From an uncultured virus (IMG/VR IMGVR_UViG_3300037603_000040) (lineage: Duplodnaviria; Heunggongvirae; Uroviricota; Caudoviricetes; Schitoviridae): a stretch of 64,000 nt of DNA. Where the stretch lies: the IMG/VR virus record IMGVR_UViG_3300037603_000040; one strand, given 5' to 3'. A program made the position numbers and the translations under genes. How positions within the stretch are numbered: position 1 is the stretch's first letter; every line of letters starts with the position of its first letter. The notes below the pieces were generated by a model. The model had not been told where the DNA came from. It saw only the letters and a program-made list of their open reading frames with translations, and searched no databases. Of this stretch, positions 1 through 64,000 are shown piece after piece.

Positions 1-1
1 C

Positions 2-202
2 GAGAAGGATCTCATCGCATTCGCCATCTTGGCTGTGATGTTCGGTGTCTCTTCGTTCTACACGATCCTCATGGACATCGGTATCTACAAGCGTCGTCAG
101 GCGCTTAACGCAGAGGAGGAGTATCTCTACTCGGAGATCCAGGCAGCCAAGGAATGGCTGGGTGATCTCGAGGACGAGCGTCAGCGGAGGGCTCAACAAT
201 GA
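2..202 (+). CDS. 5'-truncated early protein with a hydrophobic segment
   Basis: Open frame from the window edge (EKDLIAFAILAVMFGVSSFY...RRAQQ*). Its TGA overlaps the ATG at 199 (ATGA coupling). Confidence 0.6.
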   Translation, partial: EKDLIAFAILAVMFGVSSFYTILMDIGIYKRRQALNAEEEYLYSEIQAAKEWLGDLEDERQRRAQQ

Positions 203-423
203 GCTCTGTGAAACCGAGGACGTTGGAACAAATCGTGAACGTAGCAGATATCTTCTGCACGGCGTTGCGCGAAGAGTTCGAGCACCAGCAGCATGATGCT
301 ATGTCTCGCTTGGATACAAACCGTCTCACTCTTGAGACTGTCCCTGTCTATCGCAAGCTGGACCGTTGCTCTCCCTTCAGGGATCTCGAGCAGCTCTCTG
401 ACCTGTTCGTCATGAGGCCCTGA
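199..423 (+). CDS. hypothetical early protein
   Basis: 74-aa ORF with GGAGG upstream and ATGA overlap with the previous gene. Confidence 0.65.
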   Translation: MSSVKPRTLEQIVNVADIFCTALREEFEHQQHDAMSRLDTNRLTLETVPVYRKLDRCSPFRDLEQLSDLFVMRP

Positions 424-703
424 TCTCTGACCCTGATCTGAACCAAGGGAAACATGAGTCAAAGGCTCATGTTTCTCATACAGACTTTGTCAACAATTTT
501 TGACCAAATGGGCAGAATCTTGCTTGACCTGTCTGGAATGATTATGTTTATGCCCTACCCGTAAGAGTAGGGCCGAGCGTGAACCTAGATACTACCAGTT
601 GGTTTTTTTGGTGGTGTCATAATGCCTGTGAGCGAGCACACCATTCCCGTTAAGGGGCTGTATATAATCGCTTATTGAGCGTTCTAATAACTACTGTTGA
701 AGG

Positions 704-723
704 GCTCCTTCGGAGCTAATGGG
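704..723 (+). promoter_or_regulatory. N4-type virion RNAP hairpin promoter
   Basis: GCTCC-TTC-GGAGC (template-strand loop C-GAA-G), then 9 nt from loop to GGG, matching N4 early promoter geometry. Lies upstream of the gp2-like gene. Confidence 0.85.
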
Positions 724-778
724 GTTGTGCCGTGGTGGTATACCCTAGACCTTTGTCCATAACGTGAGGAGAACACAC

Positions 779-1159
779 ATGGGACGCATCGTGAACAACA
801 ATACCCGCTCGGATACCTACGTCGATCGCAATGGTGTGGAGCGGCCGAAGGCCAAGTATTACCTGAACGTGGGCTACCCGTTCATCGACCCGGATACGGG
901 CGAGGAGACCTTTGTGAGCTTGGGTTTTGGCCTCGACACCCTGCCGAAGATCAGCGGCTCCGCCGCGATCATGCAGCGGAAACGCAACCTGCTCTCGCAG
1001 TTGCTCGACATGGCTGAGGGCATCGAGCCCGGTCAGGACGACACCGTCGAAGGTCTCGAGATTCGCATCCGTCACGTGGGCGAAGCCGAGAACGAGCAGC
1101 AGAGCTTCCTCGACGAGCCCAAGATCCGTCTGGTGTCCAAGAAGATGGCCGCCGAATAA
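779..1159 (+). CDS. N4 gp2/Drc-like ssDNA-binding RNAPII transcription cofactor
   Basis: PKAKYYLNVGY...FVSL..GLDT...NLLSQL...IEPG...IRHV resembles N4 gp2. GAGGAG RBS and early position. Confidence 0.8.
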   Translation: MGRIVNNNTRSDTYVDRNGVERPKAKYYLNVGYPFIDPDTGEETFVSLGFGLDTLPKISGSAAIMQRKRNLLSQLLDMAEGIEPGQDDTVEGLEIRIRHVGEAENEQQSFLDEPKIRLVSKKMAAE

Positions 1160-1175
1160 CCCACTCTCAAGGTCT

Positions 1176-1215
1176 GAGGCTCTCTCGCGCAAGCGAGGGA
1201 GTCTCTTTCTTTTTT
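1176..1215 (+). terminator. intrinsic terminator
   Basis: GAGGCTCTCTCGC-GCAA-GCGAGGGAGTCTC followed by TTTCTTTTTT. Confidence 0.85.
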
Positions 1216-1408
1216 CCCTCAACTCTCTTTCTCTCTCCCCTAACGCGGATAGTCATGGGACACCTCATACATCCCTGAGTAGTAGACTCTCAAAAGTCTC
1301 AGTATTTAGAGGTTCCATAGGTCACGAGATAGTTATCTGGATAGTTATTCCAGGTAATATCACCGTCGTTCTGTGGGGTGGTGTTGTGTTTTTTGTGTGC
1401 TGTTGTTG

Positions 1409-1428
1409 GCTCCTTCGGAGCTTGTGGA
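1409..1428 (+). promoter_or_regulatory. N4-type virion RNAP hairpin promoter
   Basis: Second exact copy of GCTCCTTCGGAGC, followed by TTGTGGA with the same spacing. Lies upstream of RNAP1. Confidence 0.85.
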
Positions 1429-1633
1429 GAGTTCTGTGGTCCTGGTCCAGGATCACCCCAAGAGAAGCATATAATTCCAGGTAAATCCCCTATGGGTAGC
1501 CTATGGTCTAACCACCATTTTACCTGGAATTTAGAGAGTTCAACTTTCTATTCTCTAACTTCTTTTTAGACCCCTCAAAATACCTAACGCACCCTGAACG
1601 CTAACTCATCCCTAATTCCAGGAGAAAAACAGC

Positions 1634-2713
1634 ATGCTTGACCAGCTTTTTGAGCCCGTCACCGCAGAGGACGCAGACATCAATACCTGCTCCCAAGTGG
1701 AGCTCGAAACCTACTATTCCAAGTATCAGTTGCACCACTGCATCGCTGAATGGTTCATCAAGGAGAACTTCGACAAGGAGTTCATTGATGAAGGTATCTG
1801 TCCCAAATTCGGGATCGATCTCCTGGTTCAGATGGAGCTACACAAGCGAGCTGATGTGCCCACCTTGGTGGGTATCCTTATGCGTCACTTCACGGACACT
1901 TTGACCGAGAAGAACAAGATCATCACAGCAGAACAGCTCTGTGCTGATGAGATCCTGAAAGCGATCGATGCGGACTTCGTGGATCACCACGAGATGAGCG
2001 GCAAGGTCATCGTCAAGTATGAGGTGGATAAAGAAGTCCGCAAAAAGATTTCCAGGTTCATGTATCCTTTGCCCATGGTCGAGCCACCGGCACCGGTGCG
2101 CAACAACTACAGCACCGGATACTACACGATCAAAAAGTCCTTGATCCTGAAGAACAACCACCACGAAGACAACCTCTGCCTGGACCACATTAACCGGTGT
2201 AACAACGTGGCTCTCAGCCTCAATGAGAATGTCGTGGCTTTCGTCCAGAACAAATGGCGGAACCATGACAAGCGCAAAGAGGGGGAGACCCGTGAGGAGT
2301 TCGACAAGCGCAAGAAAGCCTTTCACACCTACGACACCACGTCTCGAGATGTGCTGGCTGCCCTGATCGCTCAAGGAAACCACTTCTGGCTCACTCACCG
2401 CTATGACAAGCGTGGGAGAACCTACAGCCAGGGCTACCACGTCAACTATCAAGGCAACGATTGGAACAAAGCCTGCATCGAGTTTGCAGACGCTGAAGTC
2501 CTGAACCAGGAAGGCCAGTGCTATCACTGTGCCTATCCCCTTCACAAGGATCCTCCTGCCCACCTACTCAGGATCGAGATCAAGGAAGAGCTCTTCCCAG
2601 AGAACTTCTTCGATCACCCTGTTCACCTGCATCACGATCACAACACCGGGGAAACCCTTGGTGCTGTGCATGCACGCTGCAATGCCATCCTCTGGCAATA
2701 CTACGGAGAGTGA
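1634..2713 (+). CDS. RNA polymerase II subunit 1 (N4 gp15-like) with C-terminal endonuclease VII-like domain
   Basis: YPLPMVEPP, ILKNNHH, THRYDKRGRTYSQGYHVNYQG are typical RNAP1 motifs. The tail QEGQCYHC...HLHHDHNTG..LGAVHARCN resembles endonuclease VII. Confidence 0.9.
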   Translation: MLDQLFEPVTAEDADINTCSQVELETYYSKYQLHHCIAEWFIKENFDKEFIDEGICPKFGIDLLVQMELHKRADVPTLVGILMRHFTDTLTEKNKIITAEQLCADEILKAIDADFVDHHEMSGKVIVKYEVDKEVRKKISRFMYPLPMVEPPAPVRNNYSTGYYTIKKSLILKNNHHEDNLCLDHINRCNNVALSLNENVVAFVQNKWRNHDKRKEGETREEFDKRKKAFHTYDTTSRDVLAALIAQGNHFWLTHRYDKRGRTYSQGYHVNYQGNDWNKACIEFADAEVLNQEGQCYHCAYPLHKDPPAHLLRIEIKEELFPENFFDHPVHLHHDHNTGETLGAVHARCNAILWQYYGE

Positions 2714-2717
2714 CCCC

Positions 2718-2906
2718 ATGTTCTTCTACTATACCAAGACCATCACCTCTCGTTGGGCACCGGTCAAAACATCTGACAAGCCTTCCCCCAAGACCGCGGA
2801 TGGCTGCCAGAAACGCCCCATGTCCAGGATCGTGGAGCTGAGCCCTGCTCAGTATGATCTGCCTCTGGAGCGCCTTAGCAAGATCTACCCTGTAGGGGAT
2901 CTGTGA
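2718..2906 (+). CDS. hypothetical protein
   Basis: ATG with GGAG RBS, 62 aa, coupled to the next ORF. Confidence 0.6.
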   Translation: MFFYYTKTITSRWAPVKTSDKPSPKTADGCQKRPMSRIVELSPAQYDLPLERLSKIYPVGDL

Positions 2907-3136
2907 TGGGCTACCAAACCCGTCCCACTTTCCATGCTCAGATACTGAAGATGAAGCACTTGCTCATTGAAGTGTCTGAACGCATGGAGAGCCTCAAGGC
3001 AGCCTGTGATCGCACCAATGATCCTGACTACCTGGAGCTTGGGAACACTGTGTCACTGGCTCTGAGCGATATCACAGACGCTCAAATCACCATTGCCAAT
3101 GCTGCCAAGCAAGAGAGAAAGGCTCGGACCAAATGA
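2903..3136 (+). CDS. hypothetical protein
   Basis: 77-aa helical ORF in an overlapping chain. Confidence 0.6.
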   Translation: MMGYQTRPTFHAQILKMKHLLIEVSERMESLKAACDRTNDPDYLELGNTVSLALSDITDAQITIANAAKQERKARTK

Positions 3137-3387
3137 AGACAAAAACCAGGAAGATGAACAAATCTGAGTATTATGCTTTGGCTCATAACCTCAGCCGTGC
3201 TTCAAATATTTTGTTGAGCAACAAGCCTCAGCTAGTATTCTCAATGCTGACTGGTGATCTCGAACAAACACAGAACGCCAATGATGCTCGTTGGTTCTAT
3301 GTTCTTACCCATGGATCGGATCTCTTTCTCGAACAGATCTATCAAATTGATGGCGTCAATGATGCCATCCTTCTGCTTCCCCAATAA
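3133..3387 (+). CDS. hypothetical protein
   Basis: 84-aa ORF, ATGA overlap, AT-richer than its neighbours. Confidence 0.5.
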   Translation: MKTKTRKMNKSEYYALAHNLSRASNILLSNKPQLVFSMLTGDLEQTQNANDARWFYVLTHGSDLFLEQIYQIDGVNDAILLLPQ

Positions 3388-3410
3388 CCCACCTGCATAG
3401 GAGTCACAAA

Positions 3411-3638
3411 ATGCAGCTTCCCATTGAATATCCTGCACCACAAAAAGACAAATACATCGAAGAGGAAACGACAGTTTTCAATCGCTGGATGATCTTTGGG
3501 ATACATCCTGAAACAGGCAACGTGGACATAAGTGATGGAGACCAAGACATCATCACGAATGTCCCAAAAGACAGAGCAGACAAGATTTTGGAAGTTCGGA
3601 ACATGTTTGTCAACACTATGCTCGAATTGCTCCGCTGA
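3411..3638 (+). CDS. hypothetical protein
   Basis: 75 aa with AGGAG RBS. Confidence 0.65.
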   Translation: MQLPIEYPAPQKDKYIEEETTVFNRWMIFGIHPETGNVDISDGDQDIITNVPKDRADKILEVRNMFVNTMLELLR

Positions 3639-3689
3639 ACCAAAACTTGTCATTTTCTGCACAAAAATCAACCGCATAGGAGTCACACC

Positions 3690-4892
3690 ATGCAAACCTT
3701 CACACCCATTCAGTATCTCAAGATCGACATCGCCTCGAACTTCGGCCTGGACAAAAAGTCCTGGGACGATCGTCTGGCCTGGTTCGATGAGAACGAGAAA
3801 GATCTCGACAACCTCACCAAGCAAGCCGAAGAGCCAGCCCTTTTCTATGCCGGAATCCAGGCATACCGCAAAGCCCTCAAGGGTGATCCGATCAAATATC
3901 CCATCAGCCTGGATGCCACAGCTTCTGGTGCTCAGATTCTGGCTATTCTCATCGGTTGTGAGAAATCTGCCAAGCTCTGTAATGTGCTCGACACCGGTCG
4001 TCGAGAAGATCTCTACACCATCCTCTATGGGGGCATGCTGAGCCGCATCAATGATCAAGCTCGGATCACCCGTGATGATGCCAAACAGGCCATCATGACG
4101 TCCCTCTATGGATCCAAGAAGGAACCCAAGCAGATCTTCGGAGAAGGGGAGTTGCTCGACGTTTTTTACGAGACCATGAAGGAAGATGCCACGGGGATCT
4201 GGGAGATCAACCAGGATATTCTGGATCTCTGGCAGCCGGATGTTCTCAGCCACGACTGGGTGCTTCCGGATGACTTCCACGTCAAGACCAAGACCATGGT
4301 CCCCCATACCGCCATCATTCATTTCCTGAATGAACCCATGGAAGTCACCACCTATGTCAACGCACCCTCTGAGCGTGGCCTCTCGATCGGTGCCAATATG
4401 GTCCACTCGATCGACGGCATGATCGTGCGCGAAATGGGACGTCGGTGCGGATACGACCCGGTGCATGTCCTGGATCTGCTCGAGCTCATTGCTCAGTCTT
4501 CTTACATGCGCTCACCGCGCTTGAATCGAGCCAAGGACAAACAGATGATGGTTCTCTGGAATCATTACCTGGAGTCCGGCTTTCTCTCCGCGGCGATCAT
4601 CGACTATCTCGACACTGAGAACATGGCGGCCGTGGACTACAGCATCATCAAGAAGCTGCTCCTGTCTCTGCCGGAGAAGCCATTCCAGGTGCTCTCCATC
4701 CACGACTGCTTCCGGGTTCACCCTAACTATGCCAACGACCTGCGCCGTCAGTATAACGCCATCCTTCAGGCGGTATCTGACAGCACCATGCTCGACTATC
4801 TGGCCAACCAGGTGGTCAAGCACAAGGTCAAGGTCATGAAGTTCTCGGACCTCTCTGGCCAGATCCTGAGCACCAACTATGCTCTCAGCTAA
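3690..4892 (+). CDS. RNA polymerase II subunit 2 (N4 gp16-like)
   Basis: YLKIDIASNFGLDK start; motif A LDATASGAQI; motif B RDDAKQAIMTSLYGS; ANMVHSIDG; motif C IHDCF. Confidence 0.95.
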   Translation: MQTFTPIQYLKIDIASNFGLDKKSWDDRLAWFDENEKDLDNLTKQAEEPALFYAGIQAYRKALKGDPIKYPISLDATASGAQILAILIGCEKSAKLCNVLDTGRREDLYTILYGGMLSRINDQARITRDDAKQAIMTSLYGSKKEPKQIFGEGELLDVFYETMKEDATGIWEINQDILDLWQPDVLSHDWVLPDDFHVKTKTMVPHTAIIHFLNEPMEVTTYVNAPSERGLSIGANMVHSIDGMIVREMGRRCGYDPVHVLDLLELIAQSSYMRSPRLNRAKDKQMMVLWNHYLESGFLSAAIIDYLDTENMAAVDYSIIKKLLLSLPEKPFQVLSIHDCFRVHPNYANDLRRQYNAILQAVSDSTMLDYLANQVVKHKVKVMKFSDLSGQILSTNYALS

Positions 4893-5088
4893 GGTCTCAT
4901 CAAAAGAAGTCGGAGCGCAGTGCTGGTCAGCATTGCGCTTCACAGGCCGCTGCTACAAGTGCGACAGATACGACGTCTGCAACTATCGTTGTCGGGTTCC
5001 CGATCAGACGTATGATGAGAAGAGAGCACTGGCCCGTAAGCTCAAGGAGGAGAGTGACAAACTCTACCGTGAGCTCAAAGATCTCTGA
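4879..5088 (+). CDS. small Cys-rich hypothetical protein
   Basis: 69 aa with several Cys (CYKC..C..C), followed by a terminator. Confidence 0.55.
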   Translation: MLSAKVSSKEVGAQCWSALRFTGRCYKCDRYDVCNYRCRVPDQTYDEKRALARKLKEESDKLYRELKDL

Positions 5089-5121
5089 CTGACAGCGGGT
5101 TATCCCGCTGTTGGTTTTTTT
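5089..5121 (+). terminator. intrinsic terminator
   Basis: GACAGCGGG-TTAT-CCCGCTGTT followed by a T7 run. Confidence 0.8.
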
Positions 5122-5485
5122 GGTTCCTGTTGAGAAGGAACTCCTGAGTAAAAAACACAATCAGTGTTGATATGACAATAGTTGAAGAAAGGTGGCCATC
5201 ATGCGCTTCTAGCTAATACCTGTTAGGCGGTGAATTGCACACACACACTCCACATGAGTTTTAGCCCCTGTCCAGGGCTTTGCCAGAGTTCTCTCGGGCT
5301 CCTGCGTCTACAGTTATCTGTGGCATAACGCACGACACCAGGGGATAGCTGGCACTCACCCCCAGAGTCTGCTCGGCTTACGAATCAGAGCAAGCGGTGC
5401 CCTTAGAACATCGCTTTATAAAGAGCATCTGAGTCCGGTTTAAGGATACCGGGGATCAAAAATCCTTACTCACAATCACTGGATG

Positions 5486-5528
5486 AAAAAGTCTCATTCC
5501 CTTATGGGAGTGGGGCTTTTTCTTTTTT
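5486..5528 (+). terminator. intrinsic terminator
   Basis: AGTCTCATTCCC-TTAT-GGGAGTGGGGCT followed by TTTTCTTTTTT. Confidence 0.8.
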
Positions 5529-5541
5529 CCTGGAGACTCTC

Positions 5542-6054
5542 ATGAAAACCTACCTCATTGCCATGATGGCCAGCCTGTCCGTCTTCATCTGGACCAATGT
5601 CGCCCATGCTGTGGAGACCGACATTGTGGACACATACGGAGACTGGACACTGAGTGTGAACATCCACGATGACGATTCCTTGTCTTGCTCCATCAGATCC
5701 CGAAATGCTTACGCCACCTTCTCGGTGATAGTCAGCCAGGATGGGATTTATTCCATCTACGGCCTGGTTCCCGATATCACAGCGGAACATGAAGCAGTCA
5801 CTTTCAAGATCCTCTTGGATCAAGAAGTCTGGAACATCAGCTCGGCCGACACCAGCAACTCCATTCATGGGCTCTTCTGGCACACTGACATTCACGAAGA
5901 CTCCGCCATGGACTTCCTGGATGACATGGCAAACGCCTCTGTTCTCTTACTGGATCCGGACACCAGCAATATCTCATTTTCTCTCAATGGGACTGCCAAG
6001 GCCCTGATGGAGATGGAGAAGTGCCGTCAGCTCATCGTCAAAAAGCGAAGGTAG
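5542..6054 (+). CDS. secreted/periplasmic protein, IalB-like
   Basis: Signal peptide ending AHA; YGDW..C near the N-terminus; FSLNGTAKAL...C at the C-terminus. Confidence 0.6.
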   Translation: MKTYLIAMMASLSVFIWTNVAHAVETDIVDTYGDWTLSVNIHDDDSLSCSIRSRNAYATFSVIVSQDGIYSIYGLVPDITAEHEAVTFKILLDQEVWNISSADTSNSIHGLFWHTDIHEDSAMDFLDDMANASVLLLDPDTSNISFSLNGTAKALMEMEKCRQLIVKKRR

Positions 6055-6064
6055 GAGTTTCTCC

Positions 6065-6502
6065 GTGACCATCTTCAATGACACCAACCGAGGCAGGGTT
6101 TCCAAAATCCAGGAAATCCTGAACCTTCTGGACAAATCTGCCAAGTCCAACAAGGCGACCTCAGATGAGGTTTGGCAGCTCCTGGAACCAGTGATCAACC
6201 AGATGTCTGACATTCTGGGAGCCAAGGCAGAAGCACCTGCTGCTCCTGTCACAGATGCTGATCGCTACAACAGCCCCAATGCAGACTGTCTGAACGGTCT
6301 TCATCAGAATGAAGGTGATGATGTTTGTGTGCGGTGTGGGAAAGACCTCAACGAGGCATCCACCGATCTGCACACTTATACCACAGCAGGCAGAGAGCCT
6401 CTGGGCATCACCATCAAGCGCATGGCTGAAGAGGCTCCTTTGAAAGACCTCACCTACGCCATGGCCATTTATCTCAACCGACTTGTCGAGGAGCTTTACT
6501 GA
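6065..6502 (+). CDS. hypothetical protein
   Basis: 145 aa, GTG start after AGGAG, contains C..H..C..C. Confidence 0.7.
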   Translation: MTIFNDTNRGRVSKIQEILNLLDKSAKSNKATSDEVWQLLEPVINQMSDILGAKAEAPAAPVTDADRYNSPNADCLNGLHQNEGDDVCVRCGKDLNEASTDLHTYTTAGREPLGITIKRMAEEAPLKDLTYAMAIYLNRLVEELY

Positions 6503-6525
6503 CCCTCACCGAAAGGAGTCATCCC

Positions 6526-6870
6526 ATGAACCAGAAGAAGAAAGGCAAAGGTAGGCGCAAGATCCCTGCCGTTCAGCGTCATGTCTCTCGAGGCTGTGGG
6601 ACACTCTACCTTCCTCCTGGATACGTCCTTGGAGAAAGAGCCGATCTCTACTCAGACGGCAACGGCCGCCTTGCCATCGAATACAACCCCGAAGGCAAGT
6701 TCAAGATGATCGCTACCAGCCGTGGCAGCTCGATCAAGATGATGACCATCCCCAAGGCCTATGCCACACGGTTCCCCCTCAAGACCACCGATGTGACCGT
6801 CTACTGGGAGAACAACATGCTCATCCTCAACACCCTTCAATTCCCGGAGCCAGAAGATGAAAACCCTTGA
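6526..6870 (+). CDS. putative tandem AbrB/SpoVT-like DNA-binding protein
   Basis: Basic N-terminus and two repeats of a (T)xx(L/I)P...beta-hairpin pattern (TLYLPPG...GERADLYSDGNGRLAI; MTIPKAY...DVTVYWENNMLIL). Confidence 0.5.
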   Translation: MNQKKKGKGRRKIPAVQRHVSRGCGTLYLPPGYVLGERADLYSDGNGRLAIEYNPEGKFKMIATSRGSSIKMMTIPKAYATRFPLKTTDVTVYWENNMLILNTLQFPEPEDENP

Positions 6871-7306
6871 TGATGTGATCTCTTCTTTTGAACTCACCAA
6901 CGAAGACAAGGCAAAGCTTCAGTCAGAAGGAGAGCCAACAGTTCTACAAAAGTTGGAGCTTTGTTTGAATTTTCCAGGGGTTCTCGACGAAGAAGCCTTT
7001 TCTGTCATCAGGAAAGAGCTCCGGCTTTACCTCCTCTCTCTCATTCTCGCCGGTGCCGAACCTTTCGAAACATCGGTAGAGTTTCAAGGCTACGGTGACT
7101 CAGGCCAGATTGAGACCCCCACTGGAAATGTTCTTCTGGATGAGTTCTTCAGCGAGTGCCTCAACAAGTTTGTCCACTTCGATTGGTATAACAACGAGGG
7201 TGGTGGCGGAGACATTACCTGGAATCTGGAAGACGATAAGATCGTCATCAACGGTTACTACAACCAAGTCCAGGAAGTCACTGAAATGGATGGGGTGGAA
7301 GTGTGA
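6857..7306 (+). CDS. DUF6878-like protein
   Basis: FQGYGDSGQIE and DWYNNEGGGGDI motifs. Confidence 0.65.
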   Translation: MKTLDDVISSFELTNEDKAKLQSEGEPTVLQKLELCLNFPGVLDEEAFSVIRKELRLYLLSLILAGAEPFETSVEFQGYGDSGQIETPTGNVLLDEFFSECLNKFVHFDWYNNEGGGGDITWNLEDDKIVINGYYNQVQEVTEMDGVEV

Positions 7307-7668
7307 TGGCACATGCTTATCATCACGCCAAATCATCAGCCAAACGGTTCGGCGGTGTTCCCCAAGATTACCCGGCAATCCATGACTGGTTCGACTGCAC
7401 CAAAGAGCTCGAACCCACCTTCAGACATCGTGCTCTGCGTCATCACACGCATGGCATATTCGAAGCCGAGAAAGTCTTCGGCGTCTTCATTGTAAACTCT
7501 GACGGGAAAGAAGTTCCGGTCAGGTTCATCGGTGAGCAGCACGTCAAGGAAGATTTTTCGGGTTTCATTCCCACGGTTCATGACTGGCTCAAGGGTATTC
7601 CCACCGAGCCTTGGATGAACCCCTCTCCCGCTTATCAGCGCAAGCTCATGCAAAGCATAGAGCTCTGA
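7306..7668 (+). CDS. DUF6915-like His-rich protein
   Basis: MAHAYHHAKSSAKRFGG..IHDWFD..RHRALRHH..GEQHVKED. Confidence 0.7.
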   Translation: MAHAYHHAKSSAKRFGGVPQDYPAIHDWFDCTKELEPTFRHRALRHHTHGIFEAEKVFGVFIVNSDGKEVPVRFIGEQHVKEDFSGFIPTVHDWLKGIPTEPWMNPSPAYQRKLMQSIEL

Positions 7669-7680
7669 AAGGACTCTGAC

Positions 7681-8772
7681 ATGACCATGTTCCAACACAC
7701 CCCCTCCGAAGCCCGCCAGTCCGTGATCGAGTGCATGGAAGTCGGCCTTGTTCCCATGGTGACATCGAGCCCCGGTCTCGGAAAGTCAGCCATGGTGAAG
7801 AAGATCGCCAAAGACTTCGGACTTCAGCTCATCGACCTTCGTCTGAGCCAATGCACACCCGAGGATCTCATGGGTCTTCCGATGCGCAAGGAAGTCAACG
7901 GCGAGTTCCGAGCTGCTTTCACGCCCTTCGAGATGTTCCCTCTGGCCAGCGACAAGGTTCCCGAGGGCAAGAACGGCTGGCTGCTCTTCCTCGACGAGTT
8001 CAACTCCGCCACCAAGATGGTCCAGGCAGCGGCCTACAAGCTCGCTCTGGACAAGATGGTCGGCCAGGAACACCTGCATGAGAACTGCTTCGTGGTCTGC
8101 GCTGGCAACCTGGCCACCGACCGGGCAATCGTGAACCAGATGAGCACGGCCATGCAATCCAGGCTGTGCCACATCGAGATGGTTCTCGACCACAAAGACT
8201 TCATGAAAATGGCTGTAGAGAACGACTTCGACTATCGTGTCTTGGGTTTCCTGGAATACATGCCCAGCAAGCTCCACCACTTCGTTCCCGATCACGATGA
8301 CCGGACCTTCGCATGTCCGCGGACCTGGGAGTTCTGCTCCAAACTCATCAAGGACAAGCCGATCGACAAGCTGAACCTGAAGCTCTTGGGTGGCACGGTC
8401 TCTGAAGGCATCGCTGTCGAGTTCATGACCTTCGTCAAGGAATATGACAAGCTGCCCTCCTTCAAGACCATCCTGACCAACCCGGCAGGAACGCCCGTTC
8501 CCTCTGAATCGAGCACCGTCTACGCTCTCGTCACCATGCTGCTGAACCAGATTTCCAGGGGCAAGAAGTCCGTCGATATGGATGATTTCTCGAATGTCGT
8601 CACCTATGTGAAACGCATTCCGGCCGAATTCCAGATCATCTTCTTCCGTGGGATCCAGCAGCGTTTCCCGGAGCTTCACCGCACCAAGGACTTCGTCAAC
8701 AGCATCATCCACTTGACCAAGTTCATCCGGGAAATCGAAGAAAACGTCGGCCCGATCACCGTGGCTGCCTGA
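7681..8772 (+). CDS. MoxR-like AAA+ ATPase (N4 gp24-like)
   Basis: Walker A SSPGLGKS, IDLRLSQ, Walker B LLFLDE, CAGN, CPRTW. Confidence 0.9.
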   Translation: MTMFQHTPSEARQSVIECMEVGLVPMVTSSPGLGKSAMVKKIAKDFGLQLIDLRLSQCTPEDLMGLPMRKEVNGEFRAAFTPFEMFPLASDKVPEGKNGWLLFLDEFNSATKMVQAAAYKLALDKMVGQEHLHENCFVVCAGNLATDRAIVNQMSTAMQSRLCHIEMVLDHKDFMKMAVENDFDYRVLGFLEYMPSKLHHFVPDHDDRTFACPRTWEFCSKLIKDKPIDKLNLKLLGGTVSEGIAVEFMTFVKEYDKLPSFKTILTNPAGTPVPSESSTVYALVTMLLNQISRGKKSVDMDDFSNVVTYVKRIPAEFQIIFFRGIQQRFPELHRTKDFVNSIIHLTKFIREIEENVGPITVAA

Positions 8773-8785
8773 CCAGGAGAAGACC

Positions 8786-10042
8786 ATGAAAGCTCCAGAA
8801 CAGATCATGCAGGAGATCATGTCCATCCAGGTTCCTCCCGAGGACGTGCTGAACACCATGCTCAGCCGAACCAAGGGAGCGATCTTCACAGGTGGACCAG
8901 AGAAGGGGGCTGGCTTTCTTGGCTCCCTGATGTGCGATCACAAGTATGTCTGGGACAACACCTGCATGACGGCTTGGAGTGATGGCAAAGTAATAGGCTG
9001 GAATCCCCGGTTCTATCTCTGGCTCACACCAGCAGAGCGGGTCACAGTTCTGGCTCATGAGCTCTGGCACACTGCCTATGATCACATGGGTCGGGTCTAT
9101 GACCGGTGCCCTGACGTCTGGAACAAGGCTGCCGACTTTGTCATCAACCTAGCTCTGAAAGATATGGGTTATGTGTTTGGTGAAAACCTCATGTCTCTTG
9201 GTCCCTGTCTCGATGAGCAGTATCGGGACATGCACACGGAGCAGGTTTACGACTTGCTTCCCAAACCTCCTGGATCTCCCCCGCCTTGCCCGACGCCCCC
9301 GGATCCTGACGGATCCGGTCAGGCGCCTGGGCAAGACAAGCCTCAGCAAGGACAGGATGACCCTCTGGGAGGGGACATAAGAGTCCCTGGCGACCAGAGC
9401 CCTGCTGCTAAAGCAGAACAGATGGGAAAGATCATCAAGGCTCGTCAGGCTGCCAAGATGTCTGACAAACCCGGTCTCATTCCAGGAGAGATCGAGCTTG
9501 TGCTCGAGGAATACCTCTCTCCGATCTTGCCTTGGGAAGTTCTGCTGCAACGCTTCTTCACCGAGCTCAGCAATGACGACTATTCCTGGAAGAGGCCTTC
9601 TCGTCGCTACGATGAAGAGTATCTTCCCTCATTGCTCAGCGACAACGGGCTGGAGCATCTGATCTACTACTGGGATATCTCAGGATCGATCACCGATGCC
9701 ATCATCCTGCGCTGCCACTCGGAGCTCAAGTATATCCACGATATGCTGGCACCGAAGAAGCTCACGATCGTCACTTTCGACACCAAGATCCAGGACGTCT
9801 ACGAGTTCACTGACGACATGCCTTATGACAAGATCACAGTGCATGGTCGAGGTGGCACGTGTCTGATCGAGGTGCAGGAGCATATCAAGAAGCACAGACC
9901 GTCAGCGGCTGTCATCTTCTCGGATATGTTTGTGAAGCCCATGAAGCAAGATCCAGGGTCTCCCATCCTCTGGATCGTGATTGGCAACAAGAAAGCCAAA
10001 GTCCCTTTCGGCAGGATGGTCCACATCCCACGAGAGAGCTGA
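8786..10042 (+). CDS. metallopeptidase-VWA protein (N4 gp25/DUF2201-like)
   Basis: HELWH (HExxH), DFVIN, MIDAS-like DISGS and GRGGT; adjacent to the AAA ATPase. Confidence 0.85.
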   Translation: MKAPEQIMQEIMSIQVPPEDVLNTMLSRTKGAIFTGGPEKGAGFLGSLMCDHKYVWDNTCMTAWSDGKVIGWNPRFYLWLTPAERVTVLAHELWHTAYDHMGRVYDRCPDVWNKAADFVINLALKDMGYVFGENLMSLGPCLDEQYRDMHTEQVYDLLPKPPGSPPPCPTPPDPDGSGQAPGQDKPQQGQDDPLGGDIRVPGDQSPAAKAEQMGKIIKARQAAKMSDKPGLIPGEIELVLEEYLSPILPWEVLLQRFFTELSNDDYSWKRPSRRYDEEYLPSLLSDNGLEHLIYYWDISGSITDAIILRCHSELKYIHDMLAPKKLTIVTFDTKIQDVYEFTDDMPYDKITVHGRGGTCLIEVQEHIKKHRPSAAVIFSDMFVKPMKQDPGSPILWIVIGNKKAKVPFGRMVHIPRES

Positions 10043-10048
10043 ACACTT

Positions 10049-10078
10049 GAACCCCCGCTTTTGTTTTTGTGGGGGTTC
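10049..10078 (+). terminator. hairpin, possible terminator
   Basis: GAACCCCCGC...GTGGGGGTTC inverted repeat after the stop codon. Confidence 0.5.
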
Positions 10079-10117
10079 ATTCACTCACCTTCTCCCCATT
10101 GAACCAGGAAATATCCC

Positions 10118-10399
10118 ATGCTCAGGCCTGACATTGCTCAGATCATCATCGACTCTGCCAGAGACATGGGAGAGGAAAGCGGAACCAGTGTGATCACCGT
10201 CTTGGTCAACTACTGGGTTGTCGCCTATCAATTCCTGGATCAACTCGATCCCCATGCTGTGGCCCTGATCGACGAGTCTTTGAAAAAGCTCAGACAGGAT
10301 GAGATCAAGCCACAGGAATTCCAGGCTTCCCTGGACAAACCAAGCCTCGATCTTGAGCAAGTGCTCGATCTTCGCTTCAAACACAAAAACCCCCACTGA
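10118..10399 (+). CDS. hypothetical protein
   Basis: 93 aa with AGGA RBS. Confidence 0.65.
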   Translation: MLRPDIAQIIIDSARDMGEESGTSVITVLVNYWVVAYQFLDQLDPHAVALIDESLKKLRQDEIKPQEFQASLDKPSLDLEQVLDLRFKHKNPH

Positions 10400-10409
10400 G
10401 GAGTCTCCC

Positions 10410-10910
10410 ATGATCGTCAATCGTCACGAGCTGCTTCTGGCAGCTCCAATCAAAGACATGCTTTCTGAAAAGAAGCGTGAGCATGGCGTCAGCTATGGTC
10501 TGGCCGAAGCTGGCTATGACATTCGCATCAAGCAGGATATCCGTTTCCAGCCCAGACACAACCACTGGCACAATGGCCCTGTTGTTTGGGCCGACAATCA
10601 GATCAACGAAGGCCGATTTGTCATTGCCTCGGCCATCGAAGAATTTGACATGCCTGACGATCTCGTCGGCGTGGTGCATGACAAATCCACCTGGGCTCGA
10701 CGAGGTCTTTCGGTCTTCAACACGGTGATCGAACCAGGCTGGAAAGGCTTTCTGACCTTGGAGCTTGTCTATCACGGCACTGAAGATCTCTACATTCCGG
10801 CCGGTGCCGGGATTGCTCAGATACTCTTCTCCAAGATTCAGGTTCCCAACAGCTACGATGGCAAGTATCAGAACCAGGCCGACATGCCTGTGGCTGCCAT
10901 TCACGAATAA
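10410..10910 (+). CDS. dcd: dCTP deaminase
   Basis: GYDIR, DKSTWARRG, TVIEPGWKGFLTLEL, IAQ, YDGKYQNQ. Confidence 0.9.
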   Translation: MIVNRHELLLAAPIKDMLSEKKREHGVSYGLAEAGYDIRIKQDIRFQPRHNHWHNGPVVWADNQINEGRFVIASAIEEFDMPDDLVGVVHDKSTWARRGLSVFNTVIEPGWKGFLTLELVYHGTEDLYIPAGAGIAQILFSKIQVPNSYDGKYQNQADMPVAAIHE

Positions 10911-10997
10911 GCAGGCCTGCATCCAGCATACCGCCTGCTTAGGCCCCCTCACAAAAGCGTAGTGACTCCCGCTGATGTGAGGGGGTTTTTCTTTTTC

Positions 10998-11074
10998 GGC
11001 CTCATAGCTCAACTGGATAGAGCAAGGAACTTCTACTTCCAAGGTTCGGGGTTCGACTCCTCGTGAGGCCGCCA
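10998..11074 (+). tRNA. tRNA-Arg(UCU)
   Basis: Acceptor stem GGCCTCA/TGAGGCC, D arm GCTC/GAGC, anticodon loop CT-TCT-AC, T loop TTCGACT, encoded CCA. Confidence 0.93.
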
Positions 11075-11094
11075 AACACACAAGGCACATCACC

Positions 11095-11637
11095 ATGAAC
11101 CAGCACATATCCATTCGAGTGGGTGACTTCATCCAGACCTTTACAGGGCTCCACTTCTATCCCCTGGATCCAAGGCATGAAGACATCTGCATCGAGGACA
11201 TTGCTCACTCTCTGTCTCTACAGTGTCGCTACGGTGGACATTGTGCAGTCCACTACTCAGTGGCCCAGCACTCTGTTCTGGTGTCCAAGGCTCTGCCTGA
11301 CGAGTTGAAGCTCTGGGGCCTGCTCCATGACGCCGCAGAGGCCTATCTGGTCGATGTGCCACGTCCTGTGAAGCGATACCTAACCGGCTACCGTGAGCTG
11401 GAAGAGTCGATCCTCTCGACCATTCTTCGCAAATACGGGCTGACTGCAAAAGAGATGCCGGCCGAAGTGAAGCGCGTTGATGACGCCATTCTCCAGGACG
11501 AAGCAAATCACATCCTGAATGTCCCTGCTCGTGACTGGACCTTCCCTGAGCCTGCTCTGGGGATTGAAATCAATCCCTGGCCTGCCTGGTTTGCCAAGCA
11601 CCAGTTCCTGACCGCATTCGAGAAACTGACCAACTGA
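11095..11637 (+). CDS. HD-domain 5'-deoxynucleotidase (YfbR-like)
   Basis: IEDIAHSLS..CRYGGH..YSVAQHS..LLHDAAEAY..D.P.PVK. Confidence 0.85.
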   Translation: MNQHISIRVGDFIQTFTGLHFYPLDPRHEDICIEDIAHSLSLQCRYGGHCAVHYSVAQHSVLVSKALPDELKLWGLLHDAAEAYLVDVPRPVKRYLTGYRELEESILSTILRKYGLTAKEMPAEVKRVDDAILQDEANHILNVPARDWTFPEPALGIEINPWPAWFAKHQFLTAFEKLTN

Positions 11638-11672
11638 ACAGGCTCATTCCAGGGCCTGGAAAGGATCCTGCT

Positions 11673-12005
11673 ATGAATGTTCAAGAATCTCCTCCACCGA
11701 CTCCCAAAGAGTTCATCGACATTCTCGTCCAGAAGTATGTCGTTGAAGATCCGCTCAATCCTTTCATGAGTCGATCGACAGAAGCCAAGAAGCAGCTTCT
11801 GCTTCAAGCCATGGCTGAGGTCTATGGCAAAGAGCATCCCATTTGTCAGTTCCTTCAGGCCTATGCCCGGATTGAGCGTGCCTCGTTCCCGGTCGGCCTG
11901 GATGAGGAAGCAGCCATGGAGCTCTTCAATCGTCTCGATGACATGCGTGAAGCATGGGAAGTCATCGAGCAAGATATCAACGAAACCATGGACAGCATCA
12001 AATGA
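11673..12005 (+). CDS. hypothetical protein
   Basis: 110 aa with AAGGA RBS. Confidence 0.65.
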   Translation: MNVQESPPPTPKEFIDILVQKYVVEDPLNPFMSRSTEAKKQLLLQAMAEVYGKEHPICQFLQAYARIERASFPVGLDEEAAMELFNRLDDMREAWEVIEQDINETMDSIK

Positions 12006-12253
12006 AAACAATGTTTATTCACGGTCCGTCTGGATCAGGAAAAACCCGTTATTCTGAAGAATTTGCAAAAATATATGGATGCACTTCCGTGATTGACGGT
12101 TGGCCTTATCCTTCTTCAGAGATCGTCCCTGGTGCTTTGCATCTGACAAATGAGCATGATCTCATGCTTAAAGCCATCCGTGCTCACTCAGAATTGGCTG
12201 TTTCTGTGAGAAGCATAAGCCGTGCGCTTAAAGATTTGGAGAACACGAAATGA
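12002..12253 (+). CDS. small P-loop protein
   Basis: FIHGPSGSGKT; ATGA overlaps at both ends. Confidence 0.65.
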   Translation: MKTMFIHGPSGSGKTRYSEEFAKIYGCTSVIDGWPYPSSEIVPGALHLTNEHDLMLKAIRAHSELAVSVRSISRALKDLENTK

Positions 12254-12642
12254 CCCAAATCAACCTCCACCCCAAGATGATCTCTTGGCTCCGCAACGAA
12301 CTCGTCAACGGCCGCTATGAGGTCGAGGATGAGGTAGATGAGATGATCCTTCAGGACACTCTCCGGGACACGCTCAAAGCTCTGACGCCCCCAGATCCCT
12401 TTCCAGAGGGATCTTTCACCGTTGAGGTGGGCCGGGATGCCACAGTCTATTTCACCAAGACCTTCCTTGGCGTCACACTCGACGATCTCAAAGCCAGAAT
12501 GAGCAAATACGGGCTCGATGATCTCGACCTCGAAGGGCTCAAACCAGATTGGGATGAAGGCCCTGCCAATACTTTCGACAATGTCGAAATCTATCGGGTC
12601 TATGATCATGAAGGCAATCTCATCTTCGACTCTGAAGACTGA
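12250..12642 (+). CDS. acidic hypothetical protein
   Basis: 130 aa with GGAG RBS. Confidence 0.7.
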   Translation: MTQINLHPKMISWLRNELVNGRYEVEDEVDEMILQDTLRDTLKALTPPDPFPEGSFTVEVGRDATVYFTKTFLGVTLDDLKARMSKYGLDDLDLEGLKPDWDEGPANTFDNVEIYRVYDHEGNLIFDSED

Positions 12643-12657
12643 ACCAAGGAGCTCACC

Positions 12658-12876
12658 ATGCAGATGAGATTTGATTACAAAAATCACCGGGGCGAGACCA
12701 GACCCAGAACAATCCAGTTTATCGGGATCATCTTTCTCAAAGATCCAGGTTATGGCTACCAGCCTGGCTGGTTCGTCCATGGGGTCTGCGAAGACAAGAA
12801 CGAGGTTCGGTCTTTCGCTCTGTGCAACATCCTCCTTCCCGATGGTGGGAAGTATTACCTACTGGAGCCAAGCTGA
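12658..12876 (+). CDS. stand-alone WYL-like domain protein
   Basis: FDYKNHRGETRPRTI...WFVHGVCEDKNEVRSFAL. Confidence 0.7.
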   Translation: MQMRFDYKNHRGETRPRTIQFIGIIFLKDPGYGYQPGWFVHGVCEDKNEVRSFALCNILLPDGGKYYLLEPS

Positions 12877-13418
12877 TGGACGTGATATTTGACATCGACG
12901 GAACCTTGGCCGACCCAGCTCACCGTCTCCACTTCATCAATGATATGGCCTATTGGACCAGTCCCCCAGGAAAGCTTCCCAGACCAAACTGGGAGGCTTT
13001 TCTCTCTCCAGATGAGATAATCAAGGATGCCCCAATTCAGCAGACTTTCTATCTTCTGATGACCATGCTCGAGAACCCCTCGGACTATCGGGTGATCTTC
13101 GCCACTGCCCGCAAGGAATCCACCCGCCAAGTCACCTATGACTGGCTCAGAGGCTCCCCAGAATGCCCAGTGAGAGCTTTTACCTGGAATGCCTGGGAGA
13201 GGTTGTCAGAAACCAAGGGTCACACTGTGGGACCGCTTCTCTACATGAGACCAGACAGTTCTCGTAAACCCTCCGACCAGGTCAAGCGCCAGCTTCTGAA
13301 ACAGATAAGAGCAGATGGCTTTCAGCCCACATTGGTTTTCGAAGATCGCAAGCAAGATGCTGCCATGTGGCGCTCAGAGGGCCTGCTGTGCTGCCAGGTA
13401 GCAGACGGTGCATATTGA
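12876..13418 (+). CDS. HAD-family phosphatase (polynucleotide kinase 3'-phosphatase-like)
   Basis: FDIDGTLAD, TAR, LYMR..D..VK, FEDR, QVADG. Confidence 0.85.
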   Translation: MDVIFDIDGTLADPAHRLHFINDMAYWTSPPGKLPRPNWEAFLSPDEIIKDAPIQQTFYLLMTMLENPSDYRVIFATARKESTRQVTYDWLRGSPECPVRAFTWNAWERLSETKGHTVGPLLYMRPDSSRKPSDQVKRQLLKQIRADGFQPTLVFEDRKQDAAMWRSEGLLCCQVADGAY

Positions 13419-13773
13419 CAGGCTTCTGTCATCCTCTGCTCTCCCTGAGCCTCTGACAGGCCGCCGTAAAGACATCTACGACAAGGTGATGAGCCGGGTT
13501 CGGATCATGGATGGTCCCCTGGACACACCTTGTCATGTCTGGACTGGCCCTGACTCAGGGAACGGTCGGGGTGGAGGCTATGCCCGCATGCACCTGGATG
13601 GCCAGACCGTTGCAGTCCACATCGTCATGTGGGTCAACGCTCATGGCTTCATCCCTCGAAAGAAACAGCTCGATCACATCTGCCTCAACCGACGCTGTGT
13701 GAACCAGGAGCACCTTCAGTTGGTGACGCATAAGCGGAACCAGAAGCTCAGATCCATGAGGAAAAAGACATGA
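13408..13773 (+). CDS. HNH endonuclease
   Basis: CHVWTG..GY..VH..LDHICLNRRCVNQEHL..VTHKRN. Confidence 0.85.
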   Translation: MHIDRLLSSSALPEPLTGRRKDIYDKVMSRVRIMDGPLDTPCHVWTGPDSGNGRGGGYARMHLDGQTVAVHIVMWVNAHGFIPRKKQLDHICLNRRCVNQEHLQLVTHKRNQKLRSMRKKT

Positions 13774-14009
13774 ATTTTTGGAAACGCTTCGACAAAATCT
13801 CAGAGCACGACATACAGACCGGTAACGTCATGGGACCACTTCTTATCGTAACCTTTGTCGTAGTTTTCATCGTCTGTTTGTTTTTTATGAATCCCGTCAT
13901 GACGATGGGAATAATCATAACCATTGCAGCGATTGCCCTGGTCCTATTTGCCTGGTTCTCTTGGCTGCCTCGTCTTTGGAATCGCTTCGTCGATTTCCTT
14001 CAACGCTAA
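13770..14009 (+). CDS. small membrane protein
   Basis: Two hydrophobic stretches. Confidence 0.65.
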   Translation: MNFWKRFDKISEHDIQTGNVMGPLLIVTFVVVFIVCLFFMNPVMTMGIIITIAAIALVLFAWFSWLPRLWNRFVDFLQR

Positions 14010-14018
14010 GGAAGCATC

Positions 14019-14441
14019 ATGAAAATCTATGTGCTCTACACCTGGTTTTCCGGTGAAGAGAAGACCTTTGAGGTCTTCACCAATGCACACATTGCCAAAG
14101 ATACAGCTCTCACATATGCCGTTGAGCTCTGGGGCAAACATCACGAAGATGACTGGCCTGCGATGCCTGACTCCTGGGAATGTATCTATCAGGAAGTCCT
14201 CAACAGAGCAGGTGAAAGCGGTGACGAGATCGTGATCACTGAGCACACACTCATCTCCACCAACTTCGTCATCAATCTCGCCAACACCGATGACGGCATC
14301 GTTGTGGAGACGATGACTCAGGCCTCCTCCTACATCGAAGACTTGATCCAGGATGGAGAGACTTCCGACAACATCACGCTCCTTGAATCCTTCCCCAAGG
14401 ACTTCGAAGTGGCTCCCAAAGCGAAAGTGATCATCAAATGA
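14019..14441 (+). CDS. hypothetical protein
   Basis: 140 aa with AAGGA RBS. Confidence 0.7.
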   Translation: MKIYVLYTWFSGEEKTFEVFTNAHIAKDTALTYAVELWGKHHEDDWPAMPDSWECIYQEVLNRAGESGDEIVITEHTLISTNFVINLANTDDGIVVETMTQASSYIEDLIQDGETSDNITLLESFPKDFEVAPKAKVIIK

Positions 14442-15376
14442 ACAAGATCTACACTCATCCCGGTCAGTCGCAGATGCAGGTTGAGGTCATCCTGGCTTCA
14501 CGCAATGCGGCGCTGCCGGATGAGAAGCCGCTTGTCACTCTGCGCATGCGCTATCCCCGCATCATTCACGGCGAGGTCATGACGCACCGGGATTTCAGCC
14601 GCAATGCACGTTCCTCTCGCGCCGTGCCGGTTCGGACCATGCTGCTCGAATGCACCACGATGCCGTTCATTCCGTGGCACTGGCTTAAGAACCAGGCGGG
14701 CATGCAGGGCACAATTCCACTCGGCCCCGAAGAGGTGGAGCTGGCTCGTCAAAACTGGCTGAAGGCGCGTGACGCGAGTGTGGCTGTTGTGCAGACCCTG
14801 TTCGATCCGGAAGGATTGAATATCCATAAGCAGAACCCCAACCGGCTGCTGGAGCCCTTCTCTTGGATCGACACGCTGATCACCTCGAACCGCTGGGATA
14901 ACTTCCTGTGGCTGCGTGATCACGAAGCTGCTGAGCCGCACTTGCAGGATCTGGCACGGCTGGTGAAACAGGCTCTGGATGAAATGGAAGTTCAGGATCT
15001 CCAGCCCGGTCAGTGGCATACCCCGTATATCACCGATGATGATGTTGATCATGCAATGGATATTTCGGATACACGGGATGATTTCATTGCGTGGATTTGC
15101 AAGATCAGCGCCGCTCGCTGCGCTCGGATCTCCTACAAGCCCTTCGACGGTGACAGCTCCTACGAGGCTGAACTTCGTCGCTATGACCAGCTTGTAACCT
15201 CTGACCGGGTGCATGCTTCTCCGACCGAGCATCAGGCAACGCCTGACCAGTTCAACTATACAGGTCAATACATCACTGATGATCGAGGTGTGTGGGACAA
15301 ACCCCATCTTCACGGCAACCTGCCGGGGTGGATCCAGGCACGCAAGCTCATCCCCAATGAGTGCTTCTACGGCTGA
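14438..15376 (+). CDS. thyX: FAD-dependent thymidylate synthase
   Basis: YPRIIHGEVMTHRDFSRNARSSRAVP, HKQ..NRLLEPF, SAARCARISY, HASPTEH. Confidence 0.9.
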   Translation: MNKIYTHPGQSQMQVEVILASRNAALPDEKPLVTLRMRYPRIIHGEVMTHRDFSRNARSSRAVPVRTMLLECTTMPFIPWHWLKNQAGMQGTIPLGPEEVELARQNWLKARDASVAVVQTLFDPEGLNIHKQNPNRLLEPFSWIDTLITSNRWDNFLWLRDHEAAEPHLQDLARLVKQALDEMEVQDLQPGQWHTPYITDDDVDHAMDISDTRDDFIAWICKISAARCARISYKPFDGDSSYEAELRRYDQLVTSDRVHASPTEHQATPDQFNYTGQYITDDRGVWDKPHLHGNLPGWIQARKLIPNECFYG

Positions 15377-15387
15377 GGAATATCATC

Positions 15388-15690
15388 ATGCCCAAGGACT
15401 CCCCAAAGCTCCCAAGGTCTCTCAAGGAGATCGCCAAGGAAGACGGCTTTGTTCGTCTTCCTCCCCTCTACGTCCGATATGAGGACATTCCAGAGGTTCA
15501 CAAGATCGCTGAGAAATATGACGATCGGATCAGAGAACTTCGCCAAATCGCGGAGAAAGAGTATCTGGATTTCTGGAAAGCAAAGCGGGAAGAGACAGCC
15601 GAACCAGAAGAGGAAGGCCCTTACCAGCCGGAAGAGATCGTCAAAGGGGTCTTCGATCCCTTGGCGGCAGACTGGCCTGGAATGAACTAG
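15388..15690 (+). CDS. hypothetical protein
   Basis: GAGGA RBS. Its stop codon overlaps the stop of the convergent rep gene. Confidence 0.65.
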   Translation: MPKDSPKLPRSLKEIAKEDGFVRLPPLYVRYEDIPEVHKIAEKYDDRIRELRQIAEKEYLDFWKAKREETAEPEEEGPYQPEEIVKGVFDPLAADWPGMN

Positions 15691-16181
15691 TCTTCTTCTT
15701 CTGCCAGATCGAGATCGAGTTGATCCCCTGATCGGGGAACAAAGGGCAGCACTGACCCGAAATACTGCCGTTCCACACGGCGCAGCGGTGGCAGCTTGTC
15801 CAGCTCCTCTCGATCCGGCTGCTCAGCCTCATCCAACCAAACCTGTGCAGTGAGTGCCGATAGACCGCGGTTTGATCTGGAGTCTTTCCAGCAGACCCTG
15901 GAGTTCAGAACATAAGCATTCACTGCACTCATCGAGCCGATCTGACGCTTCTCGATCCAGCGTCCTTTGATGAGGACGTCGATCGCTCTGATGATGGATC
16001 TCTTGGATCTACCAAGCTCCTTGGCCAGCACGGCCTGGGAGACCACCACAGCGTTCTGTTTGTTGGCAAAGACCACAAGCAGATGCAGAAGAGCAGCAGC
16101 CATGGGATAGTCACGTGTCAAGATGGCCCATGCAGCGTGGGCATCAATATCGGTCTGACTGAACTCATTTCTGATCCTCAT
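15687..16181 (-). CDS. rep: plasmid replication initiator, pBBR1 Rep-like winged HTH
   Basis: QTDIDAHAAWA.L..PMAAALLH.LV..QNAVVVSQ..LAKELGRS.RSI..AI..L...RWI...VNAYVLNSRVCW...LS.L.A.V parallels my recollection of pBBR1 Rep along its whole length. Confidence 0.85.
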   Translation of the reverse strand: MRIRNEFSQTDIDAHAAWAILTRDYPMAAALLHLLVVFANKQNAVVVSQAVLAKELGRSKRSIIRAIDVLIKGRWIEKRQIGSMSAVNAYVLNSRVCWKDSRSNRGLSALTAQVWLDEAEQPDREELDKLPPLRRVERQYFGSVLPFVPRSGDQLDLDLAEEED

Positions 16182-16199
16182 GGATCTGATTTACGCGAT

Positions 16200-16470
16200 T
16201 CGGACAAACCTGTCCACTGTTTGGACATTGATGACTCTTATGGTGTCACAGGAGTCACCACCAGGTGACATGGGTGACACCTCCCCCTATTGATTCTGTT
16301 CACAAAATCCAGGTTCTTCTTCTTATGATCTATCCACCGGGGAAAATCCAGCCGACCGAGAGATTTTAATTTATCGGGTCGGGCGGATGGATTTTCCTTT
16401 GGATCATGTCTTCTTTTTGTTGTGTATTCCGGGCCTTTGTATAGCCTCATCGTGTGGATAACTTGAATAC
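16200..16470. promoter_or_regulatory. putative plasmid replication origin (oriV) and rep promoter region
   Basis: Non-coding region upstream of rep. Nested palindrome at 16242-16281, GGACA/TGTCC palindromes at 16202-16226, an AT-rich tract, and a perfect DnaA box TGTGGATAA at 16453-16461. Confidence 0.65.
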
Positions 16471-16518
16471 GAGCTCCACACATTCCCCCACTCATGGAAC
16501 CAAAAAAGCGAGCAGCAA

Positions 16519-16749
16519 ATGGAAGATGATCTCCTGATCCCTTCAGGATCCAAGAAGAACAAGGTAGCTCCGGTTGAGGTCGAAGTGATCCTTGTTCAGG
16601 AAAATCACGAGTATATCCAGGTCAGAATCAGCGAAGACTCGAAGCCCATCACCCTACCCAAGTCGGGCGTGAAGGTCTTGAAACGATCCGGAAAATACCT
16701 CGAATTGTCCTTGTCAGAACGCAAGGCCATCAACTACAACCTGATCTAG
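16519..16749 (+). CDS. hypothetical protein inside the rep-par module
   Basis: 76-aa ORF divergent from rep and convergent with the par operon; weak RBS. Confidence 0.55.
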   Translation: MEDDLLIPSGSKKNKVAPVEVEVILVQENHEYIQVRISEDSKPITLPKSGVKVLKRSGKYLELSLSERKAINYNLI

Positions 16750-16750
16750 G

Positions 16751-16780
16751 ATCACACCACACCAAAGCGAATCAAACCGC
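16751..16780 (+). repeat. pentamer array downstream of the par operon (parS candidate)
   Basis: ATCAC ACCAC ACCAA AGCGA ATCAA ACCGC. Confidence 0.7.
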
Positions 16781-16789
16781 TTTGATGGA

Positions 16790-16830
16790 GAGAAGCCGGT
16801 TCTGGAGTCCCTGCCTGGAACCGGCTTCTC
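16790..16830. terminator. hairpin between convergent genes
   Basis: GAGAAGCCGGTTC...GAACCGGCTTCTC, a perfect 13-bp inverted repeat. Confidence 0.7.
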
Positions 16831-16837
16831 GTCAAAT

Positions 16838-17074
16838 TCATTCTTTGTTGGACCTTGCATATGACCTCATCAGCACCTCAAGCATGTCGCCATTTGTTCG
16901 ACGCTCTTTCTTGCAGAGATCACGGAACTGCTGATAGGCCAACCGCCCCATGCGCAGAGACATCTGCACGGTCTCATTCGGGTTACGGCTCGGCCAGCGA
17001 TCGGCAGAAGCATAGCGGCGATCGTTTTCCGGCTCTTCATCGAGCTGTGTGAAATCAAGCGGATTGCGTGTCAT
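16838..17074 (-). CDS. ribbon-helix-helix centromere-binding partition protein (type Ib ParB/ParG-like)
   Basis: 78 aa, overlaps the 3' end of parA. Flexible N-terminus, then TVQMSLRM beta strand and two helices (YQQFRDLCKKE, NGDMLEVLM). Confidence 0.75.
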   Translation of the reverse strand: MTRNPLDFTQLDEEPENDRRYASADRWPSRNPNETVQMSLRMGRLAYQQFRDLCKKERRTNGDMLEVLMRSYARSNKE

Positions 17075-17786
17075 GGTCTTGTCCTTTCATCGTCAGATTT
17101 GTTTTCTTGGTGGCTCCATGCAACCGAGAGACTGCACGAAGAACCTGTTCAAGCTCTTCCTCAAAAAGCTCCGCATTCGCGATAGCCTTGTTCACGCCGG
17201 ACACCTCTTTGGGATCCAGGTCGTAAAGGGTTCCCCCTGTGTTATGCAGGGTCGAGAAAGCCGTCCGAATATGGAGCTCTGTATCAAAGCTCCCTACCTT
17301 GCTCCGGACTTGCTCATTCAGAGACTTCGCCAGACGCGATTTGACGGCTGCCTGAGTGCGACAGAAGAGAACCCGGCAGGGTATGGACCTGCGCAAGCTT
17401 CTCTCTTCCAGGCGCACCTGAGAGATCGTCTCAATGGCGCCTTCAGCATCAGGCTGTTCATCCCCCATGGGAATGATCACCAAGTCACTCTCACCCATGG
17501 CGAAGGCATTCAGCCTCGTTGCAGCCCCTTCCAGATCGAGTACGACATAGTCGCTCTCGTTCAGGGCTGCTTCGATTTCGTCATGGATGTGATGCTCTCC
17601 TTTCGAGGCTCTCACATGGAGCCTTCCAGGAAGATCCGCTTTGCTCGCCCAGGACATGAGGCGCTTGGCCGGATCGGCATCTATGATGGTCACGTTCCTG
17701 CGACGACACAAGGTCGTTGCCAGGATAATGGCCGACGTCGTTTTTCCTGCGCCCCCTTTCGAGGACGCAAATGTGATGACAGGCAT
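17055..17786 (-). CDS. parA: type Ib ParA partition ATPase
   Basis: MPVITFASSKGGAGKTT (deviant Walker A), IIDADP, VVLDLEG, DLVIIP. 243 aa with no N-terminal HTH; GGAG RBS. Confidence 0.92.
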   Translation of the reverse strand: MPVITFASSKGGAGKTTSAIILATTLCRRRNVTIIDADPAKRLMSWASKADLPGRLHVRASKGEHHIHDEIEAALNESDYVVLDLEGAATRLNAFAMGESDLVIIPMGDEQPDAEGAIETISQVRLEERSLRRSIPCRVLFCRTQAAVKSRLAKSLNEQVRSKVGSFDTELHIRTAFSTLHNTGGTLYDLDPKEVSGVNKAIANAELFEEELEQVLRAVSRLHGATKKTNLTMKGQDHDTQSA

Positions 17787-17849
17787 CTTCTTACTCCAGT
17801 TTTCCCAATCGAAACGCTGCAACAGAAAATGACGTTTGTCACGTAAAAA

Positions 17850-17884
17850 ATCACACCGAACCGCATCAAATCGCACCAAAGTGC
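17850..17884 (+). repeat. pentamer array upstream of parA (operator/parS candidate)
   Basis: ATCAC ACCGA ACCGC ATCAA ATCGC ACCAA AGTGC. Confidence 0.75.
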
Positions 17885-17930
17885 AATTTTGCCCCCTGAA
17901 GTTGCAAAACCCTGAAAAAAGGATACTCAG

Positions 17931-18203
17931 ATGACACCTTTCCAACAGATTCCTGATGGTCTCGTGATCACCCTTCAAAAGGGAATCTATCGTCAGACTC
18001 CCCTCTTCCAACGGGCCGGTAATGTCTACGCCAAAATCGGCAGTGGTTTTATCCGGTTGTACAAAAACGGCGGAACCAGTGTCCCGTCGATCTCCTGGAA
18101 GGAATACGACCCAGGTCAGGCAAAGATCGGAGAAGACTCCTTCGCTCTGATCATTCGCACCAGCACACATATCCACAAGAAAGCCTATCCCAAGGCCGTC
18201 TGA
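17931..18203 (+). CDS. hypothetical protein
   Basis: 90 aa with AAGGA RBS; GIYRQ..LF.R...YAK.GSGFIRL. Confidence 0.7.
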   Translation: MTPFQQIPDGLVITLQKGIYRQTPLFQRAGNVYAKIGSGFIRLYKNGGTSVPSISWKEYDPGQAKIGEDSFALIIRTSTHIHKKAYPKAV

Positions 18204-18220
18204 TCCAGAAAGACTTTCCC

Positions 18221-19567
18221 ATGAATCTACCCACAGCTCCGGCAACCTCTGTTGCCATGACGCCTGATCAGCAGCAGGCCTCTGATGCGTTCTATCGCTT
18301 TCTCATGAGCGATGAGACCATCTTCATCCTCTCTGGCGGCCCTGGTGTGGGGAAGACCTGGCTCATGGGTCATCTCTGCGATGATGTGCTCAGCCTCTAC
18401 GCAGACTCCTGCCGGATGCTTGGCCGGGAGATCCAGTTCAAGTCTGTTCACTTCACAGCCACCACCAACAAGGCTGCGGAGATCCTGGAGCACTCCATCA
18501 AAAAGCCGGTCCAGACCATTCACAGCTTCCTCGGCCTCAAGGTCAAAGAAGATTACAAGACCGGCAAAACCGATCTCATCAAGACCAATAACTATGAGAT
18601 CAAGAAGAACATCATCCTCTTCATCGACGAATACTCGATGATCGACACGACGATGTTCAAGCTCATCATCGACACTCTGCCCTACTGCAAGATCATCTTC
18701 GTCGGTGACGACAATCAGATGGCTCCGGTGGATGAGAGCAAGTCCCCCGTCATGTGCGCCATCACACCGGACAATCATGCTTTCCTGAACCAACCAGTTC
18801 GGAATGCTGGGGCTCAGCCTCTGGTCGATATCTGCAACCAGTTGCGCCAAACAGTCGAGACCGGAGTCTTCCACCCCATCAAGGAAGTCCCCGGCTACAT
18901 CGAATACCTGGATGATGCACAGATGCAGCAGAAGCTAGATCAGCACTTCCAGGATCTCGATCCTTCCTGCCGGGTGCTTTGCTACACCAACTCACGGGTG
19001 AAGCAATTCAACGACCATATTCGTCAAGTGGTTCGTGGAATGCCTGCCGAAATCCAGGTTGGGGACACCCTGGTCGTTGCTCAGAATGCTCAGACCACAG
19101 CAGGTCAGACCATCAACGTGGAGCGGGAAGTCTATGTCACACATATCGGGCCTGCCATGGACACCGGCCTGGATCCTTCGATCTTCGAGGATGGCAAAGA
19201 GCTTCTCTATCAAGAAGTGAAAGTCAGAGTCCTACCTTTCCACAAGAACGATTATGTTCTGCGAGTTCCGCTGGAAAACGAGCGTTGGAGTATTGCTGTG
19301 AAGTATTTCGCCAGGATCAAAGACTGGCACAACTACTTCGCCCTGAAGAACAAATTGGCCGACCTTAGAGACAAGGCTGCCTGCACTGTCTACAAGGCAC
19401 AAGGCTCCACCTACGACTTTGTCTTCCTGGATCTGGGAAACATCGGAACCTCTTTCGATGCCGAACAGGTTGCCAGGATGCTCTACGTGGGCTTCTCCAG
19501 AGCCAAGTCCAAAGTCTACCTCTATGGGCAGCTCCCCAATAAATACACCTATCCCCGCACTCCCTGA
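18221..19567 (+). CDS. SF1 DNA helicase (Dda/RecD-like, N4 gp37-like)
   Basis: GGPGVGKT, TATTNKAA, IDEYSM, GDDNQ, TVYKAQGST, YVGFSRA. Confidence 0.92.
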   Translation: MNLPTAPATSVAMTPDQQQASDAFYRFLMSDETIFILSGGPGVGKTWLMGHLCDDVLSLYADSCRMLGREIQFKSVHFTATTNKAAEILEHSIKKPVQTIHSFLGLKVKEDYKTGKTDLIKTNNYEIKKNIILFIDEYSMIDTTMFKLIIDTLPYCKIIFVGDDNQMAPVDESKSPVMCAITPDNHAFLNQPVRNAGAQPLVDICNQLRQTVETGVFHPIKEVPGYIEYLDDAQMQQKLDQHFQDLDPSCRVLCYTNSRVKQFNDHIRQVVRGMPAEIQVGDTLVVAQNAQTTAGQTINVEREVYVTHIGPAMDTGLDPSIFEDGKELLYQEVKVRVLPFHKNDYVLRVPLENERWSIAVKYFARIKDWHNYFALKNKLADLRDKAACTVYKAQGSTYDFVFLDLGNIGTSFDAEQVARMLYVGFSRAKSKVYLYGQLPNKYTYPRTP

Positions 19568-19587
19568 ACCAGAGAGGAACCCTTCCT

Positions 19588-20088
19588 ATGTCAGACGCTC
19601 ATAGACACATCGTCAGCGATATTGTGGAGAAGCTCTTTACCAAAGAGTTCCGCAACATGGAACGCATCAAAACAGAGCTGATCGAGGCAAACCATGCCCT
19701 CGGCAACCCCAAGGAAGGGTTCCTCTACAAGGGCAGGTTTCACACCAATGTCCCTGCTTCTCAACAGAAAGACCTGATCAAAAAGATGCTCCACATGGAT
19801 CTCTATGATCGAGGCAACTTTTACACTGAGACTCTCGACAGGCTCACCAAAGATGAACAGAAGGTTCGTCAAGGTCTCAGCCTGATGATCTCTCCCTGTG
19901 TCACGGCACAGGATGTCCGGGACTCTCTCCCTGAGATCGTTCTCGATCTTCTTCCTGCTGATATCCAGGCACTCTCCCGCACTCGGCCGGAATCCTGGAG
20001 ATTTTCACATCAACCGATGCAGCTATTGCAGCAGGAAAACGTGAACGGCCTGATCTCTTTCTATGTGGCAAACAGGATGCTTTACTGA
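19588..20088 (+). CDS. conserved N4-like protein (gp38-like)
   Basis: Lies between helicase and polymerase; QDVRDSLP motif. Confidence 0.7.
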   Translation: MSDAHRHIVSDIVEKLFTKEFRNMERIKTELIEANHALGNPKEGFLYKGRFHTNVPASQQKDLIKKMLHMDLYDRGNFYTETLDRLTKDEQKVRQGLSLMISPCVTAQDVRDSLPEIVLDLLPADIQALSRTRPESWRFSHQPMQLLQQENVNGLISFYVANRMLY

Positions 20089-22127
20089 TGCAATTCCAGA
20101 CATTCTCCGATCAACCGCAGTCCTCCTATCCTGTCGCAATCCTGGCTCCCAAATTGGAAGCCGACAAGATGCGCGTGGAATACCTGGATCCGATCTGCCT
20201 GGATCCGGATACTGTCATCTCCTATCAGCTTCACCGCACCGGCAAGAAGACTCCTGTAGCAGTCCAGAAAGAGTATCTCGACGAGCTCTGTGATATTCTG
20301 GTCAGTGTCCACACTCAGTATCTGCTTGTGGCCGATGCTGAGTATTTCAAGACTCTGACCGGGGTGAACAAATCGGACAGCTACCTCGGCTATGTCATGC
20401 CCAACACATATCCTGAAGCCCACAAAGGCCGCTTCAGGGTCATCTTCGTCCCCAACTATCGGCAGGTCTTCTATGACCCCATGAAGACCCGAGCCAGGAT
20501 CAAGCAGAGCCTCGATGCCCTCTATGACCATGCCAAAGGCCGGTATCAGGATCCAGGTGAGTCCATCATTCACTTCGCAGCTTACCCTGAGAACCTGACC
20601 GATATCGCAACCTGGCTCCAGAAACTCCATGAGATGAACTGTGACCTTACCTGCGATATCGAGGGCTTCTCTCTGAAACACTATGATGCCGGAATAGGCA
20701 CCATCTCCTTTGCCTGGAACAAGCATGAAGGTATCGCCTTCGCTGTGGATCTCGGACCCAATGCAAAAGCTGTCCGAAAGCTGCTTCTTCAGTTCTTCCG
20801 GGACTTCAAACGGAAGATGATCTACCACCACATCACCTATGATGCCACGGTGCTGATCTATCAGCTCTTCATGGATCACCTGATCGACACTGAAGGTCTC
20901 CTGGATGGTCTCAGTGTCATGCTTCGTGACTTCGATGACACCAAGTTGATCACCTATCTGGCCACCAACACCTGTGCAGGCAACGAACTGGGTCTAAAAA
21001 TCCAGGCACAGGAATTCGCTGGCAACTATGCTGTGGAAGAGATCACGGACATCACCAAGATCCCTCTCCCAGATCTGCTCGAGTATAACCTCGTGGACTG
21101 TCTCTCCACCTGGTATGTGCGTGAGAAGCACTGGGACACCATGGTGGCAGATGATCAGCTCCAGATCTATGACGAGCTCTTCAAACCGGCTGTCTTTGAC
21201 ATCGTTCAGATGCAGCTCACCGGCATGCCGGTCGATCCTGTGGCTATTGCAGAGGCCAAGAAAGTCTTCCTCGAAGACAGCGAAGCCGCAGTCAAGATCA
21301 TCAGAAAGCACAAGTGGGTTCGACAGTTTTCCTACATGCTCGAAGAAGATCATGTGGAAAAGCGTAATGCCACGCTGAAGAAGAAGCGGATCAAGATCGG
21401 GGATGAACCTCAGCAGTTCAATCCCAACTCTCCGCCTCAGAAGCAGCGGCTCCTCTATGAGGTTCTCGAGCTGCCAGTGATTGAGAGAACCAAGACCAAA
21501 CTCCCAGCCACTGGCTCCTCTGTCCTGGAGAAGCTCAAGGCCTATACGGAGGATCCAGAGATCAAGTATCTTCTGGATGCTCTTCTCGAGTTCAGTGTCG
21601 TGGACAAGCTCCTCAACACGTTTATACCGGCCCTGGAGAGTGCTGTCCTGGCTCCGGATGGGTGTCACTACCTCTTCGGCAACTTCAACCTGGGAGGCAC
21701 TGTATCGGGCCGCTTGAGCTCTTCTGAACCCAACCTTCAGACAATCCCGTCCAAGAAGAACAAGTTCGCCAAGAAGGACTACAGCAAGCTCATCAAGAAG
21801 TGCTTCATCGCCCCCAAAGGCTGGGTGATGATCGGTCTGGATTTCAACTCTCTTGAAGACATGATCTCTGCTCTGACCACCAAGGATCCCAACAAGCTGA
21901 AGGTCTACACCGACGGCTTCGATGGGCATTGCTTGAGGGCTCAGAGCTACTTCTCCGAGAACATGCCCGATGTGGAAGTGGCTCCCGAAGGAGCTCGCTG
22001 CTTCAAAGCCGTGGTTGGCGAGAAGATCATCTACTTCCACGAGAACGAGGAAGTTGAATACCAGGGAACCAAGATGACCGGGCTCGAGCTCTGGAATCGC
22101 CTGGCCAACGTAAGGGAAACGGCATGA
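20088..22127 (+). CDS. family A DNA polymerase, N-terminal part (exonuclease through motif A)
   Basis: CDIEGFSL (ExoI), YNLVD (ExoIII), GTVSGRLSSSEPNLQ, LDFNSLED (motif A), DGH. Confidence 0.92.
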   Translation: MQFQTFSDQPQSSYPVAILAPKLEADKMRVEYLDPICLDPDTVISYQLHRTGKKTPVAVQKEYLDELCDILVSVHTQYLLVADAEYFKTLTGVNKSDSYLGYVMPNTYPEAHKGRFRVIFVPNYRQVFYDPMKTRARIKQSLDALYDHAKGRYQDPGESIIHFAAYPENLTDIATWLQKLHEMNCDLTCDIEGFSLKHYDAGIGTISFAWNKHEGIAFAVDLGPNAKAVRKLLLQFFRDFKRKMIYHHITYDATVLIYQLFMDHLIDTEGLLDGLSVMLRDFDDTKLITYLATNTCAGNELGLKIQAQEFAGNYAVEEITDITKIPLPDLLEYNLVDCLSTWYVREKHWDTMVADDQLQIYDELFKPAVFDIVQMQLTGMPVDPVAIAEAKKVFLEDSEAAVKIIRKHKWVRQFSYMLEEDHVEKRNATLKKKRIKIGDEPQQFNPNSPPQKQRLLYEVLELPVIERTKTKLPATGSSVLEKLKAYTEDPEIKYLLDALLEFSVVDKLLNTFIPALESAVLAPDGCHYLFGNFNLGGTVSGRLSSSEPNLQTIPSKKNKFAKKDYSKLIKKCFIAPKGWVMIGLDFNSLEDMISALTTKDPNKLKVYTDGFDGHCLRAQSYFSENMPDVEVAPEGARCFKAVVGEKIIYFHENEEVEYQGTKMTGLELWNRLANVRETA

Positions 22128-22864
22128 TCCAGATTGATGATCTCATCGACACCGTCTGTGAAGTGGATCCAGGAGAGCACGATGTAAAGCGCATCAACTC
22201 GATCAAGGATCTCTACCCCACAGAGAGACAGGACAGCAAGGTTCCCACTTTCCTGCTCACCTATGGGGGCACCTACATCGGCATGATGGCTCAGTGCGAC
22301 TTCGACAAGCCTGCTGCACAGAGCATCGAGCATCGCTATCACCAGCTCTACAAGGTGAGCGACGAATGGGTGGCTGAGAAGCTTCAGCTCGCAACCAAGG
22401 ACGGCTACGTTACGGCCGCCTTTGGTCTGCGGGTGAGAACCCCTCTCCTCAAGCAGAGTATTCTAGGCAACCGTGCCACCACCTGGGAAGCGGAAGCCGA
22501 AGGACGCACTGCCGGGAATGCACTGGGTCAATCCTGGTGCCTTCTCAATACTCGAGCACACATGGCTTTCATGCAGAAAGTCAGGAAGCATCCCAAGTAT
22601 CGCACCCTGGTTCGACCCACGGCGCATATCCATGATGCAGGCTATTACCTGATCCCTGATGACATCGACGTTCTCCTCTATGTCAACAAGGAGCTGGTGA
22701 AAGAGGTGCAATGGCAGAACCATCCTGACATTGCGCATGACACTGTCCACCTCGGCGGAGAGCTGTCGATCTTCTACCCCAACTGGGCCAGTGAGATCAC
22801 CATACCCAATGGCGCCAGTGCTGAAGAGGTTCTTCAGACGGTGGCCAAGAAACTCAACAAATAA
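22124..22864 (+). CDS. family A DNA polymerase, C-terminal part (motifs B and C)
   Basis: RQDSKVPTFLLTYGG (motif B), RTAGNALGQS, HIHDA (motif C). ATGA overlap with the N-terminal part. Confidence 0.9.
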   Translation: MIQIDDLIDTVCEVDPGEHDVKRINSIKDLYPTERQDSKVPTFLLTYGGTYIGMMAQCDFDKPAAQSIEHRYHQLYKVSDEWVAEKLQLATKDGYVTAAFGLRVRTPLLKQSILGNRATTWEAEAEGRTAGNALGQSWCLLNTRAHMAFMQKVRKHPKYRTLVRPTAHIHDAGYYLIPDDIDVLLYVNKELVKEVQWQNHPDIAHDTVHLGGELSIFYPNWASEITIPNGASAEEVLQTVAKKLNK

Positions 22865-22875
22865 AGGAAATATCA

Positions 22876-23226
22876 ATGAACGAGCAAGTCGCAGTGAGTG
22901 CTCCCTGGTTCTTCATGGCCACGGTTCTTGCAACCTATGTGCGCCAGGTCGAAGACGCTGAGGTGCCCAAGCAGCGGACCCTCAACGTCCTGTTGCAGGC
23001 AGAGTCCCCCAACATCACCAAGAACGAGCTCAACGTGCTCAATCGGTCGGCCATCAGCCGCATGTGCCAGGAACATGAGATCACCCCCGACGCTGTTCGG
23101 GATGTGGTCTTCCTGAACATCACGCCCTTGGGCATGATGACCCCGGAACAATTCCACGGGGATGACTTTGTGACCGAGAAGCCCAAACCGGCTGCCCCGG
23201 CCAACAAGAAAAAAGCCGCCAAGTAG
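22876..23226 (+). CDS. hypothetical protein
   Basis: 116 aa with AAGGA RBS; LG.MT.EQF motif. Confidence 0.7.
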   Translation: MNEQVAVSAPWFFMATVLATYVRQVEDAEVPKQRTLNVLLQAESPNITKNELNVLNRSAISRMCQEHEITPDAVRDVVFLNITPLGMMTPEQFHGDDFVTEKPKPAAPANKKKAAK

Positions 23227-23256
23227 GTTTTTTCGGGTTCCTTTTTCACAGAAAAA

Positions 23257-23291
23257 AGCACACCATACCGAACCACACCGCAGCAAATCAT
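23257..23291 (+). repeat. pentamer array
   Basis: AGCAC ACCAT ACCGA ACCAC ACCGC AGCAA ATCAT; intergenic. Confidence 0.75.
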
Positions 23292-23331
23292 CCCGTTCAT
23301 GGGGTGATTTGCCACCCAAAGGAGATTTTCC

Positions 23332-24303
23332 GTGAAGATGACGAACATCACAGGCATCAGCCTGCCATTGGCCGTTTGGTTGGCGGCCGACGATTACGAT
23401 TTCAACCCGAAAGACCGAGCCATCTCGGCCACGGCACTGCTGAAGCCCTCCCGGCAAATTCTCCTCCGGGAACGCATCCCCCCTGAAGAAGCGCCCTCGA
23501 TCGACGTGGCAGATCGTATCGCTTCCAGGCTTGGCCATGCCATTCATGACAGCATCGAGAAGGCCTGGGTCACAGACTACAAGACCGCCATGCTGCAACT
23601 GGGATATCCCCAGAACATCATCGACAAGGTCGTCATCAATCCCACTCCAGCTCAAGCCAAGGGCGATATCATCCCCGTCTACCTGGAGCAGCGAGCCAGC
23701 CGCACCATCATGGGCTTCCGGATCTCCGGCAAGTTTGACCAGAGTGTTGATGGTGAGCTCAACGACACCAAGTCCACCTCTGTCTTTTCCTACATGTCTG
23801 GCGACAAGGATGAGGATTACAGCCTTCAGGGCTCGATCTATCGCTGGATCCATCACGACAAGATCACGTCGGACTATATCCAGATCAACTTCGTCTTCAC
23901 CGACTGGCAGCGAGCCATGGCAAAGGCCAACTCGGATTATCCGCAGCAGCGGGTGATCTCCAAGCGCATCCCGCTTCTGTCTCTGAAAGAGACCGAGACC
24001 TGGATCATGACCAAACTGCGTCACTTGCAGGATCATGCAGATCTCCCCGAGCAGCAGCTTCCCCGCTGCACCGACAAGGATCTGTGGAGATCCGGCCCGG
24101 TCTGGAAATACTACTCCACTCAAGCTGCCGCAGATGCAGGTGGCCGTTCCCAGAAAAACTTCGAAGACCCTGCTTTGGCTCGTGCCCATGTGGCAGAGAA
24201 AGGGAAAGGTGTCATCGTCGAGGTTCCAGGAAAGGCCCGTGCCTGTGCCTACTGCCAAGCAGCCATTCTTTGCACTCAGAAAGATGAGTATGAACATGCT
24301 TGA
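23332..24303 (+). CDS. PD-(D/E)XK exonuclease (N4 gp42-like)
   Basis: ISATALLKP, G.AIHDSIE, EQR, GKFD...DTKST, QGSIY, C-terminal C.YC...C. Confidence 0.85.
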   Translation: MKMTNITGISLPLAVWLAADDYDFNPKDRAISATALLKPSRQILLRERIPPEEAPSIDVADRIASRLGHAIHDSIEKAWVTDYKTAMLQLGYPQNIIDKVVINPTPAQAKGDIIPVYLEQRASRTIMGFRISGKFDQSVDGELNDTKSTSVFSYMSGDKDEDYSLQGSIYRWIHHDKITSDYIQINFVFTDWQRAMAKANSDYPQQRVISKRIPLLSLKETETWIMTKLRHLQDHADLPEQQLPRCTDKDLWRSGPVWKYYSTQAAADAGGRSQKNFEDPALARAHVAEKGKGVIVEVPGKARACAYCQAAILCTQKDEYEHA

Positions 24304-26458
24304 CCTCTCCACTGTCCCTCATCACCGCAGCGTCCAGGAAATCTCTGAGGTGCTCTGCAATCGAACCAGGAAGGATGACCCCGTCTTCTTCCGCATCCTC
24401 ACCACCTACTACCTGGGCTCCATCGCAGCCTGTATGAGAGCCAAGGTGAACGGTGTGGATGGTGAGATCCCCCTCAATAACTACGTGATTGCACTGGCCC
24501 CCTCTGGCTTCGGCAAGGGCAAATCCACCTATGCTCTCGAGCAGAACATCACGGCTGACTTCCGAAACACCTTCCGGGACCATGTGCTGCCCAATCGGGC
24601 AGAGCAGAACATGTGGAAACTGGCCAGCCGTCGGGCAGCTATCTCCGGCACCGACGATCAGACCGAATATGACAAGCTCAACGAAGAATTCGTCAAATGC
24701 GGCGAATACGAGTTTGTCTTTGATGGTGGCTCAGAGCCTGCCATCAAACAGATCCGTCAGCTTCTACTGTTGGCTGACTGCGGCTCGATCAATTACCAGG
24801 TGGACGAGATCGGCACCAACCTGGAAAAGGCTGCCACTCAGGAAGCCATGGCCGTCTATCTGGAGCTCTATGATCAGGGCATGATCAAGAACAAGCTCAC
24901 CAAGAACTCCAGCGACAACAAGCGCACCAAGCCCATCGAAGGCAAGACTCCGTCCAATATGCTCCTTTTCGGCACACCCACCAAACTTCTGGACAGTGGG
25001 CCGACCGAGAAGCGGTTCGAGTCTCTCCTGGAAACAGGCTATGCTCGCCGGTGCCTCTTTGCCTTCGGGGATCCTTCGACATCCATGGATCTCAACCTCA
25101 CCCCCGAGGAGATCTACGATCGTCGAGCCAGTCCCAAGAATGACGCTCAGATCAACGCCTGGGCCAATCACCTGGCCAAGCTGGCAGATCCATCCAAGCT
25201 CAACTGGACGATCGACATTCCGCGGTCTGTAGGCATCGAGCTGGTTTCCTATCAGCAGTCCTGTGAACAACAGGCATCGGAGCTGCCTGAGCATGCAGAG
25301 ATCCAGAAACACGAGCTTCAGCATCGCTACTTCAAGGCACTGAAGGTCGCTGGCATCTACGCCTTCGTGGATGAGTCCCTGGTTCTCACCCGTGACCATC
25401 TGCTCTCGGCCATCAAGCTGGTCGAGGAATCCGGTGCAGCATTTCAGAAGATGCTGCGTCGGGAGTCTGCCTATGCCAAGCTGGCACGCTATATCGCCAC
25501 TTCCGGCAGAGAGCTGACCCATGCCGATCTGGACGAGCTGCCCTACTACAAGGGGAGCCAGAGAGACCGGCAGGATCTGATGACCATGGCTGCGTCCTGG
25601 GGCTACAAGCACCACATCGTGCTCAAGAAGCACTTCATCGAGAACATCGAATTCTTCACTGGCGAAACCATTGAAGAGACTGATCTTTCGAAGATGCTTG
25701 TCTCCTACTCGAATGACTATGCCTACAACTACGGTATGGATCATGCGGCCTTCGATCAATTGCACTTGATGACCCAGGCTCCTGGTATTCACTGGTGCAA
25801 TCATGCTTTCGAGGGTGGTCATCGTCATGACGACAATGTCATTCCAGGTTTCAACCTCATTGTCCTGGATATTGACGGTGGGATCCCCATGCAGACCGTT
25901 CATGACCTGCTCGAGGATTACATGTTCCTGACCTACACCACGAAGCGGCACACACCTGATACCAACCGCTTCCGGCTCATCATGCCGTCCAGCTACAACC
26001 TCAAGCTCGAGAAAGAGGATTACCGGGAATTCATGACCAACCTCATGAACTGGCTCCCCATTCCGAACAATGCTTTGGACAGCGCCTCTCTTCAGCGATC
26101 GAAGAAATGGGCCAGCCATGATGCTGGGACATTCCACTACAATCTCAATGGCAACCCTCTGGACGTTCTGCCCTTCATCCCGAAGACCTCGAAGAACGAA
26201 CAGCACCAGCAGAAAGTCACTGAGCTTGGCTCTCTGGACAATCTGGAACGCTGGTTCGCTCAGCAGTTCGCTGAGGGCAACCGGAACAACCAGATGGCCC
26301 GCTATGCCTTTGCTCTTGTCGATGCTGGCTTCAGCTACAACGAGATCGAGGGCAAAGTCATTGCCTTCAATGGCAAGCTTTCCAACGGACTCACGCCGGA
26401 CGAGCTGCGCTCGACCGTGCTGAAGTCCGTGGCCCAGAAACTGTCGAAGCAGCCCTAA
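24296..26458 (+). CDS. DNA primase (N4 gp43-like)
   Basis: PSGFGKG, DEIG.NL, LLFGTP, GYARRC; AEP-like LDIDG..TT..H..RFRLI; GNRNNQ PriCT-like tail. Confidence 0.88.
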   Translation: MLDLSTVPHHRSVQEISEVLCNRTRKDDPVFFRILTTYYLGSIAACMRAKVNGVDGEIPLNNYVIALAPSGFGKGKSTYALEQNITADFRNTFRDHVLPNRAEQNMWKLASRRAAISGTDDQTEYDKLNEEFVKCGEYEFVFDGGSEPAIKQIRQLLLLADCGSINYQVDEIGTNLEKAATQEAMAVYLELYDQGMIKNKLTKNSSDNKRTKPIEGKTPSNMLLFGTPTKLLDSGPTEKRFESLLETGYARRCLFAFGDPSTSMDLNLTPEEIYDRRASPKNDAQINAWANHLAKLADPSKLNWTIDIPRSVGIELVSYQQSCEQQASELPEHAEIQKHELQHRYFKALKVAGIYAFVDESLVLTRDHLLSAIKLVEESGAAFQKMLRRESAYAKLARYIATSGRELTHADLDELPYYKGSQRDRQDLMTMAASWGYKHHIVLKKHFIENIEFFTGETIEETDLSKMLVSYSNDYAYNYGMDHAAFDQLHLMTQAPGIHWCNHAFEGGHRHDDNVIPGFNLIVLDIDGGIPMQTVHDLLEDYMFLTYTTKRHTPDTNRFRLIMPSSYNLKLEKEDYREFMTNLMNWLPIPNNALDSASLQRSKKWASHDAGTFHYNLNGNPLDVLPFIPKTSKNEQHQQKVTELGSLDNLERWFAQQFAEGNRNNQMARYAFALVDAGFSYNEIEGKVIAFNGKLSNGLTPDELRSTVLKSVAQKLSKQP

Positions 26459-26587
26459 GCCACGGGGCCTCGACAGTCTGTCCCCACCGGGTCGTTATCT
26501 CCTGCCACGACACTTGTGGTAGATCCGGTGGGGAACACTTTCGTTTTTTCGGGTGTGCATTGCATGCCCTCTACAAAAGGAAACCCA

Positions 26588-27334
26588 ATGCCCGACATCA
26601 ATGACCAGCTCATCATGATCGCTGGCGAGAGTGCGTCTGGTAAGTCTGCCAGTCTCGCCAAGCTCCAAAACCAAAGCCGGGTGATGTATCTCAACTGCGA
26701 GAGCGGCAAACGTCTGCCTTTCCCGAACCAGTTCAAAAGCTATGTGATCACCGATCCATACCAGGTTCACGAAGCCTTCATGGCCACTGAGTCAGGCGGT
26801 CCCCTGGAATCGCAAATCGACACCATTGTCATCGACACAGCGACGTTCCTCATGGAAATGTTTGAGTCTGTTCATGTCGTCGGATCGGCCAACACCATGG
26901 CTGCCTGGGGCGACTATGCTCAGTTCTGGAAGAACTTGATGCAGATCTATGTGGCCCGCTCTAAGAAATCTGTGATCTTCCTGGCTCACACTAAGGCAGA
27001 GCTCGACGAGGCCAGCATGGAAATGCGCACCGCTGTTCCTGTCAAAGGGTCACTCAAGAACAATGGGCTCGAAGCCTATTTCTCGACCGTCGTTGCAACC
27101 AAGAAAGTTGCTCTCAGCAAGCTTGAGCCCTACAAGAACAAGATGCTCAACATCACGGAAGACGACGAACTGCTCGGATACAAGCACGTCTTCCAGACCC
27201 GGCTGACCAAGGAAACCCGTGGAGAACGCATTCGTTCGCCCATGGGGATGTTCACGAAGGAAGAAACCTTTATGGACAACGATGCTCAGCTTCTGCTGAA
27301 CCACCTCAACGCCTACTACGGCGTCCCGGCTTAA
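26588..27334 (+). CDS. AAA ATPase, Sak4-like (N4 gp44-like)
   Basis: GESASGKS, LNCESGK.LPF, VIDT, FLAH, IRSPMGMF. Confidence 0.85.
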   Translation: MPDINDQLIMIAGESASGKSASLAKLQNQSRVMYLNCESGKRLPFPNQFKSYVITDPYQVHEAFMATESGGPLESQIDTIVIDTATFLMEMFESVHVVGSANTMAAWGDYAQFWKNLMQIYVARSKKSVIFLAHTKAELDEASMEMRTAVPVKGSLKNNGLEAYFSTVVATKKVALSKLEPYKNKMLNITEDDELLGYKHVFQTRLTKETRGERIRSPMGMFTKEETFMDNDAQLLLNHLNAYYGVPA

Positions 27335-27345
27335 TTGTCGGATCA

Positions 27346-27380
27346 GTCACACCACCCCAAACCAAACCACCCCACTCCAC
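27346..27380 (+). repeat. pentamer array
   Basis: GTCAC ACCAC CCCAA ACCAA ACCAC CCCAC TCCAC; upstream of the SSB gene. Confidence 0.7.
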
Positions 27381-27397
27381 TCAGAAGGAAAAGAACC

Positions 27398-28141
27398 ATG
27401 AGTAAAATGTTTGGCAACTTTGCAAACACCAAAGCTGAAGTCCCCGAGGATCGTCTCGGCGGCGGTTTCGAACCGGTCCCCTCGAATTGCTATGACGCCG
27501 TGATCAAGCTGGCCTACGCTGGCAAAGCGCAGAACTCCAATGCGCAGAGCATCACCCTTCATGCCGACGTCGGTGGCAAAGAGATCCGTGAGACGATCTT
27601 CATCACCAACCGGGATGGTGAGAACTTCTACAAGGACAAGGACACTGGCAAACCCGTGCTCCTGCCTGGTTATGTGACCGTCGATGACATCTGCATGTTC
27701 ATCACCGAGCAGCCGCTCTCCGACCAGGATGTCGAGACCAAGACCGTGAAGCTCTACGACTTCGATCAGAAGAAGGAAGTTCCCACGGAAGTTCCGGTCC
27801 TGACGTCCCTGATCGGCGGCAAGGTCAAGCTGGGCATCCTGCGGGAAATCCAGGACAAGGAGAAGAAGGGCGACGACGGCAAGTATCGCCCCACCGGTGA
27901 AACCCGCACTCAGAACTCGATCGACAAGGTCTTCCACCCGGAAACCTGCCGCACGATCAACGAGTATCGTGCAGGTGTCGAGACCCCCGAATTCCACACA
28001 GCCTGGGTCGAGCGCAATGCAAACAAGGACCGCAACCGGGCCAAGAACGCTGGCAAGGCCGGTCCTGGCCAGTCTGGAACGGGTCGTCCGGGCGCAGGTG
28101 CTGGCTCTCCGGCACCGGCAAAAAGCCTCTTCAGCAACTAA
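27398..28141 (+). CDS. single-stranded DNA-binding protein (N4 gp45-like)
   Basis: DRLGGG, Y...IKLAY, LPGY, GETR..N.IDKVFH, C-terminal KSLF. Confidence 0.88.
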   Translation: MSKMFGNFANTKAEVPEDRLGGGFEPVPSNCYDAVIKLAYAGKAQNSNAQSITLHADVGGKEIRETIFITNRDGENFYKDKDTGKPVLLPGYVTVDDICMFITEQPLSDQDVETKTVKLYDFDQKKEVPTEVPVLTSLIGGKVKLGILREIQDKEKKGDDGKYRPTGETRTQNSIDKVFHPETCRTINEYRAGVETPEFHTAWVERNANKDRNRAKNAGKAGPGQSGTGRPGAGAGSPAPAKSLFSN

Positions 28142-28144
28142 GCC

Positions 28145-28630
28145 TTGCTGATCGTCGGCATAGATCCAGGGTTCACGGGAGCAATAGCCTTCCTGGATCC
28201 TGGATCCAATCACCTCACTGTCCATGACATGCCCCTCTATCCTGGGGCCAAAGGTCAGACAGTGCTCAATGTCCACGCCTTGGGAGAGATCCTCAAACAC
28301 GGCACCCGAGGTCGGGCAATGGCTGTTCTGGAACAGGTTCATGCCATGCCCAAGCAGGGTGTTTCCTCTACCTTCAGATTTGGACAGTGCTACGGTGCTC
28401 TCCAGATGGCCGTCGTCGGTCATGGCTATGAGGTTCACGATGTGACACCTCAGAAATGGAAGAAGCACTTCGGGCTCTCCAATGACAAGGGTGTTTCCCG
28501 CTCTGTGGCCTCACAACGCTTCCCACAGTGCGCTGAGCTCTTCAAACGAGTGAAGGACGACGGACGAGCAGAGGCTGCTCTGATGGCCCTCTACGGGGCT
28601 GAGGAGCTGCTTAAAATTTCCCCTACATGA
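28145..28630 (+). CDS. RuvC-like Holliday junction resolvase
   Basis: VGIDPG..GA, LEQV...P.QGVSS.F.FG, VTPQKWK, DGRAEA. Confidence 0.88.
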   Translation: MLIVGIDPGFTGAIAFLDPGSNHLTVHDMPLYPGAKGQTVLNVHALGEILKHGTRGRAMAVLEQVHAMPKQGVSSTFRFGQCYGALQMAVVGHGYEVHDVTPQKWKKHFGLSNDKGVSRSVASQRFPQCAELFKRVKDDGRAEAALMALYGAEELLKISPT

Positions 28631-28648
28631 ACCAAGGAAAGGTATCCC

Positions 28649-28822
28649 ATGGTTAACCAAAAAGCCTACAAGATCATCGACTCTCTGATAGACAAGGCAG
28701 GGCAAGCTCACAGTGCGCAAGAAGCTCTTCAGTTTGCCAATGCCGCCCTTGTGATTGCACGCAGCATCGAAGCACTTCATTACATGACTTTGCCACAAGG
28801 GCAGGATGAAATCCCTCTCTGA
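28649..28822 (+). CDS. small hypothetical protein (57 aa)
   Basis: MVNQKAYKIIDSLIDKAGQA...EALQFANAA; GAAAGG RBS. Confidence 0.6.
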   Translation: MVNQKAYKIIDSLIDKAGQAHSAQEALQFANAALVIARSIEALHYMTLPQGQDEIPL

Positions 28823-28823
28823 C

Positions 28824-29170
28824 CGAGACGAGCCGGAGTAGTGACCGGCTAGGGGAGTTGGTGTTTCCTCGATGAGAAGGCAGACCACTTCTGCTAAACA
28901 TGCACTTACCAGGGGCTCGATGATCGGGAACCACCGGGGAGAACAAGAGCAGTGCGTCTCGCGTTCGTTGAAGCGACCCCCGTAGAGACCCTGGTATCCC
29001 CACACCGAGAAAATGCCGGTTCGACTCCGGCTGGGTAGCTGACGTTGGGAACGACGGGAGTCAGGTGCAATTCCTGGTGATTGTTCCAGGGGCAATAATT
29101 CCTGGATAACTCTAGTGAGACAAGAGCTACGGCGGCCAGCCGTTTAAACGCAGAGGGTCACTCCTCTCGA
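28824..29170 (+). ncRNA. candidate structured RNA with tRNA-like T arms
   Basis: No credible ORF; several hairpins, including T arms GCCGG-TTCGACT-CCGGC and CAGG-TGCAATT-CCTG. Confidence 0.45.
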
Positions 29171-29207
29171 GGGGCAAAACTTCCTCAATAATACAGGAGA
29201 TTTGCCA

Positions 29208-29513
29208 GTGGCAAAAAACGAAGTAACCCTGAGCCAGGAAGAGGCAGTTGAGATCCAGAGAGTGTTGGGCGTCTCGATCAATTTGATCAAGAACCTGAAC
29301 CCCACTCTGGCAGCTCAGCTTCAGAAGGTGGTTCTCAGATTGAAAACCACCTTGCCCGAATCCAACGAGGAAACGGAGGATCTCTCCCAAGAGACTGTTC
29401 AAAAGTCCGATGACACCCCCGATCTGGATCAGATCATCCAGGATGGGGAATCGGACGCAGGAATCCAGGTTCCTGATGAAGAGGTAACGCAGACTGCTCA
29501 AGCAGATAGCTGA
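29208..29513 (+). CDS. hypothetical protein with acidic tail
   Basis: GTG start after AGGAG. Confidence 0.65.
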   Translation: MAKNEVTLSQEEAVEIQRVLGVSINLIKNLNPTLAAQLQKVVLRLKTTLPESNEETEDLSQETVQKSDDTPDLDQIIQDGESDAGIQVPDEEVTQTAQADS

Positions 29514-29674
29514 TGCTCAAATTCATCAGCGCAGTCGGCTATACCTGTCTGGTTCTGGCCATTGTCAGCTCCGTCCTGAGCCTTGCAGCGTCCCTTGTGT
29601 CGCAGCTTCTGGTTCTGGGTCTGGTGCTTGTCATTGGCGCCGCAGCAGCAGGATGGAACTCGAAAGATGTTTGA
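29513..29674 (+). CDS. small membrane protein (53 aa)
   Basis: MLKFISAVGYTCLVLAIVSS...; TGATG coupling. Confidence 0.55.
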   Translation: MLKFISAVGYTCLVLAIVSSVLSLAASLVSQLLVLGLVLVIGAAAAGWNSKDV

Positions 29675-29834
29675 GTTCCTTTTCCTGGGCGGAGACCAGC
29701 TTCTCTACTTCGGCTTCGATCTGGCCTTCGGGCTCGATGAAGTCGTCGAATGGTGAGAGTGAATCAGGGGAGGGGCTTCGTTCCGTGATGCCCCTCCCTA
29801 TTCTTTCTTGATCCATAGATCCCCAAGACTCTAT

Positions 29835-29864
29835 ACCACACCACACCGAATCACACCAACGCAC
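29835..29864 (+). repeat. pentamer array
   Basis: ACCAC ACCAC ACCGA ATCAC ACCAA CGCAC; intergenic. Confidence 0.75.
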
Positions 29865-29880
29865 AACGAAAGGACACCTC

Positions 29881-30342
29881 ATGCGCGTTATCCTCACCTC
29901 TGACGAGGTCACTGAAGCTCTTGAAGCCTATGTGAACGATCAGATCTCCCTCTCCGGGAACCAGGAATTCTCAGTCGAGATCCAGAAGGATGGATCGGCC
30001 GCTGTCGATATCCGCTCGTCCAAGACCGAACGGAAGCCCACTGCACGCAAGACCACCAAGGCTGCTCCGGCCAAGAAGACCAAGGCCGAACCCGAAGAGG
30101 TCGAAGACGAAAACCAGGAAGAAGACAACCTGGATAACGCCGATGAGGGCGAAGGCCATACGCAAGACGAAGCTCAAGAGGAAGCCCCGGCTGAGGCCAA
30201 TGCTCCAAAGCCCACTTCGATCTTTGGAACTCCCAAGTCCACTCCTGCTGAAGAAAAGGCTCCTGAATCTGAGCCCGAGAAAGCTGAAGTGGCCGAAGAA
30301 CCGGCTCCGACACGCACCTCGATCTTTTCGAAGGTCGGCTGA
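29881..30342 (+). CDS. acidic low-complexity protein
   Basis: 153 aa with AAGGA RBS; two TSIF motifs. Confidence 0.75.
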   Translation: MRVILTSDEVTEALEAYVNDQISLSGNQEFSVEIQKDGSAAVDIRSSKTERKPTARKTTKAAPAKKTKAEPEEVEDENQEEDNLDNADEGEGHTQDEAQEEAPAEANAPKPTSIFGTPKSTPAEEKAPESEPEKAEVAEEPAPTRTSIFSKVG

Positions 30343-30344
30343 CA

Positions 30345-30505
30345 GAGATCACCGGACAACCGGTGAAAGATGTGGACTATGTTTCACCCATAGGAACGAA
30401 CCACGCAAATCGTAGACTGCTATGGGGCTAGGCGTCAGATTGGCCAGTGTGAGACTGGCAGAAGAACGCATGGGGTTGGCGGATCCCCTCAAAACCGTCT
30501 GCTTT
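30345..30505 (+). ncRNA. manA-like structured RNA motif
   Basis: GATGTGG...CCACGCAAAT...GACTG; loop CCCATAG complementary to CTATGGG; GCGT/ACGC stem with AGAAGAA; 3' pseudoknot GGGG-TTGGCGGAT-CCCC...CCGTC. Confidence 0.6.
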
Positions 30506-30530
30506 TCAATATTCACGAAAAGAGTTTGCC

Positions 30531-30770
30531 ATGACCAAGACCTATGAAGACACAGGCGGGCCAGCGTTTCCGCTACTAATTGAAGAGGAAGGCTGCGCCT
30601 CGCAAGCTTATCTCGGCATGACGCTGCGCGATTGGTTCGCTGGGCAGGCCATGATCGGTGCGTTTAGCGCTTTCTCCCGAGAATGGCACAACCCAAACGA
30701 CTATCAAATCAAGGCGATTGCCAATAACGCCTACCGCATCGCCGACGCCATGATGGAGGCACGCAAATGA
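30531..30770 (+). CDS. conserved small phage protein
   Basis: TGGPAFP...GMTLRDWFAGQA...AY.IADAMM.AR. Confidence 0.8.
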   Translation: MTKTYEDTGGPAFPLLIEEEGCASQAYLGMTLRDWFAGQAMIGAFSAFSREWHNPNDYQIKAIANNAYRIADAMMEARK

Positions 30771-31144
30771 CCGATATTGACTGGACACAGCTTGAGGCGG
30801 ATCGAGCGGCGGGAACGAAAGGCACTTGGATGAAATTCAAATGCCGTTGCGGAGATAAAAACTGCAATCAATACACCATGAGCAGCCAAGGCTCTGTCGG
30901 CTTTGACGAGACTGACGCCTCTCGCATGGAGCGCCTTGACGCCCTCGAAGCCTACGCCCTGCGCGCCCGGCGTGTAGAAGCGGCGGCGGATGAGTTGGCG
31001 CGGGCCAGTCAGGCGTTGGCTGATCTTCGGGATAACACGTCGCCGTTTGGTGGGGAAATTCAGCAAGATCGTATCGAGCGAACGCAGGAACGGTTTCTTC
31101 TCGCCCTCGCCGCCTACCAAGCCGCTAAAGGTGGTGACGCATGA
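30767..31144 (+). CDS. hypothetical protein (ead/Ea22-like start)
   Basis: ATGA coupling; A.T.G.W pattern. Confidence 0.65.
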   Translation: MTDIDWTQLEADRAAGTKGTWMKFKCRCGDKNCNQYTMSSQGSVGFDETDASRMERLDALEAYALRARRVEAAADELARASQALADLRDNTSPFGGEIQQDRIERTQERFLLALAAYQAAKGGDA

Positions 31145-31228
31145 CCCGCCCCCCCATCCGCCACGGCGGGGCCAGCACCGGCACACTCACGGACTCGCCC
31201 GGTGCTGGCCGAAACACAGGAGAATGAC

Positions 31229-32056
31229 ATGACTGACATAAGCAAGGAAGCGGTGGAGCGGTTGGCGACATTCGCAAAAGATTACGTTGGGTGGGACAAG
31301 TGCGCCGACACCCTGCGCGCCCTCTCTGCCCGTCTGGCGGAGGTGGAGGCTGCGAACCGTGGTCTCGTTAGGCTGAATGACGCGACACAAAACCGCGCAG
31401 AAGCCGCAGAGGCCAAGCTGGCAGAGGTGGAGAAAGAGCGGGATCGCCAATACGACGAGAATGTTGACCGGATAGCCCAGCAAGGTGCCGCCAATTACGA
31501 GATTGAGAGGGTTGAGGCGGAGTTATCGTGTCGCGAACAGCTAATCAAAGATCATTTGCGCAAGATCATGCACTTTGAGAATCGTGTTGAAGATGAATCG
31601 GTCCGCGCCGAGGCCGCAGAGGCCAAGCTGGCCGTGGCGCGTGAGGCTTTGGAATTTTACGGTGGTGTAATGCCCGTCTCGTTTTCACCCGGTTCAGACG
31701 GTGGCTGCAAGGCCCGCCAAGCCCTCGCCACCCTCAACGCAGACACTCCCGCCATCCCACAGGACAGCGCATGGCAACCTGAGCCGGAAGTTAGGCTTGA
31801 AACGACGAAGGAAAACATCGCCAGAGATATAAGGGAGGGGCGTTTTCCGTCACGCTCTGAGCCTGAATTTGTGCTGGTTTACACCACACCACCCCCAGAG
31901 GTGAGCGTGGGGGAGGCGGCAAGTGACGAAAGCATCATGCACGCCATGCACGAGCAAATGTGCGGATGCGGGAAAGGAATAGATTGCCCACGGTGCAATG
32001 ACTACCTGATCGCGTTCCGCGCCGCCCTCCGCGCTCTGGCAGGGGAGGAAGGGTGA
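31229..32056 (+). CDS. coiled-coil hypothetical protein
   Basis: AGGAG RBS; repeated RAEAAEAKLA. Confidence 0.7.
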   Translation: MTDISKEAVERLATFAKDYVGWDKCADTLRALSARLAEVEAANRGLVRLNDATQNRAEAAEAKLAEVEKERDRQYDENVDRIAQQGAANYEIERVEAELSCREQLIKDHLRKIMHFENRVEDESVRAEAAEAKLAVAREALEFYGGVMPVSFSPGSDGGCKARQALATLNADTPAIPQDSAWQPEPEVRLETTKENIARDIREGRFPSRSEPEFVLVYTTPPPEVSVGEAASDESIMHAMHEQMCGCGKGIDCPRCNDYLIAFRAALRALAGEEG

Positions 32057-32173
32057 TGAAGTGGAAATGCAAGTGGTTCGGCCACCTATACAGCTACAGA
32101 CTAAACCGCCTGAACGGTTGCTGCATCCGCTGCGGCTGGTTTGAATATGGGCCGAATACAAAGGACACAGACC

Positions 32174-32533
32174 ATGACTGACCTATCAAAGATCGTGAAG
32201 CCGCTGGAGTGGGACGGAAACGGCAAAGGCAATTACCCAGTTTGGTGGGCGATGGCTTTAGACTTTAGGGCAAAAATCGACAAAGGGGCATCGTCTATGT
32301 ATGGCGACTATCCTCTGTTCATAAACGGTTTTTGGGACAAGACAAAACACAAAACCATTGAATCCGCCAAAGCCGCCGCCCAAGCAGAACACGCCCGCCG
32401 CAGCCTAGCCAACATCGACATCGACGCCCTCATTCGGGCCGGTATCAAGGAAGGGCTAAAGATGGGGGTGGACGAAGCAAAATCGCGGATCACAAAATAC
32501 GCCGCAATCGCAAAAGCAGAGACCGCACAATGA
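32174..32533 (+). CDS. hypothetical protein
   Basis: VKPLEW...AKAAAQA pattern common in temperate alphaproteobacterial phages. Confidence 0.7.
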   Translation: MTDLSKIVKPLEWDGNGKGNYPVWWAMALDFRAKIDKGASSMYGDYPLFINGFWDKTKHKTIESAKAAAQAEHARRSLANIDIDALIRAGIKEGLKMGVDEAKSRITKYAAIAKAETAQ

Positions 32534-32766
32534 GACTTCACCAGGACACCCACAACTTTCTCAAAACCCTCTACGATCACGAACCAGAAGGCGCCAGACG
32601 TCATGATCTTCCTCCTGCAAGTAGATGGCAAGACAAAGTTCGTCAGTATGCCCGCAAACGCAAATGGGTTGTCTATGAGAACCGTGGCAAAGGGGCTCGA
32701 TGGCATCTAACGCCCGAAGGCCAAGCAGTTTTTATCGCAGATCGTAACCCTACTAACTCCAAATGA
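32530..32766 (+). CDS. small protein, possible winged helix
   Basis: W.LTPEG C-terminal wing-like motif; ATGA overlap. Confidence 0.6.
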   Translation: MRLHQDTHNFLKTLYDHEPEGARRHDLPPASRWQDKVRQYARKRKWVVYENRGKGARWHLTPEGQAVFIADRNPTNSK

Positions 32767-32770
32767 AAGA

Positions 32771-32794
32771 AGCTCCCCCATCTTTGGGGGAGCT
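32771..32794. terminator. hairpin between the convergent genome halves
   Basis: AGCTCCCCCA-TCTT-TGGGGGAGCT. Confidence 0.75.
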
Positions 32795-32931
32795 CTCTCA
32801 GCCAGGTTTCACCCTTGACTGCTCGGTGCCACACTACCTCAGTGATTTTGGGAAAACTGGAGGTGCTTCGACGCCCTCAGAACATACTATGTTTGGGGAA
32901 TCCCTGTGAACCCCCAAACGTCACATTTTCG

Positions 32932-35900
32932 TTAATTTGTTAGCGCAACGACCGGATGGAGAGAGGGCGAATTCCAGCCCATCTGTGGCCCAAGGGCATA
33001 CGAAGCACTCCCATCCCACATGGTTCCCAAGAGCGAACCAGAAGCGACCGTATCAATTCCCGTTGACGGTCCAAAACCCCCCATAAAGAACAGACCATGT
33101 GCCGGCCGCTCTCTCAAGGTCTTCACGGCAATCTTCATGATCCGAAGTTTGTAGTTGAAGAACCAGAGAAGGCCATTGCTTTCCAGTGCATCTCTCGTCC
33201 GACCGGGCAGCCGGTTATACTGGACGAACTCCTCCAGGATCACATCCAGAGCTTCTCTGTTGCTCATCTTCTTCTTCTGAACCAGGTGATCATAAAGCAC
33301 AGCCTTGGCTACAAAATCCCCATACTGGATCATCCGGTTCAGGCCCTGGAACAGCGCAGTATCCTTTGTGATCAGGATATTCTTGGCCGCAGTCTGACCC
33401 CAGCCAGGAAGCTTCTCAGTGGCCTTTTCCAGGTAATCCCCCCACTTGCCTTCCCGGATAGCCACGTCGGCTTCCGTCAGGTTCTCAGAGATCGTGGAGA
33501 ACTCCCCTGCCTCAATCAGTGGTGCAATGCTCATCCGGGCATTAGCATCTTTCAGCACCTGGATCTGAGCCTTGATCTTGGCCTGCTTCTCAGGCTGTCC
33601 AAAGGCACCGGTGAAGGCCACCTGGAGTTTCTGGATCTCCTCTTTGTTCTTTACGAACTGAGTGATTTCCACGAACTTTTCCCGCATACCTTTGGCGATC
33701 GCCAGGGGGTTCATCCCCACAATACTGAGGTGCAGCACGTTGGACAGGATGTTATCCCAGGCCACGACAATGCCTCTGACCACGATCGTCGTCTTGGCGT
33801 AGGACACAGTCTCCCCGACGAACTCCTCTGCTTGCTTGAGCATCTTGAAGGCAGACTTACCCAACACAAAAGTGGCAAAGTCCTTGATCCGCTCCTGGTT
33901 CTGAGGACTAAACCGGGTCACACCAGTCCAGGCATCTGTCACACCAGCAGCCCTATACCCGATGGCATCATCGAGCATGTCCTTCCGGATCGGCAGAAAG
34001 CCTTCTTTCCCGAAGATCTCAGTTGCATCCTCTTTGATGCGCCATACCAGAGTGCCCCAGGCATCTTTGATGACAGGATCGGTGATGTTTTTGTCAGCTA
34101 CGTTGATAAATACCGTTTCTCTGTCACCATCCTTTACATCGTCATGGTTATCGTAGATCTCCTTCAGGGTCTTGATCAGATCCTTGTTGGCATCATGAGC
34201 GAGGTTCTCTTCCTCAATACGGCCAAGCCACACCCCCAGCATACGACCCAGGTGAGTGTCTCTCTGAAGACCAGTCATCTGATCTGGATCCAGGAGCTGC
34301 TGATAGCCCACTACGTTACCACTCCCACTCAGAAGGGGGATCATATACTCACCGGGGGGCAGAGTGTTCTTGGAGCCGTTGTTGCTGATGCTACGAGCAA
34401 TCTGGAATGCCCTCTGGCCTGTAACCATCTCACCAGCCTCTTCGATCTTCAGACGCCCTGTCCGGCTGTCTACGCCGTTGTAGGTCTCATGCACAGTCTG
34501 AGCCACACCCTGACGGAACGCATTCCGGCCAGACACCGAGGACTGGTAATAGCCCCGCTTGCCTTTGAAGCCATCTCGAGCATCTCCGACGTAGTTACCG
34601 ATGCGCACATAGCCGATCCGCTCCAAGTATCCTCTCTCCATGTCATCTGCGACGATCACAGAGGAGCCAGGAGCCACCAGGGAGGGGATGTAGCCCTTCA
34701 GACCATTGACCACTGCCACAGCACTGTCCGTGCCATTCTGGGCCTTCCTGGACGTCTCCAGGGACCGGGCAGCCTGAAGTGTCCCGATCACAGAGCGCAT
34801 ACCCTCATCCTCGGTCTCCACTAGCTCCTTCAAGCGAGCCAGGGTTTGACCGTCTACTTTCTGGAACGCATAGAGGCTGGTCAGCTTGTCGATCGCCTCG
34901 ATCAGATCCGCTGTCACATCCGGATCTTTCGGACGAGACTTCTCATTGTAGAGGTGAGCGATCGAATGCGCATTAAGCAACAGGTTGTTCGAGGAGTTCT
35001 TTCTCTCCATCATGAAGGTGGCCAAGGCCTTGCTCTTTTCCAGGTAAAGGGGTGAGAACTTGCCCCCCAGAGCCCGGACTTTTTCTTCCTGTGCCTGGAT
35101 CTCCTTCTTCACCTGTGTGTTATCCTTCAGCATCTTGAGCACTTCAGCACGGCTGAAGGCCATGATGTCTGTCCGACCTAGCCCTGTGAACATCTGGCTC
35201 CAAGTCTCCTTGTCCAGCTTGGTGCTGAACAGGTTGGCCAGTTCCTCTGGGATGTTCTCCCGGTAATCCTGACGCACAGCATCGATCAGAGCCCGAACCT
35301 TGTTGATGAGGCGCAGCAAAGATCTATTCGAGGCTGTGGCACCGCGGATATCCGAGATCACAGACCGCAGAGCAAACCCGTTGGGCATGTCATTGGCCAT
35401 TTTGGTGATCGTGCTACCAGTGACCTCGGACATTTCCTTGGAACCAAGGGAAGCCACAAACTTGGCTGCCGTCATACCGGTTTTGAGGTGCCTGTTCTTG
35501 GTTCGCTTGAACCTCTCATTGAGAAACAGCACAGTCTTCTTCGAGGTGCTCTCCACCACATTGGCCAGATACTCGTTGGCCATGTTGCCTGGACGAGACA
35601 GGATCTCGGCCGTAGCAATGAAGCTCCGGTCCCCCTGGATCTCGCTCAGACCATCTGCCAGTCGATCTAGCTCGGCCGTCACATTGGATTTTTGGACAGC
35701 ACGTGTCACGGACATGCGAGTGAGCAGCTCGACGATGGTATTGGCCAAGCTTCTCAGGAACCCATCCACACTGTCATGCTTGACGTCGATGGTCTTAGGA
35801 GCAGGCATGTTTTCCAGGATCTGACGCAGACTGTCGTCCACCTGAGCCAGAGCCAAGAAGGAAGCCATAAGATCTGTGTTACCATTGGCTGTCTTGCGCA

Positions 35901-38900
35901 GACCTTGCTGGCCGGTCAGGAAGTCCAGCTTCTTCTGGGCCATGTCCTTCTGGGCTTTGGTCGGGGTGCCAATGACACCATCAGCCTCAAGGAAGTCGTC
36001 TACGCTCAGCTTTGAGATGACGTGACGATACATCTGAGCCGACTGTCTCAGCATAGCTGGATCCAGCTTCATCCCCGACATCATGGCCAAATGCACTGCC
36101 TCGAAAGCCAGAGCCTCACGACGGTTCAGAGCATACCCGTTGGCAATGGCGCTCTCACTGGACTGACGAGCCATCTTGCGACGCACATCGAGCTCTTTGT
36201 CGAACTCCCCTCTCGTGCTTGGATCTTTGGGACGAGAGCTTTCCAGGTAGGCATTCAGCCGGTCCAGGAAACGCTGCTCGATACGCTGCAAGCGTTCATT
36301 CCCTGGATAGAGTTGGTTCATGACCTGATCGGTCTCCACAGCCTGCTGAGCCGCTCTTCTGTGCTGAGACACAGCCCCCAGGATCTCAGCATTGAAGCGC
36401 ACGTTCTCAAAGAGGGTCTTGCCCTGATCCGATCTCAGACCCAGCATCTGAGCCAGTGCCTTGATGGCATCTTCAATAATGCGAGCCAGAGAGTTACGGA
36501 CACGGACGTTCTGACCCAGCTCAATCAGGTTCTGGTTCGAGAGGCTGTATGCCAGGAATTCCCCCAGCTTCTGCTCCTGGCTCAGAGTGTTACCGGTCAG
36601 CTTCGCCTGGAGAGCACGCATGTTCTCTGCCACGTTTGCCCGCTGGTTATCTGGGTTCAGTTTGAGGAACTCCTCAACCAGTGCTTCCAGCCGTTGCACG
36701 GCTTCCCGCACTGGTTTCGTAACCCCCTCGGGATCTCTGTAGTAGTCAGTGATCGCTGTCTGAGTGGCCGCATGCAGGCTCTCGTGCAGCACAGTCTCAG
36801 GCGAGGTGTTGGTCAGAAACAGAACTCTGGAACCAGCGAAAGCCTGACCCTCTTCGATCACATCGTTACCGAAATGAGGATACTGCTCCCGCTTCAGACG
36901 GTTCAGCTCTTCTGCGCTGCCCACAAAGGTGGTCACACCATCAAGGCCTCTGACGTTGCCGCCAAGCGTGAAGAGACGCATGGTCTCCTGCTGCTCAGCA
37001 CTGGCGCCATTGTCTTCGAGCACGTAATGGAGCAAGGCATTTCCAGGCACGGAGTAGACTCCTTCAAATCCTGGAACAGGCTCACCCACCAGCTTGCTGA
37101 TGGCCTCTGATCTCTTCGAGGATTTCTGAGACACCGGCCGGCTCTTCTTGCCTGCTCGAGCATCCTTGATCTTCTTCAGCTCAATCTGGGTCCGCTTCTC
37201 GATCTCGGCGGCCACCTCTTCCAGAGTCGGTATGTCTGTCTCATCGTCGATCACGGAGAGTGTGTCGATCACCCCACCGTCTACGTTGTTGTGGAACGAA
37301 GCCCCTGCCCCGGCCATGTGATCCACGTAGCTGGGGACACTGGCCATAGCTGTCTTCCGGGCTTGAGTGTGATCAGCAATGTCCTGGATCTGGCTCCAGA
37401 TCCCACGGATCGTTCTTTCGTCGATCTTCTCGCCACGCTTGGGACGCAGGATCTTGTTGAGCTTCTCCATGGTCTCCTTGCTCAGGGAAGACATATCCAG
37501 GTTGTTCAGCATCTGACGATATCCATCAGCAATAGCCTGGAAAGCGTTGTCTTGCATCCAGCCATTGAAGACCTGTTCGTTGATGTGTTCTGAGGCTTCC
37601 CGGATCTGGTCTACCCTGACCTCGACACCGTCAAACACAGGCAGAGAGGCCGTCATGGTGCCATCGTACTGGACGTAGATGTTCAGGATCATCCGACCGT
37701 CACCGGTCCCGATCGTCATGTAGGGGGACACTTTGACCGAGGCATCAGAAGGGCTCGGCTCTACAGAAGCACCGGCCAGTTGACCGTCAAAGCTTTCACT
37801 CACCATTTTACCGGAGTCGAAACCCTCTGAGGCAGTAATATGGAACTCATGGGCGTCGGTCTCATAGATGGGTGCCACACGAGAGGCTTCTTCAAAGACC
37901 TGACGCATCTGAGCCTCAGACAAAAGCTGCACCGGTGTGATGTCACCATCACTCCCTACCTTACCTTCTAGTTCCCCTTTCTCAGTCAGTTCCTGACGAC
38001 GTTCTTTCAGGAGCTTGTTGAATATATCGGTGAAGATGGCTCCCTGGATCTGGCTTGCTTGTTGAGCCAGTTTCATATTGGACGTCACGCCACCCGTTGC
38101 CTCATCCAGAGCCTCAAACATCTGTTCAGCAAAATGCGCTTCGATGTTGGATACCAGGTTCTTGAAGGAGTTGATGTTGATCCCGCCTTTGGCAGGGTTC
38201 TTCAGCAGTTTTCGTTCAAGATTTTGCCCTTTGCTGTATTCGGCAATACCCAACTTAGGATCAAAGCGGCGGTTCATAAGAGCATCGAGATCAGCAGCCA
38301 GAGAAGGATTTTCCAGGAACACCTTGTGCTCATTCCAGGGCTTACCACTCTGGACGATTTCCGAAAGTGTTCGGTAAATTTCGTCCACCACAGCTTGCGA
38401 GATCTTTCCAGCTACACCAGACACACCTGAACCGTAGATCATCACGGTCAGAGGGTTCTTCACCACTCCCCGTTCAGAGGCAAACCGCGGATCGGCCTGA
38501 CCCTTAGTCGTGTCCACACTGAAGCCGTCCAGCAGAGCATGCAGCACCCGGTAGACCCGGAGAGCATCCTCTCTGGCTTCAGGGCTTGTAAGCTTGGCCA
38601 GATAATCTGCCAAACCTTCATCAAAGAGACGGGCACCCTCATGATAGAGGTCATCAGTATCCTTGGCTCTCTGCTCATTGAGGGTCCGTGTGGTCCCATC
38701 GAAGAACCAGCCACCCTTGGCCAAGGTCTTCAGATACCACTCATCCACCGTCCCGCTGAACATATGAACCATGGCATTGATGGGACCGTCTGTCACACCG
38801 TCTGCTTCCAGAGCCAGAGAGGTCTGGAACTGGGTCAGGGCCTCCCCTCCCAGTTTACGTGCCTGCTCCATCTGGGCCACTGTCAGGAGCGCATGAATGG

Positions 38901-41900
38901 TTTTCATGGTCACTGGTTGCCCAGCATCCCGAATGGCACTCACGAGGCGTTTCTGGCGCTTGGGAGAGATACCCTCTTCATCGAGCCAGAGCTTCATCAG
39001 ATCCACTGCCGGACGGAAAGCTCCACCTTTCTGAACCAGCTCCTGAGCCTTGGCGATGGCATCTTCACGCTTCTCCTTCTCGACCTTCACTCCCAGAGAC
39101 TGAGCCACAGCCAACCACAGATCCCCTGTCTGCCTGGAACCAGGATCAGAAATATCCACCGTCGAATTCGTGATCGTTACCAGCTCACGCATGATTTTGT
39201 CACCCTGAGGAGTGACAGGACCGGTCTGCTGAAGACGCCCCACCGAAGAGATACGCCAATCAAAGTAGATCGGCACTTCAGACAGAGGGATACCCTTGGC
39301 ATCGGCATACGCCTGAGCTTCCCGCTGATAGCCACGGAAACCTTCAAGACCCTTCACCAAAGCCCGGTTCTTGCCTTTGATGCTTTCCAGGTCGTTCACG
39401 TTATGTGGAACATTCTCCACATCCACATAGCCCATGGCATCCAGGAAGGCCTTGTCACCAAGGATATCCAGGAGATCCAGCATTCGCATGTTGATCTTGT
39501 AGGGAGCTGCCTGGAGCTTCGCTACAGCCTTGCGTTCTGTTCTGGACAGGGGCGCCATGCTGTTACGGATCAGGTTCGGGCTGATACGCTTCGGGGGAGT
39601 TCCAACAAACCGAGCTTTCTCATGACCTTCTGTGAAGATCTGAGTAAAGACATCCGAAATGTCCCCCAGCTTCACGAGGTAGGATTGATCCTGAGTTCTG
39701 GGGTACGAAGCCGAGTAGGTCAACCGAATGGGGATGTAGGTTTTTGTCCCAATTTGATTTCTCTCGTCTTTAGGGTCGCCAATTCTGATCAGCTTTTCCT
39801 TCTCGAGTGCCTGCAAAGCATTCGAGGCCATGGCTTTAAACATGCCCTGGGTGAGAGACACAGAGATATTGTCGTTCCCCTGTACACCCAAGAGATTCAT
39901 GATCCGACGGGAGATATCGCTAATAGATGCCTGAACCAGTTCACCAGAATTGGCGATTCTGATCATGTCTGGAGTCACGGGGGTTCCACGAGGAAAACCA
40001 AGACGGATATTGATCTGGTCTTCATCCAGAGTAGGTGCGCCCTTGGTCTGAGTATTCATCACCCATTCTAAGGCCGCCATCATGGTAGCCTGCATCACAC
40101 GAGGCTCAAACTCGTAGTTTCCCTGATCGTTCACCGTCAGGAAGTTCAGAGGCATGGCATTCTTGTAGCGCAGCACATCTGTGTTGCCGCTCTCCAGTTT
40201 GGGAAGAAGCTTGCTTTCGATGCTCTGAAGACTTTCCATGAAGTGACCAGCCAGGTTGGGTATGATCTCTTCGATCACATGCACCATGGCTGCCCGTTCT
40301 TCTTTGGTCAGTTCACGCTTGAGTCCGTTGTCTTCACTCACCAAGTTCTGAAGGTTATCCAGGATGTAATCCGTTGGCACCTCATACTGAGGCAGAAGAG
40401 AACCATCCTTGGACGGCCGGAACGAGGACAAGAAGCGGTTCTTCGCTGCCTGGATCAAACGATCCTTCAAACCCTCGAGCCAAGATTTGGTATGGTTCGG
40501 TTTGGTTTTGGTCTGACTTCTGGCTTCGTTTTCTGCTTCAGCATCAACCCGTTCAGGATCTTCCTGGTTCAGAGACTCTCCAGTATCGCTTGGATCAATT
40601 CCTTCGTCTTCCTCCGAGACGCTTTCTTCAGCGGTCTGTTCGCTGCTGCTTTCGCCCACTTTGCTTGCCGGATCTTCTTGGCCTTCTTCGACACTCTCTT
40701 GCTCATCGGCATTTTCCTCTGTGACCGGCTCCAGGACTTGGGTGTTATCCAGTTCTGTGGGTTGCTCATTGGAGACCTTCTCCTCCTCAATCAGGGACTC
40801 TTCAGGAGTTCTGAGGACAGCGTCCTTACGAAGCTTGCGCTCAGGCTGAGAGGCACGACGGGTCTCCTCGGAAGTTCTGGGAGCTGCTACGGTTTGCTTC
40901 GGTTTGATCCCCTGCGCAGCATAGGACTTGGCAGCCGCAATGATGCTCCGATCGAGGCTGGGTGTCTGAAGAGGGCCTTCAGAGAACCCCAGCTCATCGC
41001 CATAGGCTGCTCTCAGCAGGTTGTAGAGCCCAGTCACAGACTGTGCGTCGATCTGAGCTTCTTGAGCCAGTGCAACCGAGTTGGGGTTGCTCAGGTTTGT
41101 GAAAGGCGGATACTGGGTCTGCATGAAACGGCCCAGTCGGCCGTAGGCTTCAAAGGGCATCTTTTTCCCACCGGCCTTCACCGACTTGTTGTAAGCCTCG
41201 ACCTTCTTGTTCTGGGAGATCGCAAACTCTCTCAGATCTTCGAGATCAAAGCTGCCATCTACAGTGGCGCCAGTTCGAGCTGCCTGAGTGATCCTGCGGT
41301 AGTATTCCAGGAGGGAAGGCAGACCGTTGTCTTGGTTGCCATCTACCTCGATCTGATCCCGCACCATGTCTAGTGTGGGCCGGTCCCCGTAGGTGATCTT
41401 GGCCTTCTCTGAACCAGCGGAACGGAAGATCTTGGCTACCTTCTTGGCAGCCTGGAACATGCGCCGATCCCCAGAAGAGTTGCTCTTCTGGTTCATGACC
41501 ACATCGTAGCCTGCGTCTTCGATCGCTGTCGGATTGTGCTGAGCCAAGACACGAGCCATGCTCTTGGCGACTTCAAACTCTTCCGGGGTAGCGTCTTTTT
41601 TGGTAAGAAGTTCCAAAGGCGCCACTTCAGAAGCCGTGGTTCCATCAAGTGCCTGAACCAGGAGCTTGGCCCGAGCAACCGCAGGAGAGCTGTTGGCAAT
41701 CTCGATGCTGTTCTTCAGATCAGCATGGGCCTGACGAGCAGGGTGATCTTCAGGCAAGGATTCCAGGGCCTGGTTCACGACTGTGCTGTCTGCCTTGCTC
41801 AGTTCATCGAGAACATTCAAAGCACCAAAGGCACCCTGGATCGCTACATTCTGATCCTTGGAGTTCACCATGTCCAAAGTGGCATCAATGATTTCGGAAC

Positions 41901-43737
41901 GACGAACCCTACCCCGATCATCGGTCTTATTCACTAGATCCGGCAAGATAGTGGCATAGCTGTCCACTTCTTCCTGGGTCAGGAAGTTGGCTGCATCCAC
42001 GATCTCCCTCACCGTGTCCGCGGTCACAGGCTTATTGCTGATCTCTCTGAGATCGACACGCTGCTTGGGCACCGGGTTGGATGTGGGAGGAGTTGGTGTG
42101 CTTTGGTTCGGTGTGGTCTCAGACCCAGCCACAGCAGTCTCAGGGGACTGAGTGGGTTCAGGAGTGCTCAATGCAGCACTCAGCCTGTCTGCGGACTCTA
42201 CCGCTTTCTGGCTGGCTTCCTGACGTGCGACTTTGCCGACGTTGGACGTTGCCTCCTCTTGAGCAGCAATGCTGTCCTTGCGGGCTTCTACGGCCGCTGT
42301 GGTGCCGTCCGCAATAGCACGACCCGTCTCAGCCAGAGTTCCCAGAGCAGCCCCAGGAGCTTGCAGAGGACCGGCTGTAGCCACACCACCCAGGAAGCCT
42401 GCACCAGCAGCCTCACCGACTCCCTCAGTGATCTGACGATCCAGAGCCACATTGCTGGCGACCTGAGTGTTGGCTTCCTGAAGGGTCTCCTCGATTGCCT
42501 CACTTGCGATGTTCCGGCCAGCACCTACAGCAGAGGAACCAAGGCTACCCTTGACACCGGTGCTCAGGGGATTGGCTGCGAATGGAGCTGCAAGACGCCC
42601 AGCAACTATCGCTCCTGGAATGGACAGAGCACCGGCTTTCCCACCCCGGTTGGTTGCCACCTCGAGCTGAGCATCTTCATGCCCCATCCCATTGGATCTC
42701 AGAGCAGCGTAATCTTCCAGCTTGAAGAGCTCTTCTTCCGACATGGAGAGGATCTCTTGCTGGGTCTGAGTAACCCCTGCCCCGCCTTCGCTGGCGCCCA
42801 GAACCAAGGGAGCTACAGCCAGAGCTTCAGAGTTCATCAGCTCCTGGCCCTCTTTGGTCTTGAGGTATTCCAGGGCCTCTTTCCGGCTACGGCCTTCTTT
42901 GACCAGTTTGGAGACAGCCCTGGTTCTGCTCAGGACTTTGATAGCGGCCGTGGATGGGATCAGCGAACCGACACCCTCTGGAATGAGGGAGCCGGCCATG
43001 ATGGGATCGTCACCGTAATTCTTGACGGTATCCAGGAAAGCCTGACCCATTTTGCGCAACTCAGGCATCAGAGAGTCGGGGTTCTTGGCAGCGTCCAACT
43101 CAAAGGCGTTCTCCCGATCCTGTCGATCGAGTTCTGCTTCCAGAGCATGCTGAGCACGCCGCTGCTGCATCAGCTCAGACTGGTTCCCCTGAGCAAACTC
43201 GTTGAAGTCTTCAAGGCCTTGAGAGAGGGTAGGGGACATGTTTGTCCCAAGAGCGAAATCAGCTCCGGCCAGACCCAGGGCTGCTGCACTACCCACTGTG
43301 TTGACGGCCATGGAACCAACATCAATGGCAGAGTCGGCAATGGTTTCGCCAGTGCTGCGTTCCCGTTCTTTGAGATCCTCGACCCGGCGCATTTCAGTGA
43401 AGAACGCTGCCCGATCATTCGATGTGCCGACACCGTATTTGCTATCCCACTCCGCAGGCCCGAGAGACTGAATGTCCATCATCAGCTCGGTCTTGGCCAG
43501 ATCATTATCCTGGAGAGCTGCGGTGGCAAACACACGCTTCTCTTCCTGAGAGCCGTAGATGGCCTTCTTCTCCTGACTGGTTTCCAGGAGACGTGCCTTC
43601 TTTGCTTCGACTGGGTTCGGTGTGGTTTGGTTTGGTGCGATCCCAACCAAAGGAGTATCCAGGCTGCGACCAGTATCGAGACCCTCGGATCCAGCGAAGT
43701 TGGCAATGTCGAGGAATGAAGGACGATTGGGGTTCAT
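32932..43737 (-). CDS. virion-encapsidated RNA polymerase (N4 gp50-like)
   Basis: About 3600 aa with no Cys seen; SSVGRLQ, motif A EADGVTDGP, motif B RGVVKNPLTVMIYGSG, motif C VFDG. Start placed at the ATG after AGAGGA. Confidence 0.96.
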   Translation of the reverse strand: MNPNRPSFLDIANFAGSEGLDTGRSLDTPLVGIAPNQTTPNPVEAKKARLLETSQEKKAIYGSQEEKRVFATAALQDNDLAKTELMMDIQSLGPAEWDSKYGVGTSNDRAAFFTEMRRVEDLKERERSTGETIADSAIDVGSMAVNTVGSAAALGLAGADFALGTNMSPTLSQGLEDFNEFAQGNQSELMQQRRAQHALEAELDRQDRENAFELDAAKNPDSLMPELRKMGQAFLDTVKNYGDDPIMAGSLIPEGVGSLIPSTAAIKVLSRTRAVSKLVKEGRSRKEALEYLKTKEGQELMNSEALAVAPLVLGASEGGAGVTQTQQEILSMSEEELFKLEDYAALRSNGMGHEDAQLEVATNRGGKAGALSIPGAIVAGRLAAPFAANPLSTGVKGSLGSSAVGAGRNIASEAIEETLQEANTQVASNVALDRQITEGVGEAAGAGFLGGVATAGPLQAPGAALGTLAETGRAIADGTTAAVEARKDSIAAQEEATSNVGKVARQEASQKAVESADRLSAALSTPEPTQSPETAVAGSETTPNQSTPTPPTSNPVPKQRVDLREISNKPVTADTVREIVDAANFLTQEEVDSYATILPDLVNKTDDRGRVRRSEIIDATLDMVNSKDQNVAIQGAFGALNVLDELSKADSTVVNQALESLPEDHPARQAHADLKNSIEIANSSPAVARAKLLVQALDGTTASEVAPLELLTKKDATPEEFEVAKSMARVLAQHNPTAIEDAGYDVVMNQKSNSSGDRRMFQAAKKVAKIFRSAGSEKAKITYGDRPTLDMVRDQIEVDGNQDNGLPSLLEYYRRITQAARTGATVDGSFDLEDLREFAISQNKKVEAYNKSVKAGGKKMPFEAYGRLGRFMQTQYPPFTNLSNPNSVALAQEAQIDAQSVTGLYNLLRAAYGDELGFSEGPLQTPSLDRSIIAAAKSYAAQGIKPKQTVAAPRTSEETRRASQPERKLRKDAVLRTPEESLIEEEKVSNEQPTELDNTQVLEPVTEENADEQESVEEGQEDPASKVGESSSEQTAEESVSEEDEGIDPSDTGESLNQEDPERVDAEAENEARSQTKTKPNHTKSWLEGLKDRLIQAAKNRFLSSFRPSKDGSLLPQYEVPTDYILDNLQNLVSEDNGLKRELTKEERAAMVHVIEEIIPNLAGHFMESLQSIESKLLPKLESGNTDVLRYKNAMPLNFLTVNDQGNYEFEPRVMQATMMAALEWVMNTQTKGAPTLDEDQINIRLGFPRGTPVTPDMIRIANSGELVQASISDISRRIMNLLGVQGNDNISVSLTQGMFKAMASNALQALEKEKLIRIGDPKDERNQIGTKTYIPIRLTYSASYPRTQDQSYLVKLGDISDVFTQIFTEGHEKARFVGTPPKRISPNLIRNSMAPLSRTERKAVAKLQAAPYKINMRMLDLLDILGDKAFLDAMGYVDVENVPHNVNDLESIKGKNRALVKGLEGFRGYQREAQAYADAKGIPLSEVPIYFDWRISSVGRLQQTGPVTPQGDKIMRELVTITNSTVDISDPGSRQTGDLWLAVAQSLGVKVEKEKREDAIAKAQELVQKGGAFRPAVDLMKLWLDEEGISPKRQKRLVSAIRDAGQPVTMKTIHALLTVAQMEQARKLGGEALTQFQTSLALEADGVTDGPINAMVHMFSGTVDEWYLKTLAKGGWFFDGTTRTLNEQRAKDTDDLYHEGARLFDEGLADYLAKLTSPEAREDALRVYRVLHALLDGFSVDTTKGQADPRFASERGVVKNPLTVMIYGSGVSGVAGKISQAVVDEIYRTLSEIVQSGKPWNEHKVFLENPSLAADLDALMNRRFDPKLGIAEYSKGQNLERKLLKNPAKGGININSFKNLVSNIEAHFAEQMFEALDEATGGVTSNMKLAQQASQIQGAIFTDIFNKLLKERRQELTEKGELEGKVGSDGDITPVQLLSEAQMRQVFEEASRVAPIYETDAHEFHITASEGFDSGKMVSESFDGQLAGASVEPSPSDASVKVSPYMTIGTGDGRMILNIYVQYDGTMTASLPVFDGVEVRVDQIREASEHINEQVFNGWMQDNAFQAIADGYRQMLNNLDMSSLSKETMEKLNKILRPKRGEKIDERTIRGIWSQIQDIADHTQARKTAMASVPSYVDHMAGAGASFHNNVDGGVIDTLSVIDDETDIPTLEEVAAEIEKRTQIELKKIKDARAGKKSRPVSQKSSKRSEAISKLVGEPVPGFEGVYSVPGNALLHYVLEDNGASAEQQETMRLFTLGGNVRGLDGVTTFVGSAEELNRLKREQYPHFGNDVIEEGQAFAGSRVLFLTNTSPETVLHESLHAATQTAITDYYRDPEGVTKPVREAVQRLEALVEEFLKLNPDNQRANVAENMRALQAKLTGNTLSQEQKLGEFLAYSLSNQNLIELGQNVRVRNSLARIIEDAIKALAQMLGLRSDQGKTLFENVRFNAEILGAVSQHRRAAQQAVETDQVMNQLYPGNERLQRIEQRFLDRLNAYLESSRPKDPSTRGEFDKELDVRRKMARQSSESAIANGYALNRREALAFEAVHLAMMSGMKLDPAMLRQSAQMYRHVISKLSVDDFLEADGVIGTPTKAQKDMAQKKLDFLTGQQGLRKTANGNTDLMASFLALAQVDDSLRQILENMPAPKTIDVKHDSVDGFLRSLANTIVELLTRMSVTRAVQKSNVTAELDRLADGLSEIQGDRSFIATAEILSRPGNMANEYLANVVESTSKKTVLFLNERFKRTKNRHLKTGMTAAKFVASLGSKEMSEVTGSTITKMANDMPNGFALRSVISDIRGATASNRSLLRLINKVRALIDAVRQDYRENIPEELANLFSTKLDKETWSQMFTGLGRTDIMAFSRAEVLKMLKDNTQVKKEIQAQEEKVRALGGKFSPLYLEKSKALATFMMERKNSSNNLLLNAHSIAHLYNEKSRPKDPDVTADLIEAIDKLTSLYAFQKVDGQTLARLKELVETEDEGMRSVIGTLQAARSLETSRKAQNGTDSAVAVVNGLKGYIPSLVAPGSSVIVADDMERGYLERIGYVRIGNYVGDARDGFKGKRGYYQSSVSGRNAFRQGVAQTVHETYNGVDSRTGRLKIEEAGEMVTGQRAFQIARSISNNGSKNTLPPGEYMIPLLSGSGNVVGYQQLLDPDQMTGLQRDTHLGRMLGVWLGRIEEENLAHDANKDLIKTLKEIYDNHDDVKDGDRETVFINVADKNITDPVIKDAWGTLVWRIKEDATEIFGKEGFLPIRKDMLDDAIGYRAAGVTDAWTGVTRFSPQNQERIKDFATFVLGKSAFKMLKQAEEFVGETVSYAKTTIVVRGIVVAWDNILSNVLHLSIVGMNPLAIAKGMREKFVEITQFVKNKEEIQKLQVAFTGAFGQPEKQAKIKAQIQVLKDANARMSIAPLIEAGEFSTISENLTEADVAIREGKWGDYLEKATEKLPGWGQTAAKNILITKDTALFQGLNRMIQYGDFVAKAVLYDHLVQKKKMSNREALDVILEEFVQYNRLPGRTRDALESNGLLWFFNYKLRIMKIAVKTLRERPAHGLFFMGGFGPSTGIDTVASGSLLGTMWDGSASYALGPQMGWNSPSLHPVVALTN
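40487..40512 (-). repeat. pentamer array inside vRNAP
   Basis: TTGGT ATGGT TCGGT TTGGT on +, encoding TKTKPNHTK. Confidence 0.6.
42093..42117 (-). repeat. pentamer array inside vRNAP
   Basis: TTGGT GTGCT TTGGT TCGGT GTGGT. Confidence 0.65.
43612..43641 (-). repeat. pentamer array inside vRNAP
   Basis: TGGGT TCGGT GTGGT TTGGT TTGGT GCGAT. Confidence 0.7.
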
Positions 43738-43833
43738 AGCGACTGGATCCTCTTGAATGAGAAATGGCAGGAAGTGTTCTAACTTCCTGCCATTATCAAG
43801 CAACCTGGACTCTTCGTCTATAGGATAGAGCGT

Positions 43834-45708
43834 TTATCTCGCTCTTTCGATCAGACTGAGCAATTGCGCCTCAAGCAGCTTTTTCGCTTCGGCACTCAAG
43901 GGATTACCGGAACCCGGTGCTCTGCTGGTTTTCAAAGCCTGAAGCATGATCTCAGCTTGCAGGCTTACTTCCGGTGGAAGAGACCCAGATGCAATGATCT
44001 CCTCAGTCTGAGCTAGTGTAACCGGAGTGTTTTGACGCGAAGGGGTAGGGGCAGCGTTTTCACGTGAAGCTTGCTCCATCATCCGACTAAAAGCACTGAA
44101 ATCAGTGTTTCCAGGCAGCACACCATCTCTACTCAAGTTTCTGGCAGTCTCACCTGCTCTATCAGCAGACTCAAAAAGGCGAGCTCCAGACTCAGGTGAG
44201 AAAGCACTGACAATACCCCCGAGGACATTGGTAGCGCCCTGACCCGTTCTAGGAATAAGGCTCAGTCCAGGGCCAACGACATTGTCATCCAGCGTCTGCA
44301 AAATGTTCGAAAACCCCTGCCTCATACCAGAAACTGTAGGAGACAGTGCTTGATTGATGCTCTCGGCAGTTTCTCTGTTGGTCGTAGACGCAGGTTCCGC
44401 AACCAAGTTACCGCCGCCCTGGGCAGCATCAATTGCACCGGCCGCCCGAGACAGCAACGTATTTACATCCACGGGTGGGGTAGGTGTTCCACCAGACCCG
44501 CCCCCTCTTGTGCCAGAACCAGATCCCAAAAGAGCACCGAGTTGTGTCTGGACTTCCAGGATCTTGGCTTCATCCTTGCGGGTAATTGCCTTGCCAAGGG
44601 TTGTTGTCAGATCAGCGATCTTCTTACGCTTCGCATTCAGGTTTTCACGACCGGCTCGAACATCGTTCTCGATGATCCTCAGACCGTTACGACGGTCAGG
44701 ATCGTTGAGGATATCCAGGCGCTCCTTGGCTTTTTTCACAGCAGTTTCAAGCTGATCACCGGTGAAGAACCAGCCATCATCCTGGAATGTGTCTGCCATG
44801 ACAGAGGCCACCACTTCTGGAGGCAAGTCCGAATAGGTGCTCTTGAGGTCGTTATAGACCTTGGTTGTGGAGCCACTGGTTTCGTTGAAACGCTTCTGCT
44901 TCTCCTCACCATCGACATTGTCGATCGAGTCATTCATCCGATCCAGAAGACCATCCAGAGGGTTGGTATAGGTCTCAAATTCGCTGATGGCAGAGTTCAG
45001 CAACCGAGCATCCTCGTTGGCACCCCAGGCCAGATTGATCTTCTGCTCTTCAGCAAGGATGTCATTTTCCAGGGTCCGGAGCGTTTCGGTGGTCGCAGGA
45101 TCAAACGACACATTCGGGTCGATATAGTTGATATCCGCAGACCGACCCACAAGAGCACCTTTGATCGCATCCTCGAGCTTACGATCCCCTTTGGCCAGCT
45201 CTTCAGCACGACGCATTGCCTCGTCGTCTGTGTAGATCCCCTTGTTGTTGCTGATCTGGAATGCCAGATCCGCTGCTTTCTCACCACGAAGACGGTCTTC
45301 CTCAGTCCGGTTGAACTGGGTATCGAACCGTTGGTCTTTCAACTGTGTCCGACCTTGGTTGTAAACGTCCTGACCAAAGTTGAAGTCAGTCTGCCGATCA
45401 CTTTCCAGGGAGTCTCTGCGACCGGTCAGGAAGTTCATCAAGGAAGCGTTGGCTCGGCCTTCACCGATGCCCAGACCCTGCAATCCAGAGCCAGCCATGA
45501 GCTTGTCGAAGGCCCCAACATCCTGGATCTTCATGGCATTACCGATAGCGGCCAGATTTTCATCCGTCCGGTTCCGATCGTCGATGCCAGTGAGCGTGTT
45601 CCCAATCGTGCTGGCTGCTCTGTCAAAGAGCTCAGCGGCCGTTGCTTGAGCTCTGAGAGCTCCGTTGGTATCTGGGGCAGCCACATTCTGCCATGTAATA
45701 CGTGCCAT
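43834..45708 (-). CDS. virion/ejection protein (N4 gp51-like)
   Basis: MARITWQNVAAP start; immediately upstream of vRNAP. Confidence 0.8.
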   Translation of the reverse strand: MARITWQNVAAPDTNGALRAQATAAELFDRAASTIGNTLTGIDDRNRTDENLAAIGNAMKIQDVGAFDKLMAGSGLQGLGIGEGRANASLMNFLTGRRDSLESDRQTDFNFGQDVYNQGRTQLKDQRFDTQFNRTEEDRLRGEKAADLAFQISNNKGIYTDDEAMRRAEELAKGDRKLEDAIKGALVGRSADINYIDPNVSFDPATTETLRTLENDILAEEQKINLAWGANEDARLLNSAISEFETYTNPLDGLLDRMNDSIDNVDGEEKQKRFNETSGSTTKVYNDLKSTYSDLPPEVVASVMADTFQDDGWFFTGDQLETAVKKAKERLDILNDPDRRNGLRIIENDVRAGRENLNAKRKKIADLTTTLGKAITRKDEAKILEVQTQLGALLGSGSGTRGGGSGGTPTPPVDVNTLLSRAAGAIDAAQGGGNLVAEPASTTNRETAESINQALSPTVSGMRQGFSNILQTLDDNVVGPGLSLIPRTGQGATNVLGGIVSAFSPESGARLFESADRAGETARNLSRDGVLPGNTDFSAFSRMMEQASRENAAPTPSRQNTPVTLAQTEEIIASGSLPPEVSLQAEIMLQALKTSRAPGSGNPLSAEAKKLLEAQLLSLIERAR

Positions 45709-45719
45709 CTGATTACCTC

Positions 45720-46292
45720 TTAGAGCTTGTTCTGTTCGATCTTGGCAGTGGCTTCAGACTGGCTCCGTCCATTCTGGGCATACCGAGCACGCATCCGGTC
45801 CTCGAGCGCGAGATTGTAGGACGAGATCTGGTTCGACAGGTTGGTGTCATAGGCCTGTTTCTCGAAATCCAGGCTCTTCTTGGCCAGCTTGTTGGCTTGC
45901 ATCCCCATCCAGAGATTACCGAAGCCCCCAATGATCTTGGAAAGCTCGCCTAGATCTCCGATACCGAAACCATCCTTGCCGAAGAAGTCACCAAAGAGTC
46001 CTCCTTTTTCGAGAGGGTTCCCGTTGGAATCCACATTCAATGCGCTATTCACTTCCCCGAAAACACTCTTGGGGACTGTGATTCCAGATGGGGTCGATGA
46101 CGCAAAGTCCCCCGCCGTAGTGGGAATACCGGACGCAGGTCTATTACCTGTGGGAACACTGAAAGATCCTGGAGCAGCAGGTCCAGACGAGAATTGGCGA
46201 ATGGTGTCACCAAACCCCAAAGGCTGAGCTGGAGCAATATTTACAGGTGCGGGTCCAGCATTGGCACCAAAGCGCAAGAGGGGGTTATTCAT
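45720..46292 (-). CDS. virion/ejection protein (N4 gp52-like)
   Basis: Gly-rich segment followed by NQ..SYN.ALEDR.RAR. Confidence 0.8.
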   Translation of the reverse strand: MNNPLLRFGANAGPAPVNIAPAQPLGFGDTIRQFSSGPAAPGSFSVPTGNRPASGIPTTAGDFASSTPSGITVPKSVFGEVNSALNVDSNGNPLEKGGLFGDFFGKDGFGIGDLGELSKIIGGFGNLWMGMQANKLAKKSLDFEKQAYDTNLSNQISSYNLALEDRMRARYAQNGRSQSEATAKIEQNKL

Positions 46293-46336
46293 GGATTACC
46301 TCCGAGACAGGAGTCTGGTTTCTGTGAATGGGGGGA

Positions 46337-48676
46337 TCAAGTGCCACTTGGAAGCTCCAGGGAGATGTCAGCGAAGTTCTCAATCATGGCATGGGTCAAT
46401 CTTGCGATATCGCTGCCTGTGAGAAGTGTCCTGGTTAGAAACGCTTCGCTGGACTCCCCGTAGTATTCTGCGGCGTCTGTAAACATCATAGGGTCAATCA
46501 GGCCATTAGTCATGCCCAAAACTTCATCACGGAGCTCATCAATCTTTTCGAGCTCCTCTTCATAATTTTCCCTGGTTTTCTCGATCTCGTCATAGATCTC
46601 TACGGTGTCCATAGCGACCCACCGGCTATAGGCATTTGAGACTGAGTTGGTCAGCTTGATGATGTTCTCCACACGCATCAGGCTGCCCCAGTTGACATTG
46701 AAGTTGCCAGTCTTGGCAAAGTGCCCTGCGTAGGTCAGAGCCACGAAAGAAGCCAAGGCTCCCAGGATCTCTCCAAACTTACCTCCGATCAGCTCTCTGG
46801 CTCCGATCTGAATGAGCTGAGAGACCACGATGGCAGCCAGATAGTTCGCCACAGCCCCCACAATCGCCGCTGAGGCTGCTGAAGCACCCACTGCGGCTCC
46901 TACTGCCACATTGGCTCCAAGGATGCCTGCACCCGTTGCCAGAGAGCCACCGAGCGAAAATGGAACCAAGGCAATAGAGGCAGCAATAATGATGAATCTG
47001 AAGAAGCCCGAGGCATACCACGGGATCTCAATCTCCTCATAGGAGTTGAACAGGATATAACTCGACACCGTGCTAAGCTGAGTGGTCTTCACCATGCCCA
47101 TCTCTTTGAGCGTAGGGTAGTGCAAAGGGATGATGAACCCTGACTCCTCACCGTCGATCAGTGCTTGAACTGCCTGGTTTGAGGAGGTTCTGACCATATG
47201 GTTTCGGTAGACGTTGTTGATATGGGTCAGTCCCACGATCTCCAACTGCCGATACCGAAACTCGTCATACTGGTGAACCAGGTAGATCCTCTCGTGGGTT
47301 CTGTCTCTCCAAAGGCTACGCTCCTCGGTGTGAACCAGAACACGATAGGAGATTGGGTCTCCTGCTCTAAGCCAGTATTCTCCGACCTTGAGCTTGCCCC
47401 TGGTTAGATCCCCATCCCATGTCTTGCCGTTGCCCAGCTTCAACTGCTCAGTAATGTAGATCCATTCCAGGCGGATATCGAAGTCTGGAAGCAGATCGCT
47501 CTTGATCTGGAAGCTACTGTTGACTGGCGCCACAGGCACAAATGTAGGAACAGGAGGAGGCTCCTGACCATAGAGGGGATGAGCCCCATAGACGTAGTTG
47601 GGGTTCAGGTTCGGGTCGTTCTCATAGGTATGAGCCAATATATGCCTGCGGCCCCTCTCCTGATCTGCCTGAGCCTGGATCTGGTTTGCCACATAAGCAG
47701 CCATGGTCTCGGGTGTCGTGAGCTGAGCATCCTTCATGAGCTGGAAGAACTTGTAGAGATACTGCTGACCGATCTGCTCTTCGGTGCTGAGGTTCACACC
47801 CTGAACCATGAACGCATAGTCGATGTCGTCGATCTGTTCGTTCTCTTCGATCTGATCCAGGAGCTCATCAATACGCTTGCCAGTCAGCTTTCTGAAAGCC
47901 TTCTTGGCAGCCGCATAGGTATCCTCGAAGCCCACATCACGGATGGACTCGTTGTTGATCCGAAGAGGGATCGGAGGGAAGAACTCTCCGACATTGACCT
48001 CGGTGCTTGTCCACAGATTATCGAAGACGACGTTCCCTGAGCCAATGCGATAGGTAAACATCTGAGGAGCACTATTGGTCACAGCCAAGCTCACCGGATC
48101 ATGCGTGTGGATCTCATAGCCCACATAGAGCAGCTTCCTGGATTGGTCTTCCAAACCCCAGAGAAGATCTGCCGGGGGATCCAGGAGAATGGGCGCCTCG
48201 GTTGCTGTGACGATGCGAATCTTCTGAGCCGTGAAGTCCACATCAGAATACCAGGCAGTCTCTGCCAGATCCGGTCTGTTCTGGTAGATCCACTCCTCAG
48301 CCCAGTAGGACACCTCGGCTGTGTCCACCTCGGCCGAAATCAGGTTGATCCACTGGTTTGAGGAAAGCCCCAAAATGGGGAGCAATCCCGATACGACGAC
48401 GTCTCTGTCTACTGGAACCGGAGCCCCAATATTGGCTGTCGGCATACCCAGTGCGTAGTTGGTCTGAGCCCACTGGAAAAACTTCCTCTGGGCCATACCA
48501 AAGCCGTTGATCACCGATTTGCTGATCCGCTCACCCAGACCTACTTTCTTGTCTGGATCCAGAACATACCGGAGGAGAACCCCCGGCATGAACTTGGCAC
48601 GTGTCTTCTCATCGCCTGCCAGATTGTAGACAGTCGAGCTGGCTACAATGCGCTTCTCGGCAGAAAAGAGACCCAT
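46337..48676 (-). CDS. structural protein (N4 gp53-like)
   Basis: MGLFS..V.SS.VYNLAGD, FFP.IPLR, DIDYA, hydrophobic C-terminal third. Confidence 0.85.
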   Translation of the reverse strand: MGLFSAEKRIVASSTVYNLAGDEKTRAKFMPGVLLRYVLDPDKKVGLGERISKSVINGFGMAQRKFFQWAQTNYALGMPTANIGAPVPVDRDVVVSGLLPILGLSSNQWINLISAEVDTAEVSYWAEEWIYQNRPDLAETAWYSDVDFTAQKIRIVTATEAPILLDPPADLLWGLEDQSRKLLYVGYEIHTHDPVSLAVTNSAPQMFTYRIGSGNVVFDNLWTSTEVNVGEFFPPIPLRINNESIRDVGFEDTYAAAKKAFRKLTGKRIDELLDQIEENEQIDDIDYAFMVQGVNLSTEEQIGQQYLYKFFQLMKDAQLTTPETMAAYVANQIQAQADQERGRRHILAHTYENDPNLNPNYVYGAHPLYGQEPPPVPTFVPVAPVNSSFQIKSDLLPDFDIRLEWIYITEQLKLGNGKTWDGDLTRGKLKVGEYWLRAGDPISYRVLVHTEERSLWRDRTHERIYLVHQYDEFRYRQLEIVGLTHINNVYRNHMVRTSSNQAVQALIDGEESGFIIPLHYPTLKEMGMVKTTQLSTVSSYILFNSYEEIEIPWYASGFFRFIIIAASIALVPFSLGGSLATGAGILGANVAVGAAVGASAASAAIVGAVANYLAAIVVSQLIQIGARELIGGKFGEILGALASFVALTYAGHFAKTGNFNVNWGSLMRVENIIKLTNSVSNAYSRWVAMDTVEIYDEIEKTRENYEEELEKIDELRDEVLGMTNGLIDPMMFTDAAEYYGESSEAFLTRTLLTGSDIARLTHAMIENFADISLELPSGT

Positions 48677-48688
48677 GTTGCTGTGCCT

Positions 48689-50023
48689 TTACGGAGCCGG
48701 TGTGACTTGTGCAGGCATGGAGAGCTGTGTCCGGATGTGATCCATCACAGAGTCGATGTTAGGGTCTCTGAGGCTGATCGGCGCTGTGAGGCCCTCATCC
48801 ATGGACTTTTGCACGGTCCAGGTATCCAAGAGCATCTTGGCCACCTTCTGCTCGGAGTCACGCTTGTAGCTGTTCACCTGCTGTTCCTGGAGCTCCTTCT
48901 GCTTGCCGATGGAGCCAGTGACAGGAGTGATGCCGTCAGAGCGGGTATCCATGGTGTCAGCCCGACGAGCTTCCATCTGCTCCCGCAGCAGCTCAAGCTG
49001 AGCGGGCAGGATGAAGTCCACGTTGTAGGCTTTACCACGGGTGTCTTCAGTCACCCCTGCCACCTGTGCCGGAAGCTGAGTGGTGAGCTGGTAGTTCTTG
49101 ACCGAGGTATCAGCTTCGATGCCGGCCTTCTGTGCAGGCAGGATATTGGCCGTGTTGTAGAGGATGCCATCTTTGTTCGCTGTCGAGAGCGAGATGTCGG
49201 CCGTTATGTTGTCGATCTGCTTGTTGGTGCGAGCCAGTTCAGCAGGCAGCAGGCTGAGAACCTCATAATCCAGGCGTGCCGTCTCAGAGGTGAGACGATC
49301 CAGTTGAGCCGGGAGAATGTAGGTCAGCTCATAGGTCGATTTATCCGTCTCTTTGGTGATCTGAGCAGTCTGGGCCGTGGTCTGACCAAGCTGAGCAGGC
49401 AAGAGGTTCGTGGTGGTATACGTGACCTGAGCCGTCTGAGCGGTGAGCTGCTCTGTCTGTGCCTGGATCTGGCAGTAGCGAGCATCCTCGGTGGAGAGCT
49501 GAAGCTTGGCCAGTGCATACTGGGCAGCGATCAGATCCGCTTGCTTGCGGGTGCCTGCCAAGTTGGCCTTGGCGATTTCCAGGTTCACACGCTGAGTGAC
49601 CAGTTCGATCTCAGCGCCTTGGGCCTGCTTCTGGGCAACCTGAGCCTGCCAATAGGACTGCTCACGGTTCAAGAGATACTGCACAGCGTTGCCCATGGCT
49701 GTCTGTGTCAGAGCGATATAGGCCGCAGAGTATTCAGACCCAGTGATCCGACCTTTGTCGAATTCCCCCTTCAGGTGAGCACTGACGGTTTCCATCAGAC
49801 CATCAAACAGGCCGGTGCCTCCCACGGTGCGGGAGGTTAGGTCTGACTCTGTCAGGCGATTGAATGTCTCATAGAGAGGGTTGTTCAGACTTGCGGGTGC
49901 CTGGAACTCTGCTCCAGAAAGGTCAACCGCTGGCAGGGTGAAATCCGTGCCAACGGTCAAGTTGTTGAAGAGATTGCCTGCCAGCGTATCAGCGTTGCAG
50001 TTCGATGTTCCGTCTACTGACAT
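48689..50023 (-). CDS. structural protein (N4 gp54-like)
   Basis: LT...VGG.G.FD.LM, E..KGRITG..Y, LLPAQ repeats, GKQKEL..QQ..SY.RD. Confidence 0.85.
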   Translation of the reverse strand: MSVDGTSNCNADTLAGNLFNNLTVGTDFTLPAVDLSGAEFQAPASLNNPLYETFNRLTESDLTSRTVGGTGLFDGLMETVSAHLKGEFDKGRITGSEYSAAYIALTQTAMGNAVQYLLNREQSYWQAQVAQKQAQGAEIELVTQRVNLEIAKANLAGTRKQADLIAAQYALAKLQLSTEDARYCQIQAQTEQLTAQTAQVTYTTTNLLPAQLGQTTAQTAQITKETDKSTYELTYILPAQLDRLTSETARLDYEVLSLLPAELARTNKQIDNITADISLSTANKDGILYNTANILPAQKAGIEADTSVKNYQLTTQLPAQVAGVTEDTRGKAYNVDFILPAQLELLREQMEARRADTMDTRSDGITPVTGSIGKQKELQEQQVNSYKRDSEQKVAKMLLDTWTVQKSMDEGLTAPISLRDPNIDSVMDHIRTQLSMPAQVTPAP

Positions 50024-50075
50024 GGTGTCTCTTTCTTCTGTGCTATCTGCTCGTTAGGTGCCTGGAACCAGGGAG

Positions 50076-50324
50076 TTAGGACTTCATGGCTCGCTTGATG
50101 GCGTAGCCTTCGAGCCCCCAGATCTTCTCTTTGGCATTACTGAAGGCCACTGCTCGGCCCATTTCCTGGTTGAAGTTTTCGGGCATGATCACGTTGCTCT
50201 CACCGATCACGACACAGCCGTTTTTCAGCTTCAGCACACAGACCGTCAGGGTCGGAGCAACAGTGCTTTCCAGGTATTCTGTCTCGTCGATCATTGCGTC
50301 GATCAATTCGGGCGTAAGCTTCAT
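50076..50324 (-). CDS. Phage_gp49_66 family protein (possible Acb4-type sponge)
   Basis: TLTVCVLKLKNG..V.GES....ENFN.E.G...A..NA..KIW.LEGY. Confidence 0.8.
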   Translation of the reverse strand: MKLTPELIDAMIDETEYLESTVAPTLTVCVLKLKNGCVVIGESNVIMPENFNQEMGRAVAFSNAKEKIWGLEGYAIKRAMKS

Positions 50325-50338
50325 TTTCAAGATCCTCT

Positions 50339-50363
50339 TTGCTTTGATATGGGGTGGTGTGAC
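50339..50363 (-). repeat. pentamer array
   Basis: TTGCT TTGAT ATGGG GTGGT GTGAC; intergenic. Confidence 0.55.
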
Positions 50364-50876
50364 TTAGCTGACGATCATCCAATCGTCGCTCAGCATGTCA
50401 CTCTGTGAAGCCAACCAGCCCATCAGGATGGACCCATCAGCAGTCTTCATAGTGATCGACGGGAGCACCTTGGCAGAGCCACCGTTCTGGTGTGCCCAAG
50501 CCCGGTTCTGAGGCGACGAGAAGCCATTAGCAGGAACCAGACGTGTTTCAGCGCAGGAGAGGGCCAGCCACATGTCTTTGCCGTTCCAGCCTGCACGAGC
50601 AATACGTTCACCAGCTTTGAGAGCTTCAAGTGCATGCCCAAAGCTCATCTGTCCGGAGACCTTGTAGGTCCGCTCGAACTCTTCTTTGGGGAGCCAGGAA
50701 ATGTAGCCATCATGTGCGACATGGTTTTTCAGGTTGCTGGAGAGATCCTCGACCAGGTAGCCCTGGTCCCAGCCATTCTCATCATCATCAGGAAGCTTCC
50801 AGCCCCGGTATGTGTTGTAATCCAGGCGGTTCATAGCCGTGGCTTTCAGGCACCTGGTTCCGTAATAAACTTTCAT
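50364..50876 (-). CDS. DUF2829 (Tad2-like) domain protein with N-terminal GYLVE..YISW domain
   Basis: MSFGHALEALKAG..IARAGWNGK.MW...GWLASQSDMLSDDW. Confidence 0.85.
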   Translation of the reverse strand: MKVYYGTRCLKATAMNRLDYNTYRGWKLPDDDENGWDQGYLVEDLSSNLKNHVAHDGYISWLPKEEFERTYKVSGQMSFGHALEALKAGERIARAGWNGKDMWLALSCAETRLVPANGFSSPQNRAWAHQNGGSAKVLPSITMKTADGSILMGWLASQSDMLSDDWMIVS

Positions 50877-50955
50877 CTTCTCACCTTTCTTTCTCATGAG
50901 GCATCCCCCCAACCTTGGTCGGAACAAGGCCAGGGGGATTATGGCGTCATGAGGA

Positions 50956-51570
50956 TCAGTTGACGCCACCTGCTGCTGCTTGCGCGGCTGCAAGGTCTTT
51001 CAGCTCTTCCTTGGTCAACTGGGGAAGAACTTCGATGGCGAATTCAGGAACCCAACGCTGGGTGACATCAATCTGACCGGTCTGGCGGTTTCGGCTGGTC
51101 TTGACGTGCAGGAACTTCCTGGATTTCAGAAGCTTGTAGAGAATGTAGGGCACGTGATACCCGTCATCGGTGGCTTCACCGAAGGGGATGAATTTCTTCA
51201 CTTCGCCCAGATACTTGTTGGCCACACACAAGATCTCACCCTGGAGTGCGGCCTTGTCAGGGTTGAGGCAGGAGATCCGGATACGGATCTGGCGCATCTC
51301 TTCCTTGATCATCTTGGCTCGGATCTGGCTCTTGGTCAGAGGAGCCTCTGCCTGAGCACCGTCCACAGCTTCACCGGCCTTTTCCTCTTCGGCCGAGGAA
51401 GTGCCTTCCAGATGTTCCTTGATGCGCTGGCGGAGAGCCTCAGCACCGATGTTGGGGGAAAACTTGATGCCCATGACATTGGCACGCTCTTTCAGCGTGG
51501 CCAGCTCATCGGGCTTGGGGAGATCGCTCACGAAGTCGTCGTCAGCACTCACAGTCGTTTGGTCGTTCAT
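50956..51570 (-). CDS. N4 gp55-like protein
   Basis: LKERA..MGI.FSPNIG.E.L, GEI..VAN, FAIEVLPQLT.EEL..LA..Q. Confidence 0.85.
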   Translation of the reverse strand: MNDQTTVSADDDFVSDLPKPDELATLKERANVMGIKFSPNIGAEALRQRIKEHLEGTSSAEEEKAGEAVDGAQAEAPLTKSQIRAKMIKEEMRQIRIRISCLNPDKAALQGEILCVANKYLGEVKKFIPFGEATDDGYHVPYILYKLLKSRKFLHVKTSRNRQTGQIDVTQRWVPEFAIEVLPQLTKEELKDLAAAQAAAGGVN

Positions 51571-51604
51571 GGCTTGATCCTCAAGGTCACTTTGGGAGGG
51601 AAGG

Positions 51605-51633
51605 GGAAAACCAGGGGGACTTGCCCCCTGGTT
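51605..51633 (-). terminator. terminator after the major capsid gene
   Basis: AACCAGGGGGC-AA-GTCCCCCTGGTTTT on the - strand. Confidence 0.7.
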
Positions 51634-51648
51634 CAAGGCTTAGACCGA

Positions 51649-52839
51649 TCAGATCTTGGCCAGGGTCTTGACGAGGCCCAGACGCTCGGAGCGCAGGATC
51701 ATCTTGCCGTAATACCACTTGATCGAGCTGAAGCCGGTCTCCCCATAGGGGTCGTTCCGGTCAGCCGTCTCACGACCAGGCATCTTGGTGGTGATCTTGA
51801 ACTTCATCATCTTGCCACCGGTCTGGAAACCGATCGTGGTGAACGAGCCGTCACCGACGCAGAGCATCGGGTAGACGTCGTAGTTGCCACCGGTCTCCAT
51901 GTAGCCGGGGTTGGCCACAACCGCAGCACCAGCACCGGCCCAGTGCAGCATTTCCGGAACCACAACGATACGGAACTGATCGACAGTGCCGATCTCGCCG
52001 TTCAGAATGGTGCCAGCATTGGCATACTTGTGGGTCGGGATGAATGCCGGATCTCCGAAGAGGTCGGTCATGCCCTTGACGATGGATTCCAGCTCCGAAC
52101 CAATGTAGAGCACCCGGCCCGAGTCGATCGTCTTGGTGTCGATCATGCGCGAACCAGTGATGATCTTGGTCTGCTTCGGGGTCCGGTTGTCGGTCAGGAT
52201 CTTCGCCAGACGCATCAGATCTTCGTAGGTCACGATCGAGGGATCGGCACCTTCGCCGGTGATCTCGCTGTCCTGGGTGGCTGCCCCGGTGTAGATCACC
52301 ACACCTGCACCGGCCAGAAGGTCTTTCTGGAGCACGGCTTCGGTGAGCTGGGTTGCGCCTGTCACCAGCTCGCGACTGATGTGGCTGTAGAGCTCGGAGT
52401 CCGAGTCAAAGTCGAAGCTTTCCTGGGTGAACTCGGTGAAGATACCGAACTTTTCCAGGTGGCCTTCGATCTGGAGACGGGTGAAACCAACACGGTTCAC
52501 ACGGCCACCGGTCTCGGTCAGGGTCGGCAGTTTGCCGGTGATCGAGCCAATGTCCTTGGACGAACCATAGAGGTTGCCGTCAGCGATGACAGCGCCGGAC
52601 GCATCCAGGCCCTGGTCGTTGACGTTGCGGTCATCCAGGAGAGGGATGTAGTGGTAGACCTTGATCTTCTTGCCGTAGTGCTTCGGCATCTTGGTCACGT
52701 CAGCCAGCGGCGTGAAGAACATTTCCTTCTGGGCTTCAATCAGCGCACGGCGCTGCCAGAAGAAGGTGTTCATCTGGGAGCTGCCTGCTCCTTCGATGTC
52801 AGACGGCGTGCCGCCTGCGGGGTCGTTATACTGGTGCAT
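51649..52839 (-). CDS. major capsid protein (N4 gp56-like)
   Basis: [59 protein letters not shown]. Confidence 0.96.
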
Positions 52840-52859
52840 TCATTCAGCTTTCATGGTGC

Positions 52860-54095
52860 TCAAAGAGCGTGGGGGACTGGAATGGCCATGATCTCTTCGT
52901 CCGACATTGCGAGCGGATCGAAGTTGGTCTTCCGGGTTTGGGAGGTCTTCGGACTGGCCGAGGCCGCCCGAGCTTTGTCACCATTTGAGATCTGCTTGCG
53001 TGGCTGTGCGGGCCGGGTGTCCACGACTTGACGCGCCTTCAGGTCTGTCTTGGTATTCTCAGGCGTTGCAGGCGCCGTTGAGCCAGGAACAGGACCGAAT
53101 TTGCCTTCAGCATGGAGCCGATTACCGACGTCACGGTAGGCTTGGATGAACGGGACGTTTTGCAGATTTCCGAGTGTCTTCTGACGCTCAATCTCAGCAG
53201 AGATAACATCATAAATGCCATTGCTGCGCTGTTCGTTGATATGAGCCAGGATGGCCGGTTCTGCGAAGATGGCCTGCTTGCTGGCGTGATCCCAGTGCGT
53301 GTTCACATGGCTGATTGTCTTCTTTCCGTCATCCGTGGAACCAACGTCCTGGATGACATCGTGGAAGGCCAATTCCTGATCTGAAACACTGTGATTTCCA
53401 GGCGTGTAGGCCGGTTCGGTGGAAGTATCGATCTCGAGCGGATCAATCTTTCCCTCGTGAAGGAGCTTCTGAATGGCCTTCGGATCTTTCCGGTTCAGGT
53501 CAATCAGGAAGCTGATCTTGGACTCATCAAGAAGACCGTGATTGTCCAGCATGCGCATCATGCGCAGGTTGGGCTTCAGACTCTGCATCTTCTTGGTGTA
53601 GTTCGCGCCCATCTGCATGAGCTGCATGGCCTCTTCAGGAGAGGCCGGTTTGAACTCCTTGCCGTTGGCTTTGAACGGGCGCATGAGCTGCTCGTAGAGA
53701 GCCTTGTAATCGGTCTCCCCGTCAGCCTTCGCACTTTCTTCACCCTCACTCTCACCAGCCGGATCCTTCTCCTCGGCGGTGTCGTCCGTGCTTTGGTGTG
53801 GTGTGGTGTGATCTGGATCTTTGTCATCACCGTCTTCGGCCTTCACAGGCTCATCGGTCGGCTTGTCGCCTCCCTCAGCCTGTTTGGCCTCAGACTGATC
53901 ATCTTCATCTGCTTCGTCGGAGGCTTCGGTCTGAGCCGGAGCAGCATCGAGCATATCTTCCAGGATCCCACCACGGGGTTCATCTTCCCAGTCGTTGTCG
54001 ATCTCCTCTGCCTTGTCGTCAGCAGTGAAGGTGGCATTCAGGAACTCTTCGTCCGACATGCCGTCGTAGTCGATCTCGTCGTTTTCACCGGCCAT
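52860..54095 (-). CDS. N4 gp57-like protein
   Basis: MSDEEFL, PFKANGK, LMQMGANY.KKM, DPLAMSDEE. Confidence 0.85.
   Translation of the reverse strand: MAGENDEIDYDGMSDEEFLNATFTADDKAEEIDNDWEDEPRGGILEDMLDAAPAQTEASDEADEDDQSEAKQAEGGDKPTDEPVKAEDGDDKDPDHTTPHQSTDDTAEEKDPAGESEGEESAKADGETDYKALYEQLMRPFKANGKEFKPASPEEAMQLMQMGANYTKKMQSLKPNLRMMRMLDNHGLLDESKISFLIDLNRKDPKAIQKLLHEGKIDPLEIDTSTEPAYTPGNHSVSDQELAFHDVIQDVGSTDDGKKTISHVNTHWDHASKQAIFAEPAILAHINEQRSNGIYDVISAEIERQKTLGNLQNVPFIQAYRDVGNRLHAEGKFGPVPGSTAPATPENTKTDLKARQVVDTRPAQPRKQISNGDKARAASASPKTSQTRKTNFDPLAMSDEEIMAIPVPHAL
53788..53812 (-). repeat. pentamer array inside the gp57-like gene
   Basis: GTGCT TTGGT GTGGT GTGGT GTGAT, encoding DHTTPHQST. Confidence 0.7.
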
Positions 54096-54097
54096 GA

Positions 54098-54472
54098 TCA
54101 GACCTCGCTCTCATCGTCGTCCTGGTCTTCTTGATCCAGGTCTTCTTCTTCGTTGATCTCGTCCAGAGCCTCGTTGAGGTCTGCAAGCTCAGCAGCGGCG
54201 ATGTTACCCATCTGAATCGTCTGACGCAGGAACAGGCGCAAGTAGGCGATACCCTTCATCATGTCCTGGATATCTTCCCGGTTCGCTTTGGTCTCTTCTT
54301 CCGACAGAAGGCCAACGAGACGGGCAGCTTCATCCACAAAGTAGAATTCCAGGATCAGCTTCCGGAACTCCCGGTTGCTGGCCAGCTTCTGCGCCATGTC
54401 ACGGCGCTTCACGATCTTGCGTGCTTCTTCGATCGAGAGCTCGATCTGCTGCACTTGGTCATTGCCTGTCAT
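54098..54472 (-). CDS. N4 gp58-like protein
   Basis: L..N.EF.KLIL..YF..EAARLV; lies between portal and gp57. Confidence 0.8.
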   Translation of the reverse strand: MTGNDQVQQIELSIEEARKIVKRRDMAQKLASNREFRKLILEFYFVDEAARLVGLLSEEETKANREDIQDMMKGIAYLRLFLRQTIQMGNIAAAELADLNEALDEINEEEDLDQEDQDDDESEV

Positions 54473-54504
54473 TTTTTGATCCTCAGTGTCGTCAGGTTAG
54501 GGGT

Positions 54505-54534
54505 TTGCTTTGGTTCGGTGTGATGTGGTGTGAT
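54505..54534 (-). repeat. pentamer array
   Basis: TTGCT TTGGT TCGGT GTGAT GTGGT GTGAT; intergenic. Confidence 0.75.
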
Positions 54535-54551
54535 AATACCACCCAAGTAGG

Positions 54552-56729
54552 TTACGGTGTCAACCTTGAAGCGAAGTTTTGGTATCCGACCGCTTCTGCT
54601 ACCTGGTTTTTGCCGGAGCCTTCCTTGGGATTGAGAATTCCTTTAATGATCTCAGTCTGTTGGTTGGCTTCGGCCTGAGCACCTTGCTTGTCCATATCAC
54701 GGGCATGCTTGGTGCCAGTTTCTTGCTCGATGAAGTCCAGATCGTTCAGATCCGCTTCACTGCTTGTCTTACGGGCATCAGCCAGAGTCTCTTGGGTCTT
54801 TGCCTGGTTCAGTGCAATCTTGGACTGGATCTCACTGAGCTCCAGCTCAAGCATGGCAATCTCGAGCTCTTTCTTTTTCTCCTCGAGAGGATCAGGCTGG
54901 GGCTGGAACTGTTCGATCATGTGAACCAGACGAGGCATCCGCTTCAGTCTGGCGATTTCCATGAGGATGTTCTTGGTGATCTCGAAGGGCACTGTGTTGC
55001 CCAGAGTCTGTAGCATGAAGCCCAGATCTTGTGCTTTGGCTTCGTCCACTTCTGTGGTGGCAATATCCACTTTGAGATTGAACTCACCCAGCAGATCTTC
55101 ACGGCTGATCTTGACGAACTTCTCATTCGTCACCTGGATCACTTCTTCCTCAGAAAGAAAGGCGCCATTCATCGAGATGATCTTGCGGCCGATCTCTTCC
55201 ATACCTTGAGCCAGACGACGAAGGATCGACATCTCACGCTTGGAGGAGGCATCCAGGATACCGCGGATACCGGCAGCCACCTGACCATAGGCTTCCCCAG
55301 AGAGACCGCCTGAGAAGGCCTTGACGCCTGTCAGAGCCTCAGCTTCCTGGTTCTGCATAGAGATCACGTTGAGAGCCGAGCCAGGGATCTCAGGATAGGT
55401 GTGCTGAAAGATGTTCATCCTGGGGTCTGTTCCAGGATTGAACTCGTAGTCTTCACCTTTCTCGTAGCGCCGCTTGTTGAGCACGTCGAGAGAGCCTTTG
55501 GAGAAGCCTGTCTGGCCATTGGCAGACCGACCCATGAGGTCAATCACACCTCGTGTGACAGCACCGAGGATTGCCTGGTTCTCTTTGAGAAGAGCAGCAT
55601 CAGGTTCCCCTGTGACCGAGTCTTTGACCGGCAGATAAGGAACCACGACAAAGGGGAGCTTCTTGTCAGGAAAAGGGTTCTCTTCCATCCTGATCATCGT
55701 GTGACCAATCCAGGTAGCGACGATCGGCTTCAGCTCGCCATTACCTTCGACGTCATACCAGCCCCAGTATTCATAGGCGACAACGACCTTGCGCAGCTCG
55801 TCCTTGAACTGCTGGCTCTCGTCGATCGAGGAGGCATGATCACTGTCGTAGCCTGGAGTCCCTGTGGACCATATGACCTTATCCAGGTTCTTGTATCGGC
55901 CGTCTTTCTTCAGCTTGGCCTTGGAGGTCTCAAAGCTGACGATGACGAAATTCGCCTTGTCGATGTCACCCTCGCAGGAGGGATCAATGTAGACATTGTT
56001 GTAGTTCAGGATGTCCACTGTGGGGTGGTTTTTCACCACTCGCTCTTCCGGAACCATCTCGGTGCCACTCTGGAAAGCGATCACCGGTTGCTTGGTTTCC
56101 ATCGTATAGCGTGCAGATTCCTGGATCTCTTCCGGCAGCTCGGAGAAGCCTTGGGGGTTCTCAGTGGAGAGGGCCATTGCCTCCTCAAGCATCGCCATCT
56201 CGTCTTCAAACTGGGCTGCCACATAGGTCCAGACAGGCACCTCGACCATGACGGTCTCGGTCTCACGCTTCCATCCGGTGCGTATGATACACGTGCCCTC
56301 ATCGGTCACTGTGCGCACATAGGAGTCGATGAACTTGACCGGGTTGAGCTTGTTGCGGAACTGGTAGTTCAGCACCAGCTCGTTCTGGATGGCGCTCTCC
56401 TTGTCTTCCCAAGTCACGGGAGATACATCGAACATCTTCTCAGAGGAGAGGAAAGGTTCGCTCAAAGCTGAGTAGCGCCATTCGGCATTCTTACGGATCA
56501 GCTTGGGCTGAACACTGGAGCGGTTCTTCAGTGTCTTGGGTTTGTATCTGCCCGATACGTTTCTAGCATCAAGCCAGTCACCCACGTTGGTCACAAACGT
56601 GTCATGCCAAGGACGAGCGATGGAGAGGTCTTCACTCAGCATCATGACCGAGGGCTCATTCTGCCACTCGGTCAGGGGATCCTGAGTTGCACCCATCTGG
56701 TGCTGATCTACCTCGAGATAGTTCGCCAT
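54552..56729 (-). CDS. portal protein (N4 gp59-like)
   Basis: W.NEP...L..D, QPKLIRK.AEWRY.ALSEPFL, GVKAFSGG.SG, DF.EQE.G.KH.R. Confidence 0.95.
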   Translation of the reverse strand: MANYLEVDQHQMGATQDPLTEWQNEPSVMMLSEDLSIARPWHDTFVTNVGDWLDARNVSGRYKPKTLKNRSSVQPKLIRKNAEWRYSALSEPFLSSEKMFDVSPVTWEDKESAIQNELVLNYQFRNKLNPVKFIDSYVRTVTDEGTCIIRTGWKRETETVMVEVPVWTYVAAQFEDEMAMLEEAMALSTENPQGFSELPEEIQESARYTMETKQPVIAFQSGTEMVPEERVVKNHPTVDILNYNNVYIDPSCEGDIDKANFVIVSFETSKAKLKKDGRYKNLDKVIWSTGTPGYDSDHASSIDESQQFKDELRKVVVAYEYWGWYDVEGNGELKPIVATWIGHTMIRMEENPFPDKKLPFVVVPYLPVKDSVTGEPDAALLKENQAILGAVTRGVIDLMGRSANGQTGFSKGSLDVLNKRRYEKGEDYEFNPGTDPRMNIFQHTYPEIPGSALNVISMQNQEAEALTGVKAFSGGLSGEAYGQVAAGIRGILDASSKREMSILRRLAQGMEEIGRKIISMNGAFLSEEEVIQVTNEKFVKISREDLLGEFNLKVDIATTEVDEAKAQDLGFMLQTLGNTVPFEITKNILMEIARLKRMPRLVHMIEQFQPQPDPLEEKKKELEIAMLELELSEIQSKIALNQAKTQETLADARKTSSEADLNDLDFIEQETGTKHARDMDKQGAQAEANQQTEIIKGILNPKEGSGKNQVAEAVGYQNFASRLTP

Positions 56730-56747
56730 CTGGCTGCGTCCTTCAAA

Positions 56748-57449
56748 TTATGAGTGAATCCGGCCGTATTTGGCCAGGGAGGTGCCGTAGGCATCTGCGG
56801 GGTTGTAGGATCCACCGGAGGAGAGGAATTGACTGAGTCCCCCAAAACCACCGAGGTGGGCTATGGCCCGCATCCCGTTCATGGTCAGAGGCTTGCCGCC
56901 GACATTCATCCCCAGATATCGATCATACCCGTTCGACTGGATCCGCTTGTCGATGTCGCTGAAGTGCCAGTTGGAGACAGCCACCTGAGCTTCTTTGCTT
57001 CGGGTGAACTGTTCTGGTGTCATGTCTTCAGGAATGACTCCGGCTCTCTTGGCATCCAGGAGTCGGTCCTGACCAAACTGGAGAATACCGAAGTGACCCT
57101 TCTTGCCACCGGAACCAGTGACGTCATTGGTGGCGCCAAAGTTACCGCCAGACTCTGTGTTGATCAGCGAAGGGGGCACATTGTTGGCAAAGCCATACTT
57201 GGCCAGATCGCCGGAGATCCCCGATCCAGTGTTGTCGGCATAGGATGTAGGGGAGGTGGCACTTGGTGCTGCCTGGTCAGGTTCTGTCCGGGTAAAGCTC
57301 AGGGTAGGGGTGTTGCCCACGATATTGCTGAAATTCTCCCAGGCATCCGACCGGAAGTCTTTCACACGACCCAGTTGTTCCTGAGCAATTCCCCCGAACT
57401 GAGGAACCCTCTGAGACGTGAATCTGGTCTGAAGAGTGGGAGCGAGCAT
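56748..57449 (-). CDS. lysozyme-fold / lytic transglycosylase-like protein
   Basis: LINTESGGNF...GILQFG..RL, AHLGG.GG, DAYGTSL..Y. Confidence 0.75.
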   Translation of the reverse strand: MLAPTLQTRFTSQRVPQFGGIAQEQLGRVKDFRSDAWENFSNIVGNTPTLSFTRTEPDQAAPSATSPTSYADNTGSGISGDLAKYGFANNVPPSLINTESGGNFGATNDVTGSGGKKGHFGILQFGQDRLLDAKRAGVIPEDMTPEQFTRSKEAQVAVSNWHFSDIDKRIQSNGYDRYLGMNVGGKPLTMNGMRAIAHLGGFGGLSQFLSSGGSYNPADAYGTSLAKYGRIHS

Positions 57450-57484
57450 CGGCCTGCCATGATTTGAGATTTCCAGGTGATTAA

Positions 57485-57509
57485 ATCACACCACACCGCA
57501 CCACACCAT
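57485..57509 (+). repeat. pentamer array
   Basis: ATCAC ACCAC ACCGC ACCAC ACCAT; intergenic. Confidence 0.75.
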
Positions 57510-57550
57510 ATAAAAATTGCAGAATTGCCTGGATTAATTTCAAGCGTCTC

Positions 57551-57919
57551 TCAACGCTTGAATCGATCGACACCCATGACGCCGAAAATACTGACCACAA
57601 TCATCCAGGCCCATTCATCCAGCGGGGCAGGGAGGGCAGCAATTGTCCATGTCTGAGGGTAGACGCAGCCTTGGCACCAGAGCAGGCTGTAGAGCAGCAC
57701 AGCAGCGAAATAGGCACCCAGAGGCACGGCATAGATCAGCATGAGCCAGAAGCCACCGGAGCGCATCCAGTCGCCTCGAGTGCGGTAAGACTCCCGAATG
57801 ATGTCCGACTTGATCTTCTCTCGATCGGTCTGAGCTTCTACATGCTTGTCAACAGAAGAGAGCACTCTGTCGAGTGCTCCCCCTGTCAGCCATCCCAAGA
57901 TTGCTTTGATGAATACCAT
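57551..57919 (-). CDS. membrane protein of the lysis cassette (holin-like)
   Basis: Two or three transmembrane segments; downstream of the endolysin. Confidence 0.65.
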   Translation of the reverse strand: MVFIKAILGWLTGGALDRVLSSVDKHVEAQTDREKIKSDIIRESYRTRGDWMRSGGFWLMLIYAVPLGAYFAAVLLYSLLWCQGCVYPQTWTIAALPAPLDEWAWMIVVSIFGVMGVDRFKR

Positions 57920-58098
57920 CACGAGGCCTTCATCTTGTCACGCCACCATGAGACGACGTAGGGGATTGCTATGGCCACGATGATCACAGCAAACTCTGTC
58001 ACATCCCCTTCCATGTATTCGGGCAGGTAGCCCTTGGCTACGAGCCAAGCAGTCAGCGGGGCCACACCGTGACGGATCAGGCGATTGAGTTCGTTCAT
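57919..58098 (-). CDS. small putative holin (59 aa)
   Basis: MNELNRLIRHGVAPLTAWLVAKGY...VSWWRDKMKAS; overlaps both neighbours. Confidence 0.6.
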   Translation of the reverse strand: MNELNRLIRHGVAPLTAWLVAKGYLPEYMEGDVTEFAVIIVAIAIPYVVSWWRDKMKAS

Positions 58099-58760
58099 TT
58101 CATCATCTTCCCGATGTAGTGGAGAATGGTTGACATGATGGCTGCCAGCACGTCTTTTCCAGGAATCTTCCCGGAGCTTGCAGGCTTACGGCCCATGAGC
58201 TTGAGCAATTCTGCTCCTTTCATGATCTTGTAGCGACCTGCAAGATTGCCTTTGTCATCAACCTTGTAGATGGGGATGCTGTCCCCATTGTGATCGTAAT
58301 CACCGGTCAAGAAGAGGCGCATCTCTGCTTCACGACGCTTGCGAAGAGAGATGGGTTTGAGCCAGCCCATGAAGCCCTCGCCGGAGAAATTCCCCGAGTT
58401 GACTTCCTGAACCAGACGACAGGGTTTACCTGATTTGGATTTCCAGGTTGCACCCCCTGTGTTGAAATCCCAGGACACCAGAGCATCGAACTGATGCTGC
58501 TTCAGAGGCACCGGGAAAGCTTTACGCACCCGTGCTTCAAACTTCTTGATGTCGTCCTTGAAGACCTGGATTGCCCGCATGATCTCGAGGTCCACATCCT
58601 CGGGCATCCCCTTCTTGAGGTTGTGCGGATCCAGGCCGCCAGCACTGGCCGTGTGGCCGATCCCATAGGTGAGCATGTTCACACTGTCCCAGTAGGGACC
58701 GGGGACAATGCCCTCGTGCTCACAGATTTCCAGGAGACCTTTGTTAGATACTTCAAGCAT
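58095..58760 (-). CDS. endolysin, GH24 lysozyme
   Basis: HEG....Y.DSV...T.GIGHT, QHQFDALVS..FNTG, RREAE..LF. Confidence 0.92.
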   Translation of the reverse strand: MLEVSNKGLLEICEHEGIVPGPYWDSVNMLTYGIGHTASAGGLDPHNLKKGMPEDVDLEIMRAIQVFKDDIKKFEARVRKAFPVPLKQHQFDALVSWDFNTGGATWKSKSGKPCRLVQEVNSGNFSGEGFMGWLKPISLRKRREAEMRLFLTGDYDHNGDSIPIYKVDDKGNLAGRYKIMKGAELLKLMGRKPASSGKIPGKDVLAAIMSTILHYIGKMMK

Positions 58761-58761
58761 A

Positions 58762-59013
58762 TCACTTCCCTTCGGGTAGGCGATTTCCCGACACATCTGT
58801 GTGCGGAAGAACGGAGCTGGGTTTGAACGGATCGGTCTCGATCAGGATGATGACAGAGTCCCTGTTCGAGAAATGAATGAGCCGCGGTTTGAGGATCATC
58901 GTCACAAGCACAGACAGTGACAGTGAAAGGCTGAGGGCGATCACAAGGAGAGCCCAGAACACCGTGTAGAGTGTCTTGTTGCCGGGTGCTTTGCACGATG
59001 GGGGGTGTGTCAT
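58762..59013 (-). CDS. membrane protein
   Basis: One transmembrane segment; lysis cassette context. Confidence 0.55.
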   Translation of the reverse strand: MTHPPSCKAPGNKTLYTVFWALLVIALSLSLSLSVLVTMILKPRLIHFSNRDSVIILIETDPFKPSSVLPHTDVSGNRLPEGK

Positions 59014-59015
59014 GA

Positions 59016-59273
59016 TTACCCCCGGAAAATGACGCTGCGGTAGCTCCAGATCACACCGATGAGGGTTATGACGATGGAGCCAAGGAAAGAGATTCCAGCG
59101 ATGAGCTGGCGCTTCTCCTGACTGGTGCGCTTGAGATCTTGCGTGGCGATATGAGCCTCGAGCTCTTCCACGTCTTTCTTGAGATTCTGGATCTCATTCT
59201 GTTGCTGATCCACTCTGAAGAGCAACAGCTCAAAGTTTCGCATGTCCATATGTGCTGGCTGGTTCATAGCCAC
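59016..59273 (-). CDS. coiled-coil membrane protein
   Basis: Coiled coil followed by a C-terminal transmembrane segment. Confidence 0.65.
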   Translation of the reverse strand: MAMNQPAHMDMRNFELLLFRVDQQQNEIQNLKKDVEELEAHIATQDLKRTSQEKRQLIAGISFLGSIVITLIGVIWSYRSVIFRG

Positions 59274-59311
59274 CTGTCCTACTCTCGATGTGGTGAAGAA
59301 TAGGAACGGTC

Positions 59312-59336
59312 ACGATATGGTGTGGTATGGTGTGAA
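59312..59336 (-). repeat. pentamer array
   Basis: ACGAT ATGGT GTGGT ATGGT GTGAA; upstream of the lysis cassette. Confidence 0.65.
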
Positions 59337-59460
59337 CCATAGAACCAGTCGTGTGTCTTCCTGCCGATCAGTTTACCTGGATAACTCCAGGGTGTGAACT
59401 AGAATATATTGATCCAGGAGCACAACTTAGAAGAAAGTTGCACCGCTGGATCCAGACAAA

Positions 59461-59901
59461 TTAACCGTAGGCTGCCATGGTCGTGTGGAACAGGTCCATC
59501 ACAGCATCGACCTCAGCCTCTGTCTGAGCGGAACCAGTCAACTGAATGGCTTCGATCCTGGCTTTCTCGAGCTGAGCTCCGACATATTTCCACTGAGCAG
59601 CCAAGTTCAGAAAGACCTGTACCACCTCATAGGCACTCTGGCCGGTCGATCCCACCTCACCAGCGATGAAGGGGTATTCCTGTTCCCATCCCGGAGTGGC
59701 TGTTGGATCTGACGCAGCCAGCAGGAAAGCTGTCGCCTCCTTCTCCTTGGCCATGTAGATCATGTCCTGACCAGCAATCGGTGTGATGAAGACCGATCGG
59801 ATCTCGTCCATCTTCTTGTTGACGGTTTCTTTGGCCTTTTCCTTGCAGCGGGACAATTCCAGGTCTTTGCTGCTCTGGGATCTCGAGAAAACACGGGTCA
59901 T
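59461..59901 (-). CDS. tail fibre-associated protein (assembly chaperone-like)
   Basis: R..FIT...GQ.MIY..KE.EA, YPFIA.E, W......E..R; downstream of the fibre gene. Confidence 0.7.
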   Translation of the reverse strand: MTRVFSRSQSSKDLELSRCKEKAKETVNKKMDEIRSVFITPIAGQDMIYMAKEKEATAFLLAASDPTATPGWEQEYPFIAGEVGSTGQSAYEVVQVFLNLAAQWKYVGAQLEKARIEAIQLTGSAQTEAEVDAVMDLFHTTMAAYG

Positions 59902-60290
59902 AGGATCTCCAACTCGATCGCTGAATAGATGTGAGGGAAGGGGGCCTGGACCTCAACTCGGTATCTTCCTGGATCCGGGAAACTGATCTCTTCTGGGAGC
60001 TCATCTGACTCGGTGATGAATATACCCATGACTTCATGGCCTACCACATCCGACACCGAAATCTTGGTTCCAATAGGGCAGGGGGGCACAATGATTTGGT
60101 TGTTCTCAACATAGGGTACAGGTGAGAATGGTCGAGGTACGAGAACACCATTCAGCTTCATCATGTAACCTACATCCGCGATCGTATATCCGGGCTCAAG
60201 TACTACCTCAGTAAACCCTTCTACAGGATCTGCGGATACATTGACCTGTTCAACAATGCCCGCTTCATCGGTTTTTACATACACTTTCAT
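59898..60290 (-). CDS. tail fibre-associated protein
   Basis: F.DPG.Y.VEV..PFP; coupled to the fibre gene. Confidence 0.65.
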   Translation of the reverse strand: MKVYVKTDEAGIVEQVNVSADPVEGFTEVVLEPGYTIADVGYMMKLNGVLVPRPFSPVPYVENNQIIVPPCPIGTKISVSDVVGHEVMGIFITESDELPEEISFPDPGRYRVEVQAPFPHIYSAIELEIL

Positions 60291-63200
60291 CAGCGTTTCA
60301 CTCCCCGAATACTCAGTCTGACTTCTCGCACATTTGTTTTCTGATCCGTCGAGATAATTACACCAAAGTTGCTTTGAAGCATAACTTTGAACTCTGCGTT
60401 ATATGCATTCAAGATCATTTCAGTAGTGTAGGTTGTGGTGAGCCATTGGTCTCTTCCTGGATTGTATTCGCCTGTGTAAAGGGTGATCCAACTTCCCCAG
60501 GAAGAACCATTGTTAAGCCTGTATTGTAGCAATAACCTGGTTGTATGGGGCGTTTCAGTTGGTGCATCCCATCCGTCTCTGTGCTCTCCATAAAGACCAA
60601 TAGCATAGACAGTATCTGGATTTGCCTTGTTGATACCTGTCGAAGCGCTGGTCACAGTGCCATTATGTGCTTTGTGTTGCGCAGCCAAAGCATAACCCAG
60701 TCCACCATCTGACACAGAACCATCAACCAGAGAATTTCTCAAGATCAGGTTGTTCAGCTCTGCATTACCATTTTGATTGATCTGCCAACCAGTAGATCCA
60801 GAGACAAAATTAGATGATTGGACAGCTCCACCAAATAGAGCCAGACCGGCCGCACCAAAACTTCCTGTATCGACGTGGTTTGCAGCAATACCTCCATCTA
60901 CGATGAGCTTGCCGCCGTTCATGCGTCGAGCATAAACACCACCAATAAAACAGTCCGTGGTTCCATTGTTATTCTTGATTAACCGGATTCTTGCATAACG
61001 ATATCCTGCCGGAACATCAATAACACCAGACATTTCTGTTATTGATGTTGAATTGACAAGACCAACGTTTCGATAGAGGTTTGTACCTGAGAAATCAGGT
61101 TTTGTATTAATTTGCAAGTCCGCGAATACACTACCACTACCGGTAACGATGCGAGCAAAGTATCGGAAGAATATCTTCTCACCCGCAGGATCCACATCAA
61201 AGATAAACTTGCTGGTGGCAACTGTATAAGAAGTGCTTCCACCAGCTAGTCTTGCCACATTGGTCGAACCCCACGAAACAGAGTTGTTTGAAGCCTGCCA
61301 AGTAACAGAACCACTCCAAGCTTCCGGATCTTTAAAATCTGCGTCTATGTTCAGGTTGTCAAAGGAACCAATGGCTATTTTGCTTGCAGCAACAGCACCC
61401 ACTGCCAGTTTTTCGGCCGTGATTGCCTTAGCACCAATCTTTTCAGCAACGACTGCGCCATCAACAATCAACTCACCGGGAATAACCTCTTCGATGACAA
61501 AGCTGTCAATATCTACAATACCAGGAAGAGCATTGTAGTTCACGATCGCGAGAGGGCGCATGTATCGAACACTGGAATTCATAACATACGGTGAATTCCG
61601 CGTTCCAGCTCCACCTCCAACTGGGGCACCAAAGCCATGCAGATATCCAACATACTCAGTGAAAGATGAGTCGGGGGAAACCCCAGCAGCTATAAAATAG
61701 TGTTGTGATGAAACACTATTACCACCCAAAGTATTGACTAATGTGATACCGTCTGCGGCTACACCTGCTACTCCGAAATAACATACACCAGTGCCTGCTG
61801 TTCTGCGAACACGCACACGAGCGCGATAAAGCTTGTCTGGGTCAAACGGAATAGCTCTTGTATTGATCAACCACCCCTGATCATCACCGCTATTATTACC
61901 AACACGAAGGACATTACCACCCAGGATGGAATCAGGTGTGGATACCAGGGTGACAGAACCTTGACCGTTGTAATTAACCCAAGCGTCGATGGCGTCGGCA
62001 TTGGTAAAATCTTCTGAGAAAACTTTTGAAAGATCCACAATACCTATTTTGGGGGCAGTAATCGTTCCATTTGCAATGATATTGTCCGCGTTGAACCTTA
62101 ACGCGCTCACAGGACCATTGATGGGATCATCAGCAGCCACGATCTCGAAGCCCGCACTGGCGCCACCTGCACCCAGGCGGATGGTGTAGGAAGCCGCAGC
62201 ATTGCCCTCGAGATCTGCCACAGCCTGGGCTGTCTCGATCACGCTCGCCTCTGTAAGGGTCATCGGGTAGATCTGGAACCGATGCACTTTGAGATGCTTA
62301 GTGTTCACGCCACCAAGAGAAGCAAAGTTTGCCATCAAATAGACCGTGTGATGACTGAAAGTTCCCAGCACACCGTCAGGCTTCTTGATGACCAAGCTGC
62401 CGATATATCTCTTGCCTGGAACAATGGTCTCTACAACCATGTCTTGCATGGGGGTTTGAGTCCGGTTCAGTCCACCTCCGGTGCCGGTCGTGACCCAGTC
62501 CACAAGCACACCGGCGCCAAGGATGTTGCCCGAAACAAGCTCAAAGTCGATCTCGACTTTGTATCCGTCTGCATCATCAAGACCTGACCAAGCTGCATTG
62601 TCTGACCGGATCACAGCACCCGCATTCACTGCCCCGATATTCCAGGACAAAGTATTACCAGTAGGGTATTGCTCGTTGGGCAAAACAGACGGAGCTGTTG
62701 TCCAAAGCTCCCATGCTTCAGTGCTCCAGGGCATGAACATGTCCCTGAGCGCACCGATCCCCTGAGAGGCCACAGAGACTGCTGTCTCTTTGGCAGAGAC
62801 CGCCAGTGCTCTAGCATCCTCTGCGTCTTCAGCAGCCGCCACAGCATTGAACTCAGCCGTCTCAGCATTGGTCTGAGCAGTCTGTGCATTGATCCGGCTC
62901 GTATCCGCAGCGCTGGCCCATTCACCAGCAGCCGTAGCCCCAGCATTAGCCAGGGTTGCAGACTCAGCAGAGGCCTGCGCAGAGGACATGGAACCAACCT
63001 GCTCAGTAACGTCTTTGATCAGAATCTGATTGATTGAGATCGCACCGAATGTGAGGCTGCCAGCATTGGCTCGGATATGAAAGAAGGCTTCATTGGCGGT
63101 GGCATTTTGACCATCAATCAGCACTGAGTAATCAGGGCTGGAGATGAGATCCGTCACAGTAGCAAACTGAACTCGTTCTTCAATCACACCGTCAGCAACA

Positions 63201-64000
63201 GTCCTGACAACCTGAGCTGATTGAACATTTACCTGCTTTGCTACACCACCCTCAAAGAAACTTACACCATAGGTGACACGACAGCCCTGGTTGTCTGATC
63301 CGTCATCTATCACTCGATACCGGTAGGTGACTTCATAAATCCGGCCATGAATATAAGGTGTTGGATTTCTCTGACCCAGTGTGTGATTGGCTCCGACGGG
63401 CGTGTGGTATGCTTTCCCAAACACCACATCGTCGATGACAAGCCTCGAAGGTGCCACGATGTTTTTGACAGCAGTGCTTGTGCTGCTATCTGTCCACATG
63501 AACGCAGGCAATCCAGGCACTGAGACCTCAGCCACTGTCACAGCCTCTTCGGCTGCATACCTGGATTCCACTGCCAGAGTGGCACTGGTTCCGGCTGTGT
63601 TGGAAGAACCTTGCGCATTTGTCTCTGAGACAGCAGCCGCTGTCTCAGATGCGAGAGCATTACCTGCCGATGTTTCTGCCGCGGTCTTAGAAATTGAAGC
63701 AGCCGCGGCAGACTCCCCAGCAGCCGTAGCATTGGCTTGAGCAGCATCAGCACTGGTGCTGGCAGCCGAGGCACTCTGACCCGCAGCATCGGCCGACTGT
63801 GCAGCCACTGTGGCACTGTCTTCTGCGAAGGACTGAGCCGTCTCTGCATTGGCCCATGCCAGCTCAGCCAGAGCACGAGCATTATCAGCTACTGAAGCTG
63901 CAAGCTCAGCCGCTGTCTTGTCTGCGGCGGCAGACTGATAGGCCGCAAAGGAAAGCGTCACATCTTCGATCTTGAAGGCTGCAATCCGGATCTGCCCATT
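60290..64000 (-). CDS. tail fibre / host-specificity protein (5'-truncated)
   Basis: Frame is open to the window edge. Ala/Ser-rich stalk repeats, carbohydrate-binding-like modules, IVDG.I.A.K repeats and a J-like QSSNFVSGSTGWQI..G.AE.N motif. Confidence 0.88.
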   Translation of the reverse strand, partial: NGQIRIAAFKIEDVTLSFAAYQSAAADKTAAELAASVADNARALAELAWANAETAQSFAEDSATVAAQSADAAGQSASAASTSADAAQANATAAGESAAAASISKTAAETSAGNALASETAAAVSETNAQGSSNTAGTSATLAVESRYAAEEAVTVAEVSVPGLPAFMWTDSSTSTAVKNIVAPSRLVIDDVVFGKAYHTPVGANHTLGQRNPTPYIHGRIYEVTYRYRVIDDGSDNQGCRVTYGVSFFEGGVAKQVNVQSAQVVRTVADGVIEERVQFATVTDLISSPDYSVLIDGQNATANEAFFHIRANAGSLTFGAISINQILIKDVTEQVGSMSSAQASAESATLANAGATAAGEWASAADTSRINAQTAQTNAETAEFNAVAAAEDAEDARALAVSAKETAVSVASQGIGALRDMFMPWSTEAWELWTTAPSVLPNEQYPTGNTLSWNIGAVNAGAVIRSDNAAWSGLDDADGYKVEIDFELVSGNILGAGVLVDWVTTGTGGGLNRTQTPMQDMVVETIVPGKRYIGSLVIKKPDGVLGTFSHHTVYLMANFASLGGVNTKHLKVHRFQIYPMTLTEASVIETAQAVADLEGNAAASYTIRLGAGGASAGFEIVAADDPINGPVSALRFNADNIIANGTITAPKIGIVDLSKVFSEDFTNADAIDAWVNYNGQGSVTLVSTPDSILGGNVLRVGNNSGDDQGWLINTRAIPFDPDKLYRARVRVRRTAGTGVCYFGVAGVAADGITLVNTLGGNSVSSQHYFIAAGVSPDSSFTEYVGYLHGFGAPVGGGAGTRNSPYVMNSSVRYMRPLAIVNYNALPGIVDIDSFVIEEVIPGELIVDGAVVAEKIGAKAITAEKLAVGAVAASKIAIGSFDNLNIDADFKDPEAWSGSVTWQASNNSVSWGSTNVARLAGGSTSYTVATSKFIFDVDPAGEKIFFRYFARIVTGSGSVFADLQINTKPDFSGTNLYRNVGLVNSTSITEMSGVIDVPAGYRYARIRLIKNNNGTTDCFIGGVYARRMNGGKLIVDGGIAANHVDTGSFGAAGLALFGGAVQSSNFVSGSTGWQINQNGNAELNNLILRNSLVDGSVSDGGLGYALAAQHKAHNGTVTSASTGINKANPDTVYAIGLYGEHRDGWDAPTETPHTTRLLLQYRLNNGSSWGSWITLYTGEYNPGRDQWLTTTYTTEMILNAYNAEFKVMLQSNFGVIISTDQKTNVREVRLSIRGVKR

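Follow-up and report, generated by a model that had tools for sequence, protein, structure and literature searches.

The locus described here raises the question of what plasmid replication and segregation modules are doing in an N4-type phage and its uncultured relatives, members of a group regarded as purely lytic. The stretch of DNA analysed (the window) covers 64 kb of a 70,487-bp contig, ~6.5 kb of which fall outside it, and is best explained as the larger part of an uncultured phage genome of ~70.5 kb, N4-like (Schitoviridae-type) and with an alphaproteobacterial host.

Layout and integrity of the locus

A rep gene, an origin-like spacer, a partner gene and parA lie on the minus strand, between the thyX and helicase genes of the N4-like genome (Table 1). 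A preliminary description had placed them in a single plasmid module and had proposed a second, host-dependent mode of replication for the phage. The genes described were found to be intact and opposite in orientation to their neighbours, and the stop codon of rep (15687-15689) does overlap that of the convergent plus-strand phage ORF at 15361-15690. A listed 396-aa ORF is merely an upstream extension of the parA frame, rather than a separate gene. The existence of a single contiguous module was ruled out by orf76, a conserved plus-strand phage gene with counterparts in the relatives L004 (same place, 45% identity) and L027 (33% identity). The rep gene with its spacer and parA with its partner are two separate insertions, with orf76 between them.

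Table 1. Positions of the genes and sequence elements of the locus and of its phage surroundings in the window.
Feature	Position	Strand	Remarks
thyX, left flank	14438..15376	+	PHROG thymidylate synthase phrog_85 (7.1e-77); matches to N4-like phages
orf109, phage ORF, 109 aa	15361..15690	+	No family; left junction of rep insertion
rep, plasmid-type replication initiator, 164 aa	15687..16181	-	Winged-helix N-terminal domain (residues ~8-95) and disordered acidic tail
Origin-like spacer, candidate oriV	16182..16518	-	Upstream of rep
40-bp palindrome (inverted repeat I4)	16242..16281		Candidate Rep binding site (iteron-/operator-like)
Conserved origin box AGATCATAAGAAG	16319..16331	-	Sole exact match in the 64-kb window, at the expected place
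19-nt inverted repeat (I1), 89% complementary	16341..16397		Candidate unwinding/binding element
orf76, phage gene, 76 aa	16519..16749	+	Function not assigned; between the two insertions
G/T-repeat array TTTGGTGTGGTGTGA	16752..16766	-	Candidate second centromere or phage regulatory element; just downstream of partner gene
Perfect 13-nt inverted repeat (I6), hairpin	16790..16830		Terminator-like, without T-run; between convergent orf76 and partner
ParA partner, ParB/ParG-like, 78 aa	16838..17074	-	20-nt overlap with parA 3' end
parA, ParF-type Walker ATPase, 243 aa	17055..17786	-	Starts MPVITFASSKGGAGKTT; without N-terminal HTH
Three tandem 10-bp repeats TTTGGTGCGA / TTTGATGCGG / TTCGGTGTGA	17851..17880	-	Candidate centromere/operator; 65 nt upstream of parA
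orf90, phage ORF	17931..18203	+	Right junction of par insertion
SF1 (Dda/RecD-like) helicase, right flank	18221..19567	+	Pfam AAA_19, AAA_30, UvrD_C_2; N4-like phage matches
Giant virion RNA polymerase (vRNAP), 3623-aa open frame	32932..43803	-	N4-like marker; homologue: 3535-aa frame in complete relative G001

The source is a metagenome of modest depth (~9), and the preliminary description had considered the possibility of a chimeric assembly of phage and plasmid DNA. This explanation now has a negligible probability and is, for practical purposes, refuted. Logan contigs from the probable source sample cover positions 14000-17427 and 17408-19935 with zero differences, and a single 9.8-kb contig runs from thyX through into parA. 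Contigs from two other coded samples bridge the junctions between orf109 and rep (15496-15819), orf76 and partner (16649-16892), and parA and orf90 (17656-17990), with the caveat that the three pond samples may come from one campaign. The synteny is, moreover, repeated in 16 other loci.

Plasmid affinities of the two cassettes

Judging from its homologies, Rep is an initiator of the HTH_36 type known from small plasmids of Alphaproteobacteria. It matched Pfam HTH_36 (1.2e-7, above the family cut-off) and, near full-length, 198 plasmid records (58 with at least 80% query cover), the best matches being HTH or “RepL” proteins of 5-10 kb alphaproteobacterial plasmids (42-51% identity). The plasmid homology put forward in the preliminary description was borne out, and the nearest relatives among those compared were HTH_36 Reps of the pAES7/pYAN-1 type. 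The protein to which Rep was likened there, the Rep of pBBR1, is another small winged-helix initiator, from a small broad-host-range plasmid, and may share the family of Rep. The predicted structure of Rep is a winged helix, and the top Foldseek rows were all winged-helix proteins, none at E ≤0.001. The Rep of pAES7 (NC_019366.1) is 41.5% identical over residues 2-136 (E 6e-22), and the HTH_36 REP module of this plasmid has been cloned, replicating in Alphaproteobacteria only (PMC3832669).

The spacer upstream of rep bears the conserved origin signature of this plasmid family, consistent with its earlier designation as origin-like. The box AGATCATAAGAAG is followed by an A/T-rich stretch, a G-run and palindromic repeats, in the same order as in the six plasmid relatives examined (6/6). 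The box is present upstream of rep in all six named plasmids. Of the 53 metagenome loci that could be assessed, 35 have it there too, and a G/C-run comes after it in 33 of these 35. The 40-bp palindrome, lying immediately behind the G-run, contains four GTCAC/GTGAC half-sites; it occupies the location of two to three repeats of ~20 bp in 6/6 plasmid relatives, and its GTGAC/GTCAC core is common to the repeats of pYAN-1. Repeat I1 encloses an A/T-rich loop of 19 nt, and GGATTTT occurs a third time close by. An 85-aa ORF within the spacer (16238-16495) had no family match and is probably not a gene. Together, rep and the spacer are best explained as a complete pAES7/pYAN-1-type replicon with its cognate origin.

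The second cassette is best explained as a type Ib-like partition operon, on the basis of the following comparisons. ParA matched NF041546 (1.5e-27), below the equivalog cut-off (96.5 versus 180 bits, NCBIfam), and phrog_164 (8.4e-26), and its nearest solved structures in the PDB were those of TP228 ParA/ParF (1.6e-14 and 2e-14). Its identity to plasmid ParA proteins reaches 60.6%, and its matches include ParA-bearing mycobacteriophages. The lack of an HTH in ParA and the overlapping small gene, both noted previously, were confirmed. The product of this small gene is 40-43% identical to those of the small genes overlapping the nearest plasmid parA genes, and the clade alignment revealed a conserved RW-SR motif in its N-terminal tail. 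The gene is a conserved partner gene overlapping parA; its previous assignment to the ribbon-helix-helix proteins is probably correct, but with weak support for the fold (best E values of 0.014-0.022 for the sequence leads; a monomer model with helices only and a pLDDT of 66). The predicted ParA-partner complex scored 0.36, versus 0.00 for the best control, with at least 32% of contacts agreeing between runs and a partner pLDDT of at least 62. The mark was attained by 116/157 solved complexes and 2/215 mismatches in the benchmark, but at scores ≤0.60 by just 18/157 solved complexes, plus both passing mismatches. The prediction lends weak support to the pairing, and may reflect likeness only, because a like complex, TP228 5u1g, has already been solved.

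Repeat arrays flank the operon. The tandem repeats lie in the divergent parA/orf90 region and are kept in the aligned upstream regions of five relatives (6/6 loci examined with an array upstream of parA), and the G/T-repeat array downstream of the partner is equally placed in L004 and L006. The G/T-repeat element recurs across the window in 13 clusters, most of which precede the start codon of a phage gene by 20-60 nt, so the candidate arrays are not par-specific and their role as centromeres is ambiguous; the element may instead belong to phage promoters or leaders. The hairpin at 16790..16830 was not called in a terminator scan.

These features bear on the possibility that the cassettes serve the lytic cycle of a strictly virulent phage, with Rep and its origin starting or boosting replication in the manner of lambda O, and ParA and its partner positioning replication or packaging centres or regulating transcription at the dispersed G/T-repeat elements. 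Lambda O-type phage initiators use similar domains, and an initiator by itself is no sign of plasmid life. In PHROG, Rep matches DnaD-like loaders and “replication initiation O-like” families of phages, a RepB-family initiator is encoded in the phage record of a lactococcal Skunavirus, a genus that is, to our knowledge, strictly lytic, and the position of the repeat clusters just before phage genes would suit such a role. We nevertheless consider this reading rather unlikely. The window retains the complete N4-type replication set (DNA polymerase, helicase, primase and an AAA_24 protein), in line with what the preliminary description states for N4-like phages. The genes rep, parA and partner run opposite to the phage operon around them, and both the three proteins and the origin have their closest relatives in the maintenance modules of real plasmids.

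Conservation and exchange of initiators in an N4-like clade

A plasmid module of this type is conserved across an uncultured N4-like clade, with a different initiator. Among the IMG/VR loci with a related ParA, 16/18 had a helicase and a DNA polymerase of N4-like type and shared the gene order of the window, and the partner gene was kept in 15 of these 16. All of the assessable N4-like relatives (12/12) carry a Rep_3 initiator rather than the window-type Rep, and Rep_3 was not found in the window (best E 0.56), so the initiator has been swapped. Iteron-like direct repeats neighbour Rep_3 in three of the four loci examined, and initiator and iteron sequences vary between lineages. In the identity matrices, ParA tracks DNA polymerase and is conserved at least as well (mean column identity within the clade of 82%), from which parA can be seen to have been inherited vertically in this clade. 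All the holders of the clade's genes are metagenomes.

The location of Rep_3 in the relatives, on the strand of the phage replication genes, would be consistent with a role in the lytic cycle. However, the phage records retrieved with ParA (159), Rep (2) and the relatives' Rep_3 (5) included no N4-like phage by organism name, whereas the N4-type DNA polymerase matched 476 phage records, implying that the lytic cycle of these phages has no need of these genes.

The cassettes might, alternatively, be plasmid DNA that is selfish or merely hitch-hiking: a small plasmid replicon, preceded by a par-rep module, would have recombined into the genome and would travel in the capsid as cargo useless to the phage. 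The initiator type does differ between the window and its relatives, and rep and its origin form a discrete insertion with overlapping stops; elsewhere, the window-type Rep was found on small plasmid-sized contigs, with N4 markers in 0/76 metagenome loci and no match in the viral contigs searched. This explanation is distinctly improbable given that parA and its partner hold one and the same position throughout the 16 syntenic N4-like loci, diverging in step with DNA polymerase, and that every assessable member has an initiator: the presence of another complete replicon where Rep_3 is absent suggests selection for function. In addition, base composition at 15-18 kb displays no anomaly, and Rep relatives with 76-85% identity are present in other samples, one of them on a 2,692-bp contig equal in size to the contig bearing a 73% partner relative, a coincidence that is suggestive at most.

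We see only a slim chance that the iterons, Rep, ParA and partner act as weapons or exclusion devices, causing incompatibility, in the course of infection, with resident host plasmids, chromids or co-infecting relatives. The initiator and iteron sequences vary from lineage to lineage, as those of incompatibility determinants would, and the modules closely resemble replicons frequent in the plasmid-rich Rhodobacterales and other Alphaproteobacteria (PMC3832669). Interference, however, requires no complete, conserved origin and initiator, no benefit of it to a lytic phage is known, and the database entry for an Acinetobacter element with these types of genes is that of a circular plasmid.

Plasmid persistence and comparison with known systems

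The occurrence of a complete plasmid origin, initiator and segregation system in the phage and its relatives makes persistence as a plasmid probable. Our preferred reading, derived from comparative sequence data, is that this N4-like phage probably persists in its host as a low-copy plasmid, by means of two plasmid-derived cassettes, besides its own lytic replication genes. In some cells, the lytic programme would remain idle, the injected linear genome would circularise via its terminal repeats, and host RNA polymerase would express the antisense rep and parA-partner genes. Rep would bind the palindromic iteron-like repeats near the conserved box and recruit the host replisome, presumably firing the origin; the partner, as a putative DNA-binding protein, would load onto the G/T-repeat arrays and ParA-ATP would segregate the copies, with the lytic genes silenced in the plasmid state. 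Through circularisation, Rep replication and ParA segregation, the phage would pass to daughter cells as a plasmid of low copy number, in the form of a plasmid prophage or of a stabilised carrier state, until it returned to lytic growth. N4-like phages inject their own RNA polymerase at the start of infection, so the silencing of lytic genes needs explanation and would have to follow a logic other than that of the classical phage-plasmids.

The second replication mode proposed initially is thus favoured by the plasmid homologies, the origin signature, the conservation in the clade, the lack of an integrase and the Acinetobacter precedent. No integrase was detected among the 66 window ORFs scanned, as previously reported; PF00589, PF00239 and PF00665 were absent from the complete relative G001 (70,741 bp, with terminal repeats), and PF00589 was absent from five further records. 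Two observations weigh against it. The window ORFs included no recognisable lysogeny switch, whether a CI-like repressor, an antirepressor or another kind, as might be expected of a strictly virulent phage, and the circular replicon in a bacterial assembly envisaged in the preliminary description was not encountered for the window phage or its clade in species-representative genomes (no close ParA; best 38%) or in PLSDB, in which the sole N4-like plasmid belongs to another lineage.

This plasmid, pRBH2-3 of A. baumannii (NZ_CP110465.1), is a circular N4-like element of 75,126 bp with genes for ParA, a small protein, an HTH_36 protein and a serine recombinase. It matches the sewage phage vB_IME_Ab2712 (OK149216.1) over 38,805/40,621 nt at 99.0%. 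The phage record is marked UNVERIFIED, and a circular assembly could also result from a lytic phage present in the culture. The literature searched, which did not include the paper on the isolate itself (Plasmid 2023;128:102707), yielded no description of pRBH2-3 as an N4-like phage-plasmid. The element (~75 kb) resembles the window in its N4-like gene content, with an N4-gp56 capsid protein, RNAPII, a 3646-aa gene and a portal protein 46% identical to that of the window, and in having an antisense small ParA with a small partner and an HTH_36 protein, with no tyrosine integrase annotated. Unlike the window, it has a gammaproteobacterial host, the three genes in one operon and a serine recombinase; its ParA is 30% identical to that of the window, and its HTH_36 protein does not align with Rep. 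The two seem to have acquired their modules independently or to have separated very long ago. With one database entry as a phage and another as a circular plasmid, the Acinetobacter element is a precedent, albeit an imperfect one.

P1, N15, SSU5 and the extrachromosomal parABS mycobacteriophages are, like the window, tailed phages with plasmid replication and partition genes and without an integrase, but they belong to a different virus family. Podoviruses are few in a survey of phage-plasmids (PMC7969092), and Table 1 of a curated typing scheme contains ten types, none N4-like, a term absent from that paper (PMC12977533). The genome of the N4-like Pseudomonas phage Ab09 is kept long-term in dividing cells, but this is described as pseudolysogeny, an unstable condition, in a phage that is lytic, with no plasmid module reported in the passages concerned (PMC6467409).

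For the individual cassettes, the nearest known systems are those of plasmids. TP228 ParF-ParG (type Ib) shares with the window a small ParA without an HTH, and type Ib systems have in common with it a small partner protein whose N-terminal tail is basic and whose fold, in the window, is probably ribbon-helix-helix. The flanking of the par operon by arrays on both sides presumably resembles parC1/parC2 of pB171 par2, but the array motif of the window is dispersed over the whole phage genome. The plasmids pAES7, pMARC3, pMOS2, pYAN-1, pSx-Qyy and pP88_i have a Rep of the same family (41-51% identity) and an origin that precedes rep and contains the conserved box, a G-run and two to three often palindromic iteron-like repeats (PMC3832669). 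They are 5-13 kb in size, usually with MOBQ and toxin-antitoxin genes, whereas the replicon of the window lies inside a 70-kb phage genome, with a shorter Rep (164 versus 183-235 aa) and a single 40-bp palindrome instead of clear direct repeats. Finally, Roseivivax, Thioclava, Pukyongiella and Acuticoccus plasmids (Rhodobacterales and other Alphaproteobacteria) encode ParA and partner proteins 54-61% and 40-43% identical, respectively, to those of the window. Plasmid initiators are 56-62% identical to the Rep_3 of the phage relatives, and some of the plasmids concerned, with Rep_3 or RepA modules, also hold close ParA relatives; their parA-parB operon lies beside an oppositely oriented initiator, as in L006. 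The window differs from these plasmids in that Rep_3 has gone, an unrelated replicon is present at another spot, and the carrier is a phage.

Organisation of the rep-par region and its genomic context

The window covers the greater part of an N4-like phage genome. Its core genes keep the N4 order (RNAPII, the AAA/vWA pair, thyX, helicase, family A DNA polymerase, primase and portal), and Pfam also identified a T7-like RNA polymerase subunit, a dCTP deaminase, an SU10-type portal and a lysozyme. The N-terminal third of the giant virion RNA polymerase (vRNAP) frame matched a 3535-aa frame of a complete N4-like relative (G001), and Pfam gave no model match for the part of the window frame tested. 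The DNA polymerase matched 476 phage records, every one at less than 60% identity; N4 and N4-like phages head them at no more than 55%. When positions 15000-19000 were compared at the DNA level, known phages matched only the flanks, thyX on the left (PHROG, 7.1e-77) and an SF1 helicase on the right (Pfam), and nearly all of these phages, among the matches listed, were N4-like. Only one contig on record, 70,487 bp long, encodes the exact Rep and partner proteins; about 6.5 kb therefore lies outside the window, and it is for this reason that no terminase was seen.

Several other features were recorded. The family A DNA polymerase is encoded by two ORFs (20088-22127, 679 aa, and 22124-22864, 246 aa) overlapping by 4 nt; its first ORF is also short in the related locus L006 (673 aa), and loci L001-L004 have one ORF of ~854 aa. 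A natural split could account for this arrangement, as could a frameshift or an error. To the left of thyX lie a WYL-domain ORF (72 aa), a PNKP-type phosphatase-domain protein and an HNH_3 endonuclease (listed coordinates 12658-12876, 12822-13418 and 13408-13773). On the - strand, the 209-aa product of 50364-50993 has a Tad2-like domain (Thoeris anti-defence 2; Pfam, 1e-23).

Features of the rep-par region, G/T-repeat clusters and vRNAP frame in the window
Feature	Position	Strand	Size	Remarks
rep	15687-16181	-	164 aa	
Spacer upstream of rep			337 bp	
Palindrome	16242-16281		40 bp	four GTCAC/GTGAC half-sites
Conserved box	16319-16331			AGATCATAAGAAG
Inverted repeat	16341-16397		19 nt	around an A/T-rich loop
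Phage gene between spacer and partner gene	16519-16749	+		conserved in related loci L004 and L027
Array just downstream of partner gene	16752-16766			related to the array upstream of parA
Partner gene	16838-17074	-	78 aa	
parA	17055-17786	-	243 aa	start MPVITFASSKGGAGKTT
Array upstream of parA	17851-17880			three tandem 10-bp repeats, conserved in relatives
G/T-repeat clusters (n=13)	16752-16766, 17851-17880, 23258-23287, 27347-27366, 29836-29850, 31879-31893, 42102-42121, 43616-43640, 50348-50362, 53792-53811, 54509-54533, 57486-57510, 59316-59335			
vRNAP frame	32932-43803		3623 aa	marks Schitoviridae

The rep gene, parA and the small gene overlapping the 3' end of parA (hereafter the partner gene) all lie antisense to the surrounding phage operon, and the stop codon of rep overlaps that of a convergent phage ORF (15361-15690). 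The preliminary description had presented these genes and the spacer as one replication and partition module. All four elements were found where it had placed them; their contiguity did not hold, because a + strand phage gene intervenes between the spacer and the partner gene, so that rep with its origin and parA with its partner gene are two separate insertions. GC content showed no anomaly across the region. Two alternative gene models were discarded: a 396-aa ORF (17055-18245) as the parA gene, the conserved protein starting at 17786, and an 85-aa ORF in the spacer (16238-16495), which belongs to no Pfam, PHROGs or NCBIfam family and was therefore treated as non-coding origin DNA.

An assembly artefact joining plasmid and phage sequences would leave junctions that reads do not cross. 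Of the Logan contigs from the probable source sample, one of 9.8 kb spans 14000-17427 and a second spans 17408-19935. Short contigs from two other coded pond samples, which may come from one campaign, bridge 15496-15819, 16649-16892, 16803-17237 and 17656-17990 with zero differences. These contigs, together with the synteny found in 16 related loci, led us to reject a chimera, and the region thus withstood the check on its junctions. Sequencing depth (~9) is uninformative on copy number, and there were no RNA runs among the recorded holders of the sequence. An E. coli-type sigma-70 promoter scan of 15500-18300 returned 0 sites (1.7 expected), with a consensus that is uninformative for an alphaproteobacterial host.

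Plasmid-type replication and partition genes

Rep scored above the Pfam cut-off for HTH_36 (PF13730; 31.9 bits, cut-off 25), and tblastn matched it to 198 plasmid records, 58 of them covering at least 80% of the query. The best matches (42-51% identity), annotated as HTH proteins or 'RepL', are encoded by plasmids of 5-10 kb from Sphingobium, Paracoccus, Phaeobacter, Thioclava and acetic acid bacteria. The Rep of pAES7 is among the plasmid matches (41.5% identity, E 6e-22), and the plasmid-initiator homology proposed earlier is thus borne out. According to the sections of Maj et al. (2013, PMC3832669) that deal with these plasmids, the REP modules of pAES7, pMARC3 and pMOS2 combine HTH_36 initiators with origins carrying two iteron-like repeats; once cloned, the pAES7 module replicated in Alphaproteobacteria alone. 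A Rep profile search recovered solely plasmid-like relatives (41-51% identity), and single-protein searches of viral contigs and of metagenome contigs gave no match. The structural model, built from seven sequences, has a winged-helix domain at residues ~8-95 (pLDDT 70-91) followed by a disordered tail; Foldseek returned winged-helix proteins only, none at E ≤ 0.001, and there was no meaningful match between the Rep sequence and solved structures.

The spacer, on which the identification of the replicon chiefly rests, resembles the origins of these plasmids. Towards rep, it contains in order the inverted repeat, the conserved box, AATCAAT, a G-run and the 40-bp palindrome. In all six plasmids examined (pYAN-1, pP88_i, P. 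methylovorus p3, pSx-Qyy, Thioclava p5 and P. aestuarii p9146), the box is followed upstream of rep by 35-45 nt of A/T-rich DNA, a G-run and two to three repeats of ~20 bp, the sequence of which differs from plasmid to plasmid. The box was also present upstream of Rep relatives in 35 of the 53 metagenome loci (76 in all) that had at least 350 nt upstream, and a G/C-run followed it in 33 of these 35. The window contains one exact copy of the box, at the origin position. As this conserved layout adjoins rep, the phage carries a complete replicon of the pAES7/pYAN-1 type, with a predicted replication function, rather than a stray HTH gene.

ParA has a deviant Walker A motif (SSKGGAGKTT, residues 8-17) and no N-terminal HTH; it matched NF041546 (1.5e-27, below the equivalog cut-off), phrog_164 and Pfam VirC1/CbiA, and among solved structures TP228 ParA and ParF are closest to it. 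These results agree with the partition protein lacking an HTH described at the outset. The best plasmid relatives of ParA are from Acuticoccus (60.6%), Roseivivax (60.5%) and Thioclava (54.2%), and in these plasmids a small gene overlapping parA and downstream of it encodes a product 40-43% identical to the window partner, with a common RWPSR motif in the tail. In the Roseivivax plasmid, a RepA initiator adjoins the pair. This 39-kb plasmid of Roseivivax marinus (NZ_CP090154.1), with one of the closest ParA-partner pairs (60.5%) and RepA, also holds a relative of the HTH_36 Rep (37%, 1885-2352), so natural plasmids do bring the two cassette types together.

The partner accords with a type Ib system in its size, its position directly downstream of parA and its overlap with that gene. 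A ribbon-helix-helix (RHH) fold is plausible, as predicted from a strand-helix-turn-helix sequence pattern. The Pfam matches were weak (RHH_10, 0.014; RHH_5, 0.12; each in one of six members), the best PDB match was McdB (0.022), and the RHH neighbours in the protein atlas serve as leads only. The monomer model was poor (pLDDT 66, no strand) and was left out of the fold search. The predicted ParA-partner complex scored 0.36, versus 0.00 for the best control, lending weak support to an interaction.

N4-like relatives and exchange of the initiator

A ParA profile retrieved 18 IMG/VR loci (49-75% identity), seven of which had already been found in an earlier search. In 16 of the 18, the N4-like helicase and DNA polymerase directly adjoin parA in the order seen in the window; several of the loci represent one phage from different samples, leaving about ten distinct lineages. 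The partner gene is present in 15 of these 16 loci and is cut by the contig end in the remaining one. None of the 18 loci contained a Rep of the window type. A Rep_3 initiator (Pfam Rep3_N, Rep3_C) lies within 0.3-4 kb in 12 of the N4-like loci, and the other four end no more than 1.5 kb beyond the par genes, so that Rep_3 occurs in 12 of 12 assessable loci. A Rep_3 gene hidden in the window was rejected (best E, 0.56). The survey of N4-like phages suggested initially thus recovered parA in 16 syntenic relatives, with Rep_3 as the initiator in the 12 that could be assessed.

Among themselves, the Rep_3 proteins of the relatives share 56-61% identity. Plasmid initiators from Pukyongiella, Paracoccus, Thioclava and Acuticoccus match them at 56-62%, and some of these plasmids encode close relatives of ParA as well. 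Iteron-like direct repeats with a 22- or 42-43-nt spacing adjoin Rep_3 in loci L006, L028 and L004, and none were found beside it in L001. Conservation in the region is highest for ParA, whose identities track those of the DNA polymerase pairwise (ParA vs polymerase: window-L004, 75 vs 69; L001-L002, 98 vs 96; L001-L006, 65 vs 60), a pattern that fits vertical inheritance of parA under constraint. Members of the clade share 58-69% polymerase identity and isolates reach no more than 55%; by this measure the clade is distinct from every isolate.

ParA matched 159 phage records, with names referring to Mycobacterium, Gordonia, Zymomonas, Sodalis, Aurantimonas, Synechococcus, Arsenophonus, one actinophage and two faecal contigs; Rep matched Burkholderia phage FLC5 only (two records), and the relatives' Rep_3 gave five matches, none of them N4-like. 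Among the phage records matched, the module is absent from cultured N4-like phages.

Two viral contigs lacking N4-like markers, L031 (a 45,811-bp record, G008, with terminal repeats and no tyrosine integrase) and L033, have ParA identities of 61% and 49% and Rep_3 identities of 58% and 55%, respectively; L031 may represent a phage-plasmid of a different kind, or else a plasmid catalogued among viruses. In L006, which belongs to the complete relative, a 168-aa protein (9339-9845, - strand) with a weak HTH_23 match (E 0.0035) lies beside parA, at the position occupied in the window by a + strand phage ORF to the right of the par genes (17931-18203), and is a possible regulator adjoining the par operon.

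Dispersed repeats, lifestyle and known systems

The arrays bracket the par operon in the window, L004 and L006; the upstream array was present in 6 of 6 loci and the downstream array in 3 of 4 assessable loci. Their consensus, TTTGGTGTGGTGTGA, has a 5/10-bp periodicity and is dispersed through the window, with no cluster in the first 16.7 kb. Most copies lie between genes, 20-60 nt ahead of the start codons of phage genes (sense strand TCACACCACACC), and a few clusters lie inside vRNAP and another gene. Density was about 2 per 10 kb in the window (vs about 2 hits in shuffles) and 2-3 per 10 kb in parA-bearing relatives; it was 0 and 0.2 per 10 kb in two N4-like roseophages, RD-1410W1-01 and EE36phi1, neither of which is among the ParA matches. 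The repeat may be bound by the partner, may serve as a promoter or leader element specific to the clade, or may do both; as a candidate centromere at the par operon it is ambiguous.

No integrase, recombinase, resolvase or transposase family was found among the 66 window ORFs scanned, as the preliminary description had reported for integrases. PF00589, PF00239 and PF00665 were likewise missing from the complete G001 genome (70,741 bp, terminal repeats, CheckV 100%), and PF00589 was absent from five further records, two of them at least 90% complete. The window ORF scans, in which many small ORFs had no assigned function, recognised no repressor-type family. No host was found, and the expected extrachromosomal replicon had no counterpart in the bacterial assemblies searched, all holders of the sequence being metagenomes; a ParA search of species-representative genomes, by a method needing shared exact peptides and thus giving a weak negative, reached 38% at best.

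On a single molecule, the window combines the structural and lysis genes of a phage with genes for plasmid replication and partition, a hallmark of phage-plasmids. The observation behind the original proposal of a phage-plasmid was confirmed and its interpretation strengthened; the plasmid state itself we still infer. A life as a plasmid prophage or stabilised carrier state is, in our judgement, somewhat favoured, and the remaining probability is shared by a role of these genes in the lytic cycle, selfish cargo, interference and artefact.

A broader proposal, which we consider rather improbable when all its parts are taken jointly, holds that at least two independent N4-like phage-plasmid lineages exist, that the partner is both centromere binder and lytic silencer, and that the initiator is exchangeable. 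The partner would bind the G/T-repeat arrays upstream of parA and of many phage genes, and would, once bound, both form the partition complex and silence the lytic programme, as an omega-like global repressor; the partition protein would thus be the missing lysogeny switch. The initiator would be a cassette, either Rep_3 or HTH_36, that can be exchanged freely.

In textbooks, N4-like phages are virulent; they are isolated widely, and partly because of this virulence they are used as candidates for therapy. A clade with a complete, conserved and exchangeable replicon and active partition would extend the phage-plasmid lifestyle to the family, on the evidence of the window, its 16 syntenic relatives and a second lineage recorded as a phage and as a clinical Acinetobacter plasmid. 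If correct, this would affect 'strictly lytic' calls made from genomes, because there is no integrase to flag, and would let initiator swapping be followed in a single virus lineage, as a natural experiment. It would also supply a genetic basis for the pseudolysogeny that has long been noted in N4-like phages. For one N4-like Pseudomonas phage, pseudolysogeny is described in PMC6467409.

A phage-plasmid survey (PMC7969092) remarks that podoviral cases are few, and the ten curated types in Table 1 of PMC12977533 include none that is N4-like. The freely accessible literature searched on N4-like phages and Schitoviridae described no N4-like phage-plasmid and contained no paper reporting the Acinetobacter element as both phage and plasmid. 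That element was reached through the window portal protein, which matched one plasmid record, the circular 75,126-bp A. baumannii plasmid pRBH2-3 (NZ_CP110465.1). By its annotation this is an N4-like genome in which parA, a small gene and the gene for an HTH_36 protein form one antisense operon, and it also encodes a serine recombinase. Its genes are not close to those of the window (ParA 30% identical, no alignment for Rep), and an extrachromosomal record exists solely for this unrelated element, not for the window clade. The pRBH2-3 ParA is 100% identical in Acinetobacter phage vB_IME_Ab2712 from hospital sewage (OK149216.1; UNVERIFIED, Schitoviridae), 38,805 of the 40,621 nt of which match the plasmid at 99.0%; one N4-like element has therefore been recorded both as a phage and as a plasmid.
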